Shown: positions 1-64,000 of the stretch, piece after piece
Position numbering within the stretch: the stretch's first letter is position 1
Layout: each line of letters begins with the position of its first letter
NCBI GenBank assembly: GCA_020632015.1
Contig: JACKGI010000001.1
Span: 87,574 to 151,573, forward strand
Source: Candidatus Nomurabacteria bacterium
GTDB taxonomy: Bacteria > Patescibacteriota > Minisyncoccia > Phycocordibacterales > UBA918
Length of the DNA: 64,000 nucleotides
Direction of reading: 5' to 3'
Translations under genes and position numbers: made by a program
The notes under the pieces: model-generated
What the model saw: only the letters and a program-made list of their open reading frames with translations
Told to the model about the DNA's origin: nothing
Databases searched by the model: none

Positions 1-2
1 TT

Positions 3-998
3 TCAGCCTCAATCCTAAATGGTTATCGAAACGGCTTAGATGACGACCCTCAACTTAGTGCTTTACTTACTAGTGGGGGAGACGGGGTTGATTTAACCTT
101 CGCTTCTTCGATGACACCGTTTATCTTGGCGGCAGTCTTTTTGGTAGCATCGATTGTCATCGCCAACAAGCTTGGCGCTAATGGAGCCGGCGCAGCAATT
201 AGTACTGGTAAAAACCTCTCAGGCAAGCTTCGTCGTGGAGTGACCAGAACTGCAGGAGGAGCAACTGCAGGAGTTGCTGCTTATGGAGGTCGTAAATTTA
301 TTGGTGGCACAGCCAATAGAATAGCTGAAAATGCAGCAATACAAAGACTTGCAAGACGCGGAGGAATGGCTGGTATTGTAGGTAGGGCTGTTGCTAATAC
401 GGCACATTACGGTAGGACAGCTAGCTTTGATGCCAGAAATGTAGGAGGTCTTGGAAAAGCAACGGGACTAGGTGAAGGTAAGAAGGGTGGTTATGCTAAT
501 GATCAAAAGGAGCAAGAGAAGAAGGACAAGGAAAGGTCTGAGCGGTACTCAACTCAAGAAGATGATCAATTCTACAAAGATGCTGGTGAAGGAGTTGAGC
601 AAATTAAAAATCAATACGATCAGATCATTAAGAATATCAATCAAACTGTCTCAGACCTTTCTAAAGAGACTAATCCAGCTAGAAGGCAAGCTTTGTATCA
701 ACAACTAAGAGATCAAGAGGCTGCTAAAACTACCATTGAAAAAGATACCTCGACTCAAGATGCAAAAGAATTCAACTACGTACGAAAAAACAATAAGAAG
801 ATGAGATTAAATACTTACGCAGAGACAGTAGAAAGGAGAGGTGAAGATTTTGGTGGTTGGAGGAAGTTCTTAACTGATCAACAGGCCAATACTAGGTCTG
901 CCGGTGCAATAAGGAAAGAAAAAAGTGATGTTCAAAAACTAGTGGATTTTCTTCAAGACAAGGACAAGGGAGGGGGAAACAGTAAGGATGAAGAATAA
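3..998 (+). CDS. membrane-anchored Gly/Ala-rich protein with charged C-terminal half; possibly 5'-truncated by window edge
   Basis: Track ORF 111-998. The same frame has no stop back to nt 3. TM helix PFILAAVFLVASIVIANKL, then a G/A-rich segment, then a K/E/D/Q-rich region. First gene of the T4SS-like cluster. Confidence 0.5.
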   Translation, partial: SASILNGYRNGLDDDPQLSALLTSGGDGVDLTFASSMTPFILAAVFLVASIVIANKLGANGAGAAISTGKNLSGKLRRGVTRTAGGATAGVAAYGGRKFIGGTANRIAENAAIQRLARRGGMAGIVGRAVANTAHYGRTASFDARNVGGLGKATGLGEGKKGGYANDQKEQEKKDKERSERYSTQEDDQFYKDAGEGVEQIKNQYDQIIKNINQTVSDLSKETNPARRQALYQQLRDQEAAKTTIEKDTSTQDAKEFNYVRKNNKKMRLNTYAETVERRGEDFGGWRKFLTDQQANTRSAGAIRKEKSDVQKLVDFLQDKDKGGGNSKDEE

Positions 999-1007
999 AA
1001 ATTAATT

Positions 1008-1514
1008 ATGCCCATACAAACACAAACCCAACAATTGCTTGAAGAAAGACTTTCTGTTGTTCCAAAAGAAGTAAGGTCAGTAATCTGTGGCGACAAACTC
1101 AATGAGATTGTACGAGCAATTCAAATTGATTTTTCACTAACAGATATACAGTCAAACAGATTATCCGATGAAATTTTGTTAACCTTACTATTCTTTTACC
1201 CAACCATCAATCTAGATAATAGAATATTAGAGTCTTTAGGTATAGATACAGAGGCGTCCGGAAAAATTAGCTCCTACGTACAACAATCGTTGTTTGCTCC
1301 AATGAGTGGTATATACGAACAAACAAACGAAATGTTTGTTACTGATGAAGCAAAATCGTACAAAACTGTACCAGAAGTAACCGCCTCCATAGCAACCCCA
1401 AATATCCGCACCATGCAGGGCGATATCAAAGCTACTTCACAAGAGGATTTGCTTAAAGGAAAGCAAGAAACAAAAATCGACGACGACACACCTCGTTGGG
1501 GTAACCAAACCTAA
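1008..1514 (+). CDS. hypothetical soluble protein in T4SS-like cluster
   Basis: 168-aa ORF starting 9 nt after the upstream stop, co-directional. No TM segment or recognisable motif. Confidence 0.45.
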   Translation: MPIQTQTQQLLEERLSVVPKEVRSVICGDKLNEIVRAIQIDFSLTDIQSNRLSDEILLTLLFFYPTINLDNRILESLGIDTEASGKISSYVQQSLFAPMSGIYEQTNEMFVTDEAKSYKTVPEVTASIATPNIRTMQGDIKATSQEDLLKGKQETKIDDDTPRWGNQT

Positions 1515-1530
1515 CTTAGAGTGATCAATA

Positions 1531-1587
1531 CTCACGCAATGTATTCTGAGTGGTCGCGGGGAGTGTGTGAAGAATACATTGCGTGAG
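1531..1587. promoter_or_regulatory. perfect 17-bp inverted repeat (stem-loop) between cluster genes
   Basis: Arms ctcacgcaatgtattct (1531-1547) and agaatacattgcgtgag (1571-1587) with a 23-nt GC-rich loop and no T-tract. TATAAT at 1636-1641 follows. Confidence 0.5.
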
Positions 1588-1649
1588 CGTTGGGGATTGT
1601 TGGCAGAATTGTTACTTTTCTTAAGTTGCAACATGTATAATGGTGTTGT

Positions 1650-2090
1650 ATGCGTTTTGAAGTTCCTCAGTTTATTGAAGTTGAAGACAAAATTTTTGGC
1701 CCATTGACTTGGCGTCAATTCTTATACGTTGGTGGGGGAGTCGGAATGGCAGTGGTAATGTTTTTTACATTACCTTTCATATTCTTTCTAATACTAGGTT
1801 TGCCTTTAGGTCTACTGTCAGCCGCTCTGGCTTTTTATCCAGTCAACAACCGACCTTTTTCTTTTTTTCTTGAGGCAATAATTAACTACACTAAAGGGCA
1901 ACGCCTTTATTTATGGAAACAAAGCGCGGATGTTGTCTATAAAAGAAATCCTGCAACTCAAACCGACTCCTACCGCGCATCACCGTACTCAACACCGATG
2001 TCTGCAAATCTAAACCGCTCTAAACCAAAACAAAACATTTCCAGTCTTGCTCGAAAGTTAGAATTACAAGCCTTACAAAAATCAGAGTAA
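1650..2090 (+). CDS. PrgI/VirB3-like small T4SS membrane protein
   Basis: N-terminus MRFEVPQFIEVEDKIFGPLTWRQFLY followed by two TM helices, which is the PrgI-family pattern as I recall it. It lies just upstream of a VirB4-type ATPase. Confidence 0.6.
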   Translation: MRFEVPQFIEVEDKIFGPLTWRQFLYVGGGVGMAVVMFFTLPFIFFLILGLPLGLLSAALAFYPVNNRPFSFFLEAIINYTKGQRLYLWKQSADVVYKRNPATQTDSYRASPYSTPMSANLNRSKPKQNISSLARKLELQALQKSE

Positions 2091-2092
2091 AT

Positions 2093-2734
2093 ATGCCAAC
2101 CACTAATGCAGCAACTCAAGATTTTGTCTCAATTAGAGACATAAAAGAAAATGTCGTAATCGGTAAGGATGGGCAGATGTTAATGTTGCTTTTGGCCTCT
2201 TCTATTAACTTTGCTTTAAAATCAATCGATGAACAGCGGGCGGTACTTAGTCAGTTTCAGAATTTTTTGAATACTTTGGATTTTACTTTGCAGATTTATG
2301 TTCAATCTAGAAGACTAAACATCGAACCATACTTGGAGCTTTTGTCTGGCCTCAAAGATAAACAAGACAACGAACTAATGCAGATTCAGCTTCGTGAATA
2401 CGTTGAGTTCATTAAAACTTTTACCACGAATGTAGACGTGATGAGTAAAAACTTTTTTGTTGTCGTCCCGTATACACCCTCAAAAATTAACATCACAAAG
2501 GGTATAACTAATCTTTTCACTCCTGGCCAAAAAAATGCAGCCCTACCAAATGACATGCAATTTGAAGAACATCGTGTTCAACTCGAACAAAGAGTAGGGG
2601 TAGTTACTGAAGGATTAGCTAGGGTTGGGGTACGTACGATTACTTTAGGCAACGACGAACTGGTAGAACTTTTTTATCATATTTATAATCCGGGTGACCA
2701 AACGGGTTCAGCACCTATAGTTGATAACGTATAA
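2093..2734 (+). CDS. T4SS-associated protein of unknown function
   Basis: 213 aa, tightly packed between the prgI-like and virB4-like genes. No TM segment. Confidence 0.45.
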   Translation: MPTTNAATQDFVSIRDIKENVVIGKDGQMLMLLLASSINFALKSIDEQRAVLSQFQNFLNTLDFTLQIYVQSRRLNIEPYLELLSGLKDKQDNELMQIQLREYVEFIKTFTTNVDVMSKNFFVVVPYTPSKINITKGITNLFTPGQKNAALPNDMQFEEHRVQLEQRVGVVTEGLARVGVRTITLGNDELVELFYHIYNPGDQTGSAPIVDNV

Positions 2735-2737
2735 TCT

Positions 2738-4537
2738 ATGGCTCTTTTCGATTTCATACAACCAAAAAAAACTGACTCTGGGATAACAAATCCGCGGGAC
2801 CAACTAATGACTTTGACTGATGTTATCGCTCCTTCAGCGATAAGTGTTACTCCAAGAAGTATCAATATTAGCGGAGTGGTAACCAGAGTTTATTACGCTG
2901 TTTCATACCCAAGATTTTTGAACGATGGATGGATGGAACCAGTCCTAAACTTAACTCGTGAATTAGATGTTTCAATATTTGTACACCCAATCGACACGGC
3001 TGAGACATTGAAAAAATTCCAGAAGAAAGTGGCTGAAGTACAAAGCCAAATCAACATCAAAGCCGAAAAAGGGGAGGTGCGTGACCCACAACTAGAAGCC
3101 GCTTACCGCAATCTCGAAGAGCTTCGCGACAAACTTCAACAAGCTGAAGAAAAGCTCTTTAATGTCGGTTTCTATTTGGCACTTTATGGAAAGGATGAGG
3201 TAGAAATCAATAAAGCAGAAAATGACATCCGTGGAATTTTGGACGCGAGAATGATTGCAATGAAGCCGGCTTTGTTCCAACAAGAGCAAGGTGTAAAAAG
3301 TATTTTCCCTTTGGCCGGAGATGAGCTTTTGGTTCATAGTAAATTCAACTCGGCTCCATTATCTAGTTTCTTTCCTTTTACATCTTTCGACCTTACTTCT
3401 GACAGTGGGATTCTATACGGTATCAACCGACACAACTCTTCTCTTGTCCTGTTCGACCGCTACAGCCTAACCAACTACAACTCAGTGACCTTCGCCACCT
3501 CTGGAGCAGGTAAGTCATACACTTTAAAGCTAGAAATTCTTCGTTCTCTTATGTTTGGTACTGAAGTGATTGTACTTGACCCAGAACGTGAGTACGAATA
3601 CTTGGCTGAAGCAACTGGTGGAAGGTTTTTTAATATCTCTCTTTCATCAAATCACCACGTGAATCCTTTTGACCTTCCACCACCAGGAGAAGATGAGGAT
3701 CCAAAAGACGTACTCCGAACTCACATCATCGAAATGGTGGGACTATTCCGACTCATGCTTGGAGGCTTGTCGGCAGAAGAAGAGACTTTGATTGACCTCG
3801 CGATTCAAGAAACCTACGCCCTAAAAGATATTACCGGCGATGCCGATTTCTCAAACATGGAACCACCGCTACTGACCGACTTTGAAATGGTCTTGGCTGG
3901 AATGGAAGGGAGTGGCTCTTTGATAGCACGCCTACAAAAATACACTTCTGGTACCTGGTCTGGATTTATGAATGCTCCAACCAACGTGGACATAAACCAA
4001 AAATTCGTTGTTTTCTCACTTCGAGACATGGAAGATGAACTTAAGACCATCGCGATGTACATCATCACAAACTTCATCTGGGGCTCTATCCGTCGACGCA
4101 TGGCCAAGCGACTAATGGTTATTGACGAAGCTTGGTGGATGATGAAATCTGAAGACACTGCTTCTTTCTTGTTTAGCCTAGCTAAGCGTGGTCGTAAATA
4201 CTACTTAGGAATCGCAACTATCACTCAAGACGTAGATGACTTCCTTCGCTCACCATACGGCGTGCCGATGATTACCAACTCTTCTATCCAACTTTTGATG
4301 AAACAATCACCAACTGCGATAGATAACATCCAAAAAACTTTCAACCTCACTGATGAAGAAAAGTTGTTACTACTGGAGTCCACGGTTGGGGAGGGGATTT
4401 TCTTTGCTGGACTAAAACACGTCGCTATCAAAATCATCGCGTCATACACTGAAGATCAAATCATCACCTCAGACCCATCACAGCTCTTACAAATCAAAGC
4501 GGCGCGGGCAGAACTTAGAGCAGCAAGAGAAGGATAG
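2738..4537 (+). CDS. virB4: VirB4/TraC/TrbE-type type IV secretion ATPase
   Basis: 599 aa. Walker A is TSGAGKSYT and Walker B is RLMVIDEAWWMM. The C-terminal RGRKYYLGIATITQ motif region is typical of VirB4-family ATPases. Confidence 0.85.
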   Translation: MALFDFIQPKKTDSGITNPRDQLMTLTDVIAPSAISVTPRSINISGVVTRVYYAVSYPRFLNDGWMEPVLNLTRELDVSIFVHPIDTAETLKKFQKKVAEVQSQINIKAEKGEVRDPQLEAAYRNLEELRDKLQQAEEKLFNVGFYLALYGKDEVEINKAENDIRGILDARMIAMKPALFQQEQGVKSIFPLAGDELLVHSKFNSAPLSSFFPFTSFDLTSDSGILYGINRHNSSLVLFDRYSLTNYNSVTFATSGAGKSYTLKLEILRSLMFGTEVIVLDPEREYEYLAEATGGRFFNISLSSNHHVNPFDLPPPGEDEDPKDVLRTHIIEMVGLFRLMLGGLSAEEETLIDLAIQETYALKDITGDADFSNMEPPLLTDFEMVLAGMEGSGSLIARLQKYTSGTWSGFMNAPTNVDINQKFVVFSLRDMEDELKTIAMYIITNFIWGSIRRRMAKRLMVIDEAWWMMKSEDTASFLFSLAKRGRKYYLGIATITQDVDDFLRSPYGVPMITNSSIQLLMKQSPTAIDNIQKTFNLTDEEKLLLLESTVGEGIFFAGLKHVAIKIIASYTEDQIITSDPSQLLQIKAARAELRAAREG

Positions 4538-4599
4538 TGAGACTCAGGCGTAGCACCTCGGCTACACCACCAATCTATTCTGATATAAAAAAACCTGGG

Positions 4600-4650
4600 G
4601 TATACCCCGCCCTAACTTTTTTCAAAAGTTAGGGCGGGGTATACTTTTCT
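4600..4650 (+). terminator. rho-independent terminator after virB4-like gene
   Basis: Perfect ~21-bp stem, gtataccccgccctaactttt / aaaagttagggcggggtatac, followed by ttttct. The right arm also carries TATACT (4640-4645), 7 nt before ATG 4653. Confidence 0.8.
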
Positions 4651-4652
4651 AT

Positions 4653-5702
4653 ATGCCCGCACCACAGCCGCTCAACGAGCAGTTTAACCAAAACGCTAGT
4701 TTACAACCCAACTACAAACAGGTGGGGGTGCGAAATGTATCAGTTGAAAAAAACCGTGGTGGGGCCAGTAACAACCCCAAGACCACTAGCCAAGTGGAAA
4801 CTAAGCGACGGTTTGCTGCTAATGACCCAAGGTATGACAATCATACTAGGAATGTAAATGTGGAAGGGAGACAAGGTCGGCCGACGACGGATGCAAAGTT
4901 TAGACAAAGCTACGCAGAAAAAGGCCTCCAACCACAAGGGATAAATCAGAAAAAGAAAAGTGGTGTCATACATCATTCTGAGAAAAAAATCGACAACCAC
5001 ACATTCAGCAATAATGTTCACCAACTGTACAAAACTCTTGAGGATTTAAAACAGGGTGATATTGATTCTGCCCTCGATGAGGCTTTGGATGCACTTGATG
5101 CTGATGATGAGGCAATGGAAAGAGAGGCTAAAAAAAGAGGTGCTCTTGTAAAAACATTAAAAGCTTATTTGCTATACCGCGCTTATAAAAGAGTCACCGC
5201 ACTTAATATTAAAATATTTTCTGTCGGACTTTATTTGTGGTCACTAGTCCAAATACCAATGGCCCTTTTTAGCTTGGTTGCTTTTGGGCTTACCGCTGCT
5301 GTTTACCAATTGGATGAATTATTGCAGCCCCAGACAAAGGACGGTATGTTAGTTACCGCTACAAAAAGTGTTGCCGGTTTTTTTGTTGAAAAAGCAGTAA
5401 CTGTAGGTAGTTACATAAACGACGTTGTGGAGGGTATGTTCAACATAGATATATCCATATTTCTACCTGATAATATGTTTATGATTACCTGGATTTTTAT
5501 TATTGGCTTTTTTGGGATATTTCAATTATTCTTAATGTGGCTATTATATAAATTAGTACTATTAAAGCCACTAGATGGAAAATCTTCTGGTTTAAAATAC
5601 AGCACTCTTCTATTAGCTATGGTTGGTTATAGCATCCCTCTACTCAACCTATTTCCATGGTTTACTGTTTGGGCAGCGGCTGTGTGGGTGAGGCCAAAAT
5701 AA
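4653..5702 (+). CDS. polytopic membrane protein (VirB6/TrbL-like by topology only)
   Basis: 349 aa. The N-terminal ~170 aa is polar and looks disordered. The C-terminal half has about 5 hydrophobic helices. Position after VirB4 fits a T4SS channel component. Confidence 0.45.
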   Translation: MPAPQPLNEQFNQNASLQPNYKQVGVRNVSVEKNRGGASNNPKTTSQVETKRRFAANDPRYDNHTRNVNVEGRQGRPTTDAKFRQSYAEKGLQPQGINQKKKSGVIHHSEKKIDNHTFSNNVHQLYKTLEDLKQGDIDSALDEALDALDADDEAMEREAKKRGALVKTLKAYLLYRAYKRVTALNIKIFSVGLYLWSLVQIPMALFSLVAFGLTAAVYQLDELLQPQTKDGMLVTATKSVAGFFVEKAVTVGSYINDVVEGMFNIDISIFLPDNMFMITWIFIIGFFGIFQLFLMWLLYKLVLLKPLDGKSSGLKYSTLLLAMVGYSIPLLNLFPWFTVWAAAVWVRPK

Positions 5703-5751
5703 AAAACACCGAACATTCCATTGTTCGGCGCCAATAATCAGAAGTTCAGCA

Positions 5752-6111
5752 CTAATTCCCAGTGCTGGCTATGTCAGGCCTTTGATAAATGTGACATAAA
5801 TATGTCATCCCGACTTGGACCCTTCTATCTTTTGGGCCAACAAGGTTGTTCATGCGCCTGAAATTCTCTTCAGTTCCGCCGCAATGTCGGACAAACTCAG
5901 AAATAAGCTCTGGGCTCTCTGCCCTTAAAAAGCGAGCGTTGTAGTGAACATTTCTACAGTTTGTACAGGCGTATTCAAGTGAATCCATATCTACTTTCTC
6001 CACCTGTATTTTGAAGCCAAAATCGTAGCTGATTGCTGGGGTACTTTCCAACGCCAGCATGAAGGCTGTGATGAGTGCGGCCAACATCGCCGCGAGTTTT
6101 TTGCTAGCCAT
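5752..6111 (-). CDS. small secreted protein, probably acquired (SD-led, GC-richer, antisense to cluster)
   Basis: Start chosen at MASKKLAAMLAALITAFMLAL (signal-like). AGGAGG at 6117-6122 lies 5 nt upstream. The track ORF extends to 6255 without support. Confidence 0.5.
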   Translation of the reverse strand: MASKKLAAMLAALITAFMLALESTPAISYDFGFKIQVEKVDMDSLEYACTNCRNVHYNARFLRAESPELISEFVRHCGGTEENFRRMNNLVGPKDRRVQVGMTYLCHIYQRPDIASTGN

Positions 6112-6306
6112 ATCGGCCTCCTGCGCATAGCGCGTTATTTCTATGAAAATCAACGAACTCATTTCGTGTGCGAAATGCACACCTAATTTATTTATAACAC
6201 GTTGTGGATAACCCGCAAGGGCAGGGAAGGTGCTTTTTTGACACCCTTTCCCCAAATTAACTAATAGTGGGCCTAAGCAATGTTTTAGTCTGATATTATT
6301 ATAAGT

Positions 6307-7281
6307 ATGAGGAAACTAACCCTATTCTGTTTAGCTTTATTTATATTATCTACTTCTCCTGCCTTAGCACAGTTTGAAGATTTACTTGGTGGCGCCAGTT
6401 CTGTTTATGCTGACCCAGAAATTACTCTGAAACCTTCTTCTCCTGAACCAGGCGAAAGAGTAACGGCTTCGGTCAATTCTTATATACCAAGTGTCAACGG
6501 CTCAGCTATTAGTTGGAAACTGGACGGTAAAGAAATCCCTGGGTCAGCCAATAAAAATAGCGTTAGTTTTGTGGCTGGTAAAGACGGAATGGAACAAACC
6601 ATCACCACCACCTTCAACACCCCAAAAGGCCAGACAATTGTTGTTAAGGATGAATTTACACCAAGATACTTAGACATAATAATCGAACCACAAACTCACG
6701 TACCTAGTTTTTATCTTGGACGTGCGATGCCGAGCACTGGGAGTTTAGTAAACGCAACGCTTTTAATTAGTGGTTTGAATTCATACTCTGACTACTTGTT
6801 CACTTGGCGAGTAGGAAGAACAGTTGTTGGTGGGAGTTCACAAAGAGGTAAAAACTTCACTTCCTTCGAAACTACTTTAGATAGATACATGCTTCTCTCG
6901 GTTGAGGTGACTGGGACAGATGGTAGTTTGGTTGCCAAAAAGACTGTTTCTGTTCCTTCTGTTAGTCCTTTCTTAAAATTCTACGAGTATAGTCCTCTAC
7001 TTGGTTTATCAAACCAACCAATCAACAAAAGCCTTTCTCTTATTGGAAATGTCACCACAGTAAGAGCCGAGCCTTATTATTTAGACTCAAGAGTTTACAA
7101 CAACCCAGCCATTGCAGACTGGACACTCAACAAAGCCTCTTACACAGACACGAACTCAAACCCATATGAAGTCACATTAAAAAGAGGTGGCACTTCTGGT
7201 CGTAGCACTTTAAATTTTCATGTTCGTGATACAGCCCAATTATTACAAGGAGCTAGAGGTAGTATTGGCATAAACTTATAG
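6307..7281 (+). CDS. secreted protein of unknown function
   Basis: 324 aa with signal peptide MRKLTLFCLALFILSTSPALAQ and a beta-rich composition. Confidence 0.55.
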   Translation: MRKLTLFCLALFILSTSPALAQFEDLLGGASSVYADPEITLKPSSPEPGERVTASVNSYIPSVNGSAISWKLDGKEIPGSANKNSVSFVAGKDGMEQTITTTFNTPKGQTIVVKDEFTPRYLDIIIEPQTHVPSFYLGRAMPSTGSLVNATLLISGLNSYSDYLFTWRVGRTVVGGSSQRGKNFTSFETTLDRYMLLSVEVTGTDGSLVAKKTVSVPSVSPFLKFYEYSPLLGLSNQPINKSLSLIGNVTTVRAEPYYLDSRVYNNPAIADWTLNKASYTDTNSNPYEVTLKRGGTSGRSTLNFHVRDTAQLLQGARGSIGINL

Positions 7282-7282
7282 T

Positions 7283-8473
7283 ATGAAACGTCCACTCATC
7301 ATAATCATCGGGGTAGTACTAGTCTTTATTTTGATAGGCGCTTGGATGTATGTGCTTTTCTTTATGGAAAGTAGCGACACGAATACTTTTGCTGATTTGA
7401 ATTTTGAAAACTCTACTGAAGAATTTACTGAAGTAGAAAATATGGGTGGAGGAGAACCAATAGTTAATGTCAATGATTTATCGAGATTGAGACAACTGAC
7501 CACCACACCAGTAGTTGGTTTTCAGGAAGTTATGAAAAACTCCAGCTCAACTCCTTTGGTTTATTACATCAGCGCTGGTACTGGACATATTTTCTCTATT
7601 GATTTAGAAACCGGTGAAGAAAAAAGAGTTTCTGGTACTACTATCCCAAGTACCGAGTCTGGAGTAATTACACCAGATGGACAGTACGCACTGATTCAAT
7701 CTGGTTTTGGTTCAACTAAAGAAGCGACTGTTGGTATGATTTCGGCTGACGAAGATCAATTGGTTGGTGAAGTCACTCTAAATAATATTTATTCTTTTAG
7801 TGAAACTGCTAGTGGCACATTTTTAATTGCTAGGAAATCAGACAATAGTGTTTCTGCTTCGCACTACCTACCAGCTAGTGGGGAGGAGGTAAGCTTATTC
7901 TCAGTTCCTTTTGGAGAAGTGGTAATAGATTGGGGTACACAAGCCACAGACAATCACTATCTTTACCCGAAGCCAAACAGTTTGCTTGAAGGGTATTTGT
8001 ACCAAGCCTCCAACAAGGGCATTAAAAGACTGCCAGTCGATGGTTTTGGACTCTCCGCCAAAGGAAGCAATGATTATGTAATCAGTAGCTCGCAGGCTAA
8101 CAAAAAATACAGTACTCAGATTTTAAATATGTCAGAAAATTTTGTTAGTAATTACCGTCTTGATGTAATGCCTGAAAAATGTGTTTCTTTGTCTACTAGA
8201 CTTTCTTTTATTTGTGGAATTTCAGATTCGCCAAGCTACTCTCAACAAACACCTGATGACTGGTATCAAGGTACAGTTTCATATAATGATGATTTACTAG
8301 AAATAAATCTTAAAGATGGAGTAAATTCATACCTCCTAGACATTGAGGAGGAGAGTGGAAGAATTTTGGACATCACTAATTTGGAAACCAACCAAGATGA
8401 TTCTCGACTTTACTTTATTAATAAAAATGACGGCACTCTATGGTCTTATCTATTAACTGAGAATAATAATTAA
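7283..8473 (+). CDS. N-terminally anchored extracytoplasmic protein (possible beta-propeller-like repeats)
   Basis: 396 aa. TM helix LIIIIGVVLVFILIGAWMYVLFF. Starts 2 nt after the upstream stop. Confidence 0.5.
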   Translation: MKRPLIIIIGVVLVFILIGAWMYVLFFMESSDTNTFADLNFENSTEEFTEVENMGGGEPIVNVNDLSRLRQLTTTPVVGFQEVMKNSSSTPLVYYISAGTGHIFSIDLETGEEKRVSGTTIPSTESGVITPDGQYALIQSGFGSTKEATVGMISADEDQLVGEVTLNNIYSFSETASGTFLIARKSDNSVSASHYLPASGEEVSLFSVPFGEVVIDWGTQATDNHYLYPKPNSLLEGYLYQASNKGIKRLPVDGFGLSAKGSNDYVISSSQANKKYSTQILNMSENFVSNYRLDVMPEKCVSLSTRLSFICGISDSPSYSQQTPDDWYQGTVSYNDDLLEINLKDGVNSYLLDIEEESGRILDITNLETNQDDSRLYFINKNDGTLWSYLLTENNN

Positions 8474-8476
8474 TTT

Positions 8477-9910
8477 ATGAAAAGAACACTAATTAAATTC
8501 TTACCCATAATAATCCTCTTTATTATTCCCATCCTTAGTTTCGCTCAAGAAACAGTTGGTTACACTCCGCTTGTTGGACTTCCAGGTGTAGCTGATTCAA
8601 ACGGCTCTGGTGAAGTTGATTTTGAAAAGTTCATCAACACTTTGTATTACATGTCTATTGGGGTAGCAGCTCTTCTGGCGGTAATTAAAATTGTGATTGC
8701 GGGAGTGAAGTACATGCTGAGTGATGTTGTAACCACAAAAGGTGAAGCAAAAAATGATATCAAAGGTGCTCTAATTGGTCTCTTAGTAGTGATGGGGGCG
8801 GTTTTAATCCTTACTATAATAAACCCACAACTTGCAAATATTGACGCTGAGTTTGATAGTACAAAGACTGAGATACCTGAGTATGTTCCTCAAGTAAACA
8901 ACCAGCGTTTTGGTCCACTTGGAACTATGCTTCCAGGAGACGTTCCTTACCCTATACCCTCTACTGTATTAGCCAGTTCTCCTGCACCAGAAGGCCTTAA
9001 TGATTTGGAAAAAGCACAGTGGGTTTGTGAAAACCAAGTACTTGATGAAGAAAATAAGTACTGCCCATTAGGACAAAAGAACTCTCAAGTTGCACCAAAT
9101 CTACCTAGTCAGTCACTAGCTTATTGTTATGTTGGTGAGTGGGATGCTTTTGGTGAAAAATGTGTTGTGAGACAAGCTGATATAAAAAACTTTGAAGAGT
9201 CTGGTGGGGGAGTTGGTGGAACAAAAACCGTAACTGAAAGTGAGTTTAGTAGTGAGATGGGTAGTAAAGAATTAGAACCACCCCCAGAAAGACCAATTGA
9301 TGAAACAGCATCACTTTGTCCGGCTGGAACAACTGAAATACCATCTGCTTATAAATACCCACCAAGAAACGGAGTGGTGAATCCTATAACTGGCGACTAC
9401 ACAGACTGTGAACCAAATCCAGACACTTATGGTACATATGGAACAGGTTCTAACGGCGTCTGCCCAGCTGGCCACGACACCATCTACGATCCAGCCGAAT
9501 TAATAGACCCAGACACAAACACCTATGGCCCAACACCCGCACCAAGATGTGTACTATCTGAAGGAGGGAGTGCAAGTGGAGGTGGTGGTTACAACACCTC
9601 TTGTGTAGCAGCCGCTTGTTGTAATGTTGGAACTATTCAATCTGGAGCAAGACCAGGAGAACCAGCGGTGTGTGTAGACTCTAGTGGTAATGTTGTTGGT
9701 GTTCCTGAAACGTCAAATAATTCTGGAACAGGTGGCGTAGGGACAACTAACCCTTGCCCTCCTGGACAAATACTAGATCCTTCATTGAATGGACTATCCT
9801 TAGGAGGAATTAGTTGTGTTAACGATCCAAGTTTAACTCAAGACGAAATAAATGGAGCACTTTTTTGTGCCGCCCTCGGCAAAAGATATTCAAACGGAAC
9901 TTGTATATAA
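8477..9910 (+). CDS. T4SS pilin-like (VirB2/TrbC-type two-helix N-terminus) fused to a long Cys-rich C-terminal region
   Basis: Signal peptide, then FEKFINTLYYMSIGVAALLAVIKIVIAGVKYM...IKGALIGLLVVMGAVLILTIINP (two TM helices with a charged loop). About 350 aa with more than 20 Cys and G/P/T-rich stretches follow. Confidence 0.5.
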   Translation: MKRTLIKFLPIIILFIIPILSFAQETVGYTPLVGLPGVADSNGSGEVDFEKFINTLYYMSIGVAALLAVIKIVIAGVKYMLSDVVTTKGEAKNDIKGALIGLLVVMGAVLILTIINPQLANIDAEFDSTKTEIPEYVPQVNNQRFGPLGTMLPGDVPYPIPSTVLASSPAPEGLNDLEKAQWVCENQVLDEENKYCPLGQKNSQVAPNLPSQSLAYCYVGEWDAFGEKCVVRQADIKNFEESGGGVGGTKTVTESEFSSEMGSKELEPPPERPIDETASLCPAGTTEIPSAYKYPPRNGVVNPITGDYTDCEPNPDTYGTYGTGSNGVCPAGHDTIYDPAELIDPDTNTYGPTPAPRCVLSEGGSASGGGGYNTSCVAAACCNVGTIQSGARPGEPAVCVDSSGNVVGVPETSNNSGTGGVGTTNPCPPGQILDPSLNGLSLGGISCVNDPSLTQDEINGALFCAALGKRYSNGTCI

Positions 9911-9914
9911 CTAA

Positions 9915-9955
9915 CAAAACAAAAAAGCGCAACCGGCGCTTTTTTGTTTTGTTTT
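9915..9955. terminator. bidirectional terminator between convergent genes
   Basis: aaaaaagcgcaaccggcgctttttt with A/T tracts on both sides. Confidence 0.6.
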
Positions 9956-9976
9956 TAATTTAGTATTCAACAATAC

Positions 9977-10705
9977 TTAACGATGTTTTTTAACGAAGTA
10001 CTCCTGAGAAATCATAGTTAGGTTGCTAACTACAAAATACAAAGCAATTGCTGCTGAAATTGTATAAGCCACTACTGTAATCAATACCGGCATTACAAAC
10101 CTCATTTGTGTTTGCATATTGCGCATAAAATCATCTTTCAAATTAGGTGCTGCCCCCTCTTCTTTTGGAGGTAGTTTTGGCATAGTGAGATTTACATGAA
10201 TAAATTGAGTAACACCAGCAATTAAAGCTAGAAATAAACTCCGTTCACTAATGTCGATAATACTTAGAAAGTTCATGGTCACAACCACTGGTTCGGACAC
10301 GAAGGAATATAGCAGGTCTATATTTATGTCCGGTAAAGGTACACCTCCTCCTTTGTATACTGAGAAATACAAAGCAATCACGATTGGGATTTGAAGGAAG
10401 ATTAAAAAAATACTAGCTAGTGGGTTCATTCCTGCTTCTTGGTAAATTGCCAACATGGCTTGGGACTGAGCTTGTTTGTCGTCTTTGTGTTTTTCTCTAA
10501 CCTCTTTAAGTTTTGGCTCGATTTCCCTCATTACTTTTTGGGTTTTTACCGCCTTAATCGAAACAGGAAGAAGGATTGTTTTCACAAGTAAAACAGTTGC
10601 AATAATTGCTAAACCAACATCTCCACCGGGAATAATATCAATAAAAAAAACCAGTGTGTTATAAACTGGGTCGAAAAATAAATTGTGCCAAATTGAACTA
10701 AACAT
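9977..10705 (-). CDS. yidC: membrane protein insertase YidC (short form)
   Basis: 242 aa polytopic protein in the conserved rpmH-rnpA-yidC order. LLVKTILLPVSIK and MNPLASIFLIFLQIPI are YidC/Oxa1-like segments. Confidence 0.85.
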   Translation of the reverse strand: MFSSIWHNLFFDPVYNTLVFFIDIIPGGDVGLAIIATVLLVKTILLPVSIKAVKTQKVMREIEPKLKEVREKHKDDKQAQSQAMLAIYQEAGMNPLASIFLIFLQIPIVIALYFSVYKGGGVPLPDINIDLLYSFVSEPVVVTMNFLSIIDISERSLFLALIAGVTQFIHVNLTMPKLPPKEEGAAPNLKDDFMRNMQTQMRFVMPVLITVVAYTISAAIALYFVVSNLTMISQEYFVKKHR

Positions 10706-10717
10706 AATTTCCTTATT

Positions 10718-11053
10718 CTACGCACCTTTCACCACTTCAGCAATTGACTCTTGCACAAACTCCTCGGCTGTTTTTCTAGTTAGAGAATTAAAACTTGGTT
10801 TAAGCACCACAATCAAAACACCTAGAGGATTTGTTGGTGTGTCTAATTTCTTTAGCACGGCATAAACCCTTCTCCTTAATGTGTTTCTTCTAACAGCACT
10901 TTTAGCAACTTTTTTACCAACCACTACTGAAACTTTTGTTTTTTCTTCTTCTTTAGAACGAATAATGGTTAGGTGGGGGAAGTGTTTTTTATTGCCAGTC
11001 CTAAAATATTCAGAGAATTCAGATTTTGATAATCTGTTTGATTTTTTAAACAT
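10718..11053 (-). CDS. rnpA: RNase P protein component
   Basis: Basic ~111-aa protein between rpmH and yidC, with an RNR-like motif (VRRNTLRRRVY). ATG at 11053 is preferred over the TTG at 11068 in the track. Confidence 0.8.
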   Translation of the reverse strand: MFKKSNRLSKSEFSEYFRTGNKKHFPHLTIIRSKEEEKTKVSVVVGKKVAKSAVRRNTLRRRVYAVLKKLDTPTNPLGVLIVVLKPSFNSLTRKTAEEFVQESIAEVVKGA

Positions 11054-11096
11054 AATTACTTGAATCAATTGATTATGTCACAAAACAAAAAAAGCT

Positions 11097-11246
11097 CTAT
11101 TGAGCTTTTTTTACTGTAAGTTGTGCACGACCTTTTCGGCGACGAGCTTGGAGTATCTTACGACCAGCAGTGGTTGCTGAACGAACTAAAAACCCGTGGG
11201 TGGTAGCACGCTTTCTCTTACTTGGTTGGTAGGTTCTTTTTGACAT
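11097..11246 (-). CDS. rpmH: 50S ribosomal protein L34
   Basis: Hand translation gives [49 protein letters not shown] (49 aa). It is below the ORF-track length cutoff. Confidence 0.9.
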
Positions 11247-11319
11247 ATCTGTAGAATTAGTACTTGGGAACTATACAGGAATATTTAAAAAATTCAATAG
11301 TGGGGGAGGTTGTTTAGAG

Positions 11320-11423
11320 TTGTTCACAGTTTATACACAGTTGCGTTTTTTGATTCTTAAAAAGGGTTTTTAAAATCTGAAATTTTTGAAAAAGATTTAC
11401 AGTTTTCCACACAGAGGTATAAT
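11320..11423. promoter_or_regulatory. DnaA-box-like sites and dnaA promoter
   Basis: ttgttcaca 11320-11328, ttatacaca 11331-11339 and ttttccaca 11403-11411, compared with the consensus TTATCCACA. TATAAT at 11418-11423. Confidence 0.5.
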
Positions 11424-11452
11424 GCAATTCACTGTTCGAGTTTACATAAGTT

Positions 11453-12838
11453 ATGAATCCAATTTCTCACTCACCATCCAACAATAGTATCGTTCAAACT
11501 GAACAAGTAGATGTTAAGCAATTGTGGGATGATGCTTTAGTTAAGATTGAACTCTCTATTACTACAGCCAACTTTAAGACTTGGTTTCGTGACACACACA
11601 TCGTCTCTCTTGAGGATGGCACAGCAACTGTTGGTGTACCAAGTGTTTTTGTTAAAGACTGGTTGCAAGATAAATTCCATAACATGGTTCTTAAAACGCT
11701 TCGTGACCTTACTCCACACGTAAGAAGTGTTGAATATACCGTTGCTCAACGAAATGAAAGAAAGCGAGAATCAAACAAAAATCAAACAGTAAACGCTTCT
11801 CTTCCTTTGGAAGACTATTATATAAACAAAAGTGACAACCTAAATCCAAAGTATTCTTTTGAAAATTTTGTAGTTGGACCATATAACGCCTTGGCTCATG
11901 CGGCAGCAAAAACAGTTAGTGAGAAGCCAGGTATCACATATAATCCACTGTTTATTTATGGTAAGACTGGCCATGGTAAGACCCACCTTATCCAAGCAGT
12001 AGGGAACCAAATAAAGAAAACTGGTAAGAAGGTATTTTATGTTACCAGTGAACGGTTTGCAGTTGATTACTTCAACTCACTCCAAAACGGAACGGCTAAT
12101 AATTTCAAAGATCGTTATCGTCAATATGATGTTTTGATTATGGACGATGTTCAGTTCTTGGCAACTAAAGAAAAGACTCAGGAAGAACTTTTCCATCTTT
12201 TTAATGCACTACACGACACAAACAAACAAATCGTTTTCTCTAGCGATCAACACCCAGCTCTTTTGAATGGGATGGAAGAAAGACTTCAGTCTCGATTTGC
12301 TCAAGGTATGATTGTTGACTTACCGGCTCCAGATTTGGAATCTAGAGCAGCTATTCTTAGGGCAAAATCTGCTCAAAACAACATAACCCTTCAAGATGAC
12401 GTGGTTGATCACTTAGCGCAGAGTATTGAGGGTAATGTGAGGGAGTTGGAAGGGGCTCTTAATACCATCATGTGCCAATCCCAGCTCCTTGGACGAACTT
12501 TATCAATTGATGAGGTTAGAACTATTATCAAAAATAGTTCTCGACCAAGAAAAACTCTAGCTATTGCTGATGTAGTTGACAAAGTTGCTCGATACTACGA
12601 TATAGACCAGGCAAGTATCTATGAAAAAACTAGACGGAAAGAGGTTGTTAAACCGAGGCAGATAATTATGTATATTTTGAGGGAAGATTTTCAGGTTTCT
12701 TACCCTGCTATCGGAAAGAAGTTGGGAGGTAGGGACCACACAACAGTAATTCACTCCTGTGAGAAAATTAAAGCTGAATTAAAAGGCAACTCTGAACTTG
12801 AAGAGGAGATAACTCAAGTCAGACTTCTCTTGAAATAA
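11453..12838 (+). CDS. dnaA: chromosomal replication initiator DnaA
   Basis: Walker A GKTGHGKTHL, Walker B IMDDVQFL, and C-terminal DNA-binding helix region GGRDHTTVIHSCEKI. Confidence 0.95.
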   Translation: MNPISHSPSNNSIVQTEQVDVKQLWDDALVKIELSITTANFKTWFRDTHIVSLEDGTATVGVPSVFVKDWLQDKFHNMVLKTLRDLTPHVRSVEYTVAQRNERKRESNKNQTVNASLPLEDYYINKSDNLNPKYSFENFVVGPYNALAHAAAKTVSEKPGITYNPLFIYGKTGHGKTHLIQAVGNQIKKTGKKVFYVTSERFAVDYFNSLQNGTANNFKDRYRQYDVLIMDDVQFLATKEKTQEELFHLFNALHDTNKQIVFSSDQHPALLNGMEERLQSRFAQGMIVDLPAPDLESRAAILRAKSAQNNITLQDDVVDHLAQSIEGNVRELEGALNTIMCQSQLLGRTLSIDEVRTIIKNSSRPRKTLAIADVVDKVARYYDIDQASIYEKTRRKEVVKPRQIIMYILREDFQVSYPAIGKKLGGRDHTTVIHSCEKIKAELKGNSELEEEITQVRLLLK

Positions 12839-12842
12839 TTTT

Positions 12843-12874
12843 AAAAACCGCTTCCTAATTAGGAAGCGGTTTTT
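12843..12874 (+). terminator. terminator after dnaA
   Basis: aaaaaccgcttcctaattaggaagcggttttt. Confidence 0.7.
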
Positions 12875-12879
12875 AAAAT

Positions 12880-13163
12880 TATTTCAAGAGTTGGTAGTCT
12901 GTGTAAAACAAACTATAATAGTGGGGAGAAAGACTTAAAAGGGTGTGGTCAAGGTTAGTATTTTTAAAAAGTTATACACAAAATATTAATAATCTTAGGT
13001 GATACAAATAACTATCCACAACTGTTTTAACAGCTACTAAGTTTATACCAACAGTTTAATCTCAAAAGGTGTCTTTAGATAGCAATAAAACACACCACAA
13101 TTTATACTTTTGCACACTTCCACACCCCTAATAATAGAGAGTAAAATAGATTAAATAAAAAAT
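12880..13163. other. candidate oriC segment in the dnaA-dnaN intergenic region
   Basis: ttatacaca 12972-12980 and ctatccaca 13012-13020, with very AT-rich flanks. The dnaA-dnaN spacer is the classical oriC position. Confidence 0.5.
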
Positions 13164-14258
13164 ATGGAGATAACTATTCCACACACTAAACTTCTTGAAG
13201 CATTAGAGCTTGTAGGTAGGATAAGCACTAAACATGTAACCTTACCAATTCTCCAATGTGTTTTATTGGAAGCAAAAAAGGATAGTATAACCATCCAAGC
13301 AACTAATTTAGAGATAAGTATAGAACTACCAATAGAGGGTAAGGTCGTTGAAGAAGGGGTAGTTGCTGTTCCTGCTCAAACCTTTTTACAAAGTATTCAA
13401 TTTATAAACCAACCAGAAATAACGTTAAGGACAGAAGATCAAGTTCTACAACTAGAAACAAAAAGTAGTAACACCTCAATTAAGATTTTTCCGACAGATG
13501 AATTTCCGACCCTACATCGATTAGAAGGGGAGGAGTCTAAATTACAAGGACAAACATTTTCATTCGGTATTAAAAGTGTAGCCTTCGCTGCTTCTCAAAC
13601 TTCGATTAAACCAGAACTTGGTAGTGTGTTTGTCCAACAAAAAAAAGAACACACCCTAACCTTTGTTGCCACAGACTCATTTAGACTGATGGAAAAAACA
13701 GTCTCCCAAAAAGGCCTTGCTTTTGATCAGTCAATAATGATTCCACAAAAAAATGCGATTGAGCTTGCTAGAGTGTGTGAAATTATTAGCGAGGATCCTG
13801 TAATAATTACTAACGATAATTTATGTGCCTTAAAGTTCCCAAGTGGGGTTTATGTGTCATCAAGGTTGGTAACTGGTAGTTTTCCTGATTACGCCCAAAT
13901 AATACCTAAAGAGTTTGTTTCTCATGTGACAGTATTAAAAGATGACCTCCTTAGGTCTTTTAAGAAGACGAGTATATTCTTAAATAAATTTCGACAAGTG
14001 TCGTTAATGGTTACAGACACTAACTTAACCATTTCCTCTCAAAACAACGAAGTGGGGCATACTACAGACACAATAAAGGCCTCTGTGGAAGGGGAGGAGC
14101 TCTCGTTGAACTTCAATCAACAATACATAATGGACCCATTAAGTCATATTTCAGACGATTCTATTATTTTAAGTTTTGCTGGTGTTGGAAGGGCTGTGAT
14201 TATTCAAGGTGTTAATGATAAAAATTTAAGATACTTAGTGATGCCGATGAATAAGTAA
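13164..14258 (+). CDS. dnaN: DNA polymerase III beta sliding clamp
   Basis: 364 aa directly after dnaA. N-terminal pattern L..AL..V.R..S......PIL..VLLEA and C-terminal MPM. Confidence 0.9.
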   Translation: MEITIPHTKLLEALELVGRISTKHVTLPILQCVLLEAKKDSITIQATNLEISIELPIEGKVVEEGVVAVPAQTFLQSIQFINQPEITLRTEDQVLQLETKSSNTSIKIFPTDEFPTLHRLEGEESKLQGQTFSFGIKSVAFAASQTSIKPELGSVFVQQKKEHTLTFVATDSFRLMEKTVSQKGLAFDQSIMIPQKNAIELARVCEIISEDPVIITNDNLCALKFPSGVYVSSRLVTGSFPDYAQIIPKEFVSHVTVLKDDLLRSFKKTSIFLNKFRQVSLMVTDTNLTISSQNNEVGHTTDTIKASVEGEELSLNFNQQYIMDPLSHISDDSIILSFAGVGRAVIIQGVNDKNLRYLVMPMNK

Positions 14259-14262
14259 TTTT

Positions 14263-14559
14263 ATGGAAAAATACTCCACACCCAAAAAAATGAAACAGGT
14301 TGGAGATTTGTTCAGTAAATACAAAACACTTCTTAAACCCCCTCAATCATCTGTTGAAAAAGCGTGTTCCGAGGCCATTCTAAAGGTTACTGGACACTGT
14401 ATTGATAAGGAGAAAATTTCCTACACCGTTAGCACAAAAACAATCCATTTAATGGTACCAAGCGTTCTTAAAACAGAGTTACGGTTTAAGAATAATGAAA
14501 TCTTAAAAGAACTTGAAGGGGTTTTAGGTAAGGATTCGGTACCTAAAATAATATTTTAA
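14263..14559 (+). CDS. DUF721-like small protein
   Basis: 98 aa right after dnaN. C-terminal pattern KTIHLMVPSVLKTELRFKNNEILKELEGVLG resembles DUF721. Confidence 0.4.
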   Translation: MEKYSTPKKMKQVGDLFSKYKTLLKPPQSSVEKACSEAILKVTGHCIDKEKISYTVSTKTIHLMVPSVLKTELRFKNNEILKELEGVLGKDSVPKIIF

Positions 14560-16781
14560 TCTTCCTCTGTATTAGTCTCAGTATCCTCTTTGTCTTTATT
14601 TCCAAGGAGTAGACCGAAGGTATCTTGGTTCCACTTCTGAACACCATATTCCCAGTTTTCATATTGGGGGTCTGAAGCAGGGTTTGCTGGGTACCCACCC
14701 GTAGGGTCACTTCTGTCTACATAATGAAGTATAGAATGGATGTTGTTGTAAACAGTGGCCACATCTATTTTAACTTCTTTATCATCAGGGTCTTTTTCTT
14801 CCATAGCTTTTAGGAGTAGAGAGGTGTCGATATACTCTCCTCGTAAAATTGGTTTTACACCACTAGTGTTTATTTGTGGTTGAGGGAATGTTTCGGCTGG
14901 TATTTTTTCCAAAGCAACATCCATAAATGCTCGCCACATTGGTGTTGTAATAAGTCCTGATAAACCTCCCCCCATTGCTTGGTTGTCATTATTACCAACC
15001 CAGGCTCCTACTGCTAAGTTTGGTGTATATCCCATTATCCAAGCATCACGAAGGTTGTTGGTGCTACCAGACTTAGCCGCCACATCTCGACTTGGGAAGT
15101 TGATAAGTGAGTTTGCTCCCCAAAGCGGTGTTCTTGCAACATTATCTGATAAAACATCACTTACCATATAAGCAACATTCTCCTCTAGAACTCGATTGGT
15201 TTTTACTTCTGGTTCTTCAATTATATTTCCTCGACTATCTTCAATACGAAGCACACTCCTTGGTTCTGCTTTAACTCCTCCATTTGCAAAAACACTATAT
15301 CCATAAGTCATATCAATTAAACGAACCTCTCCACCACCAAGAACCAAAGTTAGTCCATAACGGTCTGGGTCATTTAAGGTAGTTAGACCCATATCAGCCA
15401 TGAATTTTAATGTGTCTTTAAGTCCAGCTAAATATAATGTTTTTACCGCTGGAATATTTAATGATTGCGCTAAAGCATTCCGCATACTAATTGGCCCAAC
15501 AAACTTGTGGTTGTAGTTTTGTGGTGCATAACAAGGTGATTCAGAACTCAAGCTGGTAGGTTCACATTGTGGTGAAAATTGAGTCGCTACATCAAACAAA
15601 ACCGTAGCAGGTAAATATCCCTTACGAAACGCATTAGCGTATACAAAAGGTTTGATAGACGAACCTGGTTGTCTAGATGAAAGGGCGACGTTAAAGTTTC
15701 CATCTATATCTTCACTAAAATAGTCTCTAGAACCAACCATAACCAACAAGTCTCCAGTTTTTGGGTCGGTGGCCACCAAACCTGCATTTGAAGCGTTGAA
15801 TTTAGTTTGGTTTATCTCAGCTTTTTCCGCTACTATCCTTTCAGCTTCTTTTTGTAGTTCCCAGTCTAGGGTGGTTATAACTCGCAAACCTTGTTCTGCC
15901 ATAGCTTCCTCGCCAAATTTTTCAGCTAACTGTTCAATCACAAACATAACGAAATGAGGAGCTCTAATACCAGTCACTGATTGTGGCTCAAATTCAACCA
16001 CTTCATTTTTAGCCTCTTCATATTCATCAACAGTAATAAAACCATTTAAACGCATTCGGTCTAGAACTAATTGTTGTCTTCTGTCTAAAGCGTCTCGATT
16101 ACTACCATATGGAGAGAAGTAAGTCGGAGCTTGTGGTATGGCCGCTAAATACGCCGCCTCACCTAAGGTAAGTTCAGAGGCTCCTTTTCCAAAAAAAGAA
16201 CGAGAAGCTTCCTCAACACCATAAATAGTTCCTCCGTAAGGGGATTCGTTTAAATAGATTTCTAAAATCTGCTCCTTTGTTAGTATCCTCTCAATTTTAA
16301 TAGACAAGATTGCTTCCTTAACTTTACGGCTTAGTTTTTTATCCCTATCAAGAATAGAGTTCTTGATAACTTGTTGGGTGATAGTAGAACCACCTTGTCC
16401 TCCTAATAAGTCTCCAGAGGTGAAGTTTGATATTGCGGCACGAATAATAGCTCTAATATCAATACCAAAATGGTTGTAAAACTGATCATCCTCAATAGCA
16501 ACGGTTGCATTTTTTACATGCCGAGACATTTCTTCAAAAGGGATACTAGTTCTTTTCACGTCTTGGTGGAGGTCGTACAAAAGAACTTCACCGGTTCGGT
16601 CATAAATTTTAGTAGACTGAAGGACCCTTCTTTCTTCAAAGGTTGATAAGTCAGGTATTTCTAGTGTGGAAATCCAAACCAATAAGCTTCCAGTAATCAC
16701 TAAAAAGATAACAAAACCAAATAAAATAAGGTCGATTATTATTTCCTTCCAATTTTTCTTAAACCACTTTTTAATCTTCAT
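14556..16781 (-). CDS. bifunctional class A penicillin-binding protein (PBP1A-type)
   Basis: GT51 motifs EDDQFYNHFGID and GGSTITQQ. Transpeptidase motifs SSIKP (SxxK), SLN and KSGST. N-terminal TM anchor. Confidence 0.9.
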   Translation of the reverse strand: MKIKKWFKKNWKEIIIDLILFGFVIFLVITGSLLVWISTLEIPDLSTFEERRVLQSTKIYDRTGEVLLYDLHQDVKRTSIPFEEMSRHVKNATVAIEDDQFYNHFGIDIRAIIRAAISNFTSGDLLGGQGGSTITQQVIKNSILDRDKKLSRKVKEAILSIKIERILTKEQILEIYLNESPYGGTIYGVEEASRSFFGKGASELTLGEAAYLAAIPQAPTYFSPYGSNRDALDRRQQLVLDRMRLNGFITVDEYEEAKNEVVEFEPQSVTGIRAPHFVMFVIEQLAEKFGEEAMAEQGLRVITTLDWELQKEAERIVAEKAEINQTKFNASNAGLVATDPKTGDLLVMVGSRDYFSEDIDGNFNVALSSRQPGSSIKPFVYANAFRKGYLPATVLFDVATQFSPQCEPTSLSSESPCYAPQNYNHKFVGPISMRNALAQSLNIPAVKTLYLAGLKDTLKFMADMGLTTLNDPDRYGLTLVLGGGEVRLIDMTYGYSVFANGGVKAEPRSVLRIEDSRGNIIEEPEVKTNRVLEENVAYMVSDVLSDNVARTPLWGANSLINFPSRDVAAKSGSTNNLRDAWIMGYTPNLAVGAWVGNNDNQAMGGGLSGLITTPMWRAFMDVALEKIPAETFPQPQINTSGVKPILRGEYIDTSLLLKAMEEKDPDDKEVKIDVATVYNNIHSILHYVDRSDPTGGYPANPASDPQYENWEYGVQKWNQDTFGLLLGNKDKEDTETNTEED

Positions 16782-16857
16782 AAAACAGTTATATAGCCAA
16801 TATTAGCATGAGTTGTCTAGACAATTTACTACGAATGTGTGATAGAGTTGTTTCAAT

Positions 16858-18099
16858 ATGAGTCTAACTAAAGAACTAAACGAAAGAGGGTTTATCCACC
16901 AATTTTCAGCCAGTAATCTAGAGGATATTATTGACGGTGAGAAGCGTACCATATATCACGGAATTGACCCAACTGCAGATTCTGCCCATGTGGGAAATAT
17001 GGTTGTCTGGATGCTGCTTAAACACCTCGCAGACGCCGGACATAAAATCATCTTCTTAGTTGGTGGTGGAACAGGAATGATTGGTGATCCAAAACCAGAC
17101 ACAGAAAGACAACTACAAGACACTAGTCTTGTTTTAGAAAATGTAGAAAGTATAAAAAAACAAGCAGAGAATTTTTTTACAGGAAATCAAATTGAGTTTG
17201 TTAATAATTTTGATTGGTTGGGGTCTTTAAAGTTAATAGATTTTTTACGCGATGTTGGTAAACACTACACAGTAAACGAGCTAATTAAAAAAGATGCTAT
17301 AGCCACAAGACTTCAAAGTGATAATGGGCTTTCTTACACAGAATTTGCTTATCCTTTATTACAAGGATACGACTACTTACAATTATTTGAATCAAAAAAC
17401 TGTACGGTGCAAGTTGGAGGCTCTGATCAATGGGGGAATATTATTTCAGGAGTCGAATTAGTTCGAAGAAAAACCCAAAACGAAGTATTTGCCATTACTG
17501 TACCTCTAGTTGTAGATAAGGGGACGGGGAAGAAGTTTGGTAAGAGTGAAGGAAATGCTGTTTGGTTGAGTTCTGAAAAAACATCACCTTATAAGTTTTA
17601 TCAATTTTGGTTGAACACTAGTGATGAAAGTGTGGTTGATTATTTAAAACTTTTTACAACCCTATCTCTAGATGAAATAGAAAACATAAGACAAAAGTTT
17701 GAGTTAAACCCCGGAAGTCGACTGGCTCAAAAGCAACTTGCTTTTTCGGTGACAAGTTTAGTTCATGATTTAACCTCAGCAGAGGCGGCACAAAACGTTT
17801 CTGAAATCCTTTTTGGAGGAAAAGATTTTAATTCTCTTTCTGAGGCAGAAAAAAATATGTTATTGGAGACAGCGCCGAGTAGTACCTTAAATGAACCAAG
17901 AGCTTTGGTGGAAGTCTTGGTGGAGACAGGATTATCTGCTAGTAAAAGAGAGGCTAAGATGTTTGTTGAGAGTGGTGCGGTAGAGATAAATGGAAGAAAA
18001 ATAGAGTCAGTCGAAACAGAAATGTCCGGTGCCGATGCGGTTTCAGGACTCATTCTTCTAAAAAGAGGAAAGAAACAACTACACATTATAAAAGTATAA
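16858..18099 (+). CDS. tyrS: tyrosyl-tRNA synthetase
   Basis: HIGH-type motif HVGN, KMSKS-type motif KFGKS, and a C-terminal S4-like domain. Confidence 0.92.
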   Translation: MSLTKELNERGFIHQFSASNLEDIIDGEKRTIYHGIDPTADSAHVGNMVVWMLLKHLADAGHKIIFLVGGGTGMIGDPKPDTERQLQDTSLVLENVESIKKQAENFFTGNQIEFVNNFDWLGSLKLIDFLRDVGKHYTVNELIKKDAIATRLQSDNGLSYTEFAYPLLQGYDYLQLFESKNCTVQVGGSDQWGNIISGVELVRRKTQNEVFAITVPLVVDKGTGKKFGKSEGNAVWLSSEKTSPYKFYQFWLNTSDESVVDYLKLFTTLSLDEIENIRQKFELNPGSRLAQKQLAFSVTSLVHDLTSAEAAQNVSEILFGGKDFNSLSEAEKNMLLETAPSSTLNEPRALVEVLVETGLSASKREAKMFVESGAVEINGRKIESVETEMSGADAVSGLILLKRGKKQLHIIKV

Positions 18100-18127
18100 A
18101 AAATGCCCCTATGGGGCATTTTTTTTA
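18098..18127. terminator. bidirectional terminator between tyrS and the acidic ORF
   Basis: aaaaaatgcccctatggggcatttttttt. Confidence 0.8.
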
Positions 18128-18391
18128 CATTTCATCAATGTCGTCAAAAGTGTCGTAGTCGACATCTTCAGCGTCTTCTTCCAGTTCTGCCTCCTCTTCG
18201 TCATCATCCTCGTCCTCCTCTTCATCATCATCCTCGTCATCATCGATATGACCAAACCCTTCAGTATCATCTTCCTCCTCATCGTCGGTGTCGCCTGTTA
18301 CTTCATCAAGCAAATCATCATCGAGAGAGGATTCTTCATCATCGATCTCTTCAACCTCCTCGTCTTCGTTTCGAAAGTAAATCATAACCAT
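18125..18391 (-). CDS. hyper-acidic small protein (D/E-rich)
   Basis: MVMIYFRNEDEEVEEIDDEE...DEDDDEEEAELEEDAEDVDYDTFDDIDEM. Last ORF downstream of ruvC, ending at the terminator. The longer track start at 18487 overlaps ruvC and is unlikely. Confidence 0.5.
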   Translation of the reverse strand: MVMIYFRNEDEEVEEIDDEESSLDDDLLDEVTGDTDDEEEDDTEGFGHIDDDEDDDEEEDEDDDEEEAELEEDAEDVDYDTFDDIDEM

Positions 18392-18461
18392 GTCTTTTAC
18401 TAGAGTTTGTATCAAAATAGCGCACTGATAAGGATAATTCAAGAGTGCATTGCCGCAGATT

Positions 18462-18941
18462 TTACTTGTTTCGTCCATAATGTGCAAGACAGGTTATGCC
18501 AACAGCAATCGCATCGTACTCATCGTCAAGGGCATCTTTTGGGGTCTCTGGCAAGAGGCGGGCAACCATGTCAAAAACCGCCTTTTTATCACTTTTTCCA
18601 TAACCAGTAACCGCCACCTTTATTTCTTGAGGTCCAAACTCAAACACTTGGCAATTATTTGTTTGCGCTAGATACAAAATAATACCCCTAGCTTGAGCAA
18701 CACCAATAGCGGTTTTAATATTTTTGTTAAAAAATATTGTCTCTATTCCTAAAGTGTCGGGGGAGTATTTTTTTAAGATTTTTGCAAACTCCTCACCCAA
18801 GAAAACCAACCTTTCGTTTAAGGTTTTTTCTTTATTTGTTTCTATACAACCAGAATAGAGTAGTTTTTCCTTTCCTTCAGAGTATTCTAAAACAGCAATT
18901 CCGAGTCGGTCATATCCAGGGTCGACACTAATAACACGCAT
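18462..18941 (-). CDS. ruvC: Holliday junction endonuclease RuvC
   Basis: MRVISVDPGYDRLGIAVLE carries the catalytic Asp in a RuvC-type N-terminus. 159 aa. Confidence 0.9.
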   Translation of the reverse strand: MRVISVDPGYDRLGIAVLEYSEGKEKLLYSGCIETNKEKTLNERLVFLGEEFAKILKKYSPDTLGIETIFFNKNIKTAIGVAQARGIILYLAQTNNCQVFEFGPQEIKVAVTGYGKSDKKAVFDMVARLLPETPKDALDDEYDAIAVGITCLAHYGRNK

Positions 18942-18945
18942 GATT

Positions 18946-19485
18946 TTATTCAGGTGTGTCTGCTGTTGAGTAGACGTTGGTTACATCATCTTGGTCTTCT
19001 AGTTTTTCAATAAAGTCAGCTAATTTTTCTCCTGTTTCATCATCTAGCTCCATCGGATTGTTTGGTATATATCCTTCTGATGTTTTGGTAAATGCCCAAG
19101 CTGCAGATCCGGGTACACCCAACTCTAAACCAGCTTTTGAAAAGACGTGTCTAATTTCTGGAGCAGTTCGGTTGTTGTTGTCTGTCACCGCTTCGATAAT
19201 TAAAGCAACTCCTCCCGGACCATAACCCTCAAAAGTAACTTCTTCTAATGAGGCGCCACCAGCTCCACTTCCTTTAGCTAGAGCTCTCTCGATAACATCT
19301 TTAGGCATAGAGTCTTTTTTGGCACGCTCAATTAAAGCCAAAACACTTGCGGAATTTGTATCACCGCCCGATTTTTTCACTTCCATAGTTATCAAAGAAG
19401 AGTGTTTAGAAAAGATCTTACTTCTTTGTGCGTCAGTCGCTCCTTTTTTGTGCTTAATTTTTGACCACTTATTATGTCCAGACAT
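18946..19485 (-). CDS. yebC: YebC/PmpR-family protein (short form)
   Basis: MSGHNKWSKIKHKKGATDAQRSKIFSK and EGYGPGGVALIIEAVTDNNNRT. At 179 aa it is shorter than the usual ~240. Confidence 0.85.
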   Translation of the reverse strand: MSGHNKWSKIKHKKGATDAQRSKIFSKHSSLITMEVKKSGGDTNSASVLALIERAKKDSMPKDVIERALAKGSGAGGASLEEVTFEGYGPGGVALIIEAVTDNNNRTAPEIRHVFSKAGLELGVPGSAAWAFTKTSEGYIPNNPMELDDETGEKLADFIEKLEDQDDVTNVYSTADTPE

Positions 19486-19515
19486 ATCAATTATTATCTA
19501 TAGTTAGTAAATACT

Positions 19516-20514
19516 TTATAACAAATTTTCTTCAATGTGTTTATAGGCTTCGGCGCTAGCTACTCGACCACGTGGAGTCCGTTCTAGTAGCCCATGTCTA
19601 ATTAAATAGGGCTCAATAACATCTTCTATTGTTGAAGGTTCTTCACCAGTGGCTGCAGCGATGGTGTTTAGGCCAACAGGACCACCTTTGAATTTCTGAA
19701 TAATTACTTCTAACACAGCACGATCTGGCTTACCAAGACCAATGTCATCAATCTCAAGTAAATTAAAGGTTTGGTCTATGATTTCATTATTTAGTTCACC
19801 GCCTTCAAGTTGGGCAAGGTCACGACATCTTTTTAGTAGGTAGTTGGCGGTTCTTGGGGTGGCACGACAACGTTTGGCAATACTATCCAAAATCTCATCA
19901 GTGGTTTTTACACCAAGTAAAATTGCTGAACGTTTTAATATTGTAGCTATTTCCTCATCACTATAGAAATCGAGTCTAAAAGTTCCACCTGAAAAACGAG
20001 ACCGAAGTGGAGAGGAGAGGAGAGAAATACGGGTGGTGGCAGCCACCATAGTGAAGGGAGGGAGTTCCAGTTGAACAGTTCTAGCTGACGGTCCTTTGCC
20101 GATAATAATATCTAATACTCCGGATTCCATAGCGGGGTAGAGTACTTCCTCAATACTCTTTGAAAGCCGATGAATTTCATCAATAAAAAGCACGTCACCA
20201 GGAGACAGGTTGGTAAGAATAGCCGCTAGGTCACCAACTCTTTCTATGGCTGGGCCAGAGGTTATTTTCATATTAGTACCAAGAGTTTTTGATACTAAGT
20301 TAGCCAAAGTAGTCTTCCCAAGCCCTGGTGGTCCATACAAAAGAATATGTTCCGCAGCGTGTCCACGTTCTCGTGCTGCGGTTAGTAAAATACGTAGGTT
20401 TTCTTTGGTTTTTGCCTGTCCAATATACTCTTCCCAAGTCTGGGGGCGAAGGGTTTTATCTAGACCATTGGCCTCATCGCGAGTGATTTCTTTTTTTTCT
20501 TCAGAAGCTGACAT
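19516..20514 (-). CDS. ruvB: Holliday junction helicase RuvB
   Basis: Walker A GPPGLGKTT and Walker B LFIDEIHR. ATG at 20514 (MSASEE) is preferred over the TTG at 20532. TGtTATACT (-10 at 20523-20528) lies 8 nt upstream. Confidence 0.93.
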   Translation of the reverse strand: MSASEEKKEITRDEANGLDKTLRPQTWEEYIGQAKTKENLRILLTAARERGHAAEHILLYGPPGLGKTTLANLVSKTLGTNMKITSGPAIERVGDLAAILTNLSPGDVLFIDEIHRLSKSIEEVLYPAMESGVLDIIIGKGPSARTVQLELPPFTMVAATTRISLLSSPLRSRFSGGTFRLDFYSDEEIATILKRSAILLGVKTTDEILDSIAKRCRATPRTANYLLKRCRDLAQLEGGELNNEIIDQTFNLLEIDDIGLGKPDRAVLEVIIQKFKGGPVGLNTIAAATGEEPSTIEDVIEPYLIRHGLLERTPRGRVASAEAYKHIEENLL

Positions 20515-20530
20515 AGATAAGTAGTATAAC

Positions 20531-20559
20531 AAAAAACACCCAAATAAGATGTAGGTGTT
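20531..20559 (-). terminator. terminator-like hairpin just upstream of the ruvB promoter
   Basis: Minus-strand aacacctacatcttatttgggtgtttttt: a 6-bp stem and a T6 tract. Confidence 0.4.
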
Positions 20560-20639
20560 GACAAATTTTTAATCTATGCTAGTATATCCAGTAATAGATT
20601 GTTCTCCAGTGCTCCCGCAAGGGAAGCTAATTTTTTTGA

Positions 20640-20792
20640 AATCAATTCCAGACGATAACTCTCTAAGCAACTTGGGTACGTTGCGAGGTGTTTTTGGCGC
20701 TCACCCTAGAGTGAGAATGCTGAAAACTTTCTTAGCGCGGTATCCACTTTCAATGCGGAAGCCTTGCTTAGAGAGTTATATTCTGGAATGAA
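20640..20792. ncRNA. candidate structured RNA (rod-like, strand unresolved)
   Basis: attccagacgataactctctaagcaa (20645-20670) pairs with ttgcttagagagttatattctggaat (20765-20790), giving about 24 bp. Internal helices are gggtac/gtatcc and ctcac/gtgag. TTGACA-16 nt-TAGTAT sits on the plus strand at 20558-20585. Confidence 0.35.
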
Positions 20793-20869
20793 CCCCTCAA
20801 CAAACTGACAGTATCACAGTTTTCTAAAAAACAGTCTTGACCAAAAATCATTTAGCTACCGGAATGTGA

Positions 20870-22597
20870 TTAAACAATGTGAGATTCAAAATCTGCACTC
20901 CCACCACTATTGATAACAGTGTCTTGTTCGATTTTGTGGGGAAACTCAATCACTCTCTCGAGTTCTGGTATGGAAGTTATGCCACTCAATACTTTATCAA
21001 GCCCATCCTGTAACAAGGTTGGGATTTTTTGTGCTTTAGCAACTTCTTCGATGGCGGTTTCTCTCGGGTCTCTAACTACTACCTCTTCTACAGCTTCATC
21101 CATAACAACACCTTCGTATACCCCAACTCGTCCCTTAAAACCAGTGCCAGCACAAACAGGACAACCAACAGCCCTAAAGAGGGTAGTTGGGGTAGAGATT
21201 GTTTTTGGATAGGGGTGCTCAGACATAACCTCCTTAATAAAATTAAGTTCATTTTCACTGGCCTGATAAGGAGACTTACATTTGTTGCAAAGAACTCTAA
21301 CCAACCTCTGTCCAATAATTATATTTATAGAAGCACCCATAACTTGTGGGTTAACACCAAGGTCTATTAGTCTAGTGAACCCAGCAATCGCGCTATTGGT
21401 GTGCAGGGTACTAAAAACCAAGTGTCCTGTTTGGGCGGCGTGTAAAGCAGTTTCAGCCACTTCCTTGTCGCGGATTTCACCCACCATAATTACATCGGGG
21501 TCTTGGCGAAGAATAGCGCGAAGACCTTGGGCAAATGTGTAACCATCATCTGTTTGGGTGTGAATAATTCCATCAAGTTTATACTCCACCGGATTTTCAA
21601 TAGTGATTATCTTTTTACCTTCATCATTTATTTCACGCAAAAAAGAGTATAGGGCGGTTGTTTTACCAGATCCAGTAGGTCCAGTTGTGATGATGAGTCC
21701 ATTAGGTCTTTTAAGTTGTTCTCGTAGGACCGCTTCTATGTGGGGATTTAAGTCAATCGAGGCCATGTCAAAACTAGCCACTGACGGGTCAAGAAGACGC
21801 ATCACAATTGATTCTCCAACAGCACCAGGAATTACAGAAGAACGAATCTCCACATCTCTGTCTCCAACTTGAAAGGTAAATCTGCCATCTTGGGCTTCGG
21901 CTTTTACATTTAAAATCATTCCAGACAAGAGCTTTAATCGAGACATTAACCTTTTGTGTATATTGGAATCAAGATCAGCAATGTCCTGTAGCACACCGTC
22001 TAATCTATATCGAAGACGAACAGCTTGTTCTTCTGGCTCAATGTGGATGTCTGATGCGTTTAATGAAAGGGCTCCAGCAAAAATGAGTGATATTGTTTCG
22101 GAAATTCGCCCAGAGTTATTATTGGTCACAATTGAACCCAGTCGCTTACTAACGTCTGATTTTTGTTTAATCTCAGCCATTAGTGCAAGGGTTTTTTCTG
22201 TGTCTACAGAAAGAACCCCTTTGGTTTCTGCCGAGGTGCCCACAATATCTTGATATCTTTTCCATCCATGCTCTAGACTAGCAGATGAGCACATGTAGAG
22301 AACTACAATGTATTTTTGTTTTTGTAACCTTTCAAATAATTGTTGAGTGGCGGGTAGATTAGGGTTTTGTACGGCTACAGAAAGAGTCTGCTTGTTTAGT
22401 TGGAAGCCAACAGCATGTGCTCCTCGAGAATCTGATTCAGATATGGCGGCAACAGCATCTGGGTCAATAGTAGTATTTTTTAAATTGATATAAGGAAAAC
22501 CAAGTTGAGGAGCGGTTGATTGTATCAACCGCTCTTCTTCCGCCGCGTGTAACTCTTCCACTCTAGCGTTTGAAAAACTATCATCAAACTTAACCAT
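20870..22597 (-). CDS. pilB: type IV pilus/type II secretion assembly ATPase (PilB/GspE family)
   Basis: Walker A TGPTGSGKTT, a T2SSE N-terminal domain, and the tetracysteine motif CNKC...CPVCAGTGFKGR. Start at MVKFDD (22597); the track extension overlaps tsaE. Confidence 0.9.
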   Translation of the reverse strand: MVKFDDSFSNARVEELHAAEEERLIQSTAPQLGFPYINLKNTTIDPDAVAAISESDSRGAHAVGFQLNKQTLSVAVQNPNLPATQQLFERLQKQKYIVVLYMCSSASLEHGWKRYQDIVGTSAETKGVLSVDTEKTLALMAEIKQKSDVSKRLGSIVTNNNSGRISETISLIFAGALSLNASDIHIEPEEQAVRLRYRLDGVLQDIADLDSNIHKRLMSRLKLLSGMILNVKAEAQDGRFTFQVGDRDVEIRSSVIPGAVGESIVMRLLDPSVASFDMASIDLNPHIEAVLREQLKRPNGLIITTGPTGSGKTTALYSFLREINDEGKKIITIENPVEYKLDGIIHTQTDDGYTFAQGLRAILRQDPDVIMVGEIRDKEVAETALHAAQTGHLVFSTLHTNSAIAGFTRLIDLGVNPQVMGASINIIIGQRLVRVLCNKCKSPYQASENELNFIKEVMSEHPYPKTISTPTTLFRAVGCPVCAGTGFKGRVGVYEGVVMDEAVEEVVVRDPRETAIEEVAKAQKIPTLLQDGLDKVLSGITSIPELERVIEFPHKIEQDTVINSGGSADFESHIV

Positions 22598-22678
22598 AAT
22601 TATTATCATAATAATAACATGTGTGTTTGAGGACGATGGTCTATTTACGGACTCAGATACGATTGCTATAGTGCAAAA

Positions 22679-23122
22679 ATGAATAAAACGTACGTAGTCT
22701 CTCAACCAACAGACTTCAGTGAAGTAATTGATGATATTTTGTTTTCATCTAAAACAGATGACAAGCCATTAATTATTACTCTCGAAGGTGACCTTGGAGC
22801 AGGTAAAACAACTTTTACTCAAGAGTTGGGAAAGAAATTAGGGGTTGCAGAACCTATCACAAGTCCGACTTTTACAATTATGAAGCAATATCCACTTTCT
22901 AGTGACTTGGCTGATTCGTTGGTACATATAGATGCTTATAGAATTGAATCTGAAGAAGAGATTGCACCACTTCATCTCGAAGGTCTGTTTGTGAAAGCCA
23001 AAACTATAATTTGTATTGAATGGCCCAACCACATAGCGTCTATTATTCCTCATGATGCAGTAAAAGTTTCGATTTCTATAAAGGAAAAAGAAGAGAGATT
23101 GGTTGAACTTTCCCAACCTTAA
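22679..23122 (+). CDS. tsaE: tRNA t6A biosynthesis ATPase TsaE
   Basis: GDLGAGKTTFTQ P-loop, 147 aa. TATAGT at 22667-22672 lies 6 nt before the ATG. Confidence 0.85.
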   Translation: MNKTYVVSQPTDFSEVIDDILFSSKTDDKPLIITLEGDLGAGKTTFTQELGKKLGVAEPITSPTFTIMKQYPLSSDLADSLVHIDAYRIESEEEIAPLHLEGLFVKAKTIICIEWPNHIASIIPHDAVKVSISIKEKEERLVELSQP

Positions 23123-23168
23123 GGACAAGGTAGTATCCGTACGTGAAAAAACGTATACTACATAAATT

Positions 23169-25550
23169 ATGGCAAAAACTACCGAATCAACCCTGGTGCT
23201 CTTGGATGCTCATGCCATCTTACACCGCGCATACCATGCGTTGCCTGACTTTTCTTCGCCAACCGGAGAGCCAACCGGAGCGTTGTATGGGGTGACCACA
23301 ATGCTGTTAAAGATAATCGAAGATTTTAAGCCCCAGTACATGGTGGCTTGTTTTGATTTGCCAGAACCAACCTATAGACATGAAGCATACGAAGCATATA
23401 AATCTGGACGGAAAAAAACCGATGAATCATTGATACAACAAATCATTAGATCAAGAGATATTTTTCATGCATTCGGAATTCCTATTATTGAGAAAGCGGG
23501 ATTTGAGGCGGACGATATATTGGGTACAATTGCCCACTTAACCACTGATGAAAAAAACTTAAAAGTAATTATTGCCTCAGGCGATATGGATACTCTACAG
23601 TGTGTCGACAAAAAAAGAGTTCAGGTTTTTACGCTAAAGAAAGGTATCAAAGACACAATTATATATGATGAACAGACTGTTAAAGAACGATATGGATTTG
23701 GTCCTAAACTAGTTCCTGACTATAAAGGTTTGCGAGGAGATCCGTCAGATAATATTCCTGGCATAGCCGGAATCGGTGAGAAAACCGCTACTACTCTAAT
23801 AACCACTTTTGGTTCGTTAGAAAAGATGTATAAAAAACTTGAGAAAGGAGACGAAGCTTTTTTGGAGGTTGGTATAAAACCACGAATAATTAATTTACTT
23901 AAAGAAGGAAAAGAAGATGCCGAGTTTTCTAAAATGTTGGCCACCATTAGGACAGATGCTCTCGATAGTTTTGATGTAAAAGATACGGAATGGAAAGAAC
24001 GGTCAAATTCAGAAGACATAATTAAGTTGTTTACTGAACTCGGTTTCCGTACTGTTACCGATAGAGTTAAAAAATTATTTAATATTACTTTGGTGGATGA
24101 TTCTGCCCTAGCTGCCGAGGTTGATAAAAATGAACTACAAGAAGGTGCAATACTCCTTTGGCTTCTTGAAAGTGAGAGAACGAATGCTGATTATGATGAT
24201 GTGATTGAGTATGGAAGGTCATTTTTAAATACATTTACTTGGGAGGAGACACTAAGTGCGCTAAAAGAAAAAGTAAAAAAAGACGGATTGTGGGATATTT
24301 TTGAAAATATTGAACAACCCTTGATTGAAGTGTTGGTAGAAATGAAAAATAAAGGAATTAGTCTAGACGTTTCATACTTAAAAAAACTATCCAAGAAGTT
24401 ACATATTGAATTAACCAAGCTAGAAAAAAGTATCTACAAACAAGCTGGGGTTGAATTTAATCTAAATTCACCAAAACAACTTGGAGAAGTTTTGTTTGAC
24501 ACACTTGGTCTTAAGCCAAAAAACGCCAAAAAAACTGCGGGTGGACAACGTTCAACCAAAGAATCAGAACTTGAAAAATTGCGAGATGAACACCCAATCA
24601 TTGTTGAGATTTTGCGCTATAGAGAATTACAAAAACTTGTCTCTACATACATAGATAGTTTGCCGGAAACAGTGGGTAAAGATGGTCGGGTACATTCGAC
24701 ACTTTTGCAGACAGGTGCGGCAACTGGGCGCATGGCAAGCAAGGATCCAAACCTACAAAATATTCCTATCCGTACTGAAGAAGGGCGACAAGTTCGAGGA
24801 GCCTTTATTGCGGATGAGGGTTACCAATTGGTTGCTATAGATTATTCTCAAATCGAGTTGCGAATTGCAGCCATTATGTCAGAAGACCCAAAGATGATGG
24901 AAATCTTTAAAAGGGGGGAAGACGTTCACACTGGAGTAGCAGTACGTGTTTTTGGTGTGAAGCCAGAAGAGGTGACAGCAGACATGAGAAGAAAGGCAAA
25001 GGTGATTAATTTTGGAATACTATATGGAATGGGAGTGAACGCTCTTAGGCAAAACTTGGGCGACGACACGCCACGACAAGAAGCTCAAGAATTCTTAAAT
25101 GCTTACTTTCAAACCTTCACTCGACTAGCTGAGTACCTTGAAGAGACGAAAAGTTCTGCTCGGCAAACTGGTTATACAGAAACTCTTATTGGACGAAGGA
25201 GACATTTCCCAGGAATTACCTCAAGTGTGCCATTCATTCGTGCTCAGGCAGAAAGAATGGCTATCAATGCTCCAATTCAAGGAACAGCAGCAGATTGTAT
25301 GCGTATAGCGATGATTCGTACTCATAAGTATATTGAATCACTAAAAAAACCAGATGACGTTCGTATGATAATGCAAGTACACGATGAATTACTTTTTGAG
25401 ATTAAGGACAGTGAAGTTAAAAAGACCGTTCCTGAGCTAGTAAATATTATGGAAAATGTTTTAACAGAAAAAGAAAGTAAGGGAGTGCCACTAGTGGCCG
25501 ACGTAAAAATTGGTAAAAATTGGAACTCAATGGAAGAAACTAAAACATAA
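23169..25550 (+). CDS. polA: DNA polymerase I
   Basis: 5' nuclease N-terminus. Pol motifs DYSQIELRIAA (A), RRKAKVINFGILYGM (B) and QVHDELLFE (C). Confidence 0.93.
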   Translation: MAKTTESTLVLLDAHAILHRAYHALPDFSSPTGEPTGALYGVTTMLLKIIEDFKPQYMVACFDLPEPTYRHEAYEAYKSGRKKTDESLIQQIIRSRDIFHAFGIPIIEKAGFEADDILGTIAHLTTDEKNLKVIIASGDMDTLQCVDKKRVQVFTLKKGIKDTIIYDEQTVKERYGFGPKLVPDYKGLRGDPSDNIPGIAGIGEKTATTLITTFGSLEKMYKKLEKGDEAFLEVGIKPRIINLLKEGKEDAEFSKMLATIRTDALDSFDVKDTEWKERSNSEDIIKLFTELGFRTVTDRVKKLFNITLVDDSALAAEVDKNELQEGAILLWLLESERTNADYDDVIEYGRSFLNTFTWEETLSALKEKVKKDGLWDIFENIEQPLIEVLVEMKNKGISLDVSYLKKLSKKLHIELTKLEKSIYKQAGVEFNLNSPKQLGEVLFDTLGLKPKNAKKTAGGQRSTKESELEKLRDEHPIIVEILRYRELQKLVSTYIDSLPETVGKDGRVHSTLLQTGAATGRMASKDPNLQNIPIRTEEGRQVRGAFIADEGYQLVAIDYSQIELRIAAIMSEDPKMMEIFKRGEDVHTGVAVRVFGVKPEEVTADMRRKAKVINFGILYGMGVNALRQNLGDDTPRQEAQEFLNAYFQTFTRLAEYLEETKSSARQTGYTETLIGRRRHFPGITSSVPFIRAQAERMAINAPIQGTAADCMRIAMIRTHKYIESLKKPDDVRMIMQVHDELLFEIKDSEVKKTVPELVNIMENVLTEKESKGVPLVADVKIGKNWNSMEETKT

Positions 25551-25553
25551 TTT

Positions 25554-26255
25554 ATGTACGTTGTTTTTTATGGCTCAAACAGGGGTGGGGTACGAGATTC
25601 TGCAACCAAATATATAGATAAAAATATACCTAAAGACGCAACCCTTACCACAATAGAAGCTGGGGAATATGCTACAGGAAGGGTGTCAGATTCTCTTGGA
25701 GCAACCTCACTTTTTGGAGGTAGTGAATGGTTTGTTTTTGATAGTCCGTCAGAAAATGCTGACTTTTTTGAGGAGGTAAAAAGTTCATTAAAAGAGATGT
25801 CGGAATCTACAAACACATTTATTATTTTAGAAAACTCTCTACTTGCAGAACCAAAGAAAAAGTTTGGTAAATATGCAACTGAAATGAATGAGTTTTCAGC
25901 AGAGAAATCTGAGCGATTTAATTCATTTGGGTTGGCCGAAGCTCTGGCTGATAAAGATAAACGGAAGCTTTGGGTCTTGCTTCAAGAAGCTAGACTAAAT
26001 GGTCTTCGTGATGAAGAAATTATTGGTATGTTGTGGTGGCAACTAAAGGCTATTAGGTTGGCCTCAAAAACAAGTTCAGCATCAGAAGCCGGAATGAAAG
26101 ATTTTCCTTATAACAAGGCAAAAAAATCTCTAAGTAAATTTTCCGAAGGTGAACCAGAAAAACTCGCCCAATCAATTCTAGAGCTTTATCATGCTGGGCA
26201 TGGTGGAATAAGAGATATGGATATGGCATTGGAGGAGTGGGTGTTGGGGGTGTAA
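25554..26255 (+). CDS. possible DNA polymerase III delta subunit (HolA-like)
   Basis: 233 aa. General HolA-like pattern: YVVFYG, SLFGG..WFVF, WWQLKAIRLA. This is weak, pattern-only evidence. Confidence 0.4.
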   Translation: MYVVFYGSNRGGVRDSATKYIDKNIPKDATLTTIEAGEYATGRVSDSLGATSLFGGSEWFVFDSPSENADFFEEVKSSLKEMSESTNTFIILENSLLAEPKKKFGKYATEMNEFSAEKSERFNSFGLAEALADKDKRKLWVLLQEARLNGLRDEEIIGMLWWQLKAIRLASKTSSASEAGMKDFPYNKAKKSLSKFSEGEPEKLAQSILELYHAGHGGIRDMDMALEEWVLGV

Positions 26256-26462
26256 TAATCATTACTTTGTCGTCACGAGTTACTAACCAGAATCATTCGC
26301 TACGCTCTGATTCTGCTAAGTACTCTCGACCCCGGCTCGCTGTTCGCCGCCTTAGGAAAGGGCGACTCACAACGCTCCGCCTCGGACAGACGCCGCGAGT
26401 GACATTGGTCACTCGCTAAATGAAAACACCAGTCATGTGACTGGTGTTTTCATTTGCGTCTG
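26256..26462 (-). repeat. GC-rich tRNA-3'-flank module E1 (downstream of tRNA-Lys)
   Basis: Hairpin 26421-26455. tcactcgctaaat (26409-26421) is shared with E3. The 36-mer at 26283-26318 is 34/36 identical to E2 (40194-40229) in the same orientation relative to the tRNA. Confidence 0.5.
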
Positions 26463-26535
26463 TCCGCCCTCAAGGGCTCGAACCTTGGACCATCTCCTTA
26501 AAAGGGAGCCGCTCTACCAACTGAGCTAAGGGCGG
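26463..26535 (-). tRNA. tRNA-Lys (anticodon UUU)
   Basis: Hand-folded cloverleaf: acceptor CCGCCCT/AGGGCGG, D arm GCTC..GAGC, anticodon loop CTTTTAA, T arm CAAGG-TTCGAGC-CCTTG. No encoded CCA. Confidence 0.9.
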
Positions 26536-26700
26536 GAATATTTATTATATCCACCATCTTCTTAATTAAGGGGTAGATAGTGCGGGGCACTGTCTACGCT
26601 ACTGAACTAAGACTAAGGGCGGGAATATTTATTATATCCACCATCTTCTTAATTAAGGGGTAGATAGTGCGGGGCACTGTCTACGCTACTGAACTAAGAC
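26526..26700. repeat. 2 x 87-bp perfect tandem repeat covering the tRNA-Lys 5' end and upstream region
   Basis: 26526-26612 equals 26613-26699. Each unit carries the first 10 nt of the tRNA plus TATAAT-containing upstream sequence and a degenerate D-arm-like tail, actgaactaag. Confidence 0.9.
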
Positions 26701-26803
26701 CAGCGGATATCTTTGCGAAGCAAAGTGGGGAAACTATAACATGATGGTTGCTAAAATCAACACTATTGGTTGCAACTCCACCTGCTTCTGCTACTCTTCT
26801 GGC

Positions 26804-27265
26804 ATGAAGTTTTTGATATTAGAAAACATTCGTAGCGCATATAACGTAGGCGCTATTTTTAGAACCGCAGACGCAACGGGAGTAAAAAAGATTTTTTTGG
26901 TTGGCTATACTCCAACACCCATAGATAGGTTTGGTCGGATGCAAAAAGAAATCAGTAAAACGTCATTGGGGGCTAGTGAAGAAATTGAGTGGGAACATTC
27001 AAATGATGTTGGTGAAGTAATAGAAAAACTAAAAACTGAAAAAATCACGGTCGTTGCTATTGAGCAAACAAAACAATCAGTTTCTCTCGCCACGTTTAAA
27101 GTTCCGGAATCTGTAGCCTACATCATGGGTAATGAAGTGGGCGGAGTTAGTGATGAGGCTTTGGCCCTATCTGATGTTGTAGTTGATTTGCCCATGCTTG
27201 GGCAAAAGGAATCACTAAACGTATCTGTTACAGCGGGAGTAGTTTTGTACCATGGTCTAGTGTAG
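26804..27265 (+). CDS. SpoU/TrmH-family RNA 2'-O-methyltransferase
   Basis: NVGAIFRTADA, GNEVGGVS and SLNVSVTAGVVLY motifs. Start at MKFLILEN (26804). Confidence 0.8.
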   Translation: MKFLILENIRSAYNVGAIFRTADATGVKKIFLVGYTPTPIDRFGRMQKEISKTSLGASEEIEWEHSNDVGEVIEKLKTEKITVVAIEQTKQSVSLATFKVPESVAYIMGNEVGGVSDEALALSDVVVDLPMLGQKESLNVSVTAGVVLYHGLV

Positions 27266-28531
27266 TTCAGACAAAAGTTCTTTTACTACGTCTGCGTCGC
27301 TCCATGTTTCCTTGCTACCATTAGGTCCCATAATATAAGGGTCAGTTCCTTTTCCAGACACAATCACATAACCATTGTTTGGAGCAATAGCAATGGCTGT
27401 TCTGATTGCCTCGCGTCTATTCATAATAATTTGTACTGCGGCATTCTCACTCATTCCTTTCTTCATTTCCTCCACAATCTTCATTGGGTTTTCATCGTAA
27501 GGATCCTCATTGGTGAGAATTATTTGCTCACAGTATTCTTCCGCAATCGCCCCCATTTCTGGACGTTTCCAAGTGTCTCTTCCTCCACCAGTATTGCCCA
27601 AGACACAAATTTTGGGTTTGTCTGGAAACGCTTCATATAGTTGTTTAAGTGAGTCAGGTGTGTGGGCGTAGTCTACTACAGCAGTTACGTGCTTATTGGC
27701 TTCTGGTGCAGATTCAAATCTCTCTACTCGACCACGCAAGGTTGGTAAGTCGCGCAAAGCCTTTTGGATTTTTTCCAAAGAAACACCCAATGCTTTAGCT
27801 AGGGTAATTGCGCCCAAGGCGTTGTAGACATTGAATAAACCAACCAACGGCATTCGAATTGTGGTGTTAGAAAAAACCAGACTAATACTATCTTTCTGTA
27901 GAGAATATAAAGTTAGGTCTTTTAGCGAGTAGGGAAGTTTGTTTTCAACATTAAAGTTTAAGAAATCCTTGCCATGCTCATCGTCAACATTGGCCACCAA
28001 AAAACGTGGTCTCTTAGGAGAATCTTCCACCGCTTTTGCCAATGAAAGCTTTGCTTCTTTGTATTTAGCAAAAGAACCATGAGACTCTATGTGTTCAGGA
28101 GTTAGGTTTGTAAACACCAAAGCATCGATATCTATAAATTTGTGTCTAAACTGCTTGGCCCCTTCAGAGGTCATTTCGATTACCGCGTGAGTACAGCCGG
28201 CATTAACAGCGTCACGAAGGAATTTGTGCACAAAAAAACGCCCAGGCATAGTCATTTTGAACATGTTGCGCTCCTGCTTGCCGTCTATAGTGAATTGGAT
28301 AGTAGATAAAGACGCCACCTTTTTACCGTCAGAACTTAACAAATGAGTAAGGATTTCGGTAGTAGATGATTTTCCTTTGGTGCCAGTTATACCAATCACG
28401 GTAATTTTTTTGGATGGAAAATTATATTTAAGAGCTCCAAGAAAGGCTAGGGTGTAGTGATAATAGGGTTGTAGGAAAGTAAAAACACGCTTAGGTATCA
28501 GTCTTTTTAGTAGCAATCGGGCGGAATCCAT
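27257..28531 (-). CDS. Mur ligase family protein (MurE-like UDP-MurNAc-tripeptide synthetase)
   Basis: GITGTKGKSSTTE ATP-binding motif, with Mur ligase middle and C-terminal domain patterns. ATG at 28531, with TATACT (28540-28545) 8 nt upstream. Confidence 0.75.
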   Translation of the reverse strand: MDSARLLLKRLIPKRVFTFLQPYYHYTLAFLGALKYNFPSKKITVIGITGTKGKSSTTEILTHLLSSDGKKVASLSTIQFTIDGKQERNMFKMTMPGRFFVHKFLRDAVNAGCTHAVIEMTSEGAKQFRHKFIDIDALVFTNLTPEHIESHGSFAKYKEAKLSLAKAVEDSPKRPRFLVANVDDEHGKDFLNFNVENKLPYSLKDLTLYSLQKDSISLVFSNTTIRMPLVGLFNVYNALGAITLAKALGVSLEKIQKALRDLPTLRGRVERFESAPEANKHVTAVVDYAHTPDSLKQLYEAFPDKPKICVLGNTGGGRDTWKRPEMGAIAEEYCEQIILTNEDPYDENPMKIVEEMKKGMSENAAVQIIMNRREAIRTAIAIAPNNGYVIVSGKGTDPYIMGPNGSKETWSDADVVKELLSELH

Positions 28532-28566
28532 ATATGGTAAGTATATGATGTATTCCGCCCGATTGC
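28513..28566. promoter_or_regulatory. 15-bp perfect inverted repeat bracketing the Mur-ligase start and -10
   Basis: Arms gcaatcgggcggaat (28513-28527) and attccgcccgattgc (28552-28566), with a 24-nt spacer. Confidence 0.45.
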
Positions 28567-28597
28567 ACGCAAGCAATAATCTGGTGGTGTATTATTC

Positions 28598-30142
28598 ATG
28601 GTGAGTATGTCCATCCCGAAGCTAAAAAAAGTGTTTGTTGGTATATTGCAGAACAACACCGTGTTGATTTCTTTAAGTGGTTTTTTGTTGGGCCTTAGTC
28701 ACCTTCACGAGAATGTTTGGTTCCTCTCATTATTTGGCTTGGTTCCTTTTCTATATGTTGTAAATAGTAAAAATTTTCAACAACAATCAGTCGGGAAAAT
28801 TTTTTTAAACGGATGGTTATTTGGTCTAATATTTATTGGGATTGCCATAGTTTGGTTTTGGGGAGCTTATCCATTGAATTGGATTTTAGACAGTAAACAA
28901 ACCGCAGTATTTGTGGTTTTTGTTGTATGGATGGTAACGGTCGCAGCGCTGTCTGTGATTTTTGGTTACCTGACTATCTTTGCTTCGTGGTGCGCCAGGT
29001 TTAATCTTTGGCAATTGTTAGTAATACCCGCGGTTTGGGTTTTGTCTGAGTACCTTCGAATGTGGCTTTTTGCCATACTTACCATTGCTGAACCATCGCT
29101 CTTTGGACCACATTTTTCGTTTGGATTTCTTGGCTATACACTAGCGTCAAATAATTTTCTTTTACAGTTTGCTGATTTTGGCGGTGTCTATACCCTTAGT
29201 TTCATTGCTGTTTATATCAATGTGGCTATTTATCTCTTGTTCAAAAAAACCAAACAAAAAAAGAAAAGAAACTCATTTGGTATCGGTATTTTCTGTGTAT
29301 TCTTGATGGTCGCCCACTTAGCAAGTGAACAAATATTTACTGCAATAGAAAAAAGAAGTGAAAGTTCTGAGATTAAAGTAGCGCTTTTAAATACTTACTT
29401 TCTAAGGAAGGGCGAGGAGGGAGCTTTGGGTGTTAGAGAAAAATATGAAGTTTATAAGAACCTTCTACAAGAAAACCAATCTCGTATATCCGATGTAGAT
29501 ATAATCGTCTTTCCTGAGTCAGCTAATTTTATCGAAAAGGCACTTGTGTCGGGACAGTTAGAAAATCTTGGCCTAGCAACCACAACCATTGTAGTAGACT
29601 CAAAGGTCAGATTTTCTTCAGAAGGCAAAGATAGATCAACTGAATCAGTTTACTACTACACAAAAGAAGGGGGAATGGATTTTGTTTATGACAAACAGTT
29701 CTTGACTCCGGTAGGAGAATATAATCCAAATATACTAGACAAATTCTTGAGTTTGGTAGAGGAGAATAATGAAAAACCCCCACGGTTTTTGTATCAAAAG
29801 GGGCCTATCGCAAAACCGATAGTTCGCGACGATAGAATTCGTACGGTTTCGCTTTTGTGTTCAGAAATTGCTTCACCATATTTCTACAAAAATGCTGTGA
29901 AAGAAAATGAGGTTGATTTATTGATAAACCTCTCTTCGCACGCTTATACTGGTCGTTCACCAATTTTGTTTAGTCAGGTAATTAATATGGCTAAGGTCCA
30001 CGCTGTTCAAAACCGCAAGCCATTTATTCAAGCCACAAACGCAGCTCCTTCCTTTGTGGTCAATAAGTATGGAATATTGGTGGCCGAATCTGCTCGTGGG
30101 GAAGAGTCAATGCTGATTTCATATATAAAAATAGGAATATAA
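28598..30142 (+). CDS. lnt: apolipoprotein N-acyltransferase-like (Lnt)
   Basis: N-terminal polytopic membrane domain plus a C-terminal carbon-nitrogen hydrolase-like domain (VFPESA Glu, LLCSEIA Cys). Confidence 0.65.
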   Translation: MVSMSIPKLKKVFVGILQNNTVLISLSGFLLGLSHLHENVWFLSLFGLVPFLYVVNSKNFQQQSVGKIFLNGWLFGLIFIGIAIVWFWGAYPLNWILDSKQTAVFVVFVVWMVTVAALSVIFGYLTIFASWCARFNLWQLLVIPAVWVLSEYLRMWLFAILTIAEPSLFGPHFSFGFLGYTLASNNFLLQFADFGGVYTLSFIAVYINVAIYLLFKKTKQKKKRNSFGIGIFCVFLMVAHLASEQIFTAIEKRSESSEIKVALLNTYFLRKGEEGALGVREKYEVYKNLLQENQSRISDVDIIVFPESANFIEKALVSGQLENLGLATTTIVVDSKVRFSSEGKDRSTESVYYYTKEGGMDFVYDKQFLTPVGEYNPNILDKFLSLVEENNEKPPRFLYQKGPIAKPIVRDDRIRTVSLLCSEIASPYFYKNAVKENEVDLLINLSSHAYTGRSPILFSQVINMAKVHAVQNRKPFIQATNAAPSFVVNKYGILVAESARGEESMLISYIKIGI

Positions 30143-30308
30143 GCTTTATTTGCACCAAACCAGCCTCGCCTTCTTTTGCACATATTCTGGTTAAAACAGC
30201 TTCGCCAAACAAAACAAGTTGTATAATGATAAGTAATACAAATTATTGATAGTTAAGACCTTCATATATTATTAGGTGACTATTTTTACTAGAATTAATA
30301 CAAAAAAC

Positions 30309-30926
30309 ATGGATGAGCAAGAAAAAGAAGTGTTCGACCAAGGGCAAGCAGATGGTTTGGATGGAGGAGTTACTGTAGATAATTCCACACCCACAAAAAA
30401 TCCCTTCTCACTAACATCGATTGTTCTGATTTTCGTTGTTGTTGGTTTAATTCTGTTTACTTACATCAAGTTGTCTACAGACAAAACAAATCAAGTAGAT
30501 GTCTTGCCACAGACAGAGGATGCTGAGGTTGAAGAAATTATAAACTACCAACTTAGTGAAGAGGAAAACGAAGTATATTCCAGGGTAAAAAACTTAGATC
30601 AAACCGTTCTATCAATTATGGACTTTGACCACAATGGCGTTTATTTCGTCGATGGTGCAAATTTCTTAACTTTATATATGGAGACGGAAGAGGGTGCTTG
30701 CATAGATGAGTGTCTTGTCGGAATGATTCCTTACACAACAAAAAATGAATATGTGGCACCACAAGAAGTAGGTGATAATAACATCGGAACTGTTTTGGAC
30801 GAGCAGACAGGTTTATATCAATACACATGGAGCGGAAAGAAGCTTTATCACTATGAAGGTGATAAAGAAGCTGGTTCTTTATTGGGAGATGGTCACAATA
30901 TGGCCTTTACTTTAGCAAGACCGTAA
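30309..30926 (+). CDS. membrane-anchored protein with COG4315-like secreted repeat (Lipoprotein_15-type)
   Basis: TM helix IVLIFVVVGLILFTYI. C-terminus LYQYTWSGKKLYHYEGDKEAGSLLGDG fits the repeat pattern. ATG at 30309 is preferred to the GTG at 30276. Confidence 0.5.
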   Translation: MDEQEKEVFDQGQADGLDGGVTVDNSTPTKNPFSLTSIVLIFVVVGLILFTYIKLSTDKTNQVDVLPQTEDAEVEEIINYQLSEEENEVYSRVKNLDQTVLSIMDFDHNGVYFVDGANFLTLYMETEEGACIDECLVGMIPYTTKNEYVAPQEVGDNNIGTVLDEQTGLYQYTWSGKKLYHYEGDKEAGSLLGDGHNMAFTLARP

Positions 30927-30936
30927 ATACAAATAT

Positions 30937-33900
30937 ATGAAAAAAATTCTAAACCCTGTTAAATATTTTTTAAGTTTTGCTCTAGTTTTACTTACTGTCT
31001 TTTGTGTCTCTTCACTTGTTGCGTTTGCTGGTGAACCAGAGCCTGAACCAGAGCCTGGAAAAGGGGGTGGAGGTACGCCACCTGTGCCAACTGTTACGAG
31101 CTCATGGAGTCCTCAGACAGTAGAGCTTGGAACCCCACAAACCTATTCTTGGTCATCAACCGATGCTGACAGTTGTGTCAGTGGTAATGGTACTCCTCGG
31201 TCTACATCTGGTTCGATTAATCAGACTAAGGCTACTGTTGGTTCTGAAACATCAACCATCACCTGTACTGGGCCAGGAGGCTCTAAGACTAGTAGCGCTT
31301 CACGTAATGTTACTCCAACTACCAACCCTGCCATTGCTACCAGTCCGTCAACTCTTACTTTTGGTGATGTCGAACAAGGTAAGTCAAAGTCTTTGAATTT
31401 CTCTGTTAGGAATACAGGTACTGGTTCTGTAACCGGTCGAATTGGATCACCCGGACAATTTCAATGTTCTGGTGGAGCGTGCGGTGGCTTTAATATCCCA
31501 GAAGGGGGTTCAGTCTCAGCGACTATTGTATTTACTCCCGACCGAGTTGACGACTTCCTTCAAAACGTAACTGTGGTTTGTAATGAATGTTCGAACGCCT
31601 CAGTGCAGGTGACAGGAAGGGGGGTTGTTGCTCTTGGTAATCCGATGTTGGTATTGATGTCTAGAGGAGGCTTTTGGGATTTTGGAGCCACTACTAGAAT
31701 CTACCAAGCAATCATAAGAAACGGTGGAGACACAGAAGTTGATTATAGTACTTCAGGTAACGGTGACTTCCAGTGTCACAGCAATTGTTCTGGTACTTTA
31801 GCTATTGGGCAAGAGAGAACTGTTTATATAGAAAGAAATCCTTTTTCGTGTATCTTTGGGAATACGGGTTCTATCTCAGGCACAATCACTATTACCGGTA
31901 GTTACTTGGCCGTAAGTCCGGCCTACAACAACCCGATCACCTTTGGTGTTTCTGGTGCGTGTGGTGGCGGTGGTGGCGGTGGAGGCGGAGGAACAAACGG
32001 AGTTTGTGGTTCTTCAGATGGAGGGACATTCGCTTCAATGCCAGCTTCAAACCGATGTACTACTGGTACTTACTCCGGAACAGACACTAGCGGTGCCGAC
32101 GGAGCGTTCAATTGGAACTGTGCTGGTTCAGGGGGAGGAACCACAGCTTATTGTTCGGCTACAAACAGTTCAGTACCACCCCCTCCGCCAAGCGCCACTA
32201 TCCCAACAGTTATTAATCCAACCAATACTAATGTGACGGAGACCACCGCTACTCTAGGAGCTAGAATTAGTTCAAACGGAGGCTCTACTATCACTGCTCG
32301 TGGTACTTGTTGGTCAACTACCAATACCACACCAAGTCTAGGACAAAACTGTAGTACCGGTGGAACCGCTACTGGAGTCTTTACTCACAACAGAACTGGA
32401 TTGCCAGCCGGAACCACTATCTACTATCGAGGATATGCAACCAATGGTGTTGGTACTGGTTACTCCGCTGGAGCTAGTTTTACTACTTCAGTTTCTGTAC
32501 CAAACACCGCTCCATCAGCAAACGCTGGAAGTGATAGGAATATAGTTACACCAACAAACTCTGCTACTCCAAATGGAGCTAGCGCCAATGACTCTGACGG
32601 AACAATCGCATCGACAGTCTGGAGTAAGGTCAGCGGACCGTCGGGGGGCAACATAACTAATGGAACAACCTTAAATCCAACATTCAACGGAATGAATACA
32701 GTTGGTACATATGTGTTTAGACTGACTGTGACAGATAATGACGGAGCAACAGATACTGATGATATGCGAGTTGTGGTTTCTGCTTCTGCTATCAACACCG
32801 CTCCATCAGCAAACGCTGGAAGTGATAGGAATATAGTTACACCAACAAACTCTGCTACTCCAAATGGAGCTAGCGCCAATGACTCTGACGGAACAATCGC
32901 ATCGACAGTCTGGAGTAAGGTCAGCGGACCGTCGGGGGGCAACATAACTAATGGAACAACCTTAAATCCAACATTCAACGGAATGAATACAGTTGGTACA
33001 TATGTGTTTAGACTGACTGTGACAGATAATGACGGAGCAACAGATACTGATGATATGCGAGTTGTGGTTTCTGCTTCTGCTCCAGTTTCTGTTCCAACAG
33101 TTATCAATCCAACTAATACAAGCGTTACTGATACTACTGCTACTCTGGGAGCGACTGTTAGTTCAGATGGGGGTTCGGCTGTCACAGCTAGAGGGACTTG
33201 CTGGGCGACCTCACCAAACCCAACTACTAATTGTAGTAGTGCTGGAGGTACCGGAGTAGGTTCTCCATTCACACATAATCGAACTGGACTACCAGCCGGA
33301 ACAACCGTTTATTACAGGGGTTATGCAGACAATGCTAATGGAAGGGGATATTCTGTCGATGGAAGTTTTGTTACATCGGCTGCTCCTCAACCTAACCTAA
33401 CTTCTCAAAATCTCAGTTACACAGGAACTGTTCAAGAAGGGCAGACAATAAACCTAACAGCCAGAGCTAGAAATAATGGTGCGGCAGGTACTGGGTCAGG
33501 ATTTAGCGACAGATTTGAGTATCGTTACGGTGGTGCAGCAGGAGATTACTCAGGATTTGCTGGTAATACAATTAAAACTGAAGCGAATGGTGCACTTGGC
33601 GCAAGTAGCAACAACTCTGACTCGGCCTCATACACCATTCCAGTCGGAACAGCAGGACAAGAGCTTTTTATCCTCCACTGTGTTGACGTTAATAACAATG
33701 TGCCTGAGGCAGACGAATCAGTCTCGGACAACTGTTCTCTACCAATGAGCCTTAACTCTGTGGCAGTAGCTCCAGTTGATTTGGAAATTAGTAAACCACC
33801 ACTTGTGGTGAATGAAACAACCGCTTCCATCGTTAATAATGGAATTGATGGGACATACAACAATGTTCCAGTACGATTCACCATTAATAATCTTGGGACA

Positions 33901-34479
33901 GGTCCGTTGCCAGCCAATAGTTCTGTGCCGTATAAGGCAATTGTAGACGGAACCAAAGAATCAGCGCTCGATCTCTTTAATGATGCTCTAGCAGCAGCAC
34001 CGGTACCAGCAAGTAAGTCTGGCACCAAAACATTAAGAGTAGATAATATAATGTTTGGTGACCATAATGCGTGTGCCAGAGTTAACTTAGATGGTTCTAC
34101 TTATCCAGAAAGCCCAACGAATCTCGCAAACAATGAGAAATGTACAGATTTCACCTTACCAGTTCCAGAGCCGCCGATGGATATTTCTGCTGATGACCAA
34201 TTCCTTCGTTCTGGTGAGGCAACAGTAGTTAGGTGGAATGTACATACTGCCTATAACTTAAGTTGTAACGTCAGTGGACCAGGAATAAACTCAAACTTCG
34301 ATGCCTCAGCGAACCATCCTTCAGCAGTATCAACACAATCAAACACACCAGTGTTAAGTAGTACAAGTGAGTATGTGCTCACCTGTACAGCACCTGCAGG
34401 AGAGACCTTCCCTGATGGCTCTACAACTATTAGACGAACACAAACTATTGAAGTAATACCAGATTACGAAGAACAGTAG
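30937..34479 (+). CDS. giant secreted/surface protein (Ig-like, PKD x2, FN3-like x2, CARDB-like domains)
   Basis: 1180 aa. N-terminal signal/anchor, Gly9 tract, GVCGSS...W.W.C motif, duplicated PKD-like unit. The C-terminal ~350 aa is paralogous to 35804-38185. Ends in IEVIPDYEEQ. Confidence 0.7.
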   Translation: MKKILNPVKYFLSFALVLLTVFCVSSLVAFAGEPEPEPEPGKGGGGTPPVPTVTSSWSPQTVELGTPQTYSWSSTDADSCVSGNGTPRSTSGSINQTKATVGSETSTITCTGPGGSKTSSASRNVTPTTNPAIATSPSTLTFGDVEQGKSKSLNFSVRNTGTGSVTGRIGSPGQFQCSGGACGGFNIPEGGSVSATIVFTPDRVDDFLQNVTVVCNECSNASVQVTGRGVVALGNPMLVLMSRGGFWDFGATTRIYQAIIRNGGDTEVDYSTSGNGDFQCHSNCSGTLAIGQERTVYIERNPFSCIFGNTGSISGTITITGSYLAVSPAYNNPITFGVSGACGGGGGGGGGGTNGVCGSSDGGTFASMPASNRCTTGTYSGTDTSGADGAFNWNCAGSGGGTTAYCSATNSSVPPPPPSATIPTVINPTNTNVTETTATLGARISSNGGSTITARGTCWSTTNTTPSLGQNCSTGGTATGVFTHNRTGLPAGTTIYYRGYATNGVGTGYSAGASFTTSVSVPNTAPSANAGSDRNIVTPTNSATPNGASANDSDGTIASTVWSKVSGPSGGNITNGTTLNPTFNGMNTVGTYVFRLTVTDNDGATDTDDMRVVVSASAINTAPSANAGSDRNIVTPTNSATPNGASANDSDGTIASTVWSKVSGPSGGNITNGTTLNPTFNGMNTVGTYVFRLTVTDNDGATDTDDMRVVVSASAPVSVPTVINPTNTSVTDTTATLGATVSSDGGSAVTARGTCWATSPNPTTNCSSAGGTGVGSPFTHNRTGLPAGTTVYYRGYADNANGRGYSVDGSFVTSAAPQPNLTSQNLSYTGTVQEGQTINLTARARNNGAAGTGSGFSDRFEYRYGGAAGDYSGFAGNTIKTEANGALGASSNNSDSASYTIPVGTAGQELFILHCVDVNNNVPEADESVSDNCSLPMSLNSVAVAPVDLEISKPPLVVNETTASIVNNGIDGTYNNVPVRFTINNLGTGPLPANSSVPYKAIVDGTKESALDLFNDALAAAPVPASKSGTKTLRVDNIMFGDHNACARVNLDGSTYPESPTNLANNEKCTDFTLPVPEPPMDISADDQFLRSGEATVVRWNVHTAYNLSCNVSGPGINSNFDASANHPSAVSTQSNTPVLSSTSEYVLTCTAPAGETFPDGSTTIRRTQTIEVIPDYEEQ
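32503..33081 (+). repeat. perfect tandem duplication, period 291 bp (one PKD-like domain)
   Basis: 32503-32790 matches 32794-33081 by eye with no mismatch. It encodes NTAPSANAGSDRNIV...DDMRVVVSASA twice. Confidence 0.9.
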
Positions 34480-34488
34480 AAAGATATT

Positions 34489-34520
34489 AAAAAGGCCGGC
34501 GCCAAGGCGCCGGCCTTTTT
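34489..34520 (+). terminator. rho-independent terminator
   Basis: aaaaaggccggcgccaaggcgccggccttttt. Confidence 0.8.
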
Positions 34521-34602
34521 AATATCAACAAAAGAAAAGAATTATCTAAATATTTTCTTCCTCAAGGGTGTACTATTATAAATAAGAAATAATTATTTAA
34601 GT

Positions 34603-35136
34603 ATGGACGAAGAAGTAAATATAAATCAAGAAGCATTTCAACCTTCAAACAGACATGGGTATTTACAACCAGTTGTGGTCATTTCCACAGTTGTGTTTCT
34701 TGTCGCCACTACATTTATAGTGTGGAAAACAAACGGTCTCCTTAACTGGCAATTAAATATTGATGACGAGAAGACTGTTTCTTTGGCAGAACAGTTCTTT
34801 ATTGAAAATTATGAGGGACAGTTTGATGATGAAACAAAAGCAGAAGTGATGGCGATATTAGAAAAGCGAGTTGCTGAGAACGGCGATCCTTCTATTCCAA
34901 CCATAGAAGAGCAGGCTAGATTTGAAGAATTTGCAAAAAAGGATATTCGTGAAATGGACATAGCGAGTGACCCAGAGGTGCAAGAAATGATTGAAAAGCG
35001 AGTTGCTGAGAATGGCGACCCTTCTATTCCAACCATAGAAGAGAACGCCGAATGGGAAAGGTTGGTTGAAGAGTTAAAATTAGAAACTGGGATTGAATTT
35101 AGTGTCGCAACCGAGACCGAGGAAGAAGTAGAGTAA
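34603..35136 (+). CDS. membrane-anchored acidic protein with internal 44-aa repeat
   Basis: TM helix VVVISTVVFLVATTFIVW. EKRVAENGDPSIPTIEE occurs twice, with the DNA repeat at 34861 and 34993. Confidence 0.5.
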   Translation: MDEEVNINQEAFQPSNRHGYLQPVVVISTVVFLVATTFIVWKTNGLLNWQLNIDDEKTVSLAEQFFIENYEGQFDDETKAEVMAILEKRVAENGDPSIPTIEEQARFEEFAKKDIREMDIASDPEVQEMIEKRVAENGDPSIPTIEENAEWERLVEELKLETGIEFSVATETEEEVE

Positions 35137-35160
35137 TTTATTGTTTATAATTTTATAAAT

Positions 35161-35748
35161 ATGAAAAAAAGTATCAACAAATCAATATTAGATAGCCTAA
35201 AAGTTTTTGCGATGGCTAGTATTTTATCCATCAGTACCATGTATGCTTACGCGGCTTGGACTAATCCACCAGCTAGCCCACCAAGCGGTAATACTCCAAC
35301 TCCCTTAAATGTGGGAGCAGTAGACCAAACCAAAGCCGGATCTATTCGCAGTACCAGTGGTCTAATTACGGATGGTGGTCTGTGGGTTACTGGTGGAGCT
35401 TTAATTGGCGGAAATACTGGCATAGGTGGAGAGCTTACTGTGACTAATGGAAAGGGGATTACTCTTGGTGGCGTAAGAAGAACTACTTGGCCGGACGGAG
35501 GTGGGGCAACTGATGTAGTTACTGTTCAGGGTAATTTAGTGACTAACGATAATCCTGGAGAGGTGGCGGCATCAACTGCAACTTGTCCAGCAGGTAAGCA
35601 GGTTGTTGGCGGTGGTTATGCTTTTGGGGGTAATGCTTGTGGTGATTCGCAAAGAAGGTTCCAGAGGGCTAGTCAACCAGTAGGAGATACCCAGTGGATG
35701 GTAATTGTGGAGTGTTCTACTGTTAGAGCGATTGCAAGGTGTATATAA
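35161..35748 (+). CDS. secreted Gly-rich protein
   Basis: Signal/anchor, then AWTNPPASPPSGNTPTPLNVGAVDQTKAGSI. I recall this N-terminal motif from many CPR hypotheticals. TATAAT lies 9 nt before the ATG. Confidence 0.55.
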   Translation: MKKSINKSILDSLKVFAMASILSISTMYAYAAWTNPPASPPSGNTPTPLNVGAVDQTKAGSIRSTSGLITDGGLWVTGGALIGGNTGIGGELTVTNGKGITLGGVRRTTWPDGGGATDVVTVQGNLVTNDNPGEVAASTATCPAGKQVVGGGYAFGGNACGDSQRRFQRASQPVGDTQWMVIVECSTVRAIARCI

Positions 35749-35803
35749 TCACCCACAATGTTAAGTGGAAGATAATGAATTATAAAAGTAAATAATCAAC
35801 AAT

Positions 35804-38185
35804 ATGTTACGTAAACTTTCGTCATACCTAATTCAAACAGTCTTTTTGTCTCTGGTGGTGGCGATTGTTTTTGTTTTTCAGGTTGCTAGCGCAAACGCTG
35901 CTCCAGTAACAGGCTACGCCTGGTCTTCCAATATAGGTTGGATTTGTTTTGATTGTGGTACAGCCAACGTACAGATTGATGGTCTAGGGTTCTTTTCTGG
36001 CTACGCCTGGTCTTCCAATATAGGTTGGATTGATTTTGGTCCATCTTCAGGGTATCCAAGTGCCCCCAGCACAAGAGCTCAACTTAGCGGCGGAACTGTT
36101 ATTGGTTGGGCGAGAGCGTTGTCTTACGGTGATGGTTGGGATGGGTGGATTAAAATGTCGGGCTCGTGGGCTAATGGGGTAACTCACTCTGGAACAAGCT
36201 TCAATGGCTATGCTTGGGGCGATGATGTGGTTGGTTGGGTGGACTTTAGCGGAGTCAGTTATGTTCCACCGGTAGCAGGTTTCTCTTGTACGGGTAGTAT
36301 TCCAGCATTTGCCTCCGCCTACGACGCCGAGGAATCAACTGGCCTTGGTGCAAATACTTCTTGGACGCAATCTGGCTCAGATACCGCTGTTAAATGTCAG
36401 TACACTTGTAACGCTGGTTACTCTTGGGACGGTTCGTCTTGTCAGGTCAGTGCTGGTTTCTCTTGTACGGGTAGCATTCCAGCATTTGCCTCCGCCTACG
36501 ACGCCGAGGAATCAACTGGCCTTGGTGCTAACACGCCATGGACGCAGTCGAGCTCCGACACCGCTGTTAAATGTCAGTACACTTGTAACGCTGGTTACTC
36601 TTGGGATAGTGTCGCATCCTCTTGTCAGGTAGCTGCGGTAACAGCCGATATAATAATTGACACCATTGAATGTGATAGTGAAACTGATTTGCCGAATTGG
36701 AACGGAAATAATGTTAATGTAAACTCAGCCAATAATTTCCTTGCTCAGCCTGGGAAAGGTGCAGTATGTCGGAGAACTGACGGGTGGTCGTACGAATGGC
36801 ATAGTGGTGCAGTGGGAGCAGGGGGTTACTATGGTGGTGTTGGTTCTGCTGGTGCTGGATGGACAAGTACTCTACCAACAGGCTCTATTTCGCTCGGGCG
36901 AACAAAACTGTCCTTAACACCCGCTGACCTCTTACCAGATCCGGATATCGGAATAAGACAGATTCATAAAACAGGCTATCTACCATTTGGTCCTTATAGT
37001 TCTGATAACAATGTCTCAGCCGAATTTTGGTGCTACAACGATGCCAATAAATATGATAATTATGAAGGATTTACAGCGTTTAATTCCAGTCAAGTAAGTG
37101 TCGGAAACACTTATTATTGTGTCGCATTTAACGTGCGATCCGTAGTGCCTCAAGCAGATCTAATCAGCAAAAACATTACGCTATCAGCTGGTCCGTATAC
37201 GTCAGGTACCGCGATATCGTTGTCCGCTGGAGTGGAAAATGATAGTACGGTCGCGGTGTCAGATGGCTTTAGTGACAATTTTAGTTATAGCTGGACAAGT
37301 GCCACTGGCCCATGGACAGATATCGTGCCTTTTGTGTCACATGGTACGGGTATTTCAGCTGGGGCAACACTTCCAGATTCTGGCTCATTTACCCCAAATC
37401 AATCAGGTACTCTATATATCCAACACTGCGTTGATTCAAATAGAGAAATCGATGAGGGGCCAAATGAAAATCCCAACTGTTCCGTTCATTCTGGGGTTGC
37501 GGTGGGATCTGCTCCTTTAGATCTTGAGCCTGTAAATCCTTCAATTCAAAGTCAAACAGACAACGGTGATGGTACTTATGATTTAAGCATAAGAGTGGGA
37601 ATTAGAAACTTGGGACCAGGGACCTTACCAGCACTGAGCAACATACCTTACAGGACCAACATACTTCTAGGAGGTGGAGGTACTATTGTTGGGCCCACAG
37701 ATAACTTTAATGGGTCAATCAGCCCAGTAAGTTCAGCAGGACCATTCTTCCACACCCTCAACAATATTCCGTTTGGTAGTCACCAAGTTTGTTCTAGGGT
37801 AAACCTTGACCCTGTTCGATTTACGGAAACCCCACCAGCAAACAATGCTTCAAACCAAAACTGTCAACCTCTTACTTTAGACGTGCCACCTCCGAATGTT
37901 TTAGAAATCACATCAGACAAGGAATTCATTAGAGCAGGGGAGACGGCTACTATTATTTGGGATATTCTTGCTCCTTATGCAATGACTTGTACGGTGAAAG
38001 GTCCAGGAGGGGTAAACGAAGGACCGTTTAACGTATCAGCAAATGTATTAACACATAGCGATACTCCAACCACTGCGCTTAATAGTACTGGTGAGTATAA
38101 GCTGAATTGTGCTGAAACAACTACAGGTACTGTGTTTACGGATGTTACAGTAGTTGAAATAATTCCAGATTACGAGGAGCGGTAG
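35804..38185 (+). CDS. large secreted/surface protein with GYAWSSNIGWI repeats and CARDB-like C-terminus
   Basis: 793 aa. Signal peptide, GYAWSSNIGWI x2-3, a 59-aa Cys-containing unit x2. The C-terminal region is paralogous to 30937-34479 and ends in VEIIPDYEER. Confidence 0.7.
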   Translation: MLRKLSSYLIQTVFLSLVVAIVFVFQVASANAAPVTGYAWSSNIGWICFDCGTANVQIDGLGFFSGYAWSSNIGWIDFGPSSGYPSAPSTRAQLSGGTVIGWARALSYGDGWDGWIKMSGSWANGVTHSGTSFNGYAWGDDVVGWVDFSGVSYVPPVAGFSCTGSIPAFASAYDAEESTGLGANTSWTQSGSDTAVKCQYTCNAGYSWDGSSCQVSAGFSCTGSIPAFASAYDAEESTGLGANTPWTQSSSDTAVKCQYTCNAGYSWDSVASSCQVAAVTADIIIDTIECDSETDLPNWNGNNVNVNSANNFLAQPGKGAVCRRTDGWSYEWHSGAVGAGGYYGGVGSAGAGWTSTLPTGSISLGRTKLSLTPADLLPDPDIGIRQIHKTGYLPFGPYSSDNNVSAEFWCYNDANKYDNYEGFTAFNSSQVSVGNTYYCVAFNVRSVVPQADLISKNITLSAGPYTSGTAISLSAGVENDSTVAVSDGFSDNFSYSWTSATGPWTDIVPFVSHGTGISAGATLPDSGSFTPNQSGTLYIQHCVDSNREIDEGPNENPNCSVHSGVAVGSAPLDLEPVNPSIQSQTDNGDGTYDLSIRVGIRNLGPGTLPALSNIPYRTNILLGGGGTIVGPTDNFNGSISPVSSAGPFFHTLNNIPFGSHQVCSRVNLDPVRFTETPPANNASNQNCQPLTLDVPPPNVLEITSDKEFIRAGETATIIWDILAPYAMTCTVKGPGGVNEGPFNVSANVLTHSDTPTTALNSTGEYKLNCAETTTGTVFTDVTVVEIIPDYEER
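36278..36631 (+). repeat. near-identical tandem repeat, period 177 bp
   Basis: GFSCTGSIPAFASAYDAEESTGLGANT.WTQS.SDTAVKCQYTCNAGYSWD x2. Differences between copies are mostly third-codon-position. Confidence 0.85.
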
Positions 38186-38190
38186 AAATT

Positions 38191-38224
38191 AAAAAAGCCC
38201 GGAGCTTCGCTCCGGGCTTTTTTA
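38191..38224. terminator. bidirectional terminator between the surface-protein gene and ruvA
   Basis: aaaaaagcccggagcttcgctccgggctttttt. Confidence 0.8.
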
Positions 38225-38803
38225 ATTAATCTGCTTGAGTGCTTGGGTTACAAGTGAGTTTACCGTGGCCCCTTCTTCCGACATGCTCTTAATTGTTTCT
38301 CGAGATGTATTCAGATCGTAACCAAGAGATACTAATGCGTCGATAGCGTCAGTTTGGGTTTGGTTGAGCCCGTCCGTTGGTGTGTCTCCTGAGGCAGACA
38401 ATGGCAAGCTGTCGAGTTTACTATTTAGATACCTCACTACATTTTCACAAGTCTTCTTACCAATACCTGAAAGTTTGTGCAGATAAATAGCATCATTTTT
38501 GTGAGCCGACTCGCTTAGTAAAGTAGGGGTGGCCTGGGTCATAATCGCCAGTGCGGATTTTGGTCCTACTTTGGGTACTCCCAACAAAAGTTCAAACATT
38601 TCCAATTCTGCTTTATCAGTAAAACCATATAAATCCAGAGCTGTTTCTCTTACGGCTAAGTAAGTTTGTAAGGTCACTTTCTGTTCCAGAGAATAGTTGC
38701 TTGTTAGAGTAGGGCTAGCTACCAAATAGCCAACGTTATTTACTTCTACCACTAACCAATTCTCGCCAAGGTCTTTTATTGTTCCAGTGAGGGTTCTGAT
38801 CAT
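38222..38803 (-). CDS. ruvA: Holliday junction DNA helicase subunit RuvA
   Basis: MIRTLTGTIKDLGENWLVVEVNNVGY, HhH region LLGVPKVGPKSALAI / LSGIGKKTCENV. ATG at 38803, with TACAAT 6 nt upstream. Confidence 0.85.
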   Translation of the reverse strand: MIRTLTGTIKDLGENWLVVEVNNVGYLVASPTLTSNYSLEQKVTLQTYLAVRETALDLYGFTDKAELEMFELLLGVPKVGPKSALAIMTQATPTLLSESAHKNDAIYLHKLSGIGKKTCENVVRYLNSKLDSLPLSASGDTPTDGLNQTQTDAIDALVSLGYDLNTSRETIKSMSEEGATVNSLVTQALKQIN

Positions 38804-38894
38804 GTTTATATTGTACTGCAATAGTCGCATTAACCAAAAGGCTTGCCTTTTTAACATTCTTACGTTACAGTGTTCGCACTTTATATTATTTTAT

Positions 38895-39167
38895 ATGCCA
38901 ATCACAAAAGGAGCAGAAAAAGCCCACCGGCAATCAGAACGCAAGAAGGTGTTCAACATTCGTCGCAAGGGTGCAATGAAAGATGCTGAAAAAGCTATCC
39001 AAAAGGCAGTTGCTGGAGGAGATGCAAAGAAAGCACAAGAACTTTTACCAACTGCATACAAAGCAATTGATAAAGCAGCTAAACGAGGAGTTATTAAAGA
39101 GAACACAGCGTCTCGAAAGAAGTCTCGACTATCTGCAAACGTAAAAAGCGCAAGCGTAAAGAAATAA
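38895..39167 (+). CDS. rpsT: 30S ribosomal protein S20
   Basis: MPITKGAEKAHRQSERKKVFNIRRKGAMK... is basic, 90 aa. The track ORF start at 38787 is an unsupported extension. Confidence 0.9.
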   Translation: MPITKGAEKAHRQSERKKVFNIRRKGAMKDAEKAIQKAVAGGDAKKAQELLPTAYKAIDKAAKRGVIKENTASRKKSRLSANVKSASVKK

Positions 39168-39168
39168 C

Positions 39169-39196
39169 AAAAAACCGCCGGAAGGCGGTTTTTTGT
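39169..39196 (+). terminator. terminator after rpsT
   Basis: aaaaaaccgccggaaggcggtttttt. Confidence 0.8.
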
Positions 39197-39236
39197 TTGG
39201 TAAGTAATACCATTTAAATAAAAATAAAAACTAGTG

Positions 39237-39323
39237 CGGAGGGAGAGGGATTCGAACCCTCGAAGAGCTTTCACCCTTAACAGTTTTCAAGACTGCCGCC
39301 TTCAACCACTCAGCCATCCCTCC
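39237..39323 (-). tRNA. tRNA-Ser (anticodon UGA), long variable arm
   Basis: GGAGGGA acceptor, anticodon loop CTTGAAA, long variable arm, T arm GAGGG-TTCGAAT-CCCTC. 87 nt. Confidence 0.9.
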
Positions 39324-39415
39324 GCACTAGTTTCTATTTATTTGTGGCTCAGATAATAACAGAATACTATCAAAATGTACACTAATGACTAGCAATACAT
39401 GGTACAATTTTTCAA

Positions 39416-39886
39416 ATGGAACCATCACTGAGAAGTATTGCTTGGGAAGCTCCGGAACACCATCATGTTGAGAAAGGCAATGATTGGTTTTTTGCTTTGA
39501 TAATTATTGTCTTGGCTCTAGTTGTTGTGGCTATACTTTTTAATAATACTTTGTTTGCGCTTCTGATTGGCCTAGCTGGTGGTGCGCTTTTTGTTTCTGC
39601 TGCCAAAAGACCATCAATTATTCCGTATGCAGTCACTCTTCGCGGAATAAAAATAGACGACCGAATTTATCCATTTTCTACTCTGGATAGCTATCGAATA
39701 GATGAAGAGGACCCCAAGGGGCCACAGCTACTCATCAAGTCATCAAAAAAACTAATGCCACTCATGGTGATGCCAATTCCTGTTGACCACGTAGATGACA
39801 TCGACGATATTCTCAAAGAGAAATTAATCGAGGAAGACCTAGAGGAGCCGTTGTTAGTGAAAATTCTTGAATTGTTTGGTTTTTAA
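39416..39886 (+). CDS. two-TM membrane protein of unknown function
   Basis: 156 aa. WEAPEHHHVEKGNDWFF followed by two TM helices. TGgTACAAT (39401-39408) lies 7 nt before the ATG. Confidence 0.5.
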   Translation: MEPSLRSIAWEAPEHHHVEKGNDWFFALIIIVLALVVVAILFNNTLFALLIGLAGGALFVSAAKRPSIIPYAVTLRGIKIDDRIYPFSTLDSYRIDEEDPKGPQLLIKSSKKLMPLMVMPIPVDHVDDIDDILKEKLIEEDLEEPLLVKILELFGF

Positions 39887-39927
39887 GATGACACTAAATT
39901 ATCTTTGTGATAATATCGCTGGCACTT

Positions 39928-40002
39928 GCTCCCGTAGTTTAATGGATAAAATATTGGTTTGCGGTACCAGTGCTCCAGGTTCGATTCCTGGCGGGAGCAC
40001 CA
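39928..40002 (+). tRNA. tRNA-Arg (anticodon GCG), CCA encoded
   Basis: Acceptor GCTCCCG/CGGGAGC, anticodon stem TTGGT/ACCAG, loop TTGCGGT, T arm CCAGG-TTCGATT-CCTGG, ACCA end. Confidence 0.85.
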
Positions 40003-40264
40003 ACAGCCGACCCCGATGCGCATGCATCGGGGTCTTTGCTGATGGTAGCTACTGACAGAAATCGAACCGAGTCGCGACGAAGTCCACAGGCGAAGCCGAG
40101 GACCGCGACGAGTGGAGGTCAATGGAGTGAGATATTTTGTGACGACAGGAAACAAAATATCCACGAGAGTGACCGATTCCTGGCGGGAGCACGTAGCAGA
40201 ATCAGAGCGAAGCGAATGATTATGGTTAGATAAAATTTTCTGGGAGAAAGTTTTATCTAACCAT
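40003..40264 (+). mobile_element. GC-rich tRNA-3'-flank module E2, bounded by a 19-nt direct repeat of the tRNA-Arg 3' end
   Basis: cgattcctggcgggagcac occurs at 39982-40000 and again at 40174-40192. There is an 11-bp hairpin at ~40009-40034, a 36-mer (40194-40229) shared with E1, and a 14-bp hairpin at 40222-40264. Confidence 0.45.
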
Positions 40265-40351
40265 CAATAAACCAGCCTTGTGATCTTCAGGACGATTTGA
40301 CCACCGAGACACGGCTTTATTTGATTACTATATCCATGCTATCCTAAACTT

Positions 40352-40732
40352 ATGAAAAGAATCGGAATTGACTTTGGAACAAAAAAAATCGGTATCGCTG
40401 TATCAGATGAATCTGGTCAAATGGCTTTCCCGCACGAAGTTGTGCCAAACAATAAAGATTTCATGTCATACATAGAAAAACTTATTCAGTCCCGCCAAGT
40501 TGAGGAAATAGTTATTGGCCACTCATTAAACAATGATGGTGAGCCAAATAAAGTGCATGCAGAAGTAGAAAATTTTATTACTGATATAACACTATCACTT
40601 GGTATCCCAGTACATCTTGAGCCAGAACAATATTCTACAAAGGAAGCCTCACATATTCAGGGTAAGGACAAAATGACAGACGCATCTGCCGCCGCCCTAA
40701 TTTTGAATAGTTATATTTTAAAAAATAAGTAA
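40352..40732 (+). CDS. ruvX: YqgF/RuvX-family nuclease
   Basis: MKRIGIDFGTKKIGIAVSD N-terminus, 126 aa. Confidence 0.85.
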   Translation: MKRIGIDFGTKKIGIAVSDESGQMAFPHEVVPNNKDFMSYIEKLIQSRQVEEIVIGHSLNNDGEPNKVHAEVENFITDITLSLGIPVHLEPEQYSTKEASHIQGKDKMTDASAAALILNSYILKNK

Positions 40733-40738
40733 GTTATC

Positions 40739-41065
40739 ATGTCTATTACATACGAAGATTTTGCAAAGTTAGATATTAAAATCGGTACTATAAAATCAGT
40801 CGAGGTGGTTGATGGGGCAGATAGGTTGCTCAAATTAGAGGTTGATATTGGTGACGAGACCCGACAGATAGTGTCAGGTATTCGAGAATACTTCGAGGAC
40901 ATCCAATCTTTGGTGGGGAAGCAGTGTCCTTTTTTAGTTAACCTCGAGCCAAGGACAATCAAGGGACTAGAGAGTCAGGGTATGATTTTGGCTGTTGGCG
41001 GAGAAGATGTTTTTGCGTTACTCCATCCGAGTGGAGAAGTTCCAGCCGGATCATTGATACAATAA
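40739..41065 (+). CDS. tRNA-binding domain protein (CsaA/EMAP-II-like OB fold)
   Basis: FAKLDIKIGTIKSVEVVDGADRLLKLEVDIGDETRQIVSGI and GMILA are typical of the family. Confidence 0.75.
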   Translation: MSITYEDFAKLDIKIGTIKSVEVVDGADRLLKLEVDIGDETRQIVSGIREYFEDIQSLVGKQCPFLVNLEPRTIKGLESQGMILAVGGEDVFALLHPSGEVPAGSLIQ

Positions 41066-41069
41066 TCTC

Positions 41070-41681
41070 ATGTCACTAGAAGAAAAGATAGAGACGGGAG
41101 TTAAACAGGTCTTGGACACAAACACAGTTGGTAAAGCTCGTGAGGTTTTGCAGGCGCGTTCTGGTGTGAGGGTACTTTCTCTAATTTCTTTTTTTGAATC
41201 AGCCTTACCATTGCCGATACTGACTGACCCATTTTTAATTGCTGCCATCATGGCCGATAGGCAAAACGCCTTCAGATTAGTTGTGGCCACGACGGCCACC
41301 TCGGTTTTAGGTGGTGTATGTGCGTATTTTGGTGCTCTTTTCTTTTTTGAAACTTTATCAAGCTGGATGTCGCCAGAGGTTATGCAACAGTTTAATGAGC
41401 TAGTAGACACTAATACTTCCAGCACCTTTGTTCTCACTATTGTCGGCGCAGTAACACCAATTCCATACACAATAGTAGCTTGGGTAGTGGCAGTTCTTAA
41501 GGGTAGCCCGCTGGCCTTCATTATTGCTTCTGTTGTGGGGCGGGGAGGCCGGTATGCCATTGTTGGTTATTGCGTTTATCGTTTTGGTCCTTTGGCAATT
41601 ACTTATGCTAAGCGCTACATCGGGCTGACTTCAGTCATTGTCTTAATTCTTGCTGGTTTATTCTTTTGGCTAAAGATGTGA
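41070..41681 (+). CDS. YqaA/DedA-type membrane protein
   Basis: FFESALPLPILTDPFLIAAIMA motif and 4-5 TM helices. The antisense ORF 41051-41560 is rejected. Confidence 0.6.
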   Translation: MSLEEKIETGVKQVLDTNTVGKAREVLQARSGVRVLSLISFFESALPLPILTDPFLIAAIMADRQNAFRLVVATTATSVLGGVCAYFGALFFFETLSSWMSPEVMQQFNELVDTNTSSTFVLTIVGAVTPIPYTIVAWVVAVLKGSPLAFIIASVVGRGGRYAIVGYCVYRFGPLAITYAKRYIGLTSVIVLILAGLFFWLKM

Positions 41682-41732
41682 GTTGTCGTCTCGAAACGAA
41701 CGCCTTAACAGCGTATACTAGAGTAATAATCT

Positions 41733-42821
41733 ATGTCGGTTCTTTCTAACATTTTGCCACCGCCAATATTTTTAACCATGCCTTGTGTTGGGGTGGATAT
41801 TTCTGATACTTCACTTAAGTATGTATCTTTCCATACTGCCACCAGATCTAGCACACAAAGGAAGATTAAGCAGTGGGGAGACATTTCGATACCAAACGGT
41901 ATCGTGCAACGAGGACAAGTAATGGATGTTCAGAAGTTAGTTTCTGTCCTAAAAGAATTTAAAGCTGCCACCAAAGCGGAATTCATAAGAGTCTCACTTC
42001 CAGAAGAAAAAGCTTATTTGTTCGAGACGACAATCAAGCCAAACACACCACTAAAAGAAATTCGCGGATTGCTAGAGTTTCGTTTAGAGGAGAATGTACC
42101 AATTCCGTCTAAGGATGTTTATTTTGATTATCTACTTTTATCAGACGGGTCAGACAAAAAAAGTGTCGAGGTGGCAGTTGCTGCTTATCCAAAAGAAACT
42201 ATCCAAAAATATTATGACGCATGTGTGGAGGCCGATTTAAAACCAGTTTCTTTTGAGGTTGAGGCTCAAGCAGTAGCTAGAGCAGTTGTGCCAGAAGATG
42301 TGAAAGGGGCGACCATGTTGGTTGATTTTGGCAAGACTAGAACAGGAATTGGTATCGTCTACAAAAATGTCCTACTGTATACCTCAACTATTGATATCGG
42401 TGGCGATGCTCTGTCTCAGGCGCTTCGCAAGGTTTTGGGGTCGGATGTAGCAGAAGAGGAATTAACGAACCTAAAAAATACCCAAGGTTTAGTAAGAGGA
42501 AAGGACTCTGCAGAAGTGCATGACACGCTAATCAGCACAATTTCTGTCATAAAAGATGAGCTGGCAACAAGAATGCAGTATTGGCACTTACGTAACGGCA
42601 GTAGCGCTGAGAGACGTATCAGTTCAGTTTTGTTGTCGGGCGGGAGCTCAAACTTAAAAGGTTTGCCAGCTTATCTAACAGAATCTCTGAATGTACCTTG
42701 CGTACAGGCCAACGTTTGGGAGAATACTTTTTCTCTTGAGACAACAGTTCCACCAATTAGTCTTAGAAAGTCGTTTGGTTATGCGACGGCGGTTGGTCTA
42801 GCGTTAAAACAAGACACGTAA
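41733..42821 (+). CDS. pilM: type IV pilus assembly protein PilM
   Basis: 362 aa actin-like ATPase-fold pattern (GVDISDTSLKYV, LVDFGKTRTGI, LLSGGSSNLKGL), followed by pilN/O-like genes. Confidence 0.8.
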   Translation: MSVLSNILPPPIFLTMPCVGVDISDTSLKYVSFHTATRSSTQRKIKQWGDISIPNGIVQRGQVMDVQKLVSVLKEFKAATKAEFIRVSLPEEKAYLFETTIKPNTPLKEIRGLLEFRLEENVPIPSKDVYFDYLLLSDGSDKKSVEVAVAAYPKETIQKYYDACVEADLKPVSFEVEAQAVARAVVPEDVKGATMLVDFGKTRTGIGIVYKNVLLYTSTIDIGGDALSQALRKVLGSDVAEEELTNLKNTQGLVRGKDSAEVHDTLISTISVIKDELATRMQYWHLRNGSSAERRISSVLLSGGSSNLKGLPAYLTESLNVPCVQANVWENTFSLETTVPPISLRKSFGYATAVGLALKQDT

Positions 42822-42825
42822 TTCT

Positions 42826-43371
42826 ATGATTAACTTAATCCCACCAAGTGCAAAAAAAGACCTAAAGAGAGAATATTGGGTCAGGGTCATTGCTGTGTGG
42901 TTATTGCTCTGGTCGGTGTTTCTTGTGGTGGGTGCCTGCTTACTTTTTCCAGTTTATGTCTTGATTGGTTCTCAAGTTGCTGTGTATAAAGACTCGGCTG
43001 AAGAGGCCTCACAAAGAGTGACTAGCTATGAGAACGTTACAACAACATTAGTTCAAGCAAGTCTGCAAGCAAAATTCGTTCTAGATGAAATTGCCGTACC
43101 AGTATTCTCAGAACAAATTGAATTATTTGAAACCTTAGAGGGTTCTGAAATTAAAATTAATAAAATTTATATCGGAAGAGGAGCGGACGGTATTGCCCCG
43201 ATATCACTTTCTGGCATAGCTAGTGGTCGACAAGCATTAGCTAGTTTCCGTGACAGAATATTAAATCTCGAAAATGTCGAGGATGTAGATTTGCCGATTT
43301 CAAATCTAGCTCAAGATAAAAATATACCATTTACCATTAAGGTTACTTTAATTAATCAAAAAGAGGTATGA
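42826..43371 (+). CDS. pilN: PilN-like pilus assembly protein
   Basis: MINLIPP start, a single TM, 181 aa. Position is after pilM. Confidence 0.6.
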   Translation: MINLIPPSAKKDLKREYWVRVIAVWLLLWSVFLVVGACLLFPVYVLIGSQVAVYKDSAEEASQRVTSYENVTTTLVQASLQAKFVLDEIAVPVFSEQIELFETLEGSEIKINKIYIGRGADGIAPISLSGIASGRQALASFRDRILNLENVEDVDLPISNLAQDKNIPFTIKVTLINQKEV

Positions 43372-43895
43372 GCAAGAGCACCAAAAATATAGTATTAATA
43401 TCAATCATCATTTTTGTTGCTTCGGCGGTTAGTTTGGGTGTAATGGCGTATCAGGTAAAAGAGCAGGGTAATCAACTGTCTAGTCATGTAGCTACTTTAC
43501 AGGCCGAAAGCGCTCAAGTTGAGTCCTATAATAAGCTCAAAAAAATATCAGAAGAAACCACAGAAGACCGAGATCTGTTACAAAGTTATTTCCTAGAGAA
43601 GGAAAGTAATAGTATTGATTTCCTTAATTTGGTCGAATCATTGGCTCCTCAGGCAGGAGTGCAGTTAGATACAGAAGGTTTGGATGTGCTAGAAACTGGA
43701 GAAAATGGTGCAAAATGGATAGAGGTTTCTTTTGTCTTTTCAGCTTCTAGAGAAAGAGTTCAAAATTTCATTAAGGTTTTAGAAACCCTACCTTACGTGC
43801 TTAGACTGACTTCAGTCGAGATGGATGGTATGAGTGCTTCAGAGTGGGAGGCCAGAGTAACAATGCAGGTACAAATATTGGATTATGATAAATAA
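43368..43895 (+). CDS. PilO-like pilus assembly protein
   Basis: 175 aa, single N-terminal TM, coiled-coil segment. ATGA overlap with pilN. Confidence 0.5.
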   Translation: MSKSTKNIVLISIIIFVASAVSLGVMAYQVKEQGNQLSSHVATLQAESAQVESYNKLKKISEETTEDRDLLQSYFLEKESNSIDFLNLVESLAPQAGVQLDTEGLDVLETGENGAKWIEVSFVFSASRERVQNFIKVLETLPYVLRLTSVEMDGMSASEWEARVTMQVQILDYDK

Positions 43896-44391
43896 AAAAG
43901 AATTTTCAAAAATTGCAAAAAGGATTTTTCACGCCAAGAGTAGTTTGCAAAATCCAAGAATAATGAATCCATCCCGCGAGTGGGGGATTGGTTTATTGAT
44001 TGGCTTCGCTTTCTTTATTGCCACGGCTGGTTGGAGTGCTCAGACTTATTTGTCTAATAAAAATGTTGGAGACATAACAAGTGACTCCTCTCAAGATGAG
44101 GTAATCGTTTATAGGGCGTCCATGGTAGAGGCCGCACTTAAGGCTTATGAACAACGCAATCAAAAACATCAACAGTTACTGAATAAAACATATGTTGCTC
44201 CTCCTGTTATTGAGGAAATAGTCGAGGAAGACACAGTTGATGAAACTTCAACTTCTAGCGAAAACGCAGAAGCAGTTTTGCCGGAGCAAAGTCTAGAAGT
44301 GAATGCAGAAGAAGTTTCAGGGGCGGAAGAAGAACCGTCAGAACCGACAGAGCCGGTAGAAGTGGCTCCTGATGTATTGTTATCGGAATAA
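43885..44391 (+). CDS. membrane-anchored protein with acidic tail (pilMNO operon member)
   Basis: 168 aa. TM helix WGIGLLIGFAFFIATAGW. Overlaps the pilO-like stop by 11 nt. Confidence 0.45.
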   Translation: MINKKEFSKIAKRIFHAKSSLQNPRIMNPSREWGIGLLIGFAFFIATAGWSAQTYLSNKNVGDITSDSSQDEVIVYRASMVEAALKAYEQRNQKHQQLLNKTYVAPPVIEEIVEEDTVDETSTSSENAEAVLPEQSLEVNAEEVSGAEEEPSEPTEPVEVAPDVLLSE

Positions 44392-44404
44392 GGATTTGAG
44401 TCAA

Positions 44405-44448
44405 AAAATAAAACGATTGCTCTGGTCGAGCAATCGTTTTATTTTTTT
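44405..44448. terminator. bidirectional terminator
   Basis: aaaataaaacgattgctctggtcgagcaatcgttttattttttt. Confidence 0.8.
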
Positions 44449-44453
44449 CGCGG

Positions 44454-44525
44454 TGCCCCCAGTAGGAATCGAACCCACATCAAAAGGATAGAAGCCTCTC
44501 GTTTTATCCATTAAACTATAGGGGC
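44454..44525 (-). tRNA. tRNA-Arg (anticodon UCU)
   Basis: Acceptor GCCCCTA/TGGGGGC, anticodon loop CTTCTAT, T arm GTGGG-TTCGATT-CCTAC. 72 nt. Confidence 0.9.
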
Positions 44526-44593
44526 GGCAGGGGTAACCATAGCAAATTTTTTGAACTAAGAAAACACCTGCAAAGAGTATTTCTTGCAGGTGT

Positions 44594-44965
44594 TCAGTCT
44601 TCCAGAGTAAAACGAAAATCGTTCGTTTCGTTATTGGTTCTTTGAAAACCATTTTGACTCCAAAAACACTCACTATTATTGGATACTTGCACGGCCTGAA
44701 TGTGTGCAAATTTACTCTCTCTTGCCCATGTAAGTATAGTGTGAAGAACGATGCTTCCGTAGCCCTTACCTCTTTCCGGCTCGGGCATGGTGGTAATATC
44801 TGTAATAACCAGACCCTCCTTGCCCGTGTCGTTGTTAAAAACTAGTCGAACTGTGATGATTGCATCATGTTTATGAAACGTGCAAACAACAGCTTTTTCT
44901 TCAGGGTGCCAATTGCATTCCTTAACAAAGCAAATTTTAACTAAACTCAAGATGTGTTTATCCAT
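44594..44965 (-). CDS. GNAT-family N-acetyltransferase-like protein
   Basis: RGKGYGSIVLHTILTWARE...FWSQNGFQ. Start at MDKHIL, with GGAGG (44974-44978) 8 nt upstream. Terminator hairpin at ~44558-44590. Confidence 0.55.
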   Translation of the reverse strand: MDKHILSLVKICFVKECNWHPEEKAVVCTFHKHDAIITVRLVFNNDTGKEGLVITDITTMPEPERGKGYGSIVLHTILTWARESKFAHIQAVQVSNNSECFWSQNGFQRTNNETNDFRFTLED

Positions 44966-45024
44966 CGCCAGTTCCTCCAAGAGTATGTCTGCCCTAAGGA
45001 TACTGATTGTGGTTTTTGGTGCAA

Positions 45025-45057
45025 GTGCGCGATGAGGGACGACGTTAGAACGGTTTT
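45025..45057. repeat. degenerate copy (B) of the tRNA-Val 3' end plus shared extension
   Basis: gtgcgcgatgagggac versus tRNA gtgcgcgatgagagac (15/16). The extension gacgttagaacggtttt is shared with copy C. Confidence 0.6.
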
Positions 45058-45116
45058 GCAAGAGAAAAGCCCTGTATATTAAATACAGGGCTGATTCAGA
45101 GAGTGTCTATCAGTAG

Positions 45117-45443
45117 TTAGAAGTTAAGCCGAAACTCTGTTCCGTAATCATTGAAACCTAGTCGGATATACCATTCGTGAACTGTAGAGCGTGTTCCGTC
45201 GTTACGACTTGTCGCAATGAGCTTATAGCAGTTTTCCTCTGCCTTTTTCAATACAGCTTCAAGCAATTCTTTGGCGATACCTTCACCTCGATAGCTTGAA
45301 TCCACAAACACGTCTTCCAGTAAACCAAATGGTCTATTATGTAAATCATTGTTGAGCATATAAAGATATGCTCGACCAACTTCTTTGCCGTCTCTTAATA
45401 CTGAAAACCGTATACCTTTTGTATAAACCGCAGCTTCTTTCAT
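45117..45443 (-). CDS. GNAT-family N-acetyltransferase
   Basis: VDSSYRGEGIAKELLEAVLKKAEE (acetyl-CoA-binding motif A). AAGGAGA (45449-45455) lies 5 nt upstream. Terminator hairpin at ~45070-45095. Confidence 0.75.
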   Translation of the reverse strand: MKEAAVYTKGIRFSVLRDGKEVGRAYLYMLNNDLHNRPFGLLEDVFVDSSYRGEGIAKELLEAVLKKAEENCYKLIATSRNDGTRSTVHEWYIRLGFNDYGTEFRLNF

Positions 45444-45564
45444 GGGTATCTCCTTTGAGTACTTCTAAGATGTAAAACTTGGCGACATAAACAAAAGTTC
45501 TAAAGTATTCACTTTTTCAATTCAGTATATAAAAATGAGCCTTGCAAAACAGACTCATTTTATT

Positions 45565-45597
45565 TGCACGCGATGTGGGGCGATGTTAGAACGGTTT
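45565..45597. repeat. degenerate copy (C) of the tRNA-Val 3' end-derived repeat
   Basis: gcgatgtggggcgatgttagaacggttt versus copy B gcgatgagggacgacgttagaacggttt (25/28). Confidence 0.55.
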
Positions 45598-45626
45598 GAC
45601 TGATGAGGTTGAGGTATAATTTTTAC

Positions 45627-47081
45627 ATGGAACCAGAAACTGTCACTCAAGAGCAAGAAAAATTTGGGAGTATAAAAAAAGAAACCTCCGCAGCAAAATA
45701 CTTAGCAATGGCACTTTTTATTACCTTGCCGTTTATTGGTGGATGGATTGGGTATCAGTATGGAAAAAATGAAAGCAAAGGGGACAGTCTTGCGAGGTTA
45801 GCAGTAGAAGAGAGGGTTGATGTCTCCGACAACCCTGAAGTAAATTATGAAGAGAAAACATATTATTCCAATAAGTTAAATCTGTCTTTTTATATTCCAG
45901 ACGGGTGGGAGATTGTTCCTGGGGCAGACGTGAAAGCGCCAGCTGCAATTTCTGATATAAAATTATCTCTTCGTGAACCAGGTTCCGGGTGTGTGATTGC
46001 TTTTGCTGATTTAGATTTGGATAATCATGATTACGTGCAAACTTCTTTTGGGGCAAGGGTGAGCAGTAATGTGTCTCAATATGGTGGTAATTGGTATACC
46101 AACCAAGCTTTCTATGAAAGTAAAATTTCTTTTTCTGGAGATGATAGACAGTATCTAGCACACGAAGTTTTAAGTGATTACTTAGGGGGGCATAGCAGTT
46201 TGCTATGGCAAGAGGACAATGATCCAGTTTCAGCTAATTGTGTTAAAGCTTACGAAGGTCTGGTTGCAAGTTCTAACTATCATTATATGGAATACAGCCA
46301 TACTGGTTATATTGATGGTTTAATTTCAGTCAGCAGGTCGTATGCAGGTAGAGATTCTGGGCTTGAAGATACTTTAAGACTAATTTTTTCTGTAGAGGAC
46401 AGCGCCACCCGGAACAACGGAAACATTTATGAAATTATTGAAATGCCTTGGAGTGTGAACGGATCTAGGATTTTTGTTGATGGTCTAGCTTTTAATTTCT
46501 ATTCTTCTGATGAGGATGGCGGTATAGTTTTTAATAAGTATGATTTAGAGAAAGGATACGTAGAGGAGATATTTGAACACCCTGAAGGAGGAGATTCTTA
46601 TGTAGTGGACTATATTTTTACTAGTAATGGAGAAGTTTACTATCTAGCTGGTTCAGATGGAAATTATGCTTGTATGGATGGTTACAAATCAGTATGTAGT
46701 TTAACCCTTTATAAATTCTCTCCGTCTGAGAGCGGCAAACCCGTTCCTCTGGTTTCGAGTGTTAAAGCTACTAAAATATTCGGTGTAGCTGAAGACGGAA
46801 CCATACATATGGCCAGAGGTTATGGAGATGCTGGTTGTGTTAGTGCCACATTCTCCAGTTATAAAGATGGAGAATATCAAGAGGGAGAGGGGTTGGGAGG
46901 CTGTGTAGGTCTTAATGGTCCTGATGAAGGGTATGTGGAATACCATAAAAGGCTAGATTTGATAAAAGACAGTATAACGAGTGACTATACTAAAATGCTT
47001 TTCTACCAAAACTCCAAGCTCACCGCCACCACCTCAGAGTCTCACAACAATATCTCATCTAGCTTTGTGATTCTAGATTAA
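45627..47081 (+). CDS. membrane-anchored extracytoplasmic protein of unknown function
   Basis: Start at MEPETV, with TATAAT (45615-45620) 6 nt upstream. TM helix YLAMALFITLPFIGGWIGY. Terminator at ~47140-47160. Confidence 0.55.
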   Translation: MEPETVTQEQEKFGSIKKETSAAKYLAMALFITLPFIGGWIGYQYGKNESKGDSLARLAVEERVDVSDNPEVNYEEKTYYSNKLNLSFYIPDGWEIVPGADVKAPAAISDIKLSLREPGSGCVIAFADLDLDNHDYVQTSFGARVSSNVSQYGGNWYTNQAFYESKISFSGDDRQYLAHEVLSDYLGGHSSLLWQEDNDPVSANCVKAYEGLVASSNYHYMEYSHTGYIDGLISVSRSYAGRDSGLEDTLRLIFSVEDSATRNNGNIYEIIEMPWSVNGSRIFVDGLAFNFYSSDEDGGIVFNKYDLEKGYVEEIFEHPEGGDSYVVDYIFTSNGEVYYLAGSDGNYACMDGYKSVCSLTLYKFSPSESGKPVPLVSSVKATKIFGVAEDGTIHMARGYGDAGCVSATFSSYKDGEYQEGEGLGGCVGLNGPDEGYVEYHKRLDLIKDSITSDYTKMLFYQNSKLTATTSESHNNISSSFVILD

Positions 47082-47165
47082 AGTATTTTGGAAAATAAAA
47101 TCCATTTCTAACAACCTTACTGCTTATGAAACAAGAAAAAATGCCCGCAAAGCGGGCTAACTAAT

Positions 47166-47356
47166 GTGCGCGATGAGAGACTTGGCGCCAGTTCTAAACT
47201 CGTCATTCTTCCTTGTTAAGAACTCGCTGCCCCGGCGCTCAAATCGTCCTCACTTCGTTCCGGGCGATAAATTCGCTTTCTTCAAGTCTCCCCTCACTCG
47301 CTAAATCTGAGACACAATAGACCCCAGACTATACAGTCTGGGGTCTATTGGTCTAG
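47166..47356 (-). mobile_element. GC-rich tRNA-3'-flank module E3, bounded by a 19-nt direct repeat of the tRNA-Val 3' end
   Basis: gtgcgcgatgagagacttg occurs at 47356-47374 (tRNA) and at 47166-47184. A 15-bp hairpin sits at ~47317-47349. tcactcgctaaat (47294-47306) is shared with E1. Confidence 0.45.
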
Positions 47357-47429
47357 TGCGCGATGAGAGACTTGAACTCCCGACCTTCTCGGTGTAAACG
47401 AGCTGCTCTACCAACTGAGCTAATCGCGC
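47357..47429 (-). tRNA. tRNA-Val (anticodon UAC)
   Basis: Acceptor GCGCGAT/ATCGCGC, D arm GCTC..GAGC, anticodon loop TTTACAC, T arm GGGAG-TTCAAGT-CTCTC. 73 nt, no CCA. Confidence 0.9.
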
Positions 47430-47519
47430 ATGTAAATATTTATTTGTAGGCATTATCCTACTCAATTTTCAGAAAAAAACAATAGGGCTGGCTTTACAGG
47501 TAAAGCCAGCCCCTTTCGT

Positions 47520-47696
47520 TTAACGACGTATGCACGATGTCGGTGGTCTGCGGGATAGTCCGCGATTAACCTCATCTCGTCTCGGAGTTGGTATTTTTGC
47601 TTCCGTCTTTTCCTTCTTTTCTGGCGGAAGACAACCGTGCTCGTTGAGATATGAACGATTCTTCATAATAGCGTCGTATACGGGTGTGTCAGTCAT
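47520..47696 (-). CDS. small basic protein (58 aa), below track cutoff
   Basis: Hand translation gives MTDTPVYDAIMKNRSYLNEHGCLPPEKKEKTEAKIPTPRRDEVNRGLSRRPPTSCIRR. GAAGGAG (47703-47709) lies 6 nt upstream, and TTGCAA-17-TATAAA is further upstream. Terminator hairpin plus T-tract at ~47478-47515. Confidence 0.35.
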   Translation of the reverse strand: MTDTPVYDAIMKNRSYLNEHGCLPPEKKEKTEAKIPTPRRDEVNRGLSRRPPTSCIRR

Positions 47697-47778
47697 CAAT
47701 GACTCCTTCTATTGTTTTGGTACGGCCAGTTTCTTTTATAATTCGAAATTGTTATTTTTGCAAGGTATACTGTCACTT

Positions 47779-48051
47779 ATGATTGAAATTCATTGTGTTG
47801 TTACCGGACACGTACAGGGCGTGGCCTACAGAACATATGTCCAAGAGTCAGCAATGGAACTTGAGCTGGTAGGTTATGTGAAAAATTTATCTGATGGTTC
47901 AGTGAAGGTAGTAGCTCAGGGGGCACCAGATACTCTCAAGGATTTTGTTGAATATCTTCACGAAGGTTCTTTAATGTCTGTTGTGGAAGGAGTGGCGGTT
48001 GAATGGAGGAGTGCTGATAAAACTTACACAGAATTTTCTTTGTTACACTAA
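47779..48051 (+). CDS. acyP: acylphosphatase
   Basis: VTGHVQGVAYRTYV and GYVKNLSDGSVKVVAQG motifs. ATG at 47779, with TATACT 7 nt upstream. The track N-terminal extension is rejected. Confidence 0.8.
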   Translation: MIEIHCVVTGHVQGVAYRTYVQESAMELELVGYVKNLSDGSVKVVAQGAPDTLKDFVEYLHEGSLMSVVEGVAVEWRSADKTYTEFSLLH

Positions 48052-48056
48052 TTAAC

Positions 48057-48752
48057 ATGCAAAAAACTAATATACAGTGCCTCGGCTTTATTATGGACGG
48101 CAATCGACGCTGGGCAAAAGAACGGAGACTAGAAACAGTCGAAGGTCATCGTAAGGGGTCAGAGGTGTTTACTGAAGTCGTAGAATTTATCCGAGACAAA
48201 AGCATTCCGCACGCAATTTTTTATAGTTTCTCTAGTGAAAATTGGCAACGAGACGATGAGGAGGTTACTTATTTGCTCAACTTATTTGCTGAAAAAATAT
48301 CCGAGCTTAGTGAAAAGCTAAACAAGGAAGAGGCTTTAGATAAAAAAGTTCGCATACGTTTTGTGGGGGACATAGGAAGGTTCCCTGATTTTTTGCAAAA
48401 ACAAATTTTTCAACTAGAAAAAGAAACTAGTGAGTTTACGAATTCTACTATTTGGATTGCTTTGTCATATGGGGGAAGAGATGAAATAGTCCACGCAGTT
48501 AATAGAGCGATTGAGATGGGGGAATCGGTTGACGAAAAAACCTTTGAAAGACTACTTTGGACAGCAGGTATGCCAGATCCAGATTTAATTATTCGTACAG
48601 GTGGACAACAAAGACTCTCTAACTTTCTTCCTTGGCAGTCGACCTACAGTGAACTCAAATTCGTTGATGCTTACTGGCCGGAGGTTACTTCAGAAATGTT
48701 GGACGAGCTATTAAAAGAGTTTGCTGAAAGACAAAGAAATTTTGGAAAGTAA
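48057..48752 (+). CDS. uppS: undecaprenyl diphosphate synthase
   Basis: GFIMDGNRRWA and RTGGQQRLSNFLPWQSTYSEL motifs. Confidence 0.9.
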   Translation: MQKTNIQCLGFIMDGNRRWAKERRLETVEGHRKGSEVFTEVVEFIRDKSIPHAIFYSFSSENWQRDDEEVTYLLNLFAEKISELSEKLNKEEALDKKVRIRFVGDIGRFPDFLQKQIFQLEKETSEFTNSTIWIALSYGGRDEIVHAVNRAIEMGESVDEKTFERLLWTAGMPDPDLIIRTGGQQRLSNFLPWQSTYSELKFVDAYWPEVTSEMLDELLKEFAERQRNFGK

Positions 48753-48754
48753 AT

Positions 48755-49807
48755 ATGACTGATAAAAAAGAGGTTCAAGTGAAACTTTCTGATTATGGAA
48801 AAATAGTCGATGATGAAGTTGAGAAAATTTTTCAAGCAGTTCCAGATTATGAAATGTATGACCATTTGGCTTACTTCATGGGGCTTAAGAACCAAAAGTT
48901 AGAACCAGAAAGAATAAACGCAGGAAAGAGATTTCGTTCGGGAATGGCGATGTTGCTGGCAGAGTTTTACGGGAATCAAGAGGAGGTTTTGCCTTCAGCA
49001 GTTTCAATAGAATTGTTTCATAATTTCACCCTAGTACACGATGACATTGTCGATGGCGATACTCTGCGTCGAGGACGGCCTACAGTTTGGAAATTATTTG
49101 GCACTGACCACGCCATTAATGATGGCGATGCCCAGCTTCTTTTGTCTTTAGAGACAATTCTTGAAAGCAGGCTATTGTCGGCAGAACAAAAAATTTCAAT
49201 CCAAAGCTTTTTAATTAAACAATATAGAAGAGTAGTGGAGGGGCAGTATTTAGATTTCAGTATGGCGGACAGTAGTTTAGGAGATAAGAATTTGTCCGAG
49301 TCGCTTTATTTGGAAATGATTGGACGTAAGACCTCAGACTTGATTGTTGCCTCCACGGTCGTGGCGGGATTAACCGCCGGTGTGGCTAAGGAAGAGCTAA
49401 AGGCTTTGCATGAGTATGGACACCAACTAGGTCTTATTTACCAAATATGTGATGACAATATTTCTATTTGGGGAACCTCTGCTCAGACAGGCAAGAGAGA
49501 TTGTGGCGACATACTTGAGCGAAAGAAAACCCTGCCAATCTTGTGGTGGTACGAAAATGCTTCCGAAGCAGATCGGTCGAAAATGAGAACTCTATACAAT
49601 GGTAAGGGCGAGATGTCAGAGGCAGAACTGGGAGAGGTTTTAAAAATGCTTGATTCCTCTGATACATACCAAGTAATGATGGATAGAGCTAGTGAAGAAG
49701 CAAACAAAGCAAAAAAGGCAGCAGAGAAACTTTCTTTTACAAACGAGCAGAAACAAATCCTTCTCGATATTGTAGACGTGTTGCACGTTGATATAAAAGC
49801 CGTATAG
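48755..49807 (+). CDS. trans-polyprenyl diphosphate synthase family protein
   Basis: First Asp-rich motif LVHDDIVDGDTLRRGRPT. The second motif reads QICDDNIS (DDxxS instead of DDxxD). Confidence 0.8.
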   Translation: MTDKKEVQVKLSDYGKIVDDEVEKIFQAVPDYEMYDHLAYFMGLKNQKLEPERINAGKRFRSGMAMLLAEFYGNQEEVLPSAVSIELFHNFTLVHDDIVDGDTLRRGRPTVWKLFGTDHAINDGDAQLLLSLETILESRLLSAEQKISIQSFLIKQYRRVVEGQYLDFSMADSSLGDKNLSESLYLEMIGRKTSDLIVASTVVAGLTAGVAKEELKALHEYGHQLGLIYQICDDNISIWGTSAQTGKRDCGDILERKKTLPILWWYENASEADRSKMRTLYNGKGEMSEAELGEVLKMLDSSDTYQVMMDRASEEANKAKKAAEKLSFTNEQKQILLDIVDVLHVDIKAV

Positions 49808-49815
49808 TCATAGGT

Positions 49816-50571
49816 ATGAATGATGTCAAAGAATTAGAGCCGGTTGTTTTGTATGAAGATGATGATGTGCTTATCATAAACAAGCCTCACGGCTGGTTGG
49901 TACATGAGGATGGAAACACAACTGCACCAACAGTGGTTGAGTGGTTTTGTGCACGAGTACCAAAAGCAAGAGGGGTAGGTGAGCCCGGCCATTCTTCAAA
50001 GGGTGAGATTCTAGAAAGGTCGGGAGTTGTGCATCGGCTGGATAGGGAAACCTCAGGCGTTTTAATTTTGGCAAAAAACCAAATAGCCCATCAGCATCTG
50101 AAGCAACAGTTTAAAGATAGATTGGTCAAGAAGGAGTATAGAGCTTTCGTTTATGGTCGTATTAACGATAGGTGGGGAACCATCAATCGTCCGATTGGTC
50201 GAAGTTCAAAAGACCATCGTCGGCGTTCAGCTGAACGAGGGGCACGAGGAGTATTGCGTGAAGCCATTACAGATTTTGAAAGAATTGGAATGGGTGAGTA
50301 TGAAGACGAATCATTTTCGTATGTTAAGTTGATGCCAAAGACTGGACGAACTCATCAATTACGAGCACATCTCCGAGCCCTAGATAGACCAATTGTGGGA
50401 GATGAATTGTATGGTGAACACCGGATTAACAAATCAAACAACCTTGGGCTTCAGCGATTAGCCTTGCATGCTCACGTATTAGAGATATTGTTACCTAATG
50501 GCACTACTGAGCGGGTCATCGCTCCAGTTCCACAAGACTTCGAAGAGGCGGCCGAACGCATTGCAGAATAG
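49816..50571 (+). CDS. RluA-family pseudouridine synthase
   Basis: HRLDRETSGVLILAK catalytic motif. 251 aa, with no obvious S4 domain. Confidence 0.85.
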   Translation: MNDVKELEPVVLYEDDDVLIINKPHGWLVHEDGNTTAPTVVEWFCARVPKARGVGEPGHSSKGEILERSGVVHRLDRETSGVLILAKNQIAHQHLKQQFKDRLVKKEYRAFVYGRINDRWGTINRPIGRSSKDHRRRSAERGARGVLREAITDFERIGMGEYEDESFSYVKLMPKTGRTHQLRAHLRALDRPIVGDELYGEHRINKSNNLGLQRLALHAHVLEILLPNGTTERVIAPVPQDFEEAAERIAE

Positions 50572-50641
50572 GGTTTATTATGTTAGATTGTGGCACGTTT
50601 AAACGGCTCATTCGTTTAATTTATTCAAAATACTTATTATT

Positions 50642-51274
50642 ATGAAAGCAGCAATGGCAGGGGTCCAAGTGTCCCCAGTAAATATGGAAGAACGAAAGTC
50701 TCTTGGTATCCGTGCCGGAGATACAGTTCGTGTCCACCAAAAAATTCAAGATAAAGGAAAGACCCGTATTCAGATTTTTGAAGGTCTAGTACTTGCACGA
50801 AAGCACGGAAATGAACCAGGAGCTACATTTACAGTACGTAAGGTAGCAAGTGGAGTTGGAGTAGAAAAGATTTTCCCACTTTACTCACCACTTATCGATA
50901 AGTTAGAGATTGTGAAACGAGCTAAGGTTCGACAATCAAAACTTTACTACATCCGAGAAAAAGTAAATCGTGAAATCAAGCGACAAATGCGTCGAATGAG
51001 CCTAATGTCTCTAGCTACCGAATCTGGTGCAGAAGCATCAGCTCGTGAAGCAGAAGAAGCAAAGGTTGCAGAAGCAGAGGCTGCGAAAGTAGCAGAAGCA
51101 GAAGCGGCGGCAAAGGCGGAGGAAGTTGTGGTTGCAGAAGAAGCGCCAGTAGAAGAGGAGGTGTCTGAAACTCCAGCAGAAGAGAAGAAAGAAGAAGCTC
51201 CTGCCGAGGTCGTTGAGGAAACTCCAGCAGCAGAAGTCTCAACAGAAGCTGAAACTGAAGAAAAGAAAGACTAA
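50642..51274 (+). CDS. rplS: 50S ribosomal protein L19 with ~90-aa Ala/Glu-rich C-terminal extension
   Basis: L19 core GDTVRVHQKIQDKGKTRIQIFEGLVLARKHG...RRAKLYY-like, followed by the tail AEAEAAKVAEAEAAAKAEE... Confidence 0.9.
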   Translation: MKAAMAGVQVSPVNMEERKSLGIRAGDTVRVHQKIQDKGKTRIQIFEGLVLARKHGNEPGATFTVRKVASGVGVEKIFPLYSPLIDKLEIVKRAKVRQSKLYYIREKVNREIKRQMRRMSLMSLATESGAEASAREAEEAKVAEAEAAKVAEAEAAAKAEEVVVAEEAPVEEEVSETPAEEKKEEAPAEVVEETPAAEVSTEAETEEKKD

Positions 51275-51369
51275 CTTTTAAATAAAAGAGCCGGCCCTTT
51301 GGGGCCGGCTCTTTTATTAACTTGAATTAGCTAGACCTTTCGGGCATAATGGCTCGCACCAATGACCTA

Positions 51370-51453
51370 TGTCCACGTGGCGGAATTGGTAGACGCGCTA
51401 CCTTGAGGGGGTAGTGGGCGCATGCCCGTGCTGGTTCAACTCCAGTCGTGGAC
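51370..51453 (+). tRNA. tRNA-Leu (anticodon GAG)
   Basis: Acceptor GTCCACG/CGTGGAC, anticodon stem CTACC/GGTAG, loop TTGAGGG, long variable arm. TTGAAT-17-CATAAT promoter upstream, and a terminator at 51469-51505. Confidence 0.9.
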
Positions 51454-51516
51454 ACAAAGTGACGATATAACAAAAGACGGACAGCTTCGCTGTCCGTCTT
51501 TTGTTATACTAAAAAT

Positions 51517-51960
51517 ATGCAGATAAAAAATGACATATCTTATGGCGTTATTCCCATAAAGCGCGTGAATGATAGCTGGGAAGTTTTTTTAATTAATCAG
51601 TTTAGTAAAATTGGTAAAAATACATATTGGATTTTGCCCAAAGGTCACCCAGAAAATAACGAAACTCCGAAGCAAACAGCAATAAGAGAATTAAAGGAAG
51701 AGACAAACATGTCACCCTCGATTTTATTAGATGAGCCGACCTTCAAACTCCAGTATGATTTTGTTTTTGATCAAGTAAAAATTAATAAAACAGTGGTATT
51801 TTTTATTGGTGTTATTGAAGGTGGGGAATATGAGGTGGACGGAGAAGAGGTTAAGGAGGCAGGCTGGTATTCTTTGTCAGCAGCGACCGAAAGATTGGAT
51901 TATCGAGACACAAAGGAAATGTTCTCGCAAGCAAGGGAGTTTATTGAAAATTATCAATAA
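51517..51960 (+). CDS. Nudix hydrolase
   Basis: Nudix box GHPENNETPKQTAIRELKEETNM. TGtTATACT lies 6 nt before the ATG. Confidence 0.8.
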   Translation: MQIKNDISYGVIPIKRVNDSWEVFLINQFSKIGKNTYWILPKGHPENNETPKQTAIRELKEETNMSPSILLDEPTFKLQYDFVFDQVKINKTVVFFIGVIEGGEYEVDGEEVKEAGWYSLSAATERLDYRDTKEMFSQAREFIENYQ

Positions 51961-52058
51961 GTAAAGAAACTTGTATTAATAATTTTTTATTGTATAGTGT
52001 GAAAGTTCGATCTTTCAGATCTTTTTCATCATAACTCACCCAGGTGAAGGAGGGCGCT

Positions 52059-52556
52059 ATGCGTCTTTTAACTTGTATTGCACTTCTGTTGATTTGTTCA
52101 GTTTCGTGGTCGGGAGAATCTCCTGGACCGCCCATAAGTTGTTTTGAGAAAAAGGACCTCCTCAAAGTTCTTGAGTTGGTGCCAGACAAAGACCATTTTT
52201 TGCGGTACGAAACTAACCGTAAACTCGACAATGAGGTCGGAAAGCGTGGTTGTAGTTGGTTCAGTGTTCCGGCAGGCTCTAGCTATACAGTTGTTGAGTT
52301 TTTCGAGACTGACCAAGAGGAGGGACGTGGTTTTGTCTTTCCAATTGCTCAGGTTGTTTATAGCAACGGGTTGATAATGTACTCAGCACTTGGTATCTAC
52401 CCTCGTAAAGATTGGCAATTAGTACGACATACCGGAAAGTGGCGGACGAGAGAATTTATTGAACCAAAGAGTTGCGATCCGGTATATGAACGCGTGGACT
52501 TCCCTTGGTATGTCAGAGTTGCTGAGAACTGTATGACTAGAAGAATATTCAACTAG
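52059..52556 (+). CDS. secreted protein of unknown function (SD-led)
   Basis: ATG at 52059 is preceded by GAAGGAGGG (52046-52054). Signal peptide MRLLTCIALLLICSVSWSG. Terminator at ~52575-52601. Confidence 0.5.
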   Translation: MRLLTCIALLLICSVSWSGESPGPPISCFEKKDLLKVLELVPDKDHFLRYETNRKLDNEVGKRGCSWFSVPAGSSYTVVEFFETDQEEGRGFVFPIAQVVYSNGLIMYSALGIYPRKDWQLVRHTGKWRTREFIEPKSCDPVYERVDFPWYVRVAENCMTRRIFN

Positions 52557-52610
52557 TCATTTGAGTGCTACTCAAACCGCCGACAATGTCGGTGGTTTTT
52601 TATATGTAAT

Positions 52611-53222
52611 TTAAAGTTCGCAGGTTAGACCACAACTTTCTGGTGGAGCGGTCCCTCGTTCAGGACAAGTGCCACTGTAGTAACAGGAATCATTTGGGAC
52701 ATTGTCTAAATATTCTTGTAGTTTAGGGTTGTCTGGGTTTCCGTAGTATAGAAGTATTCTGTCGTCATCGACTGGAATATATTCAGTCTTTTTATCAACT
52801 GTATTACCATTTACAAATAACCTTAAGACGTTTGATTCATTAGCGCAGTATTCATTACCGTCGGTTGTGGTGAGACAGTCTTCGGATAGGTTTATAGTAA
52901 TTGAATTCAGGAATGATGTAAAAGTAACATCTTCAGCATGGATGTGCTCAACCTCTCCATTGTTGTCGTGGAGGTGCACCTCCTCACTGTGTTTTTTCTG
53001 ACTAGTTGTCATAAATTCATCGCTAGATAAATCAAGTAATTCATCCTGTATATAAATATGAAAATCTGCATGAACGTGATACTCGCTATCAAAAGGGTCG
53101 GCGATTGGATGAGTGGAGTAGTGTTCTGGGGAGGTGGTGGAGATTACAGAAAAGGCCATTGCTCCACCAACAAATGCTCCTACAACACAGGCAAGTAATT
53201 CAGATTTAGAAATATTCGGCAT
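52611..53222 (-). CDS. membrane-anchored His-rich extracytoplasmic protein
   Basis: TM helix LLACVVGAFVGGAMAFSVI. YHVHADFHIYI and HSEEVHLHDNNGEVEHIHAED clusters. C-terminal Cys pairs. Confidence 0.5.
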   Translation of the reverse strand: MPNISKSELLACVVGAFVGGAMAFSVISTTSPEHYSTHPIADPFDSEYHVHADFHIYIQDELLDLSSDEFMTTSQKKHSEEVHLHDNNGEVEHIHAEDVTFTSFLNSITINLSEDCLTTTDGNEYCANESNVLRLFVNGNTVDKKTEYIPVDDDRILLYYGNPDNPKLQEYLDNVPNDSCYYSGTCPERGTAPPESCGLTCEL

Positions 53223-53226
53223 GAAA

Positions 53227-53598
53227 CTAGCTGTAAATAGAAACTCTGATTTTATTAATTATTTCGTCCAAACTACTATGAGCTTTTATTACATAATCAG
53301 TAATAGATCCAGTATGAGCCTCGGCAATATTCTTCACATCATCCATTGAGGTAAGCATTATCACTTTTGCGTTTTGTCCCCAGACATCCTGTCTTAGTTT
53401 TTTTAAAACCTCATGCCCGTCCATAATTGGCATAACAATATCAAGTAATATCAAATCTGGTTTTTCAGCCAGCGCTTTTTTTAACCCCTCTTCGCCATTT
53501 GAGGCAGTTGAAACAATAAAATTCTCTTGAGCAACCGCTTCAGCCATCGCTTCTCTGATATCTGGTTCGTCTTCAACTATTAGTATGCGTTTTTCCAT
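53227..53598 (-). CDS. stand-alone response regulator receiver protein
   Basis: ILIVEDEPDI, DLILLDIVMPIMDG (phospho-acceptor Asp) and VIMLTS. 123 aa with no output domain. Confidence 0.85.
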   Translation of the reverse strand: MEKRILIVEDEPDIREAMAEAVAQENFIVSTASNGEEGLKKALAEKPDLILLDIVMPIMDGHEVLKKLRQDVWGQNAKVIMLTSMDDVKNIAEAHTGSITDYVIKAHSSLDEIINKIRVSIYS

Positions 53599-53678
53599 AG
53601 TAAATATATCTTACACGATATTTTATTATTGGTCTAAATCCTCTATCGCGATAGACCACTACTTGTTACTATACTCAT

Positions 53679-54956
53679 ATGCCTTCGACACGAAAAGTGC
53701 GAGTATATCGGTTCATTGAAAAAACAGCCTTGGCGGTTTTTGTTGTCTGGAGTGGGGGATTGGCCGTACTATTTGCTCTCGACCGAATCGCTGGTCACGA
53801 ACTACTGGCTGGAATTGGTGTAGATATTTTTATCCTCCTTTTAATTCTAGTTATCCAGCAAACGATTGATTCTTGGCTGGTGATGTCTTTTTCACAATCT
53901 GATTTAACCCAGAAAGATGTGTTTGAGTCTCTGTACGAGAGAAGTCCTGTTGGTTATCTGACCTTGGACACCAAAGGAAGGGTGGTTAATGTTAATCCGT
54001 CTGCAGTAAATCTACTACAAGGTAGTATGGATTCTTTCGCTGGAGTGAATTTTTATAATTTTATTAAAGATGAGGGTGAAGTGGATTTGGAAGTCTTGGA
54101 AAGAAAGGTTGAGGCGGGACTTACTGTAAATGATATGGAAGTACCTATGGAAACAATCGCAGGGAACTATATCTGGGTAATGGTGTCGGTGTCACCTTAC
54201 CGTAACTCGGGTGAGCGATTAGTTTCATTGATTGATATAACCGAAAAGAAAAATATTGATACGGCTAAGTCAGAATTTGTTGCTTTGGCTACTCATCAAC
54301 TCCGTACACCTATTGCTGCCATCAGATGGAATGTAGAACTTCTAGAAAGAAGTCTGAAAACAATAAAAACGGAATCACAAACAAGGTACTTGGCCAAGAT
54401 AGAACGAAATGTTTTACGAATGATAAATCTAATCAATGATTTCTTGAGCGTTTCAAAACTAGAGATGGGCACATACGCAGCGGAGGCTGTGAGTCTGGAC
54501 CTGAGTGAATTTTTTGAAAGTGTGGTTGATGAATTCGTGGAAAAAATAAACGAGAAACAGATCGCCTTGGATAGACACGAAGTGCCGGCCCATGCGGTCA
54601 TCAATACTGACAGCAGATTGATACACATTATTGTTAGTAATTTAATGTCTAACGCGGTTAAGTATTCCAAAACAAACGGCCAGCTAACCTTTTCTTATCA
54701 GCTAAGCGGAAGCTCCTTGCAGATAGTCGTGGCCGACGATGGTATCGGTATCCCAGAAGGAGAGTTGGACAAACTGTTCACTAAATTTTATCGAGCTAGC
54801 AATGCCCAGTCTCACCAGACAGAGGGTACAGGTCTAGGTCTGTATATAGTTAAGCAATCTGTAGAACAATTGGGCGGAGGAATTACTGTTCAGTCGGGAG
54901 AAGATAAGGGAGCAAGGTTTGTTGTGACTTTACCGGTTTCGGTGGTATCTGCGTAG
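53679..54956 (+). CDS. sensor histidine kinase (TM - PAS-like - HisKA - HATPase_c)
   Basis: H-box LATHQLRTPIAAI, N-box NLMSNAVKYS, G1 DDGIGI, G2 GTGLGLYIV. Confidence 0.85.
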   Translation: MPSTRKVRVYRFIEKTALAVFVVWSGGLAVLFALDRIAGHELLAGIGVDIFILLLILVIQQTIDSWLVMSFSQSDLTQKDVFESLYERSPVGYLTLDTKGRVVNVNPSAVNLLQGSMDSFAGVNFYNFIKDEGEVDLEVLERKVEAGLTVNDMEVPMETIAGNYIWVMVSVSPYRNSGERLVSLIDITEKKNIDTAKSEFVALATHQLRTPIAAIRWNVELLERSLKTIKTESQTRYLAKIERNVLRMINLINDFLSVSKLEMGTYAAEAVSLDLSEFFESVVDEFVEKINEKQIALDRHEVPAHAVINTDSRLIHIIVSNLMSNAVKYSKTNGQLTFSYQLSGSSLQIVVADDGIGIPEGELDKLFTKFYRASNAQSHQTEGTGLGLYIVKQSVEQLGGGITVQSGEDKGARFVVTLPVSVVSA

Positions 54957-54977
54957 TAAATAATATAAGATGCCAAT

Positions 54978-55874
54978 ATGAAAAAACTCATATTATCACT
55001 GTTTTTCACTGTCGGAATAATACTGCTACCTAGTCCGGCTTTTTCTGCATACACCACTTCAGAAGAGCAATATAGGGAAGTTTTGCTTGAGTTGATAGAA
55101 ACTCTGCAACAACAAATTTTGTATTTGCAGGGCTTAAGTTCAGTCCAAACAAATGTTCAAGAAATTGGCTCAAGCTCATACTTGATTGGGGATTCCGTAG
55201 ATGTCACCAATCTGTATTCTTTAGATAGTCCCTCTGATGTTGGATTAGTCTTAAATTCCACTCATAAGAAATATTTCACAAGAGTATTTGAATTATTTCC
55301 AGAAAAGTATGATGAAAAACTTAGGCAGTTGGCTGTTTTTGCTGATGATGAATATGGATATGACGCATACGTTGAGACAATCCCGCCAAATCATAAATAC
55401 TGGCTTTATGCCGTAAATGAGGATGTGGTTGATGATGTGACTTCAAATTCTAGTACTGAATTAATCGTGCACGAGCTGGCACATCTAGTGGAGTACGAGG
55501 AAATTATTGGCGTACCGAAACCAGCCAACCAAACTTGTAATTCTTATTTTAGGCACAGCGGTTGTCCGGTTGAAAATTCTTACCTGAAACAATTTGTAAA
55601 TAAATTTTGGACAGAGGAAGACTTATCTAGAGCAGGAAGCTTTTTTAATAGTAATGATAGTTACGAATTAGCCTATGACTATTACCAAATAAATCAGGAT
55701 AAATATGTTTCTGGTTATTCGGCGATTAATCCCGAAGAAGATTTTGCGGAAACGTTCATGTTTTATATATTAGACTTTCCAACAAAAAGAGGGGAGGTAA
55801 GGCAAAAAATTGATTTTATGGATTCATACCCTGAACTTCGCTTGCTAAAGGCAGAAATTTTAAAGAATAAATAA
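54978..55874 (+). CDS. secreted protein with HExxH motif (putative metallopeptidase-like)
   Basis: Signal peptide and LIVHELAHLVEY. No further family assignment is possible by eye. Confidence 0.45.
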   Translation: MKKLILSLFFTVGIILLPSPAFSAYTTSEEQYREVLLELIETLQQQILYLQGLSSVQTNVQEIGSSSYLIGDSVDVTNLYSLDSPSDVGLVLNSTHKKYFTRVFELFPEKYDEKLRQLAVFADDEYGYDAYVETIPPNHKYWLYAVNEDVVDDVTSNSSTELIVHELAHLVEYEEIIGVPKPANQTCNSYFRHSGCPVENSYLKQFVNKFWTEEDLSRAGSFFNSNDSYELAYDYYQINQDKYVSGYSAINPEEDFAETFMFYILDFPTKRGEVRQKIDFMDSYPELRLLKAEILKNK

Positions 55875-55905
55875 TCTTTAATATGTGTCTAATCTTGTCT
55901 TCCTA

Positions 55906-56394
55906 TCAACCTAGTAAGCTTTTACGCTCTCGATATATAAGTAAAGCAATAATTGCATCAATCACAATTACACCGAGTAGTACAATTGAATGAGTGTGCG
56001 TAAATCTATATACTTCATATACTACAAACCCACTAATCAAAACTATAGTTAAGGGGAATGCCCACATCTTGTGCTTTAGTAGCAAAATCGAAAGAGTGAT
56101 ATCTAATATCCCCCAGAATAAAAAATAAATAGCCACGAAGTATGTGATGGTTATAGGAAAATTGTTCACTATTGGGGTCAGTGTTTGTATTAGTATGTCA
56201 TTGGGATCTTGTGAAAGTTCGTGACTTGCTATTTTATAAAAAATGTCAGAGATAGGGGTACCAACCACATTAAGGAGAATAAAACCAAATATAAGTCGAA
56301 AGAAGCCATATCCAATCCGCCACCACATAGCGATACGGAATAGAAACGTTTGAGTACCGCTTGATTCTTTATATGAACTTTCGTAGTTAGTCAT
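55906..56394 (-). CDS. four-TM membrane protein (DUF2127-like)
   Basis: 162 aa, four hydrophobic helices. TGGTATACT (-10 at 56402-56407) lies 7 nt before the ATG. Confidence 0.55.
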   Translation of the reverse strand: MTNYESSYKESSGTQTFLFRIAMWWRIGYGFFRLIFGFILLNVVGTPISDIFYKIASHELSQDPNDILIQTLTPIVNNFPITITYFVAIYFLFWGILDITLSILLLKHKMWAFPLTIVLISGFVVYEVYRFTHTHSIVLLGVIVIDAIIALLIYRERKSLLG

Positions 56395-56472
56395 TTCAAT
56401 GAGTATACCAGTTCAAGCCTCTCATTAGGGTATCTAGAAAAGCCTTATAAAACTTACTTAAAAATGCGGGGC

Positions 56473-56676
56473 GGCTACCGGTAATCGTCCTGACGGTCAC
56501 CAAGTTATTTTATTTCGTACCTCATAAAATAACTGGTGCCGCGGGACACGGCTCCTTTGTTTGCAAGCTCACATCAGTCCACCGTTCGATTCCGGACGAA
56601 AGTGACGCAGGTCACTTTCTTAGCACTTTCACCAAAAAGAAACCTCTTCCAAAAGGGAAGAGGTTTCTTTTTGCCG
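56473..56676 (+). ncRNA. ~200-nt structured, partly GC-rich insertion ending in a strong terminator
   Basis: Absent from the paralogous segment at 57283-57384. 15-bp hairpin at 56498-56538. GAAAGTGAC/GTCACTTTC hairpin at 56598-56619. T-loop-like GTTCGATTCC. Terminator aaagaaacctcttccaaaagggaagaggtttcttttt at 56636-56672. Confidence 0.35.
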
Positions 56677-56760
56677 ATGGGCGACGTCGTAGAGGATGTT
56701 CGAACTGTGTTTGAACGATTGCAAGATGAAACGATTTGCATTCCAGTATTCAAGTTCTAG
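56677..56760 (+). CDS. mini-ORF (27 aa), paralog of 57344-57451
   Basis: MGDVVEDVRTVFERLQDETICIPVFKF. The first 36 nt are identical to the paralog, and the remainder is conserved at the protein level (D.T..IP.F). Confidence 0.3.
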   Translation: MGDVVEDVRTVFERLQDETICIPVFKF

Positions 56761-56780
56761 AAAATAAAAAATATTTCAAT

Positions 56781-57272
56781 CTATTCAGGTAAATCTATTA
56801 TGTCAGACAGGTATTGACCAGTTTGTAGAAACACCACATTTGAACCTTCAAATCTATCCGTCTGCTCTTTGTTACTAGCGAAAGAAGCATCAATAAATCT
56901 TTCTACCATCTCTGGTTTATTTCCTCTTGAAATATATCGTTTTCTATATTCATCTTGGAGATTTTCGTCAGCACAAACAACTGTCACTTCGTATCCTCGG
57001 GCAGTTAGTTCTTTTACTATTTCAGGGTATGAGCTTATCAGTAGCAAATTATTTTGCCTCATTTCTTCTTCAATCTTTTTAAGATAATTGTCTGGCCAGG
57101 TTTGGTCTTTACGGTAAGGGCTTGAATCTAAATCAAGCACACTTATGTCGCTAGTCGAAAAATTATCTATCAAAGTAGTTTTTCCGATACCAGGAGTTCC
57201 AGCAATAATTCCTTGTGGTTTTATTTTCTCGATACTCTCGTTCTTCTCAATTCTAAATTTTTCTCCTTCCAT
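56781..57272 (-). CDS. P-loop NTPase/kinase-like protein
   Basis: GIIAGTPGIGKTTL Walker A, ~163 aa from MEGEKF. TGGTATACT (-10 at 57282-57287) lies 9 nt before the ATG. Confidence 0.6.
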   Translation of the reverse strand: MEGEKFRIEKNESIEKIKPQGIIAGTPGIGKTTLIDNFSTSDISVLDLDSSPYRKDQTWPDNYLKKIEEEMRQNNLLLISSYPEIVKELTARGYEVTVVCADENLQDEYRKRYISRGNKPEMVERFIDASFASNKEQTDRFEGSNVVFLQTGQYLSDIIDLPE

Positions 57273-57343
57273 ATTAAAAATAGTATACCAGTTCAGACCT
57301 CCCATTAGGGTGTCTGAAATATCCTTATATTACCTGCTTCAAA

Positions 57344-57451
57344 ATGTTGGGCGACGTCGTAGAGGATGTTCGAACTGTGTTTGAGGATAGGAATGATGTG
57401 ACGTTGTATATTCCTATGTTTAATTGTGTAAGTGTTGCTACAATAAGTTAA
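57344..57451 (+). CDS. mini-ORF (35 aa) translationally coupled to the nuclease gene
   Basis: MLGDVVEDVRTVFEDRNDVTLYIPMFNCVSVATIS. The stop overlaps the next start (TAATG at 57449-57453). Confidence 0.4.
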   Translation: MLGDVVEDVRTVFEDRNDVTLYIPMFNCVSVATIS

Positions 57452-57924
57452 TGAAAACAATGGAAATAACTTTTGCTCGAAACTTAGTAAAAGGAAAAAT
57501 AGCAGAAACAGTCTTTGCACAGATGCTTCGCTCAACTGGGCAATTTACTGTATTAGAGTTTGGTTACGAAAAAATCATTCCAGAGCTAGTAGGAAGAGGG
57601 AAGTCTGAAAATGATGAAATGGTGGAAGCACTTCGTACCGCTCCAGATTTTGCTGTAATCAATAATAAAACCAAAGAAGTACATTTGATTGAGGTAAAGT
57701 ATAGACACAATTTTTCTAATAGTGCGGTACTGAGTATTGCTAAAAGAATGAGTGCAAGTTGGAATCCCTCGTATTTATTTGTTGCAACAGTTGAAGGATT
57801 TTATTTTGGAGAAGTTAGAGACATTATCAAACGGAAAGGAAAAATTGATTTACTTAACCATCCTCAAATCTCTAAAAAGACTCAGGAAAATTTTTTGAAG
57901 ATATTAAATGACTTTGAGTCTTAG
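57451..57924 (+). CDS. PD-(D/E)xK nuclease-fold protein (Hjc/YraN-like pattern)
   Basis: GKIAETVFAQML...APDFAVINNKTKEVHLIEVKYR gives a D...ExK arrangement. Start at MKTMEITF is preferred over the upstream non-ATG start in the track. Confidence 0.5.
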   Translation: MKTMEITFARNLVKGKIAETVFAQMLRSTGQFTVLEFGYEKIIPELVGRGKSENDEMVEALRTAPDFAVINNKTKEVHLIEVKYRHNFSNSAVLSIAKRMSASWNPSYLFVATVEGFYFGEVRDIIKRKGKIDLLNHPQISKKTQENFLKILNDFES

Positions 57925-57965
57925 AACACTTCATTGTACTAATAACCCACCCCGAATACACTACT

Positions 57966-58601
57966 TTACTGATACTCATCAGTGTATGACATCTCTGTGG
58001 TCGTAACACACACTAATCTTGCGTCACCTTGTTCTATTTCAAAAGTAACATTGTACTTTGCATATGATATGAACTTACGCGTACCTTCAGCATTTACACT
58101 GGTGTTACTTGGTTTCCCAAGCTTATTAACAATTCTCTCTTCGCTATCATATTTACCTAACCCCATCACTTCTCTATAGCTATTTTCAGAGCAAATTCGA
58201 CGAACCTTATCATTCTCATCGAATACTATAATGTAGTCTATACCACTGTATCCATTGTAAATATAGCCTTTTTCTCCCTCGTCATTAATCCTTTCATCGT
58301 TAGGTTTTCCTAACTCGAGAGTAACGTCAACTGGCTTCATACCAAGAGATATTGAACCAAGAGTATCCATCTCTCTAGGTAAATCTTTGTACCACTGATA
58401 AGCAAAACCAATGATACTAATACCAACAATGAGCAAGATAAAACCAAGGACTACCTTCAATAGTCTACGCCAAATACTAGACTTCTTTTTTGTTGCTGGG
58501 GCTGTCTCTGATTTTGTTGGAGTAGAACCAACTTTGTGGCCACATTCTATGCAAAAAACTGCATCTTCTTTATTTTTGGCACCACAGTTCGAACAAAACA
58601 T
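57966..58601 (-). CDS. zinc-ribbon / single-TM / extracytoplasmic-domain protein (operon gene 7)
   Basis: MFCSNCGAKNKEDAVFCIECGHK. TM helix LLKVVLGFILLIVGISIIGFAY. Confidence 0.6.
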   Translation of the reverse strand: MFCSNCGAKNKEDAVFCIECGHKVGSTPTKSETAPATKKKSSIWRRLLKVVLGFILLIVGISIIGFAYQWYKDLPREMDTLGSISLGMKPVDVTLELGKPNDERINDEGEKGYIYNGYSGIDYIIVFDENDKVRRICSENSYREVMGLGKYDSEERIVNKLGKPSNTSVNAEGTRKFISYAKYNVTFEIEQGDARLVCVTTTEMSYTDEYQ

Positions 58602-58618
58602 ACATTCAATTTCTTACA

Positions 58619-59833
58619 TTAAAACAAGCTTTTAATAAAACTAAAGAACTTACTAATCAGACCTTCCTTGAAGCGAGGGACTTCTGCTGGCTCGTTATCT
58701 TCTTGGGGTGAGGTTAATTCCTCTGAAGGTTGTTGCTCAATAGTCTCTTCTTCCTCTGTATTGTTCACGTCATTCACAATATCCTCACTTATTGTTTCTG
58801 GTTCACTGTAAGTTTTAGTAACAGAGGTCGGTTCAGGAGTGTAGGTTGGGGTTGGTGTAGGCACATATTCCTGAACAGGTGGCGTATAGGTGTATGCTTC
58901 TAACTCTTCAGGAAAACTATCGTCAGAGGTCCATTCTACGCTCATTATGGAGCAATTTTGGTCGTGGTTAGGTAAAACCAAAGTATCAAACATATCAACT
59001 GAAAAATCAGTTCCCATATTGATTACCAAACTCAACCCCTCATATGTCTCAATGGCATAATCCCAACAACCGATACCATACTCAATGATGTAATTCTGGT
59101 AGTCGTGCTGGCTTTGGACCAGTAATTCGTCGCCATCATCACTTATGTCGAGGAGTGTGAAATAGGCACTATTATGCTTCTTGACGCAGTGTAAATCGTC
59201 ATCAAAAGTATATCCATCGTCACACTCGCATTTGTTCGACAAGCTATTGTATGAAGCATAGATACCGTGGTCATTGCTACATACCGTATCTCCGTACGTA
59301 CATTTGCCATTATCTATAATGTATCCAGCCGAACATTGGCACTGGTCACCATATGTTGCTCTTGAATGAATACCTAATTGGTCCTTACACGCTTGGTCGT
59401 CTGTTATACATTGACCATTGTCACCCCAGACATATCCATAGCTACATTCACAGGAACCTGACAAATTGTCGTATTCCGAACCGTAACCATATTTATCGTG
59501 ACAAACTGTGTCTCCGTCTACACACTGCTTATCTCCAAAGATACTTGTGCCGAATACATATCCATAGCGACATTCACATCCTCCTGAATAATTTGATTTT
59601 GCATTGTATCCATAATCATCTTTACAAGCTTGGTCCTCAGTAATGCAATATGCGTCACCCATGAAATTTGTACCCATTACGTAACCAGCCATACATTTAC
59701 AGTAGCTCCCACTTTCATACGCCATTCCATACTCACTGCATGAACCATACTGAGCACTCACTGTGCCAGTTGTTGTATATAGACCTCCCGCAAAAGAGAT
59801 TAGTGCTATTAAGATGATGAGTATATTTTTCAT
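58619..59833 (-). CDS. secreted protein with ~6 EGF-like Cys-rich repeats (operon gene 6)
   Basis: Signal peptide. Repeating C.C..GY......C......C....G units. P/T/E-rich linker and amphipathic C-terminus KFFSFIKSLF. Confidence 0.6.
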   Translation of the reverse strand: MKNILIILIALISFAGGLYTTTGTVSAQYGSCSEYGMAYESGSYCKCMAGYVMGTNFMGDAYCITEDQACKDDYGYNAKSNYSGGCECRYGYVFGTSIFGDKQCVDGDTVCHDKYGYGSEYDNLSGSCECSYGYVWGDNGQCITDDQACKDQLGIHSRATYGDQCQCSAGYIIDNGKCTYGDTVCSNDHGIYASYNSLSNKCECDDGYTFDDDLHCVKKHNSAYFTLLDISDDGDELLVQSQHDYQNYIIEYGIGCWDYAIETYEGLSLVINMGTDFSVDMFDTLVLPNHDQNCSIMSVEWTSDDSFPEELEAYTYTPPVQEYVPTPTPTYTPEPTSVTKTYSEPETISEDIVNDVNNTEEEETIEQQPSEELTSPQEDNEPAEVPRFKEGLISKFFSFIKSLF

Positions 59834-59835
59834 AA

Positions 59836-61551
59836 TTAATATGCTTCAAAAGTATCATAAATCTGTTCAATTTGAACGTCATCAGATAAATCAAAGTTAA
59901 AGTCACCATTTTCGGTGAAAATAACTATTGCGTATTCTTCACCTGCGTTAGTTTGTCTTTGTAAGAGTATCTCAGAAGGAACTAGTCCTTGGGACTCACT
60001 AAAACGTACAGCTCCCAGTAAATATCTAAGCTCACCATCTACATATTCTCTTACGGCTAGCCACCCCTCACTAATAGGGTAGGTGGCGTTGTCTATCTTT
60101 ATGGTCGTACCTGCGGGCTGGTCTGAGACTATTATTTCACCATCACCAATTTCTATTTCTGATGTAGTCTTATCATTTGTTACAGTTTCCGGTTCAGTAT
60201 CCTTTTCAAAAATTGATTGATGAATATATCCATTGACTAAGGACCCGTAGTCATCTCGTGCTTGCACCTTATACCAAGAACCAGACTGCCCAATAAGCTC
60301 AACACTTGCACCTTCAGCATAGTATCTAATCACTTCGCAGTCGGTAGAAGCACAACTACGCAATGCCCCCGGGACCTCCAAGACAATCGTCTTTGTTGGT
60401 ACAGTATCAGCTCTACCATCGTCTATATTCTCAGACACAAGGTTAGGAGTTTCTACGATGTCATTTTTTTCATAGTATTCCTGCAAATCATCCTCTACAG
60501 CTAAGTCAAAATCAAAGACAAACTCTGCATCAATAATTTCACCAAACAACTCCTGATTTACATCTTCATCATCGTAGTAGACAGCTGTTGGCACGCCCAC
60601 ATAGCAACCATTACTATCTACCGCCAAACCACCAGAATTACCGCTCACAATTTTTGCTGAAGTGACTATGTATCCATCTTGGGAATACAAACTACTCACT
60701 AAACCGTTTGTGATAGTTAGTGAGCCACCGCTTAATGGTGGGTAGCCCAAAATAAGCAATTCACCACCAAGCTGTGTTTCTGTACTTAAACATTCATCAG
60801 TGTGTTCAAAATAAGGGAAAGTGCCATTTGCAACTTTATCATAATATCCATATAAGTTACCTTCTTCATCGAAAATTGGTCTTTCTATAGCCAAATACGC
60901 AAGGTCGTGACCAGTTTCATCAGCTTTGTCAGTGATAATTGTGGTCCAGTATGCTTCACGTATCAGACCAGATTTAGGGTCAGGAAAGCCGACCATACAA
61001 GCATCTTCAGGTAGCCCTTCAACAACGTGGTAGTTAGTAAGTACGTATCCAGCAGAGTCTAAGTTTGTCCCTGAACCATAGTAAATATAGTCATCGTCTT
61101 CACACACAATTTTAACCACAGAAGCATATGTTCTGTTTTCGTCAGTTACAGGTGTCTGTTCAACATCGAGGTACTTTATGTGTGAAAACCACTCGTCTGC
61201 ATTAATGTCGGCATTCATTAGACTAACGTCATCAAAGTATCCAATTGGCTCCATCAGGGGACCAAGTTCATTGAGGGCAGTAACATACTCTTCTTCATCT
61301 GAACTAGAGCCATCTGACGATGTGTCGTATGAGCCATTATTCAACAACATATATCCGACAAAGCTAATCATTCCTATGGCAAAGACAGCCAAAAGATACT
61401 TTGCTACTGGAAATGGAGCGGTAGGAGAAGATGTTGTTTGTATAGGGGCATTCGTAAGAGGAATACTTTCATTTTCAGACACTGTCTCACCACAGTGTAT
61501 GCAAAACTTATCTTCTTCATTTAATTTTTCTCCGCATTTTTCACAGAACAT
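59836..61551 (-). CDS. zinc-ribbon / TM / trypsin-like serine protease / SH3b-like protein (operon gene 5)
   Basis: MFCEKCGEKLNEEDKFCIHCGET. TM helix. LTNYHVVEG (His) and SGNSGGLAVD (Ser). SWYKVQARDDYGSLVNGYIH is SH3-like. Confidence 0.7.
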   Translation of the reverse strand: MFCEKCGEKLNEEDKFCIHCGETVSENESIPLTNAPIQTTSSPTAPFPVAKYLLAVFAIGMISFVGYMLLNNGSYDTSSDGSSSDEEEYVTALNELGPLMEPIGYFDDVSLMNADINADEWFSHIKYLDVEQTPVTDENRTYASVVKIVCEDDDYIYYGSGTNLDSAGYVLTNYHVVEGLPEDACMVGFPDPKSGLIREAYWTTIITDKADETGHDLAYLAIERPIFDEEGNLYGYYDKVANGTFPYFEHTDECLSTETQLGGELLILGYPPLSGGSLTITNGLVSSLYSQDGYIVTSAKIVSGNSGGLAVDSNGCYVGVPTAVYYDDEDVNQELFGEIIDAEFVFDFDLAVEDDLQEYYEKNDIVETPNLVSENIDDGRADTVPTKTIVLEVPGALRSCASTDCEVIRYYAEGASVELIGQSGSWYKVQARDDYGSLVNGYIHQSIFEKDTEPETVTNDKTTSEIEIGDGEIIVSDQPAGTTIKIDNATYPISEGWLAVREYVDGELRYLLGAVRFSESQGLVPSEILLQRQTNAGEEYAIVIFTENGDFNFDLSDDVQIEQIYDTFEAY

Positions 61552-61555
61552 ACAC

Positions 61556-62263
61556 TTAATATTTATTAAACTCTGATGGACTAATTGTGTTGGTTTCTGC
61601 ATTACCGCCAACTCTTTCTCTTAGGGATACTTCCCAAATTGTTGTTTGGGAAGAAGTTGTTTCAAAGTCGAATGTGTCCTCGAAGGTTTCGTAACTTTGG
61701 TTTTTGTTAAAGCTTTTTGTATTAGAGTTCCAGTCTGAACCTTGAGTAAATATGAGTTCATAATTGCCGTCGGAAATGCCAGTAATGGTATACGTACTTT
61801 TTGCTTTAATGTATACAGAATATATAGCAGTGTTACCTCGAATGAGCTTTGCAACAGCGTCGTATTGGGTCCCATTGTCTATCTCTAGGTCACCTTGACC
61901 AGATAGGTAATAGTCACTTTTTTTAAAAACAGTACCATTTGCTAAAGATACATCAAAAGCGCTAGTATCTATAGTGCTTTTAGGGGGAGGGGTGTATGTG
62001 TTGTTGTACGAGTTATTACTTGAAGTAGAACTTCCGCTATCTGAAAATAGCCAGAAAAGAAAAAATATGAATATTATTGCCCATACCCAACGACCCCAAT
62101 TGGATTTGTTTTTTTGTGAGAGTTTTGAGTAATCGTACGAGCTTTGAAGTGGTGTTGAATAAGTATTTTCAGTAGAACCATTTGGTTTATTGTGTGGTGA
62201 GCCGCAGTATTTGCAGAACTTAACTGAATCACTTATCTCTTTTCCGCAATTCTTACAAAACAT
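61556..62263 (-). CDS. zinc-ribbon / single-TM / beta-rich ectodomain protein (operon gene 4)
   Basis: MFCKNCGKEISDSVKFCKYCGSP. TM helix WVWAIIFIFFLFWLF. S/N-rich linker. Confidence 0.6.
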   Translation of the reverse strand: MFCKNCGKEISDSVKFCKYCGSPHNKPNGSTENTYSTPLQSSYDYSKLSQKNKSNWGRWVWAIIFIFFLFWLFSDSGSSTSSNNSYNNTYTPPPKSTIDTSAFDVSLANGTVFKKSDYYLSGQGDLEIDNGTQYDAVAKLIRGNTAIYSVYIKAKSTYTITGISDGNYELIFTQGSDWNSNTKSFNKNQSYETFEDTFDFETTSSQTTIWEVSLRERVGGNAETNTISPSEFNKY

Positions 62264-62265
62264 AA

Positions 62266-62742
62266 TTATTTTTCAGTGCTAGAGCCACAAGAGCCACAAA
62301 ATTTTGCTTTAGTGGTTACTTCCTTACCGCATTCGCTACAGAATCGCTTGCTTGAATCAGGAGTGTCAATTCTCACTGTCTCAGGTTCAACATCATGAAC
62401 TTTAACTGCTTCTGTGGGGGCAGTATTCCCGTCTAGAGACAGAACTCTTCTCTGGTATTCTTCTTTTGTTATCTGGCCTTCCACTAGCTGCTGATTCAAC
62501 TCAGCTAAAGGTTTAATGCTAGATATTTGTTCCGAATTCAATGTGATTCCATATTCACAAATTGGACAAGCTAGATGGTATTTATTTTCGTAAGGGAAAA
62601 TGGGTATAAAAAATAAAGTGAACCATACTCTGATTCTGGTAAGAATCCAATATTCCTCATTGTTGCAGTGAGAACAATGTTGTTTAAAAGCAGGTCCAAA
62701 TACCTTTCTTGTTGTGTGACCCCATCCGAAAAAAATTGGCAT
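62266..62742 (-). CDS. membrane-hairpin Cys4 protein with SHOCT-like helix and C-terminal zinc ribbon (operon gene 3)
   Basis: CSHC...CPIC flanks WFTLFFIPIFP. QITKEEYQRRVLSL is SHOCT-like. RFCSECGKEVTTKAKFCGSCGS. Confidence 0.55.
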   Translation of the reverse strand: MPIFFGWGHTTRKVFGPAFKQHCSHCNNEEYWILTRIRVWFTLFFIPIFPYENKYHLACPICEYGITLNSEQISSIKPLAELNQQLVEGQITKEEYQRRVLSLDGNTAPTEAVKVHDVEPETVRIDTPDSSKRFCSECGKEVTTKAKFCGSCGSSTEK

Positions 62743-62745
62743 ATA

Positions 62746-63204
62746 TTATTCTTTAATTAACCACTTATCCTTGTTGTCACCATAGGCAACGAAATAAATC
62801 ACTCTTTGAATGATGCCAAAATAAATTGGAAATAGTAGGAAATAGGTTGGTATAGAAACGACCCATCCGACAACCATCACAACTCGGTGCCATGCTTTGT
62901 CATACTTTACTTTGGGGTAGATTAGTCTCCATAGCTTATAAAAGCCATTCATTTCTTGTCGGGCAAGATACTCAGTGTGGCTTGGGGCACTGGAGGGTGC
63001 GTCATTTTCGCCATTGGCTGGAGTACCACACTCGGTACAAAACTGACACCCGTCATCAATTTTTTGACCGCAGTTTGTACAAAATTCACTCCTCTCATTA
63101 GTTTCTGTGCTGGTGGTAGAAGTTTCTATATCATGCTTTTCACCGCAGTTGGTGCAGAAATTTTGATTTTTATTTAACTCGTTACCGCAATTAGTGCAAA
63201 ACAT
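62746..63204 (-). CDS. double zinc-ribbon protein with C-terminal membrane segment(s) (operon gene 2)
   Basis: FCTNCGNELNKNQNFCTNCGEK and FCTNCGQKIDDGCQFCTECGTP. The segment VVMVVGWVVSIPTYFLLFPIYFGII is hydrophobic. Confidence 0.55.
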   Translation of the reverse strand: MFCTNCGNELNKNQNFCTNCGEKHDIETSTTSTETNERSEFCTNCGQKIDDGCQFCTECGTPANGENDAPSSAPSHTEYLARQEMNGFYKLWRLIYPKVKYDKAWHRVVMVVGWVVSIPTYFLLFPIYFGIIQRVIYFVAYGDNKDKWLIKE

Positions 63205-63207
63205 ATA

Positions 63208-63945
63208 TTAAAAATTAAGTTCATCTGGTAAAGGGCATCGTTCCAGTGTACATTGTTGCATATACACGTCCCATTCTTGCGATATTAGAAATGTAGCGTT
63301 TTCGTCACGCTTATCTGCTGCAAAGGAATTATAGTCACATTTCGGGTCTGAATCAGCAGGGTCCCAGCGACAGAAACCATAAGTTCTCCAATTAACAGTT
63401 CCAACTGAATTGCGCAAGACCTCACACTCCTTTTCGTTTTGTTGACTAATTTGGCGACAATAAGCCGCATCTTCTTGTTGCACATACTCATTAACCCATA
63501 CTTCTTTTTTCTCTAGCTCATCTGCCCGTTTCCAATACACACAATCCTCAATACCTTTTTGGCTATTATAATTCGGATACTTATTCAAGTAACAAAGCCT
63601 TTGCTCTTCAATAGCTTCTGCAATAGTCTGTGCCTCAGCTTCATTCATGAGAGATAAAATAGAATTACTGCTCTCTAGCATCTCGGCTCGTATAATAGCC
63701 TCTTCATATTGTCCACTAATTACAAGATTTTTAACTGCCTCCAGGTCCTCTTGGTGTTGGCGGTCAACAAAGTAATAACCACCTAAAACTACTAAGCCGA
63801 ACATTAAGAGTGCCATAAACACATATTTAGCGCGACTTATAATAGACGAGTTCTTAGACTTGAATTGCTTTAAGGTTTCGCCACACTTAGAACAGAAGCT
63901 TGCTTCTGCTTTATTTTTCTCTCCACATTTATTGCAAATATTCAT
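63208..63945 (-). CDS. zinc-ribbon / single-TM / Cys-containing ectodomain protein (operon gene 1 within window)
   Basis: MNICNKCGEKNKAEASFCSKCGET. TM helix YVFMALLMFGLVVLGGYYF. There are 8 or more Cys in the ectodomain. Confidence 0.55.
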   Translation of the reverse strand: MNICNKCGEKNKAEASFCSKCGETLKQFKSKNSSIISRAKYVFMALLMFGLVVLGGYYFVDRQHQEDLEAVKNLVISGQYEEAIIRAEMLESSNSILSLMNEAEAQTIAEAIEEQRLCYLNKYPNYNSQKGIEDCVYWKRADELEKKEVWVNEYVQQEDAAYCRQISQQNEKECEVLRNSVGTVNWRTYGFCRWDPADSDPKCDYNSFAADKRDENATFLISQEWDVYMQQCTLERCPLPDELNF

Positions 63946-64000
63946 AAATTAATTTGTGAAAGTTCCAGCTACGCGTTTTGATTTCTTCATATAAGCAATC

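What the first reader, a model, noticed from the sequence alone, without database searches (positions are those of the whole stretch)
1..9910. Minimal VirB4/PrgI-type T4SS-like cluster adjacent to the replication origin
The co-directional genes are as follows:
- a membrane G/A-rich protein, with its frame open to the window edge
- a 168-aa protein
- a PrgI/VirB3-like two-TM protein
- a 213-aa protein
- a VirB4 ATPase (GAGKSYT, MVIDEAW)
- a polytopic membrane protein (VirB6-like topology)
- two exported proteins
- a VirB2/TrbC-like pilin fused to a Cys-rich tail

No relaxase, VirD4 coupling protein, VirB11 or lytic transglycosylase is visible in the window. Such reduced VirB4-centred clusters are known to occur in CPR genomes, but their function is unresolved; proposals include DNA uptake, conjugation remnant and host interaction. 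Most components here have no recognisable family.
Basis: partly seen in the sequence, partly recalled or inferred. Interest (0 to 1): 0.55.

Follow-up and report, generated by a model that had tools for sequence, protein, structure and literature searches.

The report
Patescibacteria-type type IV secretion gene cluster
This is the chromosomal type IV secretion (T4SS) gene cluster that ultra-small CPR/Patescibacteria carry next to their replication origin; it is real and strongly conserved, but this kind of cluster was already described in 2023-2025 papers, so the finding is correct rather than new.

Summary
All nine co-directional ORFs are at the stated coordinates, the ATPase is a true VirB4, and no relaxase, coupling protein, VirB11 or transglycosylase lies in the window or in 9 kb recovered upstream.

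- The edge-truncated first gene is the C-terminal half of a 617-aa TrbL/VirB6-like protein, so the VirB6 candidate is that gene, not the 349-aa protein.
- The 213-aa protein is TrsD-like, a separately encoded VirB4 N-terminal domain.
- The cluster extends about 5.5 kb beyond nt 1, with two more conserved exported proteins.
- A small minus-strand secreted-protein gene (5752-6111) was missed.

The order ksgA, U299, U312, TrbL, p168, PrgI, TrsD, VirB4, p349, p324, p396/pilin, yidC, rnpA, rpmH, dnaA, dnaN recurs in most of 80 Paceibacteria (Ca. Kaiserbacteria-like) species.

This matches the Patescibacteria T4SS surveyed by Quinonero-Coronel et al. 2025 and shown essential in a Saccharibacterium by Wang et al. 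2023.

- p324 is a secreted protein of three Ig-like domains.
- p396 is a membrane-anchored beta-propeller.
- The pilin carries a 16-Cys tail of about 360 aa.
- A 1.6-kb cassette (4516-6104) is replaced between strains that are 99.5% identical on either side.

Substrate and direction of transport remain unknown.

The parts
1..998 (+). C-terminal 332 codons of a 617-aa polytopic TrbL/VirB6-like protein with a long hydrophilic G/A/K/E-rich tail (an 'extended VirB6'). The full gene is L002 5606-7459.
   Evidence: The frame is open to nt 3. L002 is 99.9% identical to the window and gives the full ORF. It has 7 TM-like segments. Pfam support: precomputed PF19590 TrbL_3; PF04610 TrbL at E 1e-4, 22.5 bits, below the 25.9 cut-off; 5 of 27 family members hit TrbL and one hits TrbL_4 at 9e-7. 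tblastn detects it in 58 of 80 loci at the same position.
1008..1514 (+). p168: soluble, presumably cytoplasmic protein of unknown fold. A fast-evolving but conserved cluster member.
   Evidence: It has no TM segment. No Pfam, NCBIfam or PDB family matched. An iterative profile finds it in 66 of 80 loci, in the slot before prgI.
1650..2090 (+). PrgI/VirB3-like small membrane protein.
   Evidence: PF12666 at E 1.2e-10, 42.2 bits against a 27-bit cut-off. Present in 78 of 80 loci immediately before trsD. Its stop is 3 nt before the trsD start.
2093..2734 (+). TrsD-like protein: a separately encoded N-terminal domain of VirB4.
   Evidence: It matches positions 100-249 of NF045975 VirB4_plasma (E 2.2e-9), while the next gene matches positions 274-893 of the same model. 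It also matches NF041427 TrsD/TraD at E 6e-4 and precomputed PF26593 TraC-like. Present in 80 of 80 loci.
2738..4537 (+). VirB4 ATPase lacking its N-terminal domain. Walker A GAGKSYT is at nt 3503-3523 and Walker B MVIDEAW at nt 4115-4135.
   Evidence: NF045971 conju_CD1110 at 351 bits against a 325-bit cut-off. PF19044 at E 3e-26. The closest solved structure is 4AG5, the Thermoanaerobacter VirB4 C-terminal domain, at E 2e-42. The best 120 of at least 8000 homologous clusters are 86-99% identical.
4599..4645 (+). 20-bp-stem hairpin followed by a T-run, terminator-like, between the virB4 stop and the p349 start. It is single-copy in the window and absent from strain L001.
   Evidence: In L001 only 21 nt separate virB4 from its p304 gene.
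4516..6104 (.). Strain-variable cassette: the last codons of virB4, p349, and the convergent small secreted-protein gene.
   Evidence: The window and L001 are 99.5% identical at 1-4515 and 6105-11890, with no blastn alignment in between. p349 and L001's 304-aa protein share 42% identity over only the C-terminal 194 aa.
4653..5702 (+). p349: a low-complexity hydrophilic N-terminal half plus a C-terminal domain of 3-4 TM segments. A conserved but very fast-evolving cluster member, with no detected relation to VirB6 or to the pilin.
   Evidence: TM segments are. A profile of the membrane domain hits exactly one ORF in 67 of 80 loci, always in the slot after virB4. The pilin profile hits none of the ORFs in the post-virB4 slot. 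No Pfam family matched. The only PDB hit is weak (AopB, E 8e-4).
5752..6111 (-). Small secreted protein gene (119 aa, signal-peptide-like N-terminus, 4 Cys), convergent with p349.
   Evidence: The ORF is. AGGAGG lies 6 nt upstream of the ATG at 6111. A minus-strand terminator at 5732-5705 follows the stop directly. No homolog was found in the 80 loci. L001 has a different 65-71-aa secreted ORF at this place.
6307..7281 (+). p324: a secreted protein made of a signal peptide and three tandem Ig-like beta-sandwich domains.
   Evidence: AlphaFold2 model with pLDDT 91.7 and pTM 0.77. Foldseek finds only generic tandem Ig-like proteins such as Hoc 3SHS, SiiE 2YN5 and SGBP-B 6E57. Present in 69 of 80 loci. 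It has 292 homologous clusters, none with a Pfam domain.
7283..8473 (+). p396: a bitopic protein with an N-terminal TM helix (aa 3-27), a disordered linker (aa 31-59) and an extracytoplasmic WD40-like beta-propeller.
   Evidence: AlphaFold2 model with pLDDT 89.5 and pTM 0.80. Foldseek top hits are eIF3i, RACK1, G-beta and the 2GOP propeller, with TM about 0.5-0.6. Present in 69 of 80 loci. A profile finds 3,521 representative clusters of uniform length, about 390-400 aa among the 150 listed.
8477..9910 (+). VirB2-like T4SS pilin: signal peptide, then two hydrophobic helices (aa 59-77 and 97-115; the Pfam domain is aa 51-114, nt 8627-8818). It is fused to a G/P/S/T-rich tail of about 360 aa with 16 Cys and recurring C-P-x-G motifs.
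   Evidence: PF18895 at 29.6 bits against a 26.6-bit cut-off. NF045849, the Mbov_0395 pilin-like family, at E 1.3e-4. Cys positions and tail composition are, TM segments and motifs. Only the first 120 aa or so are conserved. Pilin ORFs in 68 of 80 loci are 122-499 aa long, median 278. It is the only pilin-like ORF in the window.
9913..9953 (.). 18-bp-stem bidirectional terminator between the convergent pilin and yidC genes. It marks the right-hand end of the cluster.
9977..14258 (.). Origin-region context: yidC (9977-10705, minus), rnpA (10718-11068, minus), rpmH (11097-11246, minus), dnaA (11453-12838, plus), dnaN (13164-14258, plus). DnaA-box-like sites are at 11331, 11403, 12972 and 13012.

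Best explanation
This is the vertically inherited, chromosomal T4SS of Patescibacteria, here from a Paceibacteria / Ca. Kaiserbacteria-like genome. It derives from the conjugation machinery of monoderm bacteria (MPF-FATA type).

Shown by the sequence:
- A membrane translocon set: PrgI/VirB3, a VirB4 ATPase split into TrsD plus a 599-aa motor, and an extended TrbL/VirB6 polytopic protein.
- One VirB2-type pilin.
- Six lineage-specific partners. Three are extracytoplasmic: U299, U312 and the p396 propeller, each with a single N-terminal hydrophobic segment. One is secreted (p324, three Ig-like domains). One is a membrane protein (p349). One is cytoplasmic (p168).

Inferred from how VirB4, VirB3, VirB6 and VirB2 work in studied T4SSs:
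- The VirB4 hexamer, docked on PrgI and TrbL, extracts pilin from the membrane and polymerises it into a tube or pilus.
- By VirB2 topology, the Cys-rich C-terminal tails would sit on the outer surface of that tube.
- The exported Ig-like, propeller and U299/U312 proteins form the wall-spanning or anchoring part, which in other monoderm systems is provided by VirB8-like and VirB1-like proteins.
- The machine works without a relaxase or a dedicated coupling protein, so it is not a conjugation device.

Inferred from literature on relatives: it serves the host-attached lifestyle as a contact conduit to the host cell. The most likely use is to take up host macromolecules, nucleic acids above all, because these organisms cannot make nucleotides. 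Protein export to the host is the main alternative.

Rough probabilities, given that the system is functional: import about 0.45, effector export about 0.35, adhesion or other about 0.2.
For: Identity
- VirB4 passes the curated CD1110 cut-off, at 351 bits against 325. Its nearest solved relative is a monoderm VirB4, 4AG5.
- TrsD matches model positions 100-249 and VirB4 matches positions 274-893 of one full-length VirB4 model.
- PrgI and the pilin domain both score above their Pfam cut-offs.

Functional and selected, not a remnant
- The order of 11 genes is conserved in most of 80 species.
- VirB4 is more conserved than DnaN, YidC and KsgA in every locus, and more than DnaA in 41 of 60.
- All ORFs are intact, and several have 1-3-nt gene junctions suggesting translational coupling.

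Not conjugative
- No relaxase, T4CP or integrase lies in the 64-kb window or the 9 kb upstream.
- The flanks are housekeeping genes, and GC content is the same as the surroundings.

Surface machinery
- p324 and p396 give confident models of exported Ig-like and propeller proteins.
- The pilin tail has 16 Cys.

Literature
- The same component set, the lack of a relaxase and the position near dnaA, dnaN, rnpA, rpmH and ksgA are described for Patescibacteria, Paceibacteria included (PMC12102498).
- The T4SS genes, with their pilins, are essential in S. epibionticum, while comEC is dispensable (PMC10633639, PMC12857230).
- Import of nucleotides or nucleic acids has been proposed (PMC11665869, PMC12102498).
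- Tubular structures at the host interface, together with host-RNA uptake, were seen in a cultivated Microgenomatia strain (bioRxiv 10.64898/2026.06.21.733656).
Against: - No experiment exists for any Paceibacteria T4SS. Essentiality is shown for one Saccharibacterium only.
- Substrate and direction are unknown everywhere; PMC11665869 calls the role 'completely unknown'.
- The VirB6 assignment is below the Pfam cut-off for this protein itself.
- No VirB8-like or VirB1-like component was found. The roles given to p324, p396, U299, U312, p349 and p168 rest only on linkage and predicted location.
- A T4CP could be encoded elsewhere in the genome. The 2025 survey finds VirD4 homologs in most Patescibacteria genomes, usually far from virB4. 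That could not be checked here.
- A pilin with a 360-aa tail may not polymerise the way canonical VirB2 does.
Confidence: 0.85

Rival explanations
1. It is a conjugation system, or the decaying remnant of an integrated conjugative element: a DNA-export machine whose relaxase and coupling protein lie elsewhere or have been lost.
For: VirB4, TrsD, PrgI and the pilin find their best matches in models built from conjugative elements of monoderms, namely CD1110/CTn2, the Mycoplasma ICE families Mbov_0397 and Mbov_0395, and pGO1 TrsD. T4CP homologs exist elsewhere in many Patescibacteria genomes (PMC12102498).
Against: No relaxase, T4CP, integrase or repeat boundaries lie in 73 kb. The cluster sits at the same place between ksgA and yidC/dnaA in most of 80 species, which a mobile element would not do. 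VirB4 is conserved more strongly than neighbouring housekeeping proteins, the opposite of decay. GC content matches the flanks. Only 109 relaxases were found in 3,035 Patescibacteria genomes (PMC12102498).
Confidence: 0.04
2. It is an effector-export system. Proteins are delivered through the pilus or channel into or onto the host cell to manipulate it, as in the T4CP-less Ptl and Brucella VirB systems.
For: Precedents exist for T4SSs that export proteins without a T4CP (PMC12102498, PMC12857230). Wang et al. suggest the Saccharibacterial system 'may instead export proteins' (PMC10633639). A small secreted Cys-containing protein gene (5752-6111) sits inside the cluster in a strain-variable cassette, as an effector or surface-specificity factor might.
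Against: No effector has been identified in any Patescibacterium. The small gene has its own signal peptide, so it does not need the T4SS, and it is not conserved in the 80 loci. Nothing in the cluster resembles a chaperone or recognition module.
Confidence: 0.3
3. It is only a pilus or adhesion organelle. VirB4 assembles pilin-adhesin fusion subunits to attach to the host, and no substrate passes through.
For: The pilin carries a large Cys-rich tail that is variable between species. VirB2 topology would place that tail on the pilus exterior. The partners are Ig-like and propeller surface proteins. The variable parts evolve fast while the motor is nearly frozen.
Against: The same window already encodes type IV pilus genes, PilB-type at 20870-22705 and PilM at 41733-42821, and T4P is the demonstrated adhesion and motility organelle in Saccharibacteria (PMC10633639, PMC11665869). 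A conserved extended VirB6 channel protein suggests translocation.
Confidence: 0.15

Closest known systems
Patescibacteria-clade T4SS (survey of 3,035 genomes by Quinonero-Coronel et al. 2025, PMC12102498; S. epibionticum SEML1_0006-0019 in Wang et al. 2023, PMC10633639)
   Same: Same component set: TrsD, VirB4, PrgI/VirB3, VirB6 and a VirB2-like pilin. No relaxase or T4CP nearby. Chromosomal location next to dnaA, dnaN, rnpA, rpmH and ksgA, which the survey states explicitly for Paceibacteria.
   Different: There is a single pilin gene with a long Cys-rich tail, not the array of 2-11 short divergent pilins reported mainly for Saccharimonadia and Microgenomatia. No peptidase or lysozyme gene follows virB4, as one does in S. 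epibionticum. The Ig-like (p324), propeller (p396), p349, p168, U299 and U312 partners are not named in those papers.
Monoderm conjugative T4SSs of the MPF-FATA class (pGO1 Trs, pCF10 Prg, CTn2 of C. difficile, Mycoplasma ICE)
   Same: VirB4 is closest to the CD1110 and Mbov_0397 models. A separate TrsD occurs as in pGO1. PrgI is present as in pCF10. There are no outer-membrane core proteins (VirB7, VirB9, VirB10).
   Different: There is no relaxase, T4CP, VirB8-like (PrgL/TraM) protein, VirB1-like hydrolase or PrgB-type adhesin. It has a VirB2-type pilin, which Gram-positive systems lack. It is not on a mobile element.
T4CP-less or import-type T4SSs (Bordetella Ptl, Brucella VirB, H. pylori ComB, archaeal Ced)
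   Same: They operate without a dedicated coupling protein or relaxase. ComB and Ced import DNA, which is the function proposed for the Patescibacteria system.
   Different: Ptl, VirB and ComB are diderm MPF-T systems with a VirB7-10 core. The Ced match is negligible: CedB scores 36 bits against a 700-bit cut-off.

Membership tests
T4SS superfamily (defined by VirB4) | A VirB4-family ATPase with Walker A and B motifs, distinct from FtsK, HerA and VirD4. | tested here: met
   NF045971 at 351 bits against a 325-bit cut-off. The TraC, VirB4_CagE and VirB4_plasma models also hit across the full length. HerA DUF87 reaches only E 2e-6 over 60 residues. PDB 4AG5 matches at E 2e-42.
Patescibacteria-clade T4SS (PMC12102498) | VirB4 falls in the monophyletic Patescibacteria clade nested within MPF-FATA. 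| not tested
   No tree was built. Proxies agree: the best models are the monoderm families CD1110 and Mbov_0397, and all close homologs (up to 99% identical) that carry a name are from Kaiserbacteria, Nomurabacteria, Paceibacteria or Parcubacteria records.
Patescibacteria-clade T4SS (PMC12102498) | A TrsD homolog encoded next to virB4. | tested here: met
   The 213-aa protein matches the VirB4 N-terminal region at E 2.2e-9 and TrsD at E 6e-4 (below cut-off). It has precomputed PF26593. It lies 3 nt upstream of virB4 and is present in 80 of 80 loci.
Patescibacteria-clade T4SS (PMC12102498) | A PrgI/VirB3 homolog near virB4. | tested here: met
   PF12666 at 42.2 bits against 27. Present in 78 of 80 loci.
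Patescibacteria-clade T4SS (PMC12102498) | A VirB6/TrbL polytopic protein near virB4. | tested here: inconclusive
   The 617-aa, 7-TM protein scores 22.5 bits on PF04610 against a 25.9-bit cut-off. Five of 27 homologs hit TrbL and one hits TrbL_4 at 9e-7. The precomputed annotation gives TrbL_3. A family profile found no solved VirB6.
Patescibacteria-clade T4SS (PMC12102498) | A VirB2-like pilin near virB4. | tested here: met
   PF18895 at 29.6 bits against 26.6. The layout is a signal peptide followed by two hydrophobic helices. Pilin-like ORFs occur in 68 of 80 loci.
Patescibacteria-clade T4SS (PMC12102498) | No relaxase or T4CP in the neighbourhood, and a location near dnaA, dnaN, rnpA, rpmH and ksgA. 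| tested here: met
Patescibacteria-clade T4SS (PMC12102498) | Required for host-dependent (epibiotic) growth. | not testable with these tools
   Shown only for S. epibionticum by Tn-seq (PMC10633639).
Conjugative T4SS / ICE of monoderms (MPF-FATA) | A relaxase and a type IV coupling protein associated with the MPF genes. | tested here: not met
   Neither is present in 64 kb plus 9 kb upstream. The rest of the genome was not available.
Conjugative T4SS / ICE of monoderms (MPF-FATA) | Carried on a mobile element, with an integrase, a variable insertion site and atypical composition. | tested here: not met
   The chromosomal position is fixed across most of 80 species. No integrase was found. GC is 0.40-0.42 against 0.36-0.46 in the flanks.
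Conjugative T4SS / ICE of monoderms (MPF-FATA) | A VirB8-like (NTF2-fold) protein and a VirB1-like cell-wall hydrolase in the cluster. | tested here: not met
   No sequence match was found for any cluster protein. The p324 and p396 models are Ig-like and propeller folds, not NTF2. U299, U312, p168 and p349 could not be modelled. A LysM-Peptidase_M23 gene lies 10 genes upstream of virB4 on the other strand.
Archaeal Ced DNA-import system | A CedB-type ATPase. | tested here: not met
   NF041017 CedB scores 36.4 bits against a 700-bit cut-off, over about 75 residues around Walker B only.

The most novel reading that the evidence does not exclude
The cluster may contain a host-specificity module that diversifies by recombination. 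The post-virB4 membrane protein p349 and the convergent small secreted protein form a 1.6-kb cassette. That cassette is swapped wholesale between strains whose flanks are 99.5% identical. Together with the species-variable Cys-rich pilin tail, it would be the part that recognises or penetrates a particular host envelope. In that case the T4SS, and not only type IV pili and adhesins, would determine the host range of Paceibacteria.
Probability: 0.2. Interest if true: 0.6.

Novelty: already known. Interest (0 to 1): 0.3.

Why it matters
The Patescibacteria T4SS is one of the few conserved machines that could explain how a very large, mostly uncultivated branch of bacteria extracts what it needs from host cells. 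It is essential in the one species tested, and its substrate is unknown.

This locus adds no new kind of system, but it gives a clean Paceibacteria reference for the cluster:
- a full 11-gene conserved set with its boundaries;
- a split VirB4;
- two confidently modelled extracytoplasmic partners, Ig-like and propeller;
- a pilin with an adhesin-like tail;
- a strain-variable cassette.

These are concrete targets for structural and genetic work once a Paceibacterium can be manipulated.

Tried and rejected
- FtsK/HerA/CedB identity for the ATPase: rejected, with only marginal partial hits.
- p349 as VirB6 or as a second pilin: no support. There is no TrbL or pilin hit in 35 family members. The local pilin profile hits none of the ORFs in the post-virB4 slot and, within the window, only the 8477-9910 ORF. 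The weak AopB (T3SS translocator) hit at E 8e-4 is treated as unreliable for a membrane or low-complexity profile.
- p168 and p349 as non-conserved fillers: rejected. tblastn found them in only 1 and 13 loci, but iterative profiles recover them in 66 and 67 of 80 loci, one per locus.
- The minus-strand ORF 5752-6255 as noise: rejected for its 119-aa core, which has a Shine-Dalgarno sequence, a signal peptide and a terminator.
- Family assignment of U299, U312, p168 and p349 by scanning 28-35 members each against Pfam and by profile searches against PDB sequences: nothing found, apart from TSP3-type Ca-binding repeats in 4 of 29 U299 homologs and unrelated add-on domains in single U312 homologs.
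- T4SS-specific structural homologs of p324 and p396: only generic Ig-like and WD40-like matches.
- The hairpin at 4599-4645 as a repeated element: it is single-copy.
- RNA genes in the cluster: none.
- The promoter scan gave no more sites than shuffled sequence, so no promoter is claimed.
- DnaA boxes are not enriched window-wide, at 17 against 19.8 expected. Only their local clustering around dnaA is noted.

Full report

Yes. The nine + strand ORFs are at the stated coordinates. The first frame is open to the window edge. The quoted Walker motifs are in the 599-aa protein, at aa 256-262 and 460-466.

Three assignments pass curated thresholds:
- PrgI, PF12666, 42.2 bits against 27.
- The VirB4 CD1110 family, NF045971, 351 bits against 325.
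- T4SS_pilin, PF18895, 29.6 bits against 26.6.

The closest solved structure to the ATPase is the Thermoanaerobacter VirB4 C-terminal domain, 4AG5, at E 2e-42. TrwK of R388 is far behind. HerA, FtsK and CedB give only marginal partial matches.

**2. What lies beyond the window edge**

The exact 168-aa protein occurs on public contigs. One is a Logan assembly, L002, 99.9% identical to the window. Another is GCA_020428855.1, L001, whose VirB4 NCBI labels Candidatus Kaiserbacteria bacterium.

These contigs show three things:
- The edge-truncated 'G/A-rich membrane protein' is the C-terminal half of a 617-aa protein with seven TM-like segments.
- Its TrbL/VirB6 support is moderate. There is a precomputed TrbL_3 hit. 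PF04610 scores 22.5 bits, just under the 25.9 cut-off. Five of 27 homologs hit TrbL, and one hits TrbL_4 at 9e-7.
- Two further co-directional genes precede it, U299 and U312. Each has a single N-terminal hydrophobic segment.

Upstream of those lie ksgA, an APH-family kinase gene, uvrD and a divergent LysM-Peptidase_M23 gene. No relaxase or coupling protein is annotated there.

**3. The rest of the window**

The stretch 14-64 kb holds housekeeping genes: a PBP, TyrRS, RuvABC, PolA, Lnt, UppS and others. It also holds type IV pilus genes (a PilB-type ATPase at 20870-22705 and PilM at 41733-42821), two large PKD/CARDB surface proteins, a histidine kinase, and a block of zinc-ribbon membrane proteins.

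No T4CP, relaxase, VirB11 or lytic transglycosylase was found. All ORFs of 300 aa or more were covered. ORFs under 120 aa and a few 120-200-aa ORFs in this stretch were not scanned. One 492-aa ORF (45603-47081) has no family, but a T4CP P-loop would have been detected.

**4. The 213-aa protein**

It matches positions 100-249 of the full-length VirB4 model NF045975 at E 2.2e-9, and the TrsD/TraD family at E 6e-4. The next gene matches positions 274-893 of the same VirB4 model. VirB4 is thus encoded in two pieces, with start and stop codons 3 nt apart. This is the TrsD arrangement of pGO1. The 2025 survey reports TrsD as the most abundant T4SS component in Patescibacteria (PMC12102498).

**5. 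Conserved linkage**

A scan of species-representative genomes with VirB4 returned 583 confirmed loci. I kept the best 80, at 67-90% VirB4 identity, all of them Patescibacteria-type MAGs.

tblastn and ORF maps show a recurring order: ksgA, U299, U312, TrbL, a slot of about 170 aa, PrgI, TrsD, VirB4, a membrane-protein slot with 3-4 TM segments in most of the 13 mapped loci, p324, p396 with the pilin before or after it, then yidC and rnpA on the minus strand, dnaA and dnaN.

The two 'slots' looked unconserved by BLAST: p168 in 1 locus and p349 in 13. Iterative profiles recover them in 66 and 67 of 80 loci, exactly one hit per locus. They are therefore fast-evolving but genuine members. The second refutation criterion is also not met.

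*Relative conservation.* VirB4 is more conserved than DnaN, YidC and KsgA in every locus, and more than DnaA in 41 of 60. One caveat is that the loci were chosen by VirB4 similarity. The exported proteins sit at about 26-27% identity in the same loci. The best 120 VirB4 clusters in the large protein database are still 86-99% identical. p324 and p396 fall to about 45% in comparable relatives.

**6. The unknown components**

- p324 models with pLDDT 91.7 as a signal peptide plus three Ig-like beta-sandwich domains. Foldseek finds only generic tandem Ig-like surface proteins.
- p396 models with pLDDT 89.5 as a TM helix, a disordered linker and a WD40-like beta-propeller. Its family has 3,521 representative clusters; the 150 best listed are nearly all full-length, about 390-400 aa. 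It has no Pfam model.
- U299, U312, p168 and p349 gave no family by member-wise Pfam scans or by profile searches against PDB sequences.
- No VirB8-like or VirB1-like protein was identified.

**7. The pilin**

It has a signal peptide, then the VirB2-like two-helix domain (aa 51-114). A tail of about 360 aa follows, rich in G, P, S and T, with 16 Cys and recurring C-P-x-G motifs.

Only the first 120 aa or so are conserved among relatives. Pilin ORFs in 68 of 80 loci range from 122 to 499 aa, median 278, so tails are usual in this lineage. The window has a single pilin gene, unlike the pilin arrays reported for Saccharimonadia and Microgenomatia (PMC12102498).

From the known VirB2 topology, with both termini outside the membrane (my knowledge of F and T pili), the tail should be extracytoplasmic. 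The Cys content fits that.

**8. Transcription signals and a missed gene**

- A 20-bp-stem hairpin with a T-run follows the virB4 stop at 4599-4645. It is single-copy.
- An 18-bp bidirectional terminator at 9913-9953 closes the cluster.
It has AGGAGG 6 nt before the ATG, a signal-peptide-like start, four Cys, and a terminator at 5732-5705.
- Promoter-like matches do not exceed chance.

**9. Strain variation**

The window and L001 are 99.5% identical over 1-4515 and 6105-11890, but cannot be aligned over 4516-6104. In L001, p349 is replaced by a 304-aa protein. The two share 42% identity over the membrane domain only. The convergent small gene is replaced by a different secreted ORF.

This looks like replacement of a two-gene cassette by recombination. 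Its meaning is open.

**10. Comparison with what is known**

The cluster matches the Patescibacteria T4SS point by point, as described in the literature:
- VirB4 forms a Patescibacteria clade nested in MPF-FATA.
- The widespread components are TrsD, PrgI/VirB3, VirB6 and VirB2-like pilins.
- Relaxases are absent near virB4.
- In Paceibacteria the cluster sits next to dnaA, dnaN, rnpA, rpmH and ksgA (PMC12102498).

In Southlakia epibionticum the T4SS genes, including the pilins, are essential in co-culture, while comEC is dispensable. No coupling protein or relaxase was recognised there (PMC10633639, PMC12857230).

The role is still called 'completely unknown', with effector delivery or nucleotide and nucleic-acid import as the candidates (PMC11665869, PMC12102498). 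A 2026 preprint reports tubular structures, possibly T4SS pili, at the host interface of a cultivated Microgenomatia strain that acquires host RNA (10.64898/2026.06.21.733656).

**11. Verdict**

The finding is correct, but the kind of system and its genomic placement are already published.

- the true extent and membership of the Paceibacteria cluster;
- the correct VirB6 and TrsD assignments;
- the folds of two partners;
- the tailed pilin;
- the strain-variable cassette.

The mechanistic model is inferred, not shown here. In it, a split VirB4 motor on a PrgI/TrbL platform assembles a tailed VirB2 tube for host contact, without a relaxase or T4CP, most likely for uptake of host macromolecules.

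Noticed in passing
window 4516-6104 (compare L001 12508-13719): A 1.6-kb cassette is replaced between two strains whose flanks are 99.5% identical. It covers the last codons of virB4, the p349 membrane protein and a convergent small secreted-protein gene. The two p349 alleles share 42% identity, over the membrane domain only.
   Followed up: partly
window 5752-6111 (minus strand), terminator 5732-5705: An unannotated-looking minus-strand gene inside the T4SS cluster. It encodes 119 aa with a signal-peptide-like N-terminus and 4 Cys, and has a good Shine-Dalgarno sequence and its own terminator. It has no homolog in 80 related loci.
   Followed up: partly
window 4599-4645: An unusually long, perfect 20-bp-stem hairpin followed by a T-run, lying between the virB4 stop and the p349 start codon (which is 7 nt after the stem). 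It is single-copy in the window and absent from strain L001.
   Followed up: partly
window 20870-22705 (minus), 41733-44391 (plus): Type IV pilus genes elsewhere in the window: a PilB/GspE-type ATPase (MshEN + T2SSE), and PilM followed by three ORFs of about 170-180 aa with no family (possibly PilN/O-like). This is a second, separate surface-filament system.
   Followed up: no
window 30937-34479 and 35804-38185: Two large surface proteins (1180 aa with K319L-like PKD and Ig-like domains; 793 aa with CARDB). Small ORFs with no family lie between them. They are candidate adhesins.
   Followed up: no
window 57966-63945 (minus strand): A run of genes whose products start with an N-terminal zinc-ribbon (Zn_Ribbon_1/DZR). 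One is a 591-aa trypsin-like peptidase with an SH3 domain, and there is an adjacent 404-aa Cys-rich protein. This is an unusual paralogous block.
   Followed up: no
L002 4651-5589 against homologs in L011-L082: The U312 protein of this organism (312 aa) lacks the C-terminal extension of about 170-210 aa that most homologs have (most are about 450-530 aa). Some homologs carry extra Ig-like or F5/8-type-C domains.
   Followed up: partly
80 loci L011-L090: VirB4 is conserved more strongly than DnaN, YidC and KsgA in every locus, and more than DnaA in 41 of 60. This is striking for a 'secretion' ATPase in fast-evolving genomes.
   Followed up: yes
window 45603-47081: A 492-aa ORF with no Pfam family. 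The exact protein appears only on three short (2-5 kb) metagenome contigs.
   Followed up: no

What the first reader, a model, noticed from the sequence alone, without database searches (positions are those of the whole stretch)
39928..40264. tRNA-Arg(GCG) followed by a ~190-bp GC-rich module ending in an exact 19-nt copy of the tRNA 3' end
cgattcctggcgggagcac occurs at 39982-40000, inside the tRNA, running from T-loop C56 to the first nt after the discriminator. It occurs again at 40174-40192. The intervening segment is visibly GC-richer than the genome. It starts with an 11-bp hairpin (gaccccgatgc/gcatcggggtc) and holds no credible ORF. This is the attL/attR geometry of tyrosine-integrase insertion into a tRNA 3' end, but the 'element' is only ~170 bp and no integrase is in the window. 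The same architecture, size (190 vs 192 bp offset) and repeat boundaries (C56-N74) recur at tRNA-Val (47166-47374). A 36-mer just distal (40194-40229) recurs downstream of tRNA-Lys (26283-26318, 34/36 identical, same orientation relative to the tRNA). This suggests a family of miniature, integrase-less, cis-mobilisable (CIME-like) elements or a conserved tRNA-trailer RNA, rather than random decay.
Basis: partly seen in the sequence, partly recalled or inferred. Interest (0 to 1): 0.6.

Follow-up and report, generated by a model that had tools for sequence, protein, structure and literature searches.

The report
tRNA-tail copying structured RNA cassette
The repeat after tRNA-Arg is the closing stem of a folded, non-coding ~170-base module that sits behind many tRNA genes in Patescibacteria, carries both a copy and an antisense copy of that tRNA's 3' end, matches no Rfam family, and piles up at tRNA genes by insertion.

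Summary

The repeat is more than an att scar. Each module has four parts after the tRNA:
- a hairpin;
- a degenerate antisense copy of the tRNA 3' end;
- a conserved core of two helices, P2 (with a tandem G.A loop) and P3 (GGUC...GUGACC);
- the sense copy.

Antisense and sense pair as helix P1, giving a three-way junction.

A core motif hit at least 120 metagenome contigs. A covariance model found 121 modules in 0.55 Mb. Of these, 72 lie within 250 nt downstream of a same-strand tRNA, across 19 isotypes. Covariation is strong (94.9% paired against 73.6% shuffled). Nothing matched in Rfam, phage records, IMG/VR or the literature searched.

An ortholog (L036) shows that the distal 19-mer plus what follows is the original tRNA-Arg end with an older module. 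That older module is now decaying differently in two near-identical strains, so the module was inserted.

No integrase or other mobility gene is linked. The function is unknown. My best reading is a co-transcribed, retargetable structured-RNA cassette that accretes at tRNA 3' ends.

The parts
39928..40002 (+). tRNA-Arg(GCG); CCA not encoded
   Evidence: ARAGORN; Rfam tRNA, 61.9 bits; promoter-like site at 39888-39916.
39982..40000 (+). Proximal 19-mer S (tRNA C56-C74). In the insertion model this copy was supplied by the incoming module.
   Evidence: Exact repeat.
40009..40034 (+). 11-bp GC-rich hairpin with a weak U tail. It extends through trailer pairing (40004-40041). It is homologous to the hairpin of the B2 module at tRNA-Ser in L024.
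   Evidence: It does not pass the terminator scan.
40040..40068 (+). Antisense segment S', a degenerate reverse complement of the tRNA-Arg 3' end (G52/53 to C74) plus trailer. It forms the 5' strand of P1.
   Evidence: Self-inverted match; MFE pairing 40048-40063 with 40174-40189; compensated across four tRNAs.
40067..40115 (+). Helix P2: outer stem, GA/GA internal loop, inner stem with a GCGAAGC tip.
40117..40173 (+). Helix P3: GGUC...GACC base, conserved internal loops and a variable AU-rich tip. It ends in GAGAGTGAC immediately before the repeat.
   Evidence: The type-A model aligns end to end here at only 8.4 bits (E 0.015 in a 401-nt search).
40174..40192 (+). Distal 19-mer S, the 3' strand of P1. 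By comparison with L036 and L001 it is the original tRNA-Arg 3' end.
40194..40264 (+). Truncated older type-A module.
   Evidence: R1 hit at 40194-40227, 15.7 bits. It is identical to the P3 tip of the L036 module. A different remnant is present in L001/L002/L004.
47356..47429 (-). tRNA-Val(TAC), with proximal 19-mer at 47356-47374.
47166..47354 (-). Val module (BVal subfamily): hairpin 47310-47354, antisense 47284-47301, core 47185-47283, distal 19-mer 47166-47184.
   Evidence: Fold z = -7.3. Orthologous modules at tRNA-Val in L013 and L014, and related ones in L024. R1 scores 7.5 bits in register (E 0.022 in a 351-nt search).
47143..47157 (-). Canonical intrinsic terminator (GCCCGCTTTGCGGGC followed by ATTTTTT) just after the distal Val copy. 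It is probably the original tRNA-Val terminator.
26462..26535 (-). tRNA-Lys(TTT).
26268..26456 (-). Lys module (type A, short form): terminator hairpin 26418-26456, hairpin Hx 26395-26417, antisense 26383-26394 (reverse complement of CGGACAGACGC), core 26270-26385 ending in GTGAC, then GACA (tRNA N72-C74 plus one trailer base).
   Evidence: R1, 85.9 bits, E 1e-19; sequence.

Best explanation
The region is one member (subfamily 'B2') of a large family of about 150-190-nt structured, non-coding cassettes. They sit directly downstream of tRNA genes, on the same strand, in Patescibacteria.

A cassette has five parts:
1. a hairpin flush against the tRNA end;
2. an antisense copy of that tRNA's 3' strand (T-loop to C74, in type A split by a conserved hairpin Hx);
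3. helix P2 with a tandem G.A internal loop;
4. helix P3 (GGUC...GUGACC) with a variable tip;
5. immediately after GUGAC, a sense copy of the tRNA 3' end. This is either C56-C74 ('long form') or only N72-C74 ('short form').

Shown here:
- The antisense and sense copies pair as P1, which mimics the acceptor/T-stem stack of the neighbouring tRNA and closes a three-way junction.
- The scaffold is conserved with abundant compensatory changes.
- The tRNA-matching segments are re-written for each of about 19 tRNA isotypes.
- New cassettes lie next to the tRNA. Older ones are pushed outward behind a displaced copy of the tRNA end and then decay.

Inferred:
- The cassette is transcribed by read-through from the tRNA promoter and acts as an RNA.
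- It enters a tRNA gene by recombination through its own copy of the tRNA 3' end. The tRNA body serves as the left homology arm and the 19-mer as the right arm, which keeps the tRNA intact.
- Complementarity of the antisense segment is kept up by selection on P1 and/or by palindrome-templated correction.

What the RNA does for the cell or for itself is not established.
For: Family and structure:
Of 128 matches, 112 have GTGAC downstream of the motif, my proxy for module context.
- Model R1 finds 121 modules in 551 kb. On their alignment 94.9% of cells pair against 73.6% shuffled. 20 of 23 pairs have double-sided changes. The covariation score is 0.524, against 0.159 shuffled and at most 0.066 for slid controls.
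- P3 has an invariant G.U, so the folded strand is the tRNA-sense strand.

tRNA linkage:
- 72 modules lie within 250 nt downstream of a same-strand tRNA, across 19 isotypes. Another 17 are cut by contig ends and 8 are in arrays.
- In 35 long forms the copy starts at C56 in 33, and 16 are 18/18 identical to the tRNA over C56-N73.

Folds:
- Seven of seven long forms fold as hairpin + P1a + Hx + P1b + P2 + P3.
- The window's Arg and Val modules fold the same way, with z = -6.4 and -7.3.
- Four B2 members at Arg, Trp, Ser and a fourth, uncalled tRNA (L100, Ala-like 3' end) keep P1 by full compensation.

Insertion:
- L036 has tRNA-Arg followed by AGAGGCAGACGTAAGAATGACCC... and a type-A module. In L001 exactly this trailer follows the second 19-mer. 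L001 and the window retain different fragments of the old module.
- The same stratigraphy (B2 proximal, type A distal) is seen in L065, L100 and L024.
- Presence is patchy at orthologous tRNAs in 13 related genomes.

Co-transcription:
- The hairpins after tRNA-Arg and tRNA-Val lack U tracts, and the real terminator follows the distal Val copy.
Against: - There are no expression data. Many type-A members have strong A/U-tract terminator hairpins between the tRNA and the module, which argues against efficient read-through.
- P1 mismatches show no G.U-over-A.C bias (10 against 8). P1 complementarity could therefore be a DNA-level inverted repeat rather than an RNA helix.
- The antisense covers T54/T55 (and G52/53 in B2) plus the proximal trailer. 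It matches the intact tRNA better than it matches the distal copy.
- Recombination through a 19-nt arm, or a 3-6-nt arm in short forms, is inefficient. I have no direct evidence for any particular insertion mechanism.
- All strains of this species that I could sample carry the module, so there is no within-species presence/absence polymorphism.
- The polarity 'B2 gained' rather than 'B2 lost elsewhere' rests on parsimony.
Confidence: 0.55

Rival explanations
1. A host cis-acting RNA with no mobility of its own. The module would be a structured 3' trailer that evolved in place behind each tRNA, for example to control 3' processing, stability, termination or insulation of tRNA transcripts. The sense copy would exist only because P1 must compete with, or mimic, the tRNA 3' end. 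Turnover would be ordinary recombination between repeated modules.
For: - Orthologous Val modules in the window, L013 and L014 stay about 85% identical, with compensatory hairpin changes. These species have only about 75% PilM protein identity, so neutral DNA should be unalignable.
- A module displaced from its tRNA decays fast, as expected if function needs adjacency.
- No mobility gene is linked.
Against: - The same scaffold subfamilies (A, B2, BVal) recur at many different tRNA isotypes with re-written tRNA-specific segments. This needs transfer between tRNA loci.
- There are stacked generations and tandem arrays.
- Many orthologous tRNAs lack a module, so it is dispensable.
Confidence: 0.22
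2. A programmable guide RNA of an unlinked RNA-guided enzyme, comparable to a TnpB/IscB omega-RNA or an IS110 bridge RNA. The conserved scaffold would bind a protein encoded elsewhere. The antisense and/or the 3' 19-mer after GUGAC would be the guide that directs cutting or recombination at the tRNA gene, which would explain the retargeting.
For: - A conserved scaffold carries variable, target-matching segments at fixed positions. The 'guide' of 18-19 nt starts at a fixed junction after GUGAC in 33/35 long forms.
- Segments are retargeted across 19 isotypes.
Against: - No nuclease or recombinase ORF recurs within 3 kb of 120 modules. No autonomous version was seen.
- There are no Rfam omega-RNA-type hits.
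- A guide identical to the adjacent intact tRNA gene would self-target.
- Sense and antisense cover the same stretch of the tRNA. They do not cover the two target halves, as in bridge RNAs.
Confidence: 0.1
3. A SINE-like retro-element. Module RNA would be copied by a trans-acting reverse transcriptase at staggered nicks in the tRNA gene (55/56 and 74/75). The direct repeat would then be a target-site duplication of 19 nt, or 3-6 nt in short forms.
For: - The duplication has variable length and a fixed right edge near C74.
- The RNA structure is conserved, as expected if the RNA is the transposition intermediate.
- The tRNA is left intact automatically.
Against: - No RT is seen in the window or near the modules.
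- Group II introns are reported absent from Patescibacteria (PMC13011429).
- L086 has a distal copy belonging to a different tRNA, which a target-site duplication cannot give.
- The antisense copy is not explained.
Confidence: 0.07
4. Decayed scars of ordinary integrase-borne elements (prophages, ICEs or CIMEs) that had integrated into tRNA 3' ends.
For: - Direct repeat of the tRNA 3' end from the T-loop onward.
- An occupied site against an unoccupied site in relatives.
- Tandem accretion.
Against: - The size is the same (about 170-190 nt) and the folded scaffold is conserved in more than 120 loci.
- The repeat is different for each tRNA.
- No integrase is present.
- Nothing matched in 50,697 phage records or in IMG/VR.
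Confidence: 0.04

Closest known systems
tRNA-gene integration sites of integrative elements (attL/attR with T-loop-to-3'-end identity block; CIMEs)
   Same: - The tRNA 3' end is duplicated from the T-loop onward.
- The intact tRNA is regenerated on the proximal side.
- The original 3' end is displaced distally.
- Successive elements accrete in tandem.
   Different: - The element is only about 170 nt.
- No integrase is associated.
- There is no common att core, because each tRNA has its own repeat.
- The repeat pairs with an internal antisense copy inside a conserved, covarying fold.
Structured small repeats and MITEs of bacteria (REP/BIME, Correia, PATE/IS200-IS605 derivatives)
   Same: - Short and non-coding.
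- Many copies.
- Hairpin-rich.
- Mosaic and decaying copies.
- Probably dependent on functions supplied in trans.
   Different: - Strictly tied to tRNA 3' ends and co-oriented with the tRNA.
- No terminal inverted repeats of its own.
- Carries target-specific sense and antisense segments.
- Has a three-way-junction core with covariation, rather than one palindrome.
tRNA-like non-coding RNAs (bacterial Y RNA YrlA, mascRNA, plant mitochondrial t-elements) and functional tRNA trailers (3'ETS-leuZ)
   Same: - P1a/P1b reproduce the acceptor and T stems of a tRNA, and Hx emerges where the D and anticodon arms would.
- The module lies in the 3' external spacer of a tRNA transcript.
   Different: - There is no T-loop or D-loop mimic.
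- N73 and C74 are paired rather than free.
- It copies the neighbouring tRNA exactly instead of being a generic mimic.
- There is no Rfam hit (from memory, Rfam's YrlA family is included in that search).
- No Ro/Rsr context was seen.
Guide-RNA scaffolds with programmable segments (TnpB omega-RNA, IS110 bridge RNA)
   Same: A conserved scaffold of about 110-150 nt carries variable segments that match a DNA target at fixed positions, and the target is next to the RNA gene.
   Different: - No adjacent effector gene.
- Sense and antisense segments cover the same target stretch.
- The target, an intact tRNA gene, is retained next to the RNA.
Non-canonical tRNA introns and split or permuted tRNA genes of archaea
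   Same: The read-through transcript can fold as a tRNA with a 190-nt insertion at 55/56. The inserts are also specific to tRNA genes.
   Different: - This is a bacterium.
- The tRNA upstream is already complete.
- There is no bulge-helix-bulge motif.
- There is no group I intron signature. The known Patescibacteria tRNA introns are in the anticodon loop (PMC13011429).

Membership tests
Integrase-mediated integrative element / CIME at a tRNA gene | Direct repeats made of the 3' part of the target tRNA flank the element. | tested here: met
   Exact 19-mers at 39982-40000 / 40174-40192 and at 47356-47374 / 47166-47184.
Integrase-mediated integrative element / CIME at a tRNA gene | A tyrosine or serine integrase in the element, or in related autonomous elements that share the att site. 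| tested here: not met
   No integrase Pfam hit in about 55 kb of the window. No recurrent mobility ORF within 3 kb of 120 modules.
Integrase-mediated integrative element / CIME at a tRNA gene | One att core sequence shared by all members that one integrase mobilises. | tested here: not met
   The repeat is the 3' end of whichever tRNA is adjacent, across 19 isotypes.
Integrase-mediated integrative element / CIME at a tRNA gene | Unoccupied sites in relatives, with precise boundaries. | tested here: met
   L036, L013 and L014 lack the B2 module at tRNA-Arg. The L036 trailer equals the sequence after the distal 19-mer in L001.
MITE (non-autonomous DNA transposon) | Terminal inverted repeats, a fixed-length target-site duplication, and an autonomous partner. 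| tested here: not met
   The inverted repeat is tRNA-derived and internal. The duplication is 19 nt or 3-6 nt. No transposase partner was found.
Any Rfam 15 family (including tRNA-like RNAs, ribozymes, omega-RNA-type motifs and group I introns) | A covariance-model match. | tested here: not met
   Only the tRNAs reach gathering score. E<=10 searches of the three loci give only noise.
TnpB/IscB omega-RNA or IS110 bridge RNA | The RNA is encoded at the end of, or next to, its nuclease or recombinase gene. | tested here: not met
   No such ORF is present.
TnpB/IscB omega-RNA or IS110 bridge RNA | A conserved scaffold with variable, target-matching guide segments. | tested here: met
   The scaffold covaries. 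The segments match each tRNA. This is a resemblance only.
tRNA-like RNA processed by RNase P / RNase Z | Acceptor and T stem stack with a T-loop and a free discriminator and 3' tail. | tested here: inconclusive
   The acceptor and T stems are reproduced. However, T-loop bases 56-60 are paired, there is no T54/T55, and N73/C74 are paired. Cleavage is not testable here.
Intrinsic terminator (first hairpin after tRNA-Arg and tRNA-Val) | A GC-rich stem followed by a U tract. | tested here: not met
   The scan does not flag the hairpins after tRNA-Arg or tRNA-Val. The only canonical terminator lies after the distal Val copy. Many type-A relatives do have A/U-tract hairpins.
The new tRNA-trailer three-way-junction family defined here (model R1, type A) | A match to the core model directly downstream of a same-strand tRNA. 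| tested here: met
   Lys module: 85.9 bits. Arg remnant: 15.7 bits. The Arg (B2) and Val (BVal) cores score only 8.4 and 7.5 bits, but in exact register (E 0.015 and 0.022 in 401- and 351-nt searches). They are linked to type A by weakly scoring modules: R1 gives 42.7 bits for the L018 Ser module and 21.6 and 17.8 bits for the L024 BVal modules. Shared architecture also links them.

The most novel reading that the evidence does not exclude
A protein-free, retargetable genetic element specialised on tRNA 3' ends. It would be a conserved RNA scaffold that carries a sense and an antisense copy of its target. It would copy itself into tRNA genes without disrupting them and re-write its target-matching segments when it moves to a new tRNA. 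This would be a new kind of mobile or selfish RNA-structured cassette in CPR bacteria.

A variant of the same reading: the RNA releases, at the fixed GUGAC|C56 junction, a spare tRNA 3' fragment used for tRNA repair or as a decoy against tRNA-targeting toxins.
Probability: 0.3. Interest if true: 0.9.

Novelty: categorically new. Interest (0 to 1): 0.78.

Why it matters
If this holds, about half of the tRNA genes in at least one lineage of Patescibacteria drag behind them a conserved, folded RNA that copies the tRNA's own 3' end in both orientations. In this window it is 3 of 6.

That would add three things:
- a new abundant RNA class in a phylum whose RNA biology is barely charted;
- a new way for a genetic element to use tRNA genes as landing sites, with no integrase and a target copy built into an RNA helix;
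- a natural example of a scaffold whose target-matching segments are re-programmed across about 19 tRNAs.

It also has practical consequences:
- These modules create 19-nt repeats and long palindromes that break short-read assemblies.
- They can be mistaken for prophage att sites.
- They may mark recombination hot spots. Module mosaics, swapped P3 helices and one chimeric locus (L086) point that way.

Tried and rejected
- **Rfam.** I searched at gathering score and at E<=10 on all three loci. Only tRNAs and noise came back.
- **Known ribozyme cores.** By eye, the junction strands (AA / G / none) do not fit the hammerhead CUGANGA...GAA core. The group I (omega-G, U at the 5' splice site) and group II (GUGYG...AY) boundary rules cannot be satisfied in any register of the repeat. 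This is sequence reasoning, not a tool result.
- **Protein-coding reading.** The ORFs over the module overlap the tRNA. Conservation follows helices, and indels are not in threes.
- **Phage or plasmid origin.** There is no blastn match in the phage collection. The IMG/VR motif hits (1 and 6) have no module context and no model match. The plasmid collection was not searched.
- **Linked mobility gene.** Clustering 382 ORFs around 120 modules gives only MiaA-, LepA-, CCA-enzyme- and YraN-like neighbours (names from my reading of the sequences).
- **PBS-like priming by mature tRNA.** The antisense continues into the genomic trailer, not into CCA.
- **G.U-bias test of P1** to separate an RNA helix from a DNA repeat. 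It was underpowered and flat.
- **Within-species empty site.** All 10 contigs with the flanking gene carry the module.
- **Literature.** They found nothing on such an element. The only tRNA-related Patescibacteria paper concerns group I introns at 35/36.

Full report
**1.

ARAGORN and Rfam find six tRNAs in the window. They include tRNA-Arg(GCG) at 39928-40002 (+), tRNA-Val(TAC) at 47356-47429 (-) and tRNA-Lys(TTT) at 26462-26535 (-).

The 19-mer CGATTCCTGGCGGGAGCAC occurs exactly twice, at 39982-40000 and 40174-40192. The Val 19-mer occurs at 47356-47374 and 47166-47184. Segment 40194-40229 matches 26318-26283 at 34/36. Both 19-mers run from T-loop C56 to C74.

The other three tRNAs (Ser, Arg-TCT, Leu) are followed by a terminator hairpin only.

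The locus is not an assembly artefact. The window's allele recurs at 99.6-99.8% identity in three ENA assemblies. A second allele with the same tRNA, module and second 19-mer occurs in six more contigs, including GCA_020632115.1.

**2.

Right after the first hairpin, each module contains a degenerate antisense copy of the same tRNA 3' end:
- Arg: GGTAGCTACTGACAGAAATCGAACC, against the reverse complement of GGTTCGATTCCTGGCGGGAGCACC.
- Val: GGAGACTTGAA.
- Lys: GCGTCTGTCCG.

Folding the Arg and Val modules pairs this antisense with the distal 19-mer. This helix (P1) closes a junction with two further helices (P2, P3). The z-scores are -6.4 and -7.3.

**3. It is a family.**

Thirteen orthologous loci from related Patescibacteria MAGs show similar modules behind tRNA-Val, Ser, Lys, Arg and Leu, in a patchy pattern.

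Of 128 matches, 112 have GTGAC downstream of the motif, my proxy for module context.

I built a covariance model (R1) from 52 cores. It finds 121 modules in 551 kb. On their alignment:
- 94.9% of cells form pairs, against 73.6% in shuffles;
- 20 of 23 pairs show changes on both sides;
- the covariation score is 0.524, against 0.159 shuffled and at most 0.066 when partners are slid.

P3 contains an invariant G.U pair, so the folded strand is the tRNA-sense strand.

Of the 121 modules, 72 lie within 250 nt downstream of a same-strand tRNA of 19 isotypes. Another 17 are cut by contig ends and 8 follow another module. Of the 24 'orphans', about half have a T-loop-like motif roughly 100 nt upstream, which probably marks tRNAs that ARAGORN missed.

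Nothing matches in Rfam, in phage records or in IMG/VR, where the motif hits have no module context and no model match.

**4. Anatomy.**

Seven of seven long-form members fold the same way:
- a hairpin flush against the tRNA end;
- P1a, the anti-acceptor segment paired with copy positions 66-74;
- a conserved hairpin Hx;
- P1b, the anti-T-stem/loop segment paired with copy positions 56-65;
- P2, with an outer stem, a GGA/GA loop and a variable inner hairpin;
- P3, with the base GGUC...GUGACC.

P1a/Hx/P1b reproduces the acceptor stem, central arms and T stem of the neighbouring tRNA. There is no T-loop, and N73/C74 are paired.

There are two forms. In 35 'long' modules the copy after GTGAC begins at C56 in 33, and 16 are identical to the tRNA at 18/18 over C56-N73. 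In 33 'short' modules only N72-C74 (plus 1-3 further bases) of that tRNA follow GTGAC: CAC for most, GAC for Lys, CGC for Trp. The N72-C74 match was read by eye from the listing, because the script's own comparison was off by one position. In short forms the antisense equals the reverse complement of positions 69-74 plus the first trailer bases.

The window's Lys module is a short type-A member (85.9 bits).

The Arg module belongs to subfamily B2. This subfamily also occurs at tRNA-Trp (L065), Ser (L024) and a fourth, uncalled tRNA (L100, Ala-like 3' end). Partial copies are found at Phe (L041) and next to an Asp-like 3' end (L084). In the four full members P1 is fully compensated and P2/P3 are conserved.

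The Val module belongs to subfamily BVal, which is shared with L013, L014, L024 and others.

R1 detects B2 and BVal only weakly but in exact register (8.4 and 7.5 bits). Weakly scoring modules link the subfamilies: R1 gives 42.7 bits for the L018 Ser module and 21.6 and 17.8 bits for the L024 BVal modules.

**5. The module was inserted.**

L036, a metagenomic ortholog of the Arg-RuvX locus, reads as follows: tRNA-Arg, then AGAGGCAGACGTAAGAATGACCCACGAAAGTGGGTCATTCTTACG, then Hx, antisense and a type-A core whose P3 tip is CAGAATCAGAGCGAAGCGAATGATTATGGTTAG.

In L001/L002/L004 the second 19-mer is followed by exactly that trailer and hairpin, and then by a truncated module.

So the distal 19-mer is the original tRNA end with its older type-A module. 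That older module is decaying by different deletions in two otherwise near-identical strains. The proximal 19-mer, the hairpin, the antisense and the B2 core are the newcomer.

The same order (B2 next to the tRNA, type A outside) is seen in L065, L100 and L024. L024 tRNA-Ser carries three generations. Tandem arrays and chimeras exist in L029, L045, L073, L128 and L086.

**6. Mechanism.**

No integrase, transposase or RT is present in the annotated parts of the window. None recurs near 120 modules. The repeat differs for each tRNA. A classical integrase/CIME model therefore fails.

The hairpins after tRNA-Arg and tRNA-Val lack U tracts, and the canonical Val terminator lies after the distal copy. 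Co-transcription with the tRNA is therefore likely for these two modules. Many type-A relatives, however, do have strong terminator-like hairpins.

The thermodynamic optimum of the read-through transcripts pairs the tRNA 5' strand with the distal copy and pairs the proximal 3' end with the antisense. This shows that two conformers compete.

My best reading is a co-transcribed structured-RNA cassette. Its built-in copy of the tRNA end keeps the tRNA intact and provides the homology through which it enters tRNA genes. The scaffold is maintained by selection.

Which partner (host or element) benefits, and what moves it, remain open. The rivals are a purely host cis-RNA, a guide RNA of an unlinked enzyme, and a retro-element with target-site duplication. 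I score them in the rival explanations section.

**7. Open points.**

The notebook lists:
- the exact C56 boundary;
- the three-nucleotide copy in short forms;
- the antisense reaching T54/T55 and the trailer;
- the flat G.U test for P1;
- the chimeric locus L086.

The taxonomy of the metagenome loci was not determined. All 13 genome loci are Patescibacteria.

Noticed in passing
window 26535-26710 (minus strand, upstream of tRNA-Lys): An 87-nt tandem duplication covers the tRNA-Lys promoter region plus the first 9-11 nt of the tRNA. The junction lies at the microhomology CTTAG. Near-identical strains (L148-L150) have a single copy.
   Followed up: partly
window 1-12800: A type-IV-secretion-like cluster (TrbL_3, PrgI, TraC-like, VirB4-like ATPase, T4SS pilin) lies directly beside yidC-rnpA-rpmH and dnaA, that is, at the presumed replication origin. 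The annotation comes from Pfam hits on identical genes in L147.
   Followed up: no
window about 58600-64000: A run of six or seven adjacent paralogous genes on one strand, each with zinc-ribbon (Zn_Ribbon_1/DZR) hits. One also has a trypsin-like domain (L151 annotation).
   Followed up: no
L086:159-301 (-) and flanks: An intact type-A core follows tRNA-Arg(CCT), but its distal sense copy is that of a different Arg tRNA. It is followed by a P3 remnant of another subfamily. This looks like ectopic recombination between modules at different tRNA loci.
   Followed up: partly
L053, L057, L062, L076, L088, L097, L106: These modules have a sense copy ending in ...CATCTCCA(C), and ARAGORN calls no tRNA upstream of them. 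For L053 and L076 the contig ends too close upstream to tell. The undetected tRNAs may be the intron-containing tRNA-Asn/Asp genes reported for Patescibacteria (PMC13011429).
   Followed up: partly
L018:7655-7700 (downstream of tRNA-Arg GCG): This apparently 'empty' site still has CTAGTGCTCCTGC after its terminator. That sequence is an antisense-like remnant of the tRNA 3' end, so some empty sites may be fully decayed modules.
   Followed up: no
L161:1-900: One strain carrying the window-type Arg allele has a different gene (196 aa, no Pfam hit) where the others have RuvA, S20 and tRNA-Ser. This indicates a rearrangement just upstream of the locus.
   Followed up: no
window 47185-47230 compared with L013/L014 tRNA-Val modules: The orthologous Val modules share the hairpin, antisense and P2, but P3 is entirely different (GGGGCAGCGAGTTCTTAAC... 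against GGGGTCGCGTAACACAATATTTTG...). Helices are therefore swapped between modules, giving mosaic evolution.
   Followed up: partly

Follow-up and report, generated by a model that had tools for sequence, protein, structure and literature searches.

Introduction

Tycheposons, the tRNA-seeded islands of Prochlorococcus that arise from transient integrative elements, grow beside a specific tRNA gene in a streamlined genome and vary in content at a conserved tRNA (bioRxiv 10.1101/2020.12.28.424599). Partial tRNA copies stand between their tandem units, elements that carry an integrase are rare and transient, and left-behind cargo accumulates with the newest beside the tRNA. Integrons and CALINs, the latter being attC clusters without an integrase, form co-oriented arrays of mostly single-ORF cassettes of ~0.5-1 kb, rich in GNATs and small enzymes, in which the cassette-end repeat swaps its distal bases with the insertion partner and the proximal site is fixed; in CALINs no integrase adjoins the array. 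The rtT (RttR) repeats at Escherichia coli tyrT/tyrV are units downstream of a tRNA whose final 19 nt they repeat at their own end, with a unit length of ~178 nt in published descriptions. Finally, there are integrative elements in which a large serine recombinase (LSR) targets a tRNA gene; those of the relatives studied here carry the LSR gene at the element edge, reading across the junction into tRNA-Val, and displace a copy of the tRNA 3' part that later decays.

Here we describe a locus of Candidatus Nomurabacteria, a CPR bacterium, that, taken together with its relatives, shares features with each of the above systems and departs from all of them. A literature search on integrons or cassette arrays in CPR bacteria yielded nothing of relevance. 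The window, i.e., the whole 64-kb stretch of DNA that was analysed, was compared with 74 related loci (710 kb in all, window included); as many of these loci come from related samples, counts across them are not independent. The original prediction had interpreted the interval between two tRNA genes of the window as a series of small islets accreted at a tRNA-Val att site and delimited by three decaying copies (A, C and B) of the tRNA-Val 3' end.

Results

The interval is bounded by tRNA-Val(UAC) (47356-47429, minus strand; ARAGORN, and Rfam tRNA with 67 bits) and tRNA-Arg(UCU) (44452-44525, minus strand; ARAGORN and Rfam), the latter being its conserved distal limit. Its length varies from 491 to 5696 bp among the 27 syntenic loci that contain both tRNAs, and the ORFs within it are unrelated, small and accessory, so that it is a variable region as anticipated. 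The last 19 nt of tRNA-Val (site T, 47356-47374, minus strand, ...CAAGTCTCTCATCGCGCAC) represent the primary insertion end. Just downstream of the tRNA, an inverted repeat forms a perfect 16-bp hairpin (47315-47350, minus strand), which is in a terminator-like position but has no T-run and belongs to a conserved 'TAGACC-hairpin-GTGTCTCAGATTT' flank; the same flank module is found in L001, L002 and L031. Reading away from tRNA-Val, the window contains a structured element (N), a 484-aa gene closed by copy C, a GNAT acetyltransferase cassette (GNAT1) closed by copy B and a second GNAT gene (GNAT2) without a motif. The repeats, both GNAT genes, their Shine-Dalgarno (SD) sites and their terminators were all recovered where the original prediction had placed them.

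Element N spans ~138 nt (47166-47303, minus strand), with a 5' arm (47285-47303) complementary to its 3' arm (47166-47184). This 3' arm, which is copy A, is an exact 19-nt duplicate of the tRNA-Val end at 47356-47374, and matches to that end with up to three mismatches occur twice compared with zero expected in shuffled sequences. The fold of the window N has a z score of -6, and a intrinsic terminator with a T-run on the minus strand only (47143-47157, minus strand) directly follows the element. N is present after tRNA-Val in 29 of 50 related loci, with lengths of ~140-175 nt, and both of its arms co-vary with the 3' end of the tRNA-Val of each locus. Copy A equals the tRNA end in 23 relatives, even where the tRNA sequence itself differs, and compensatory changes were seen in 17 of the 37 N base pairs. 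Judged from these alignments, copy A looks functional, as the 3' arm of a structured element that is conserved, and is not a decaying scar.

Paralogues of N occur at tRNA-Leu, tRNA-Ser, tRNA-Arg(UCU) and tRNA-Arg(GCG), with arms that match the respective tRNA. The window itself contains a second family member (40040-40192, plus strand) downstream of tRNA-Arg(GCG) (39928-40002), with a 3' arm (40174-40192) that repeats the end of that tRNA (39982-40000) exactly over 19 nt, as well as an orphan copy with degenerate arms and no adjoining tRNA (56495-56626, minus strand; nhmmer E = 4e-10). The family is characterised by a conserved core and, within the 5' arm, an additional conserved hairpin. N is a previously undescribed and unannotated family of tRNA-linked elements, whose predicted helix arms reproduce the 3' strand of the acceptor/T-stem of the upstream tRNA. 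At E <= 10, N did not match any Rfam family, and the Rfam RtT covariance model matched neither the window N nor that of L017. An identity as SRP RNA, considered owing to a CCGGAA-like stretch, was rejected with no Rfam match (E <= 1 or gathering score), as was tmRNA, of which ARAGORN found none. A phage origin of the N core was likewise discarded, the ten IMG/VR matches to a 16-mer being spurious, with neither nhmmer support nor nearby tRNAs.

By its arrangement, the nearest analogue of N is the E. coli tyrT repeat. In the MG1655 genome sequence, the 19-mer copies of rtT lie ~190-200 nt apart, and part of the 19-mer copy (ATCCTTCCCC) has a complementary arm upstream of it (GGGGAAGGAT). The rtT unit can be tandemly repeated, as is N after tRNA-Arg(UCU) in L042. 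Unlike rtT, N has no match to the RtT model (RF00391), forms a multi-tRNA family with its own core and 5'-arm hairpin, and acts as an insertion end for cassettes; we know of no such role for rtT.

Copies B and C are both instances of M, a conserved motif of 33 nt, whose consensus in the tRNA orientation is AAAACCGTTCTAACGTCGTCCCACATGGTGCAC and whose 3' part ends ...CCCACATGGTGCAC. With nhmmer, 25 of the 74 loci plus the window yielded 40 copies of M. Every copy lies on the strand of the tRNA and within the interval; none was found elsewhere in the ~700 kb of loci or in the rest of the 64-kb window. M is also absent from IMG/VR, which led us to reject a phage origin for it. The motif is 90-100% conserved among genomes whose UppS is only ~50% identical to that of the window. 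A terminator usually precedes the motif, and several loci have a TTGACA box 6-10 nt after it.

Copy C (45565-45597, minus strand; nhmmer E = 2e-6) is a cassette-end motif with a degenerate 3' part (ACATCGCGTGC) composed of motif and tRNA-end sequence, whereas copy B (45025-45057, minus strand) is a hybrid of the motif 5' part (AAAACCGTTCTAACGTCGTCCC) and the tRNA-Val 3' end (TCATCGCGCAC), with 15 of 16 positions (45025-45040) identical to the tRNA. The two copies share 29 nt with 90% identity, and their degenerate 28-mer, expected zero times by chance, is present in the 64 kb only at B and C; the similarity of the repeats thus exceeds chance, in line with the original prediction. B and C are mosaics, since their 3' parts are replaced here by tRNA-end sequence. 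More generally, T, N and M are related over their final ~16 nt, with 12 of 16 positions identical, and mosaics between these ends occur. Hybrids with M on the left and tRNA on the right include copy B and three further copies (L046-1755, L008-1222 and L075-7274), and L084 has a hybrid with N on the left and M on the right, joined by a patchwork. The M/T junctions are compatible with a crossover in or at ...GCAC, yet the hybrid junctions are spread over several positions within ~13 nt, and such variable and patchy junctions fit homologous exchange or gene conversion better than the fixed 2-bp crossover of a serine recombinase. The GTTC box of M lies 5 nt further from the end than that of the tRNA, a spacing from which M could be taken for a serine-recombinase attP half-site; this was rejected because the distal ends of the recombinase elements have tRNA-like spacing and are decayed tRNA copies. 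Within the units, we found no inverted copy of the M 3' half or of the tRNA end.

These properties also separate the locus from integrons. M is 33 nt long, has no inverted partner and forms no attC hairpin, unlike attC sites of 57-141 nt (R''-L''...L'-R'); there is no IntI or attI, the anchor being a tRNA 3' end, and the cassettes bring their own terminators and SD sites. An integron was therefore rejected on the missing IntI and hairpin.

The mobile unit consists of a gene, usually a terminator, and M at the tRNA-distal end. The 31 non-redundant M-terminated units range from 322 to 1597 nt (median 618 nt), and 26 of them contain one ORF; of 30 ORFs, 22 run in the direction of the tRNA and the other eight in the opposite one. 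Units start immediately after a tRNA-Val-type ...GCAC end, which can be T, the 19-nt copy in N or the M of an earlier cassette. There is no universal sequence at the cassette starts, many of which begin with an A-rich tract and a hairpin. The search for a universal conserved start (P' site) was thus negative, which weakens the case for single cassettes as independent recombination substrates.

Comparison of empty and filled sites allows the insertions to be defined precisely. In L063 the tRNA is followed directly by its flank, whereas in L074 a 1082-nt M-ended unit lies between the tRNA and the same flank (88 of 90 positions identical); the pairs L031/L018 and L072/L038 agree with this. One MazG cassette is located after the tRNA end in L018, L020 and L062 and after the N end in L041, with 57 of 60 positions identical between the two site types from the second base on. 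Independent insertions begin within 0-2 nt of ...GCAC. Insertion at a tRNA-Val-type end is well supported by these alignments, so that serial accretion at tRNA-Val stands as far as a variable site and exact insertion are concerned but not in its account of the repeats as decaying copies: A is a conserved N arm that co-varies with the tRNA, and B and C are mosaic copies of M. Direct repeats of the tRNA 3' part do flank units (A exact over 19 nt, B at 15/16), yet A lies within N and B and C within M. The cargo of the interval arrays (GNAT, NUDIX, MazG, HD, HAD, SOUL, Shedu and LD-carboxypeptidase) is typical of the flexible gene pool. In contrast to tycheposons, the units are integrase-free single genes of 0.3-1.6 kb, the boundary is a conserved and only partly tRNA-like 33-nt motif instead of a partial tRNA, the recombinases at the site are LSRs where most tycheposons have tyrosine recombinases, and a structured element duplicates the attachment end.

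In the window, GNAT1 (45117-45443, minus strand) matches Pfam Acetyltransf_7/_1 at ~1e-12, with 46.7 and 45.6 bits (Acetyltransf_1/_7) above the curated cut-off. Its cassette (45025-45564, minus strand) comprises a leader hairpin (~45532-45561), a 5' UTR with the SD site AAGGAG, the gene, its own terminator (45068-45092) and the terminal copy B. The whole cassette recurs at another array position in L075, another Nomurabacteria tRNA-Val array, where it carries a canonical M as opposed to the hybrid of the window; homology between the two ends at ...GCAC of the motif, and the terminator stem has a compensatory change. GNAT2 (44594-44965, minus strand; Acetyltransf_1 at 5e-5, 24.0 bits against a cut-off of 20.7) has the SD site GGAGG and its own terminator (44562-44595), abuts tRNA-Arg and has no terminal M. 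A homologue with 31% identity also directly follows a motif in the L004 array, and its alignment favours the ATG at 44965 over an upstream TTG start that would make B coding. Both SD sites are well spaced and set these genes apart from the core, as originally noted: an SD-like match is missing from 53 of the 62 core ORFs of the window, and SD use is 23% for interval genes versus 9% for core genes (p = 0.002).

The remaining gene (45627-47081, plus strand) encodes a membrane-anchored protein of 484 aa (485 aa in the original prediction), is convergent on N and forms with motif C a 1597-nt N-to-M unit. The protein has no Pfam match. Its N-terminal anchor is also found in same-position genes of L002, L028 and L054, and the only two full-length homologues are both distant, one of them again adjoining an N-like unit. 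Rather than the cassette that had been proposed, the gene looks like a long-term neighbour of N, and it may be resident there and not cargo. A sigma-70 promoter of this gene overlapping motif C was rejected, as its hexamers are separated by only 13 nt and it was not reported by the promoter scan. The foreign composition and non-CPR ancestry that had been expected of the interval did not materialise: 44594-47081 is host-like in GC, GC3, k-mers and trinucleotide distance (2nd percentile, less deviant than typical windows), and the best matches of GNAT1 are CPR bacteria. These two observations suggest that the cargo circulates within the clade, without distant donors.

The absence of an integrase from the interval was confirmed, the two GNATs and the 484-aa protein being its only ORFs. 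No LSR was detectable anywhere in the 64-kb window, no recombinase was found inside any M-bounded unit, and a crude pattern test for tyrosine-recombinase box II in six-frame translations of the window and loci gave nothing credible. In ten relatives (L016, L019, L039, L040 and L079-L084), however, LSR genes abut the tRNA-Val 3' end and read into it, although in L040 the LSR is a 25-residue fragment at a contig end. The LSRs of relatives have 512-597 aa with Resolvase, Recombinase and Zn-ribbon domains, and in nearly all of 56 homologues the C terminus is encoded by antisense tRNA sequence. Among the 50 syntenic loci whose sequence extends far enough past tRNA-Val, 3 have an integrase-carrying element. 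Both these elements and the cassettes of relatives begin directly after the tRNA-Val end, but the complete LSR elements (L081 and L084) have as their distal end a decayed copy, ~32 nt long, of the tRNA 3' part and not M. The relatives hence include true tRNA-targeting LSR elements, from which the window differs in having neither an LSR gene nor a scar, and in units that end in M.

Discussion

We consider it likely that the tRNA-Val(UAC)-tRNA-Arg(UCU) stretch is a clade-wide recombination hotspot that accumulates small, mostly single-gene cassettes. New units would enter at tRNA-proximal sites via site-specific recombination, pushing older units outward, with the recombinase acting in trans. 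The LSRs at tRNA-Val, or a relative of them, would be the best candidates, as they are the only recombinases seen at the site in relatives and their genes abut the tRNA-Val 3' end; their own elements would leave a different, decaying scar. N most likely supplies a duplicate of the landing site, by which the tRNA is spared, and/or is a processed RNA.

A more far-reaching proposal, which we regard as tentative and rather doubtful, is that N and M form an unrecognised CPR cassette-capture system, an integron analogue anchored on tRNA ends. N would then be a 'programmable' fold of RNA or single-stranded DNA that marks a safe place to land by reproducing, in its arms, the acceptor/T-stem end of the tRNA beside it. 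The partner site for a recombinase acting in trans would be M, carried on the cassette, and the rtT repeats of E. coli would survive as a relic of this principle.

It is unlikely that site-specific recombinases play no part at all and that the interval is a flexible island of the 'replacement' type, in which homologous recombination with DNA taken up from related cells does the remodelling and T, N, M and both flanking tRNAs provide short homology anchors. The varying hybrid junctions, one of them patchy and gene-conversion-like, would be accounted for, as would the host-like cargo composition, the CPR homologues of GNAT1 and a window without a recombinase. The homology tracts are, however, merely 16-33 nt long, independent insertions start at 0-2 nt from ...GCAC, all 40 copies of M are co-oriented and restricted to one side of one tRNA, and site-specific recombinases demonstrably use tRNA-Val in relatives.

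Considerably less probable is the model closest to the original prediction, in which an att site at tRNA-Val received three integrase-mediated islets in succession, with A, C and B as displaced tRNA 3' ends that decay with age. The units are indeed bounded by direct repeats of the tRNA end, true decaying displaced copies exist at the far end of the L081 and L084 elements, and the 25 nt after copy B resemble the flank downstream of tRNA-Val at 17 of 25 positions. Nevertheless, A is exact, tracks the tRNA in its relatives and pairs with a co-varying 5' arm, and the 171 nt from A to the tRNA are a conserved element and not a deleted islet. The non-tRNA part of B and C is shared with 25 other loci, where the motif is 90-100% conserved, and this conservation makes its decay in situ impossible. 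The sequence comparisons already contradict this model on two counts, namely that A co-varies with the tRNA and that M is conserved. That M is a cis-acting expression signal (an operator, UP-like element or RNA-processing site) in an array built by ordinary rearrangement is scarcely credible: its place between a terminator and a TTGACA box and its fixed orientation relative to transcription of most cargo genes would fit, but M is confined to the interval, homology-defined unit boundaries coincide with its 3' end, its 3' part swaps with the tRNA end and 8 of the 30 cargo ORFs read in the opposite direction.

To our knowledge, CPR bacteria (Patescibacteria) have tiny genomes with few recognised mobile elements, and for this reason little is known about how they exchange accessory genes. 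The preferred reading, a recombination hotspot at tRNA-Val, offers a concrete, clade-wide and mechanism-like pattern with a fixed insertion end, a conserved cassette tag and portable single-gene units, which include defence genes such as Shedu, together with candidate recombinases that read into the tRNA. The N family in addition provides a comparative handle on the long-unexplained rtT repeats of E. coli.

Organization of the tRNA-Arg/tRNA-Val Interval

The interval between tRNA-Arg(UCU) (44452-44525, minus strand) and tRNA-Val(UAC) (47356-47429, minus strand) holds three ORFs and three repeats related to the tRNA-Val 3' end; the original prediction had placed tRNAs, repeats and ORFs correctly. 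The last 19 nt of tRNA-Val (47356-47374; GTGCGCGATGAGAGACTTG, plus-strand reading) recur exactly at 47166-47184 (copy A), a match of which none is expected in shuffled sequence. Copy B (45025-45057) agrees with the tRNA end at 15/16 positions, and copy C (45565-45597) has 29 nt in common with B at 90% identity. The ORFs encode two acetyltransferases, GNAT1 (108 aa, Pfam E about 1e-12) and GNAT2 (123 aa counted from the ATG at 44965, Pfam match weak yet above the cut-off), and a 484-aa protein that could be assigned to no family. As had been claimed, terminator hairpins lie behind both GNAT genes (and behind copy A), and both genes carry Shine-Dalgarno (SD) sites (GNAT1 AAGGAG, GNAT2 GGAGG), which are almost never present in the window core genes (SD-like sequence absent in 53 of 62 core ORFs). 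Across all loci compared, in which ORF calling was mechanical, strong SD sites precede 23% of interval ORFs versus 9% of core-side ORFs (Fisher p = 0.002). Many core genes of the window instead have a TAAT-rich stretch (ATAATCT, ATAATTT) right before their starts, e.g., upstream of 2738, 25554 and 41733, which suggests that this organism has an initiation signal other than the SD. Two expectations of foreign origin failed: GC, GC3 and trinucleotide composition of the interval show no deviation, and GNAT1 homologues are overwhelmingly CPR rather than non-CPR proteins, the database entry for the exact GNAT1 sequence being a Candidatus Nomurabacteria protein.

Using UppS as a synteny anchor, we gathered 74 loci, one from GTDB and 73 from metagenomes (L-numbers below), whose UppS proteins are 44-67% identical to that of the window except for one 22-residue fragment; because related metagenomes supplied many of the loci, locus counts overstate independence. 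The order tRNA-Arg(UCU), interval, tRNA-Val(UAC), acylphosphatase/UppS, tRNA-Leu is kept across loci. Synteny also breaks beyond tRNA-Arg(UCU), with pilM/N/O-like genes in the window (41733-44391) versus an ACP/acyltransferase cluster in L001 (5996-8202). Directly upstream of tRNA-Val, in the space separating it from the acylphosphatase gene, a small basic ORF of 59-87 aa is conserved (window 47520-47699 (-), L001 9457-9720 (-)), with the common pattern VYD..M...PP...TPRR.

A Conserved Structured Element Follows tRNA-Val

Copy A, originally read as a scar, is the 3' arm of a conserved structured element, here termed N (47303 down to 47166, 138 nt, minus strand), which has a strong predicted fold (z = -6) and a 5' arm (47285-47303) complementary to copy A. 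A second tRNA-Val-end copy lies 142-220 nt downstream in 23 loci and the window; it mirrors each locus's own tRNA variant (GCGCGAT, GCGCGCT or GCGCGTT; ACTTG or ACTCG), in most loci without a single mismatch, and the sequence separating the two is homologous among loci. The N region consists of a terminator-like hairpin, the 5' arm, often interrupted by a conserved hairpin of ~21 nt, a core containing conserved motifs, and lastly the 3' arm. An nhmmer profile found N in 29 of the 50 loci with enough sequence downstream of tRNA-Val. RNAalifold gave compensatory changes at 9/19 consensus pairs, and at 17/37 when Arg-linked copies were included; one pair is predominantly G-U, which assigns the structure to the tRNA strand. 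The co-variation of helix P1 may in part stem from the tRNA end having been copied at the DNA level instead of from selection on the helix, but the internal helices of N co-vary as well. A search of Rfam with N returned no family, even with the limit relaxed to E <= 10.

The profile also detects paralogues in relatives after tRNA-Leu(GAG), tRNA-Ser(UGA), tRNA-Arg(UCU) and tRNA-Arg(GCG), with arms that fit the 3' end of the neighboring tRNA, encoded CCA included where present. In the window, an N-family element follows tRNA-Arg(GCG) (39928-40192 (+)); the tRNA end at 39982-40000 is copied exactly at 40174-40192 (19 nt), a spacing of 192 nt that nearly equals the 190 nt at tRNA-Val. A decayed element lies downstream of tRNA-Lys(UUU) (26262-26418 (-)), and an orphan copy with degenerate arms is intergenic with no tRNA nearby (56495-56626 (-)). 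The nearest analogue of N is the Escherichia coli tyrT/tyrV rtT repeat (bioRxiv 10.1101/2024.07.17.603846), parallel in architecture but not in sequence: read from the MG1655 genome, each rtT unit closes with the tRNA-Tyr 3' 19-mer, and its upstream arm (GGGGAAGGAT) is complementary to part of that 19-mer. Two tandem "terminator + N" units after tRNA-Arg(UCU) in L042 (7144-7487 (-)), each ending in the 19-nt tRNA end, mirror the tandem rtT repeats of tyrT. In L001 (9248-9369), a 5' fragment of tRNA-Val is duplicated (GCGCGATTAGCTCAGTT), with an insert of about 100 nt before the intact gene; within this insert lies GGTGAGAAAGTCTGGGAGACTTT, a ~23-mer that also breaks the second N copy in L011 (about 6052-6123), possibly a case of a small mobile insertion.

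Cassettes Closed by a 33-nt Motif

Copies B and C, taken at first for tRNA-end copies (AAAACCGTTCTAACGTCGTCCC... in tRNA orientation), are instead copies of a conserved 33-nt motif, M (consensus AAAACCGTTCTAACGTCGTCCCACATGGTGCAC), with 40 occurrences in 25 loci. Every one of these lies on the strand of the tRNA and within the interval downstream of tRNA-Val, and the 710 kb searched hold no other; the last 16 nt of M match the tRNA-Val end at 12/16 positions. M and N are two conserved, previously unannotated features. The 31 non-redundant M-closed units measure 322-1597 nt (median 618). Just one ORF is present in 26 of them, and 22 of 30 ORFs run in the same direction as the tRNA. On their upstream side the units abut the tRNA end (7), the N end (12) or another M (12).

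Cassette content varies among relatives, as had been anticipated, and comparison of empty with filled sites supports reading the units as insertions. In L063 the flank directly follows tRNA-Val, whereas in L074 a 1082-nt unit is inserted at the tRNA end and its M is followed by the L063-type flank (88/90 identical); L031/L018 and L072/L038 behave in the same way. One MazG cassette is placed behind the tRNA end in L018, L020 and L062 but behind the N end in L041 (57/60 identical, counted from the second base), which indicates that the two identical 19-mers are interchangeable as targets. The GNAT1 cassette recurs beside different units in L075, a tRNA-Val array from a second Nomurabacteria genome (gene 81% identical). 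The alignment runs from the leader through SD, ORF and terminator, whose stem bears a compensatory change, into M, and stops exactly at ...GCAC; remoter homologues occur outside arrays.

Outward from the tRNA, the window reads N, the 484-aa gene unit ending in C, the GNAT1 cassette ending in B, and GNAT2. The GNAT2 segment starts with old tRNA-type flank (the 25 nt beyond B resemble tRNA-Val's own downstream flank at 17/25 positions) and lacks a terminal motif; in L004, too, a GNAT2 homologue (31% identical) comes after an M. Full-length homologues of the 484-aa protein number just two, both distant. The gene for one of them is again convergent on an N-like unit, and the 484-aa gene may therefore be a resident neighbor of N instead of cargo.

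In L075 the GNAT1 cassette has a near-canonical M (...CCCACCTGGTGCAC); its counterpart in the window, B, is a hybrid, motif on the left and tRNA on the right (...CCCTCATCGCGCAC), similar to L046-1755, L008-1222 and L075-7274. L084 shows the reciprocal hybrid: the 3' arm of its N ends ...CATGGTGCAC, and a patchwork M stands next to it. Since the junctions are scattered in position, the tRNA, N and M ends may also have been mixed by homologous exchange or gene conversion.

Serine Recombinases at the Target tRNAs

The predicted lack of an integrase held: crude pattern searches and homology searches detected no recombinase-like gene in the interval or the 64-kb window. Among relatives, the same two approaches identified large serine recombinases (LSRs; 512-597 aa, Resolvase, Recombinase and Zn-ribbon domains) convergent with tRNA-Val and overlapping its 3' end in L016, L019 and L039 (3 of the 50 syntenic loci whose sequence reaches far enough downstream) and in L079-L084, retrieved via the protein; L040 has a fragment, 25 residues long, where the contig ends. 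A second LSR type at tRNA-Arg(UCU) in L038 and L044 makes this tRNA a possible second hotspot. The ORFs end in the antisense strand of the target tRNA (L019 2385-4127; L039 3568-5310; L016 499-2292; L038 279-1817), one tail (...VRAERLELPTSSV*) placing its stop in the anticodon loop, and almost all of 56 homologues have C-terminal peptides like ...GIEP... or ...LELPTSSV, which are antisense-tRNA translations. Site-specific recombinases clearly use tRNA-Val in this clade. Complete elements in L081 and L084 (about 5.3-5.7 kb) finish with a decayed ~32-nt tRNA 3' copy, then ancestral flank (terminator + N), and carry no M at their ends. For the M-bounded cassettes, LSRs are candidate recombinases.

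The overall logic is that of Prochlorococcus tycheposons, for which tRNA-seeded island accretion has been described (bioRxiv 10.1101/2020.12.28.424599). The unit architecture resembles integron arrays and CALINs, but none of the defining integron features (IntI, attI, attC hairpins) was found at the locus. M-unit cargo comprises GNAT, two NUDIX families, MazG, HD, HAD, SOUL, LD-carboxypeptidase, ADH, an AAA_33 kinase-like protein and, in a motif-bounded cassette of L008 (1810-3066 (-)), a Shedu (SduA_C) defence nuclease, so that the array is able to carry anti-phage genes.
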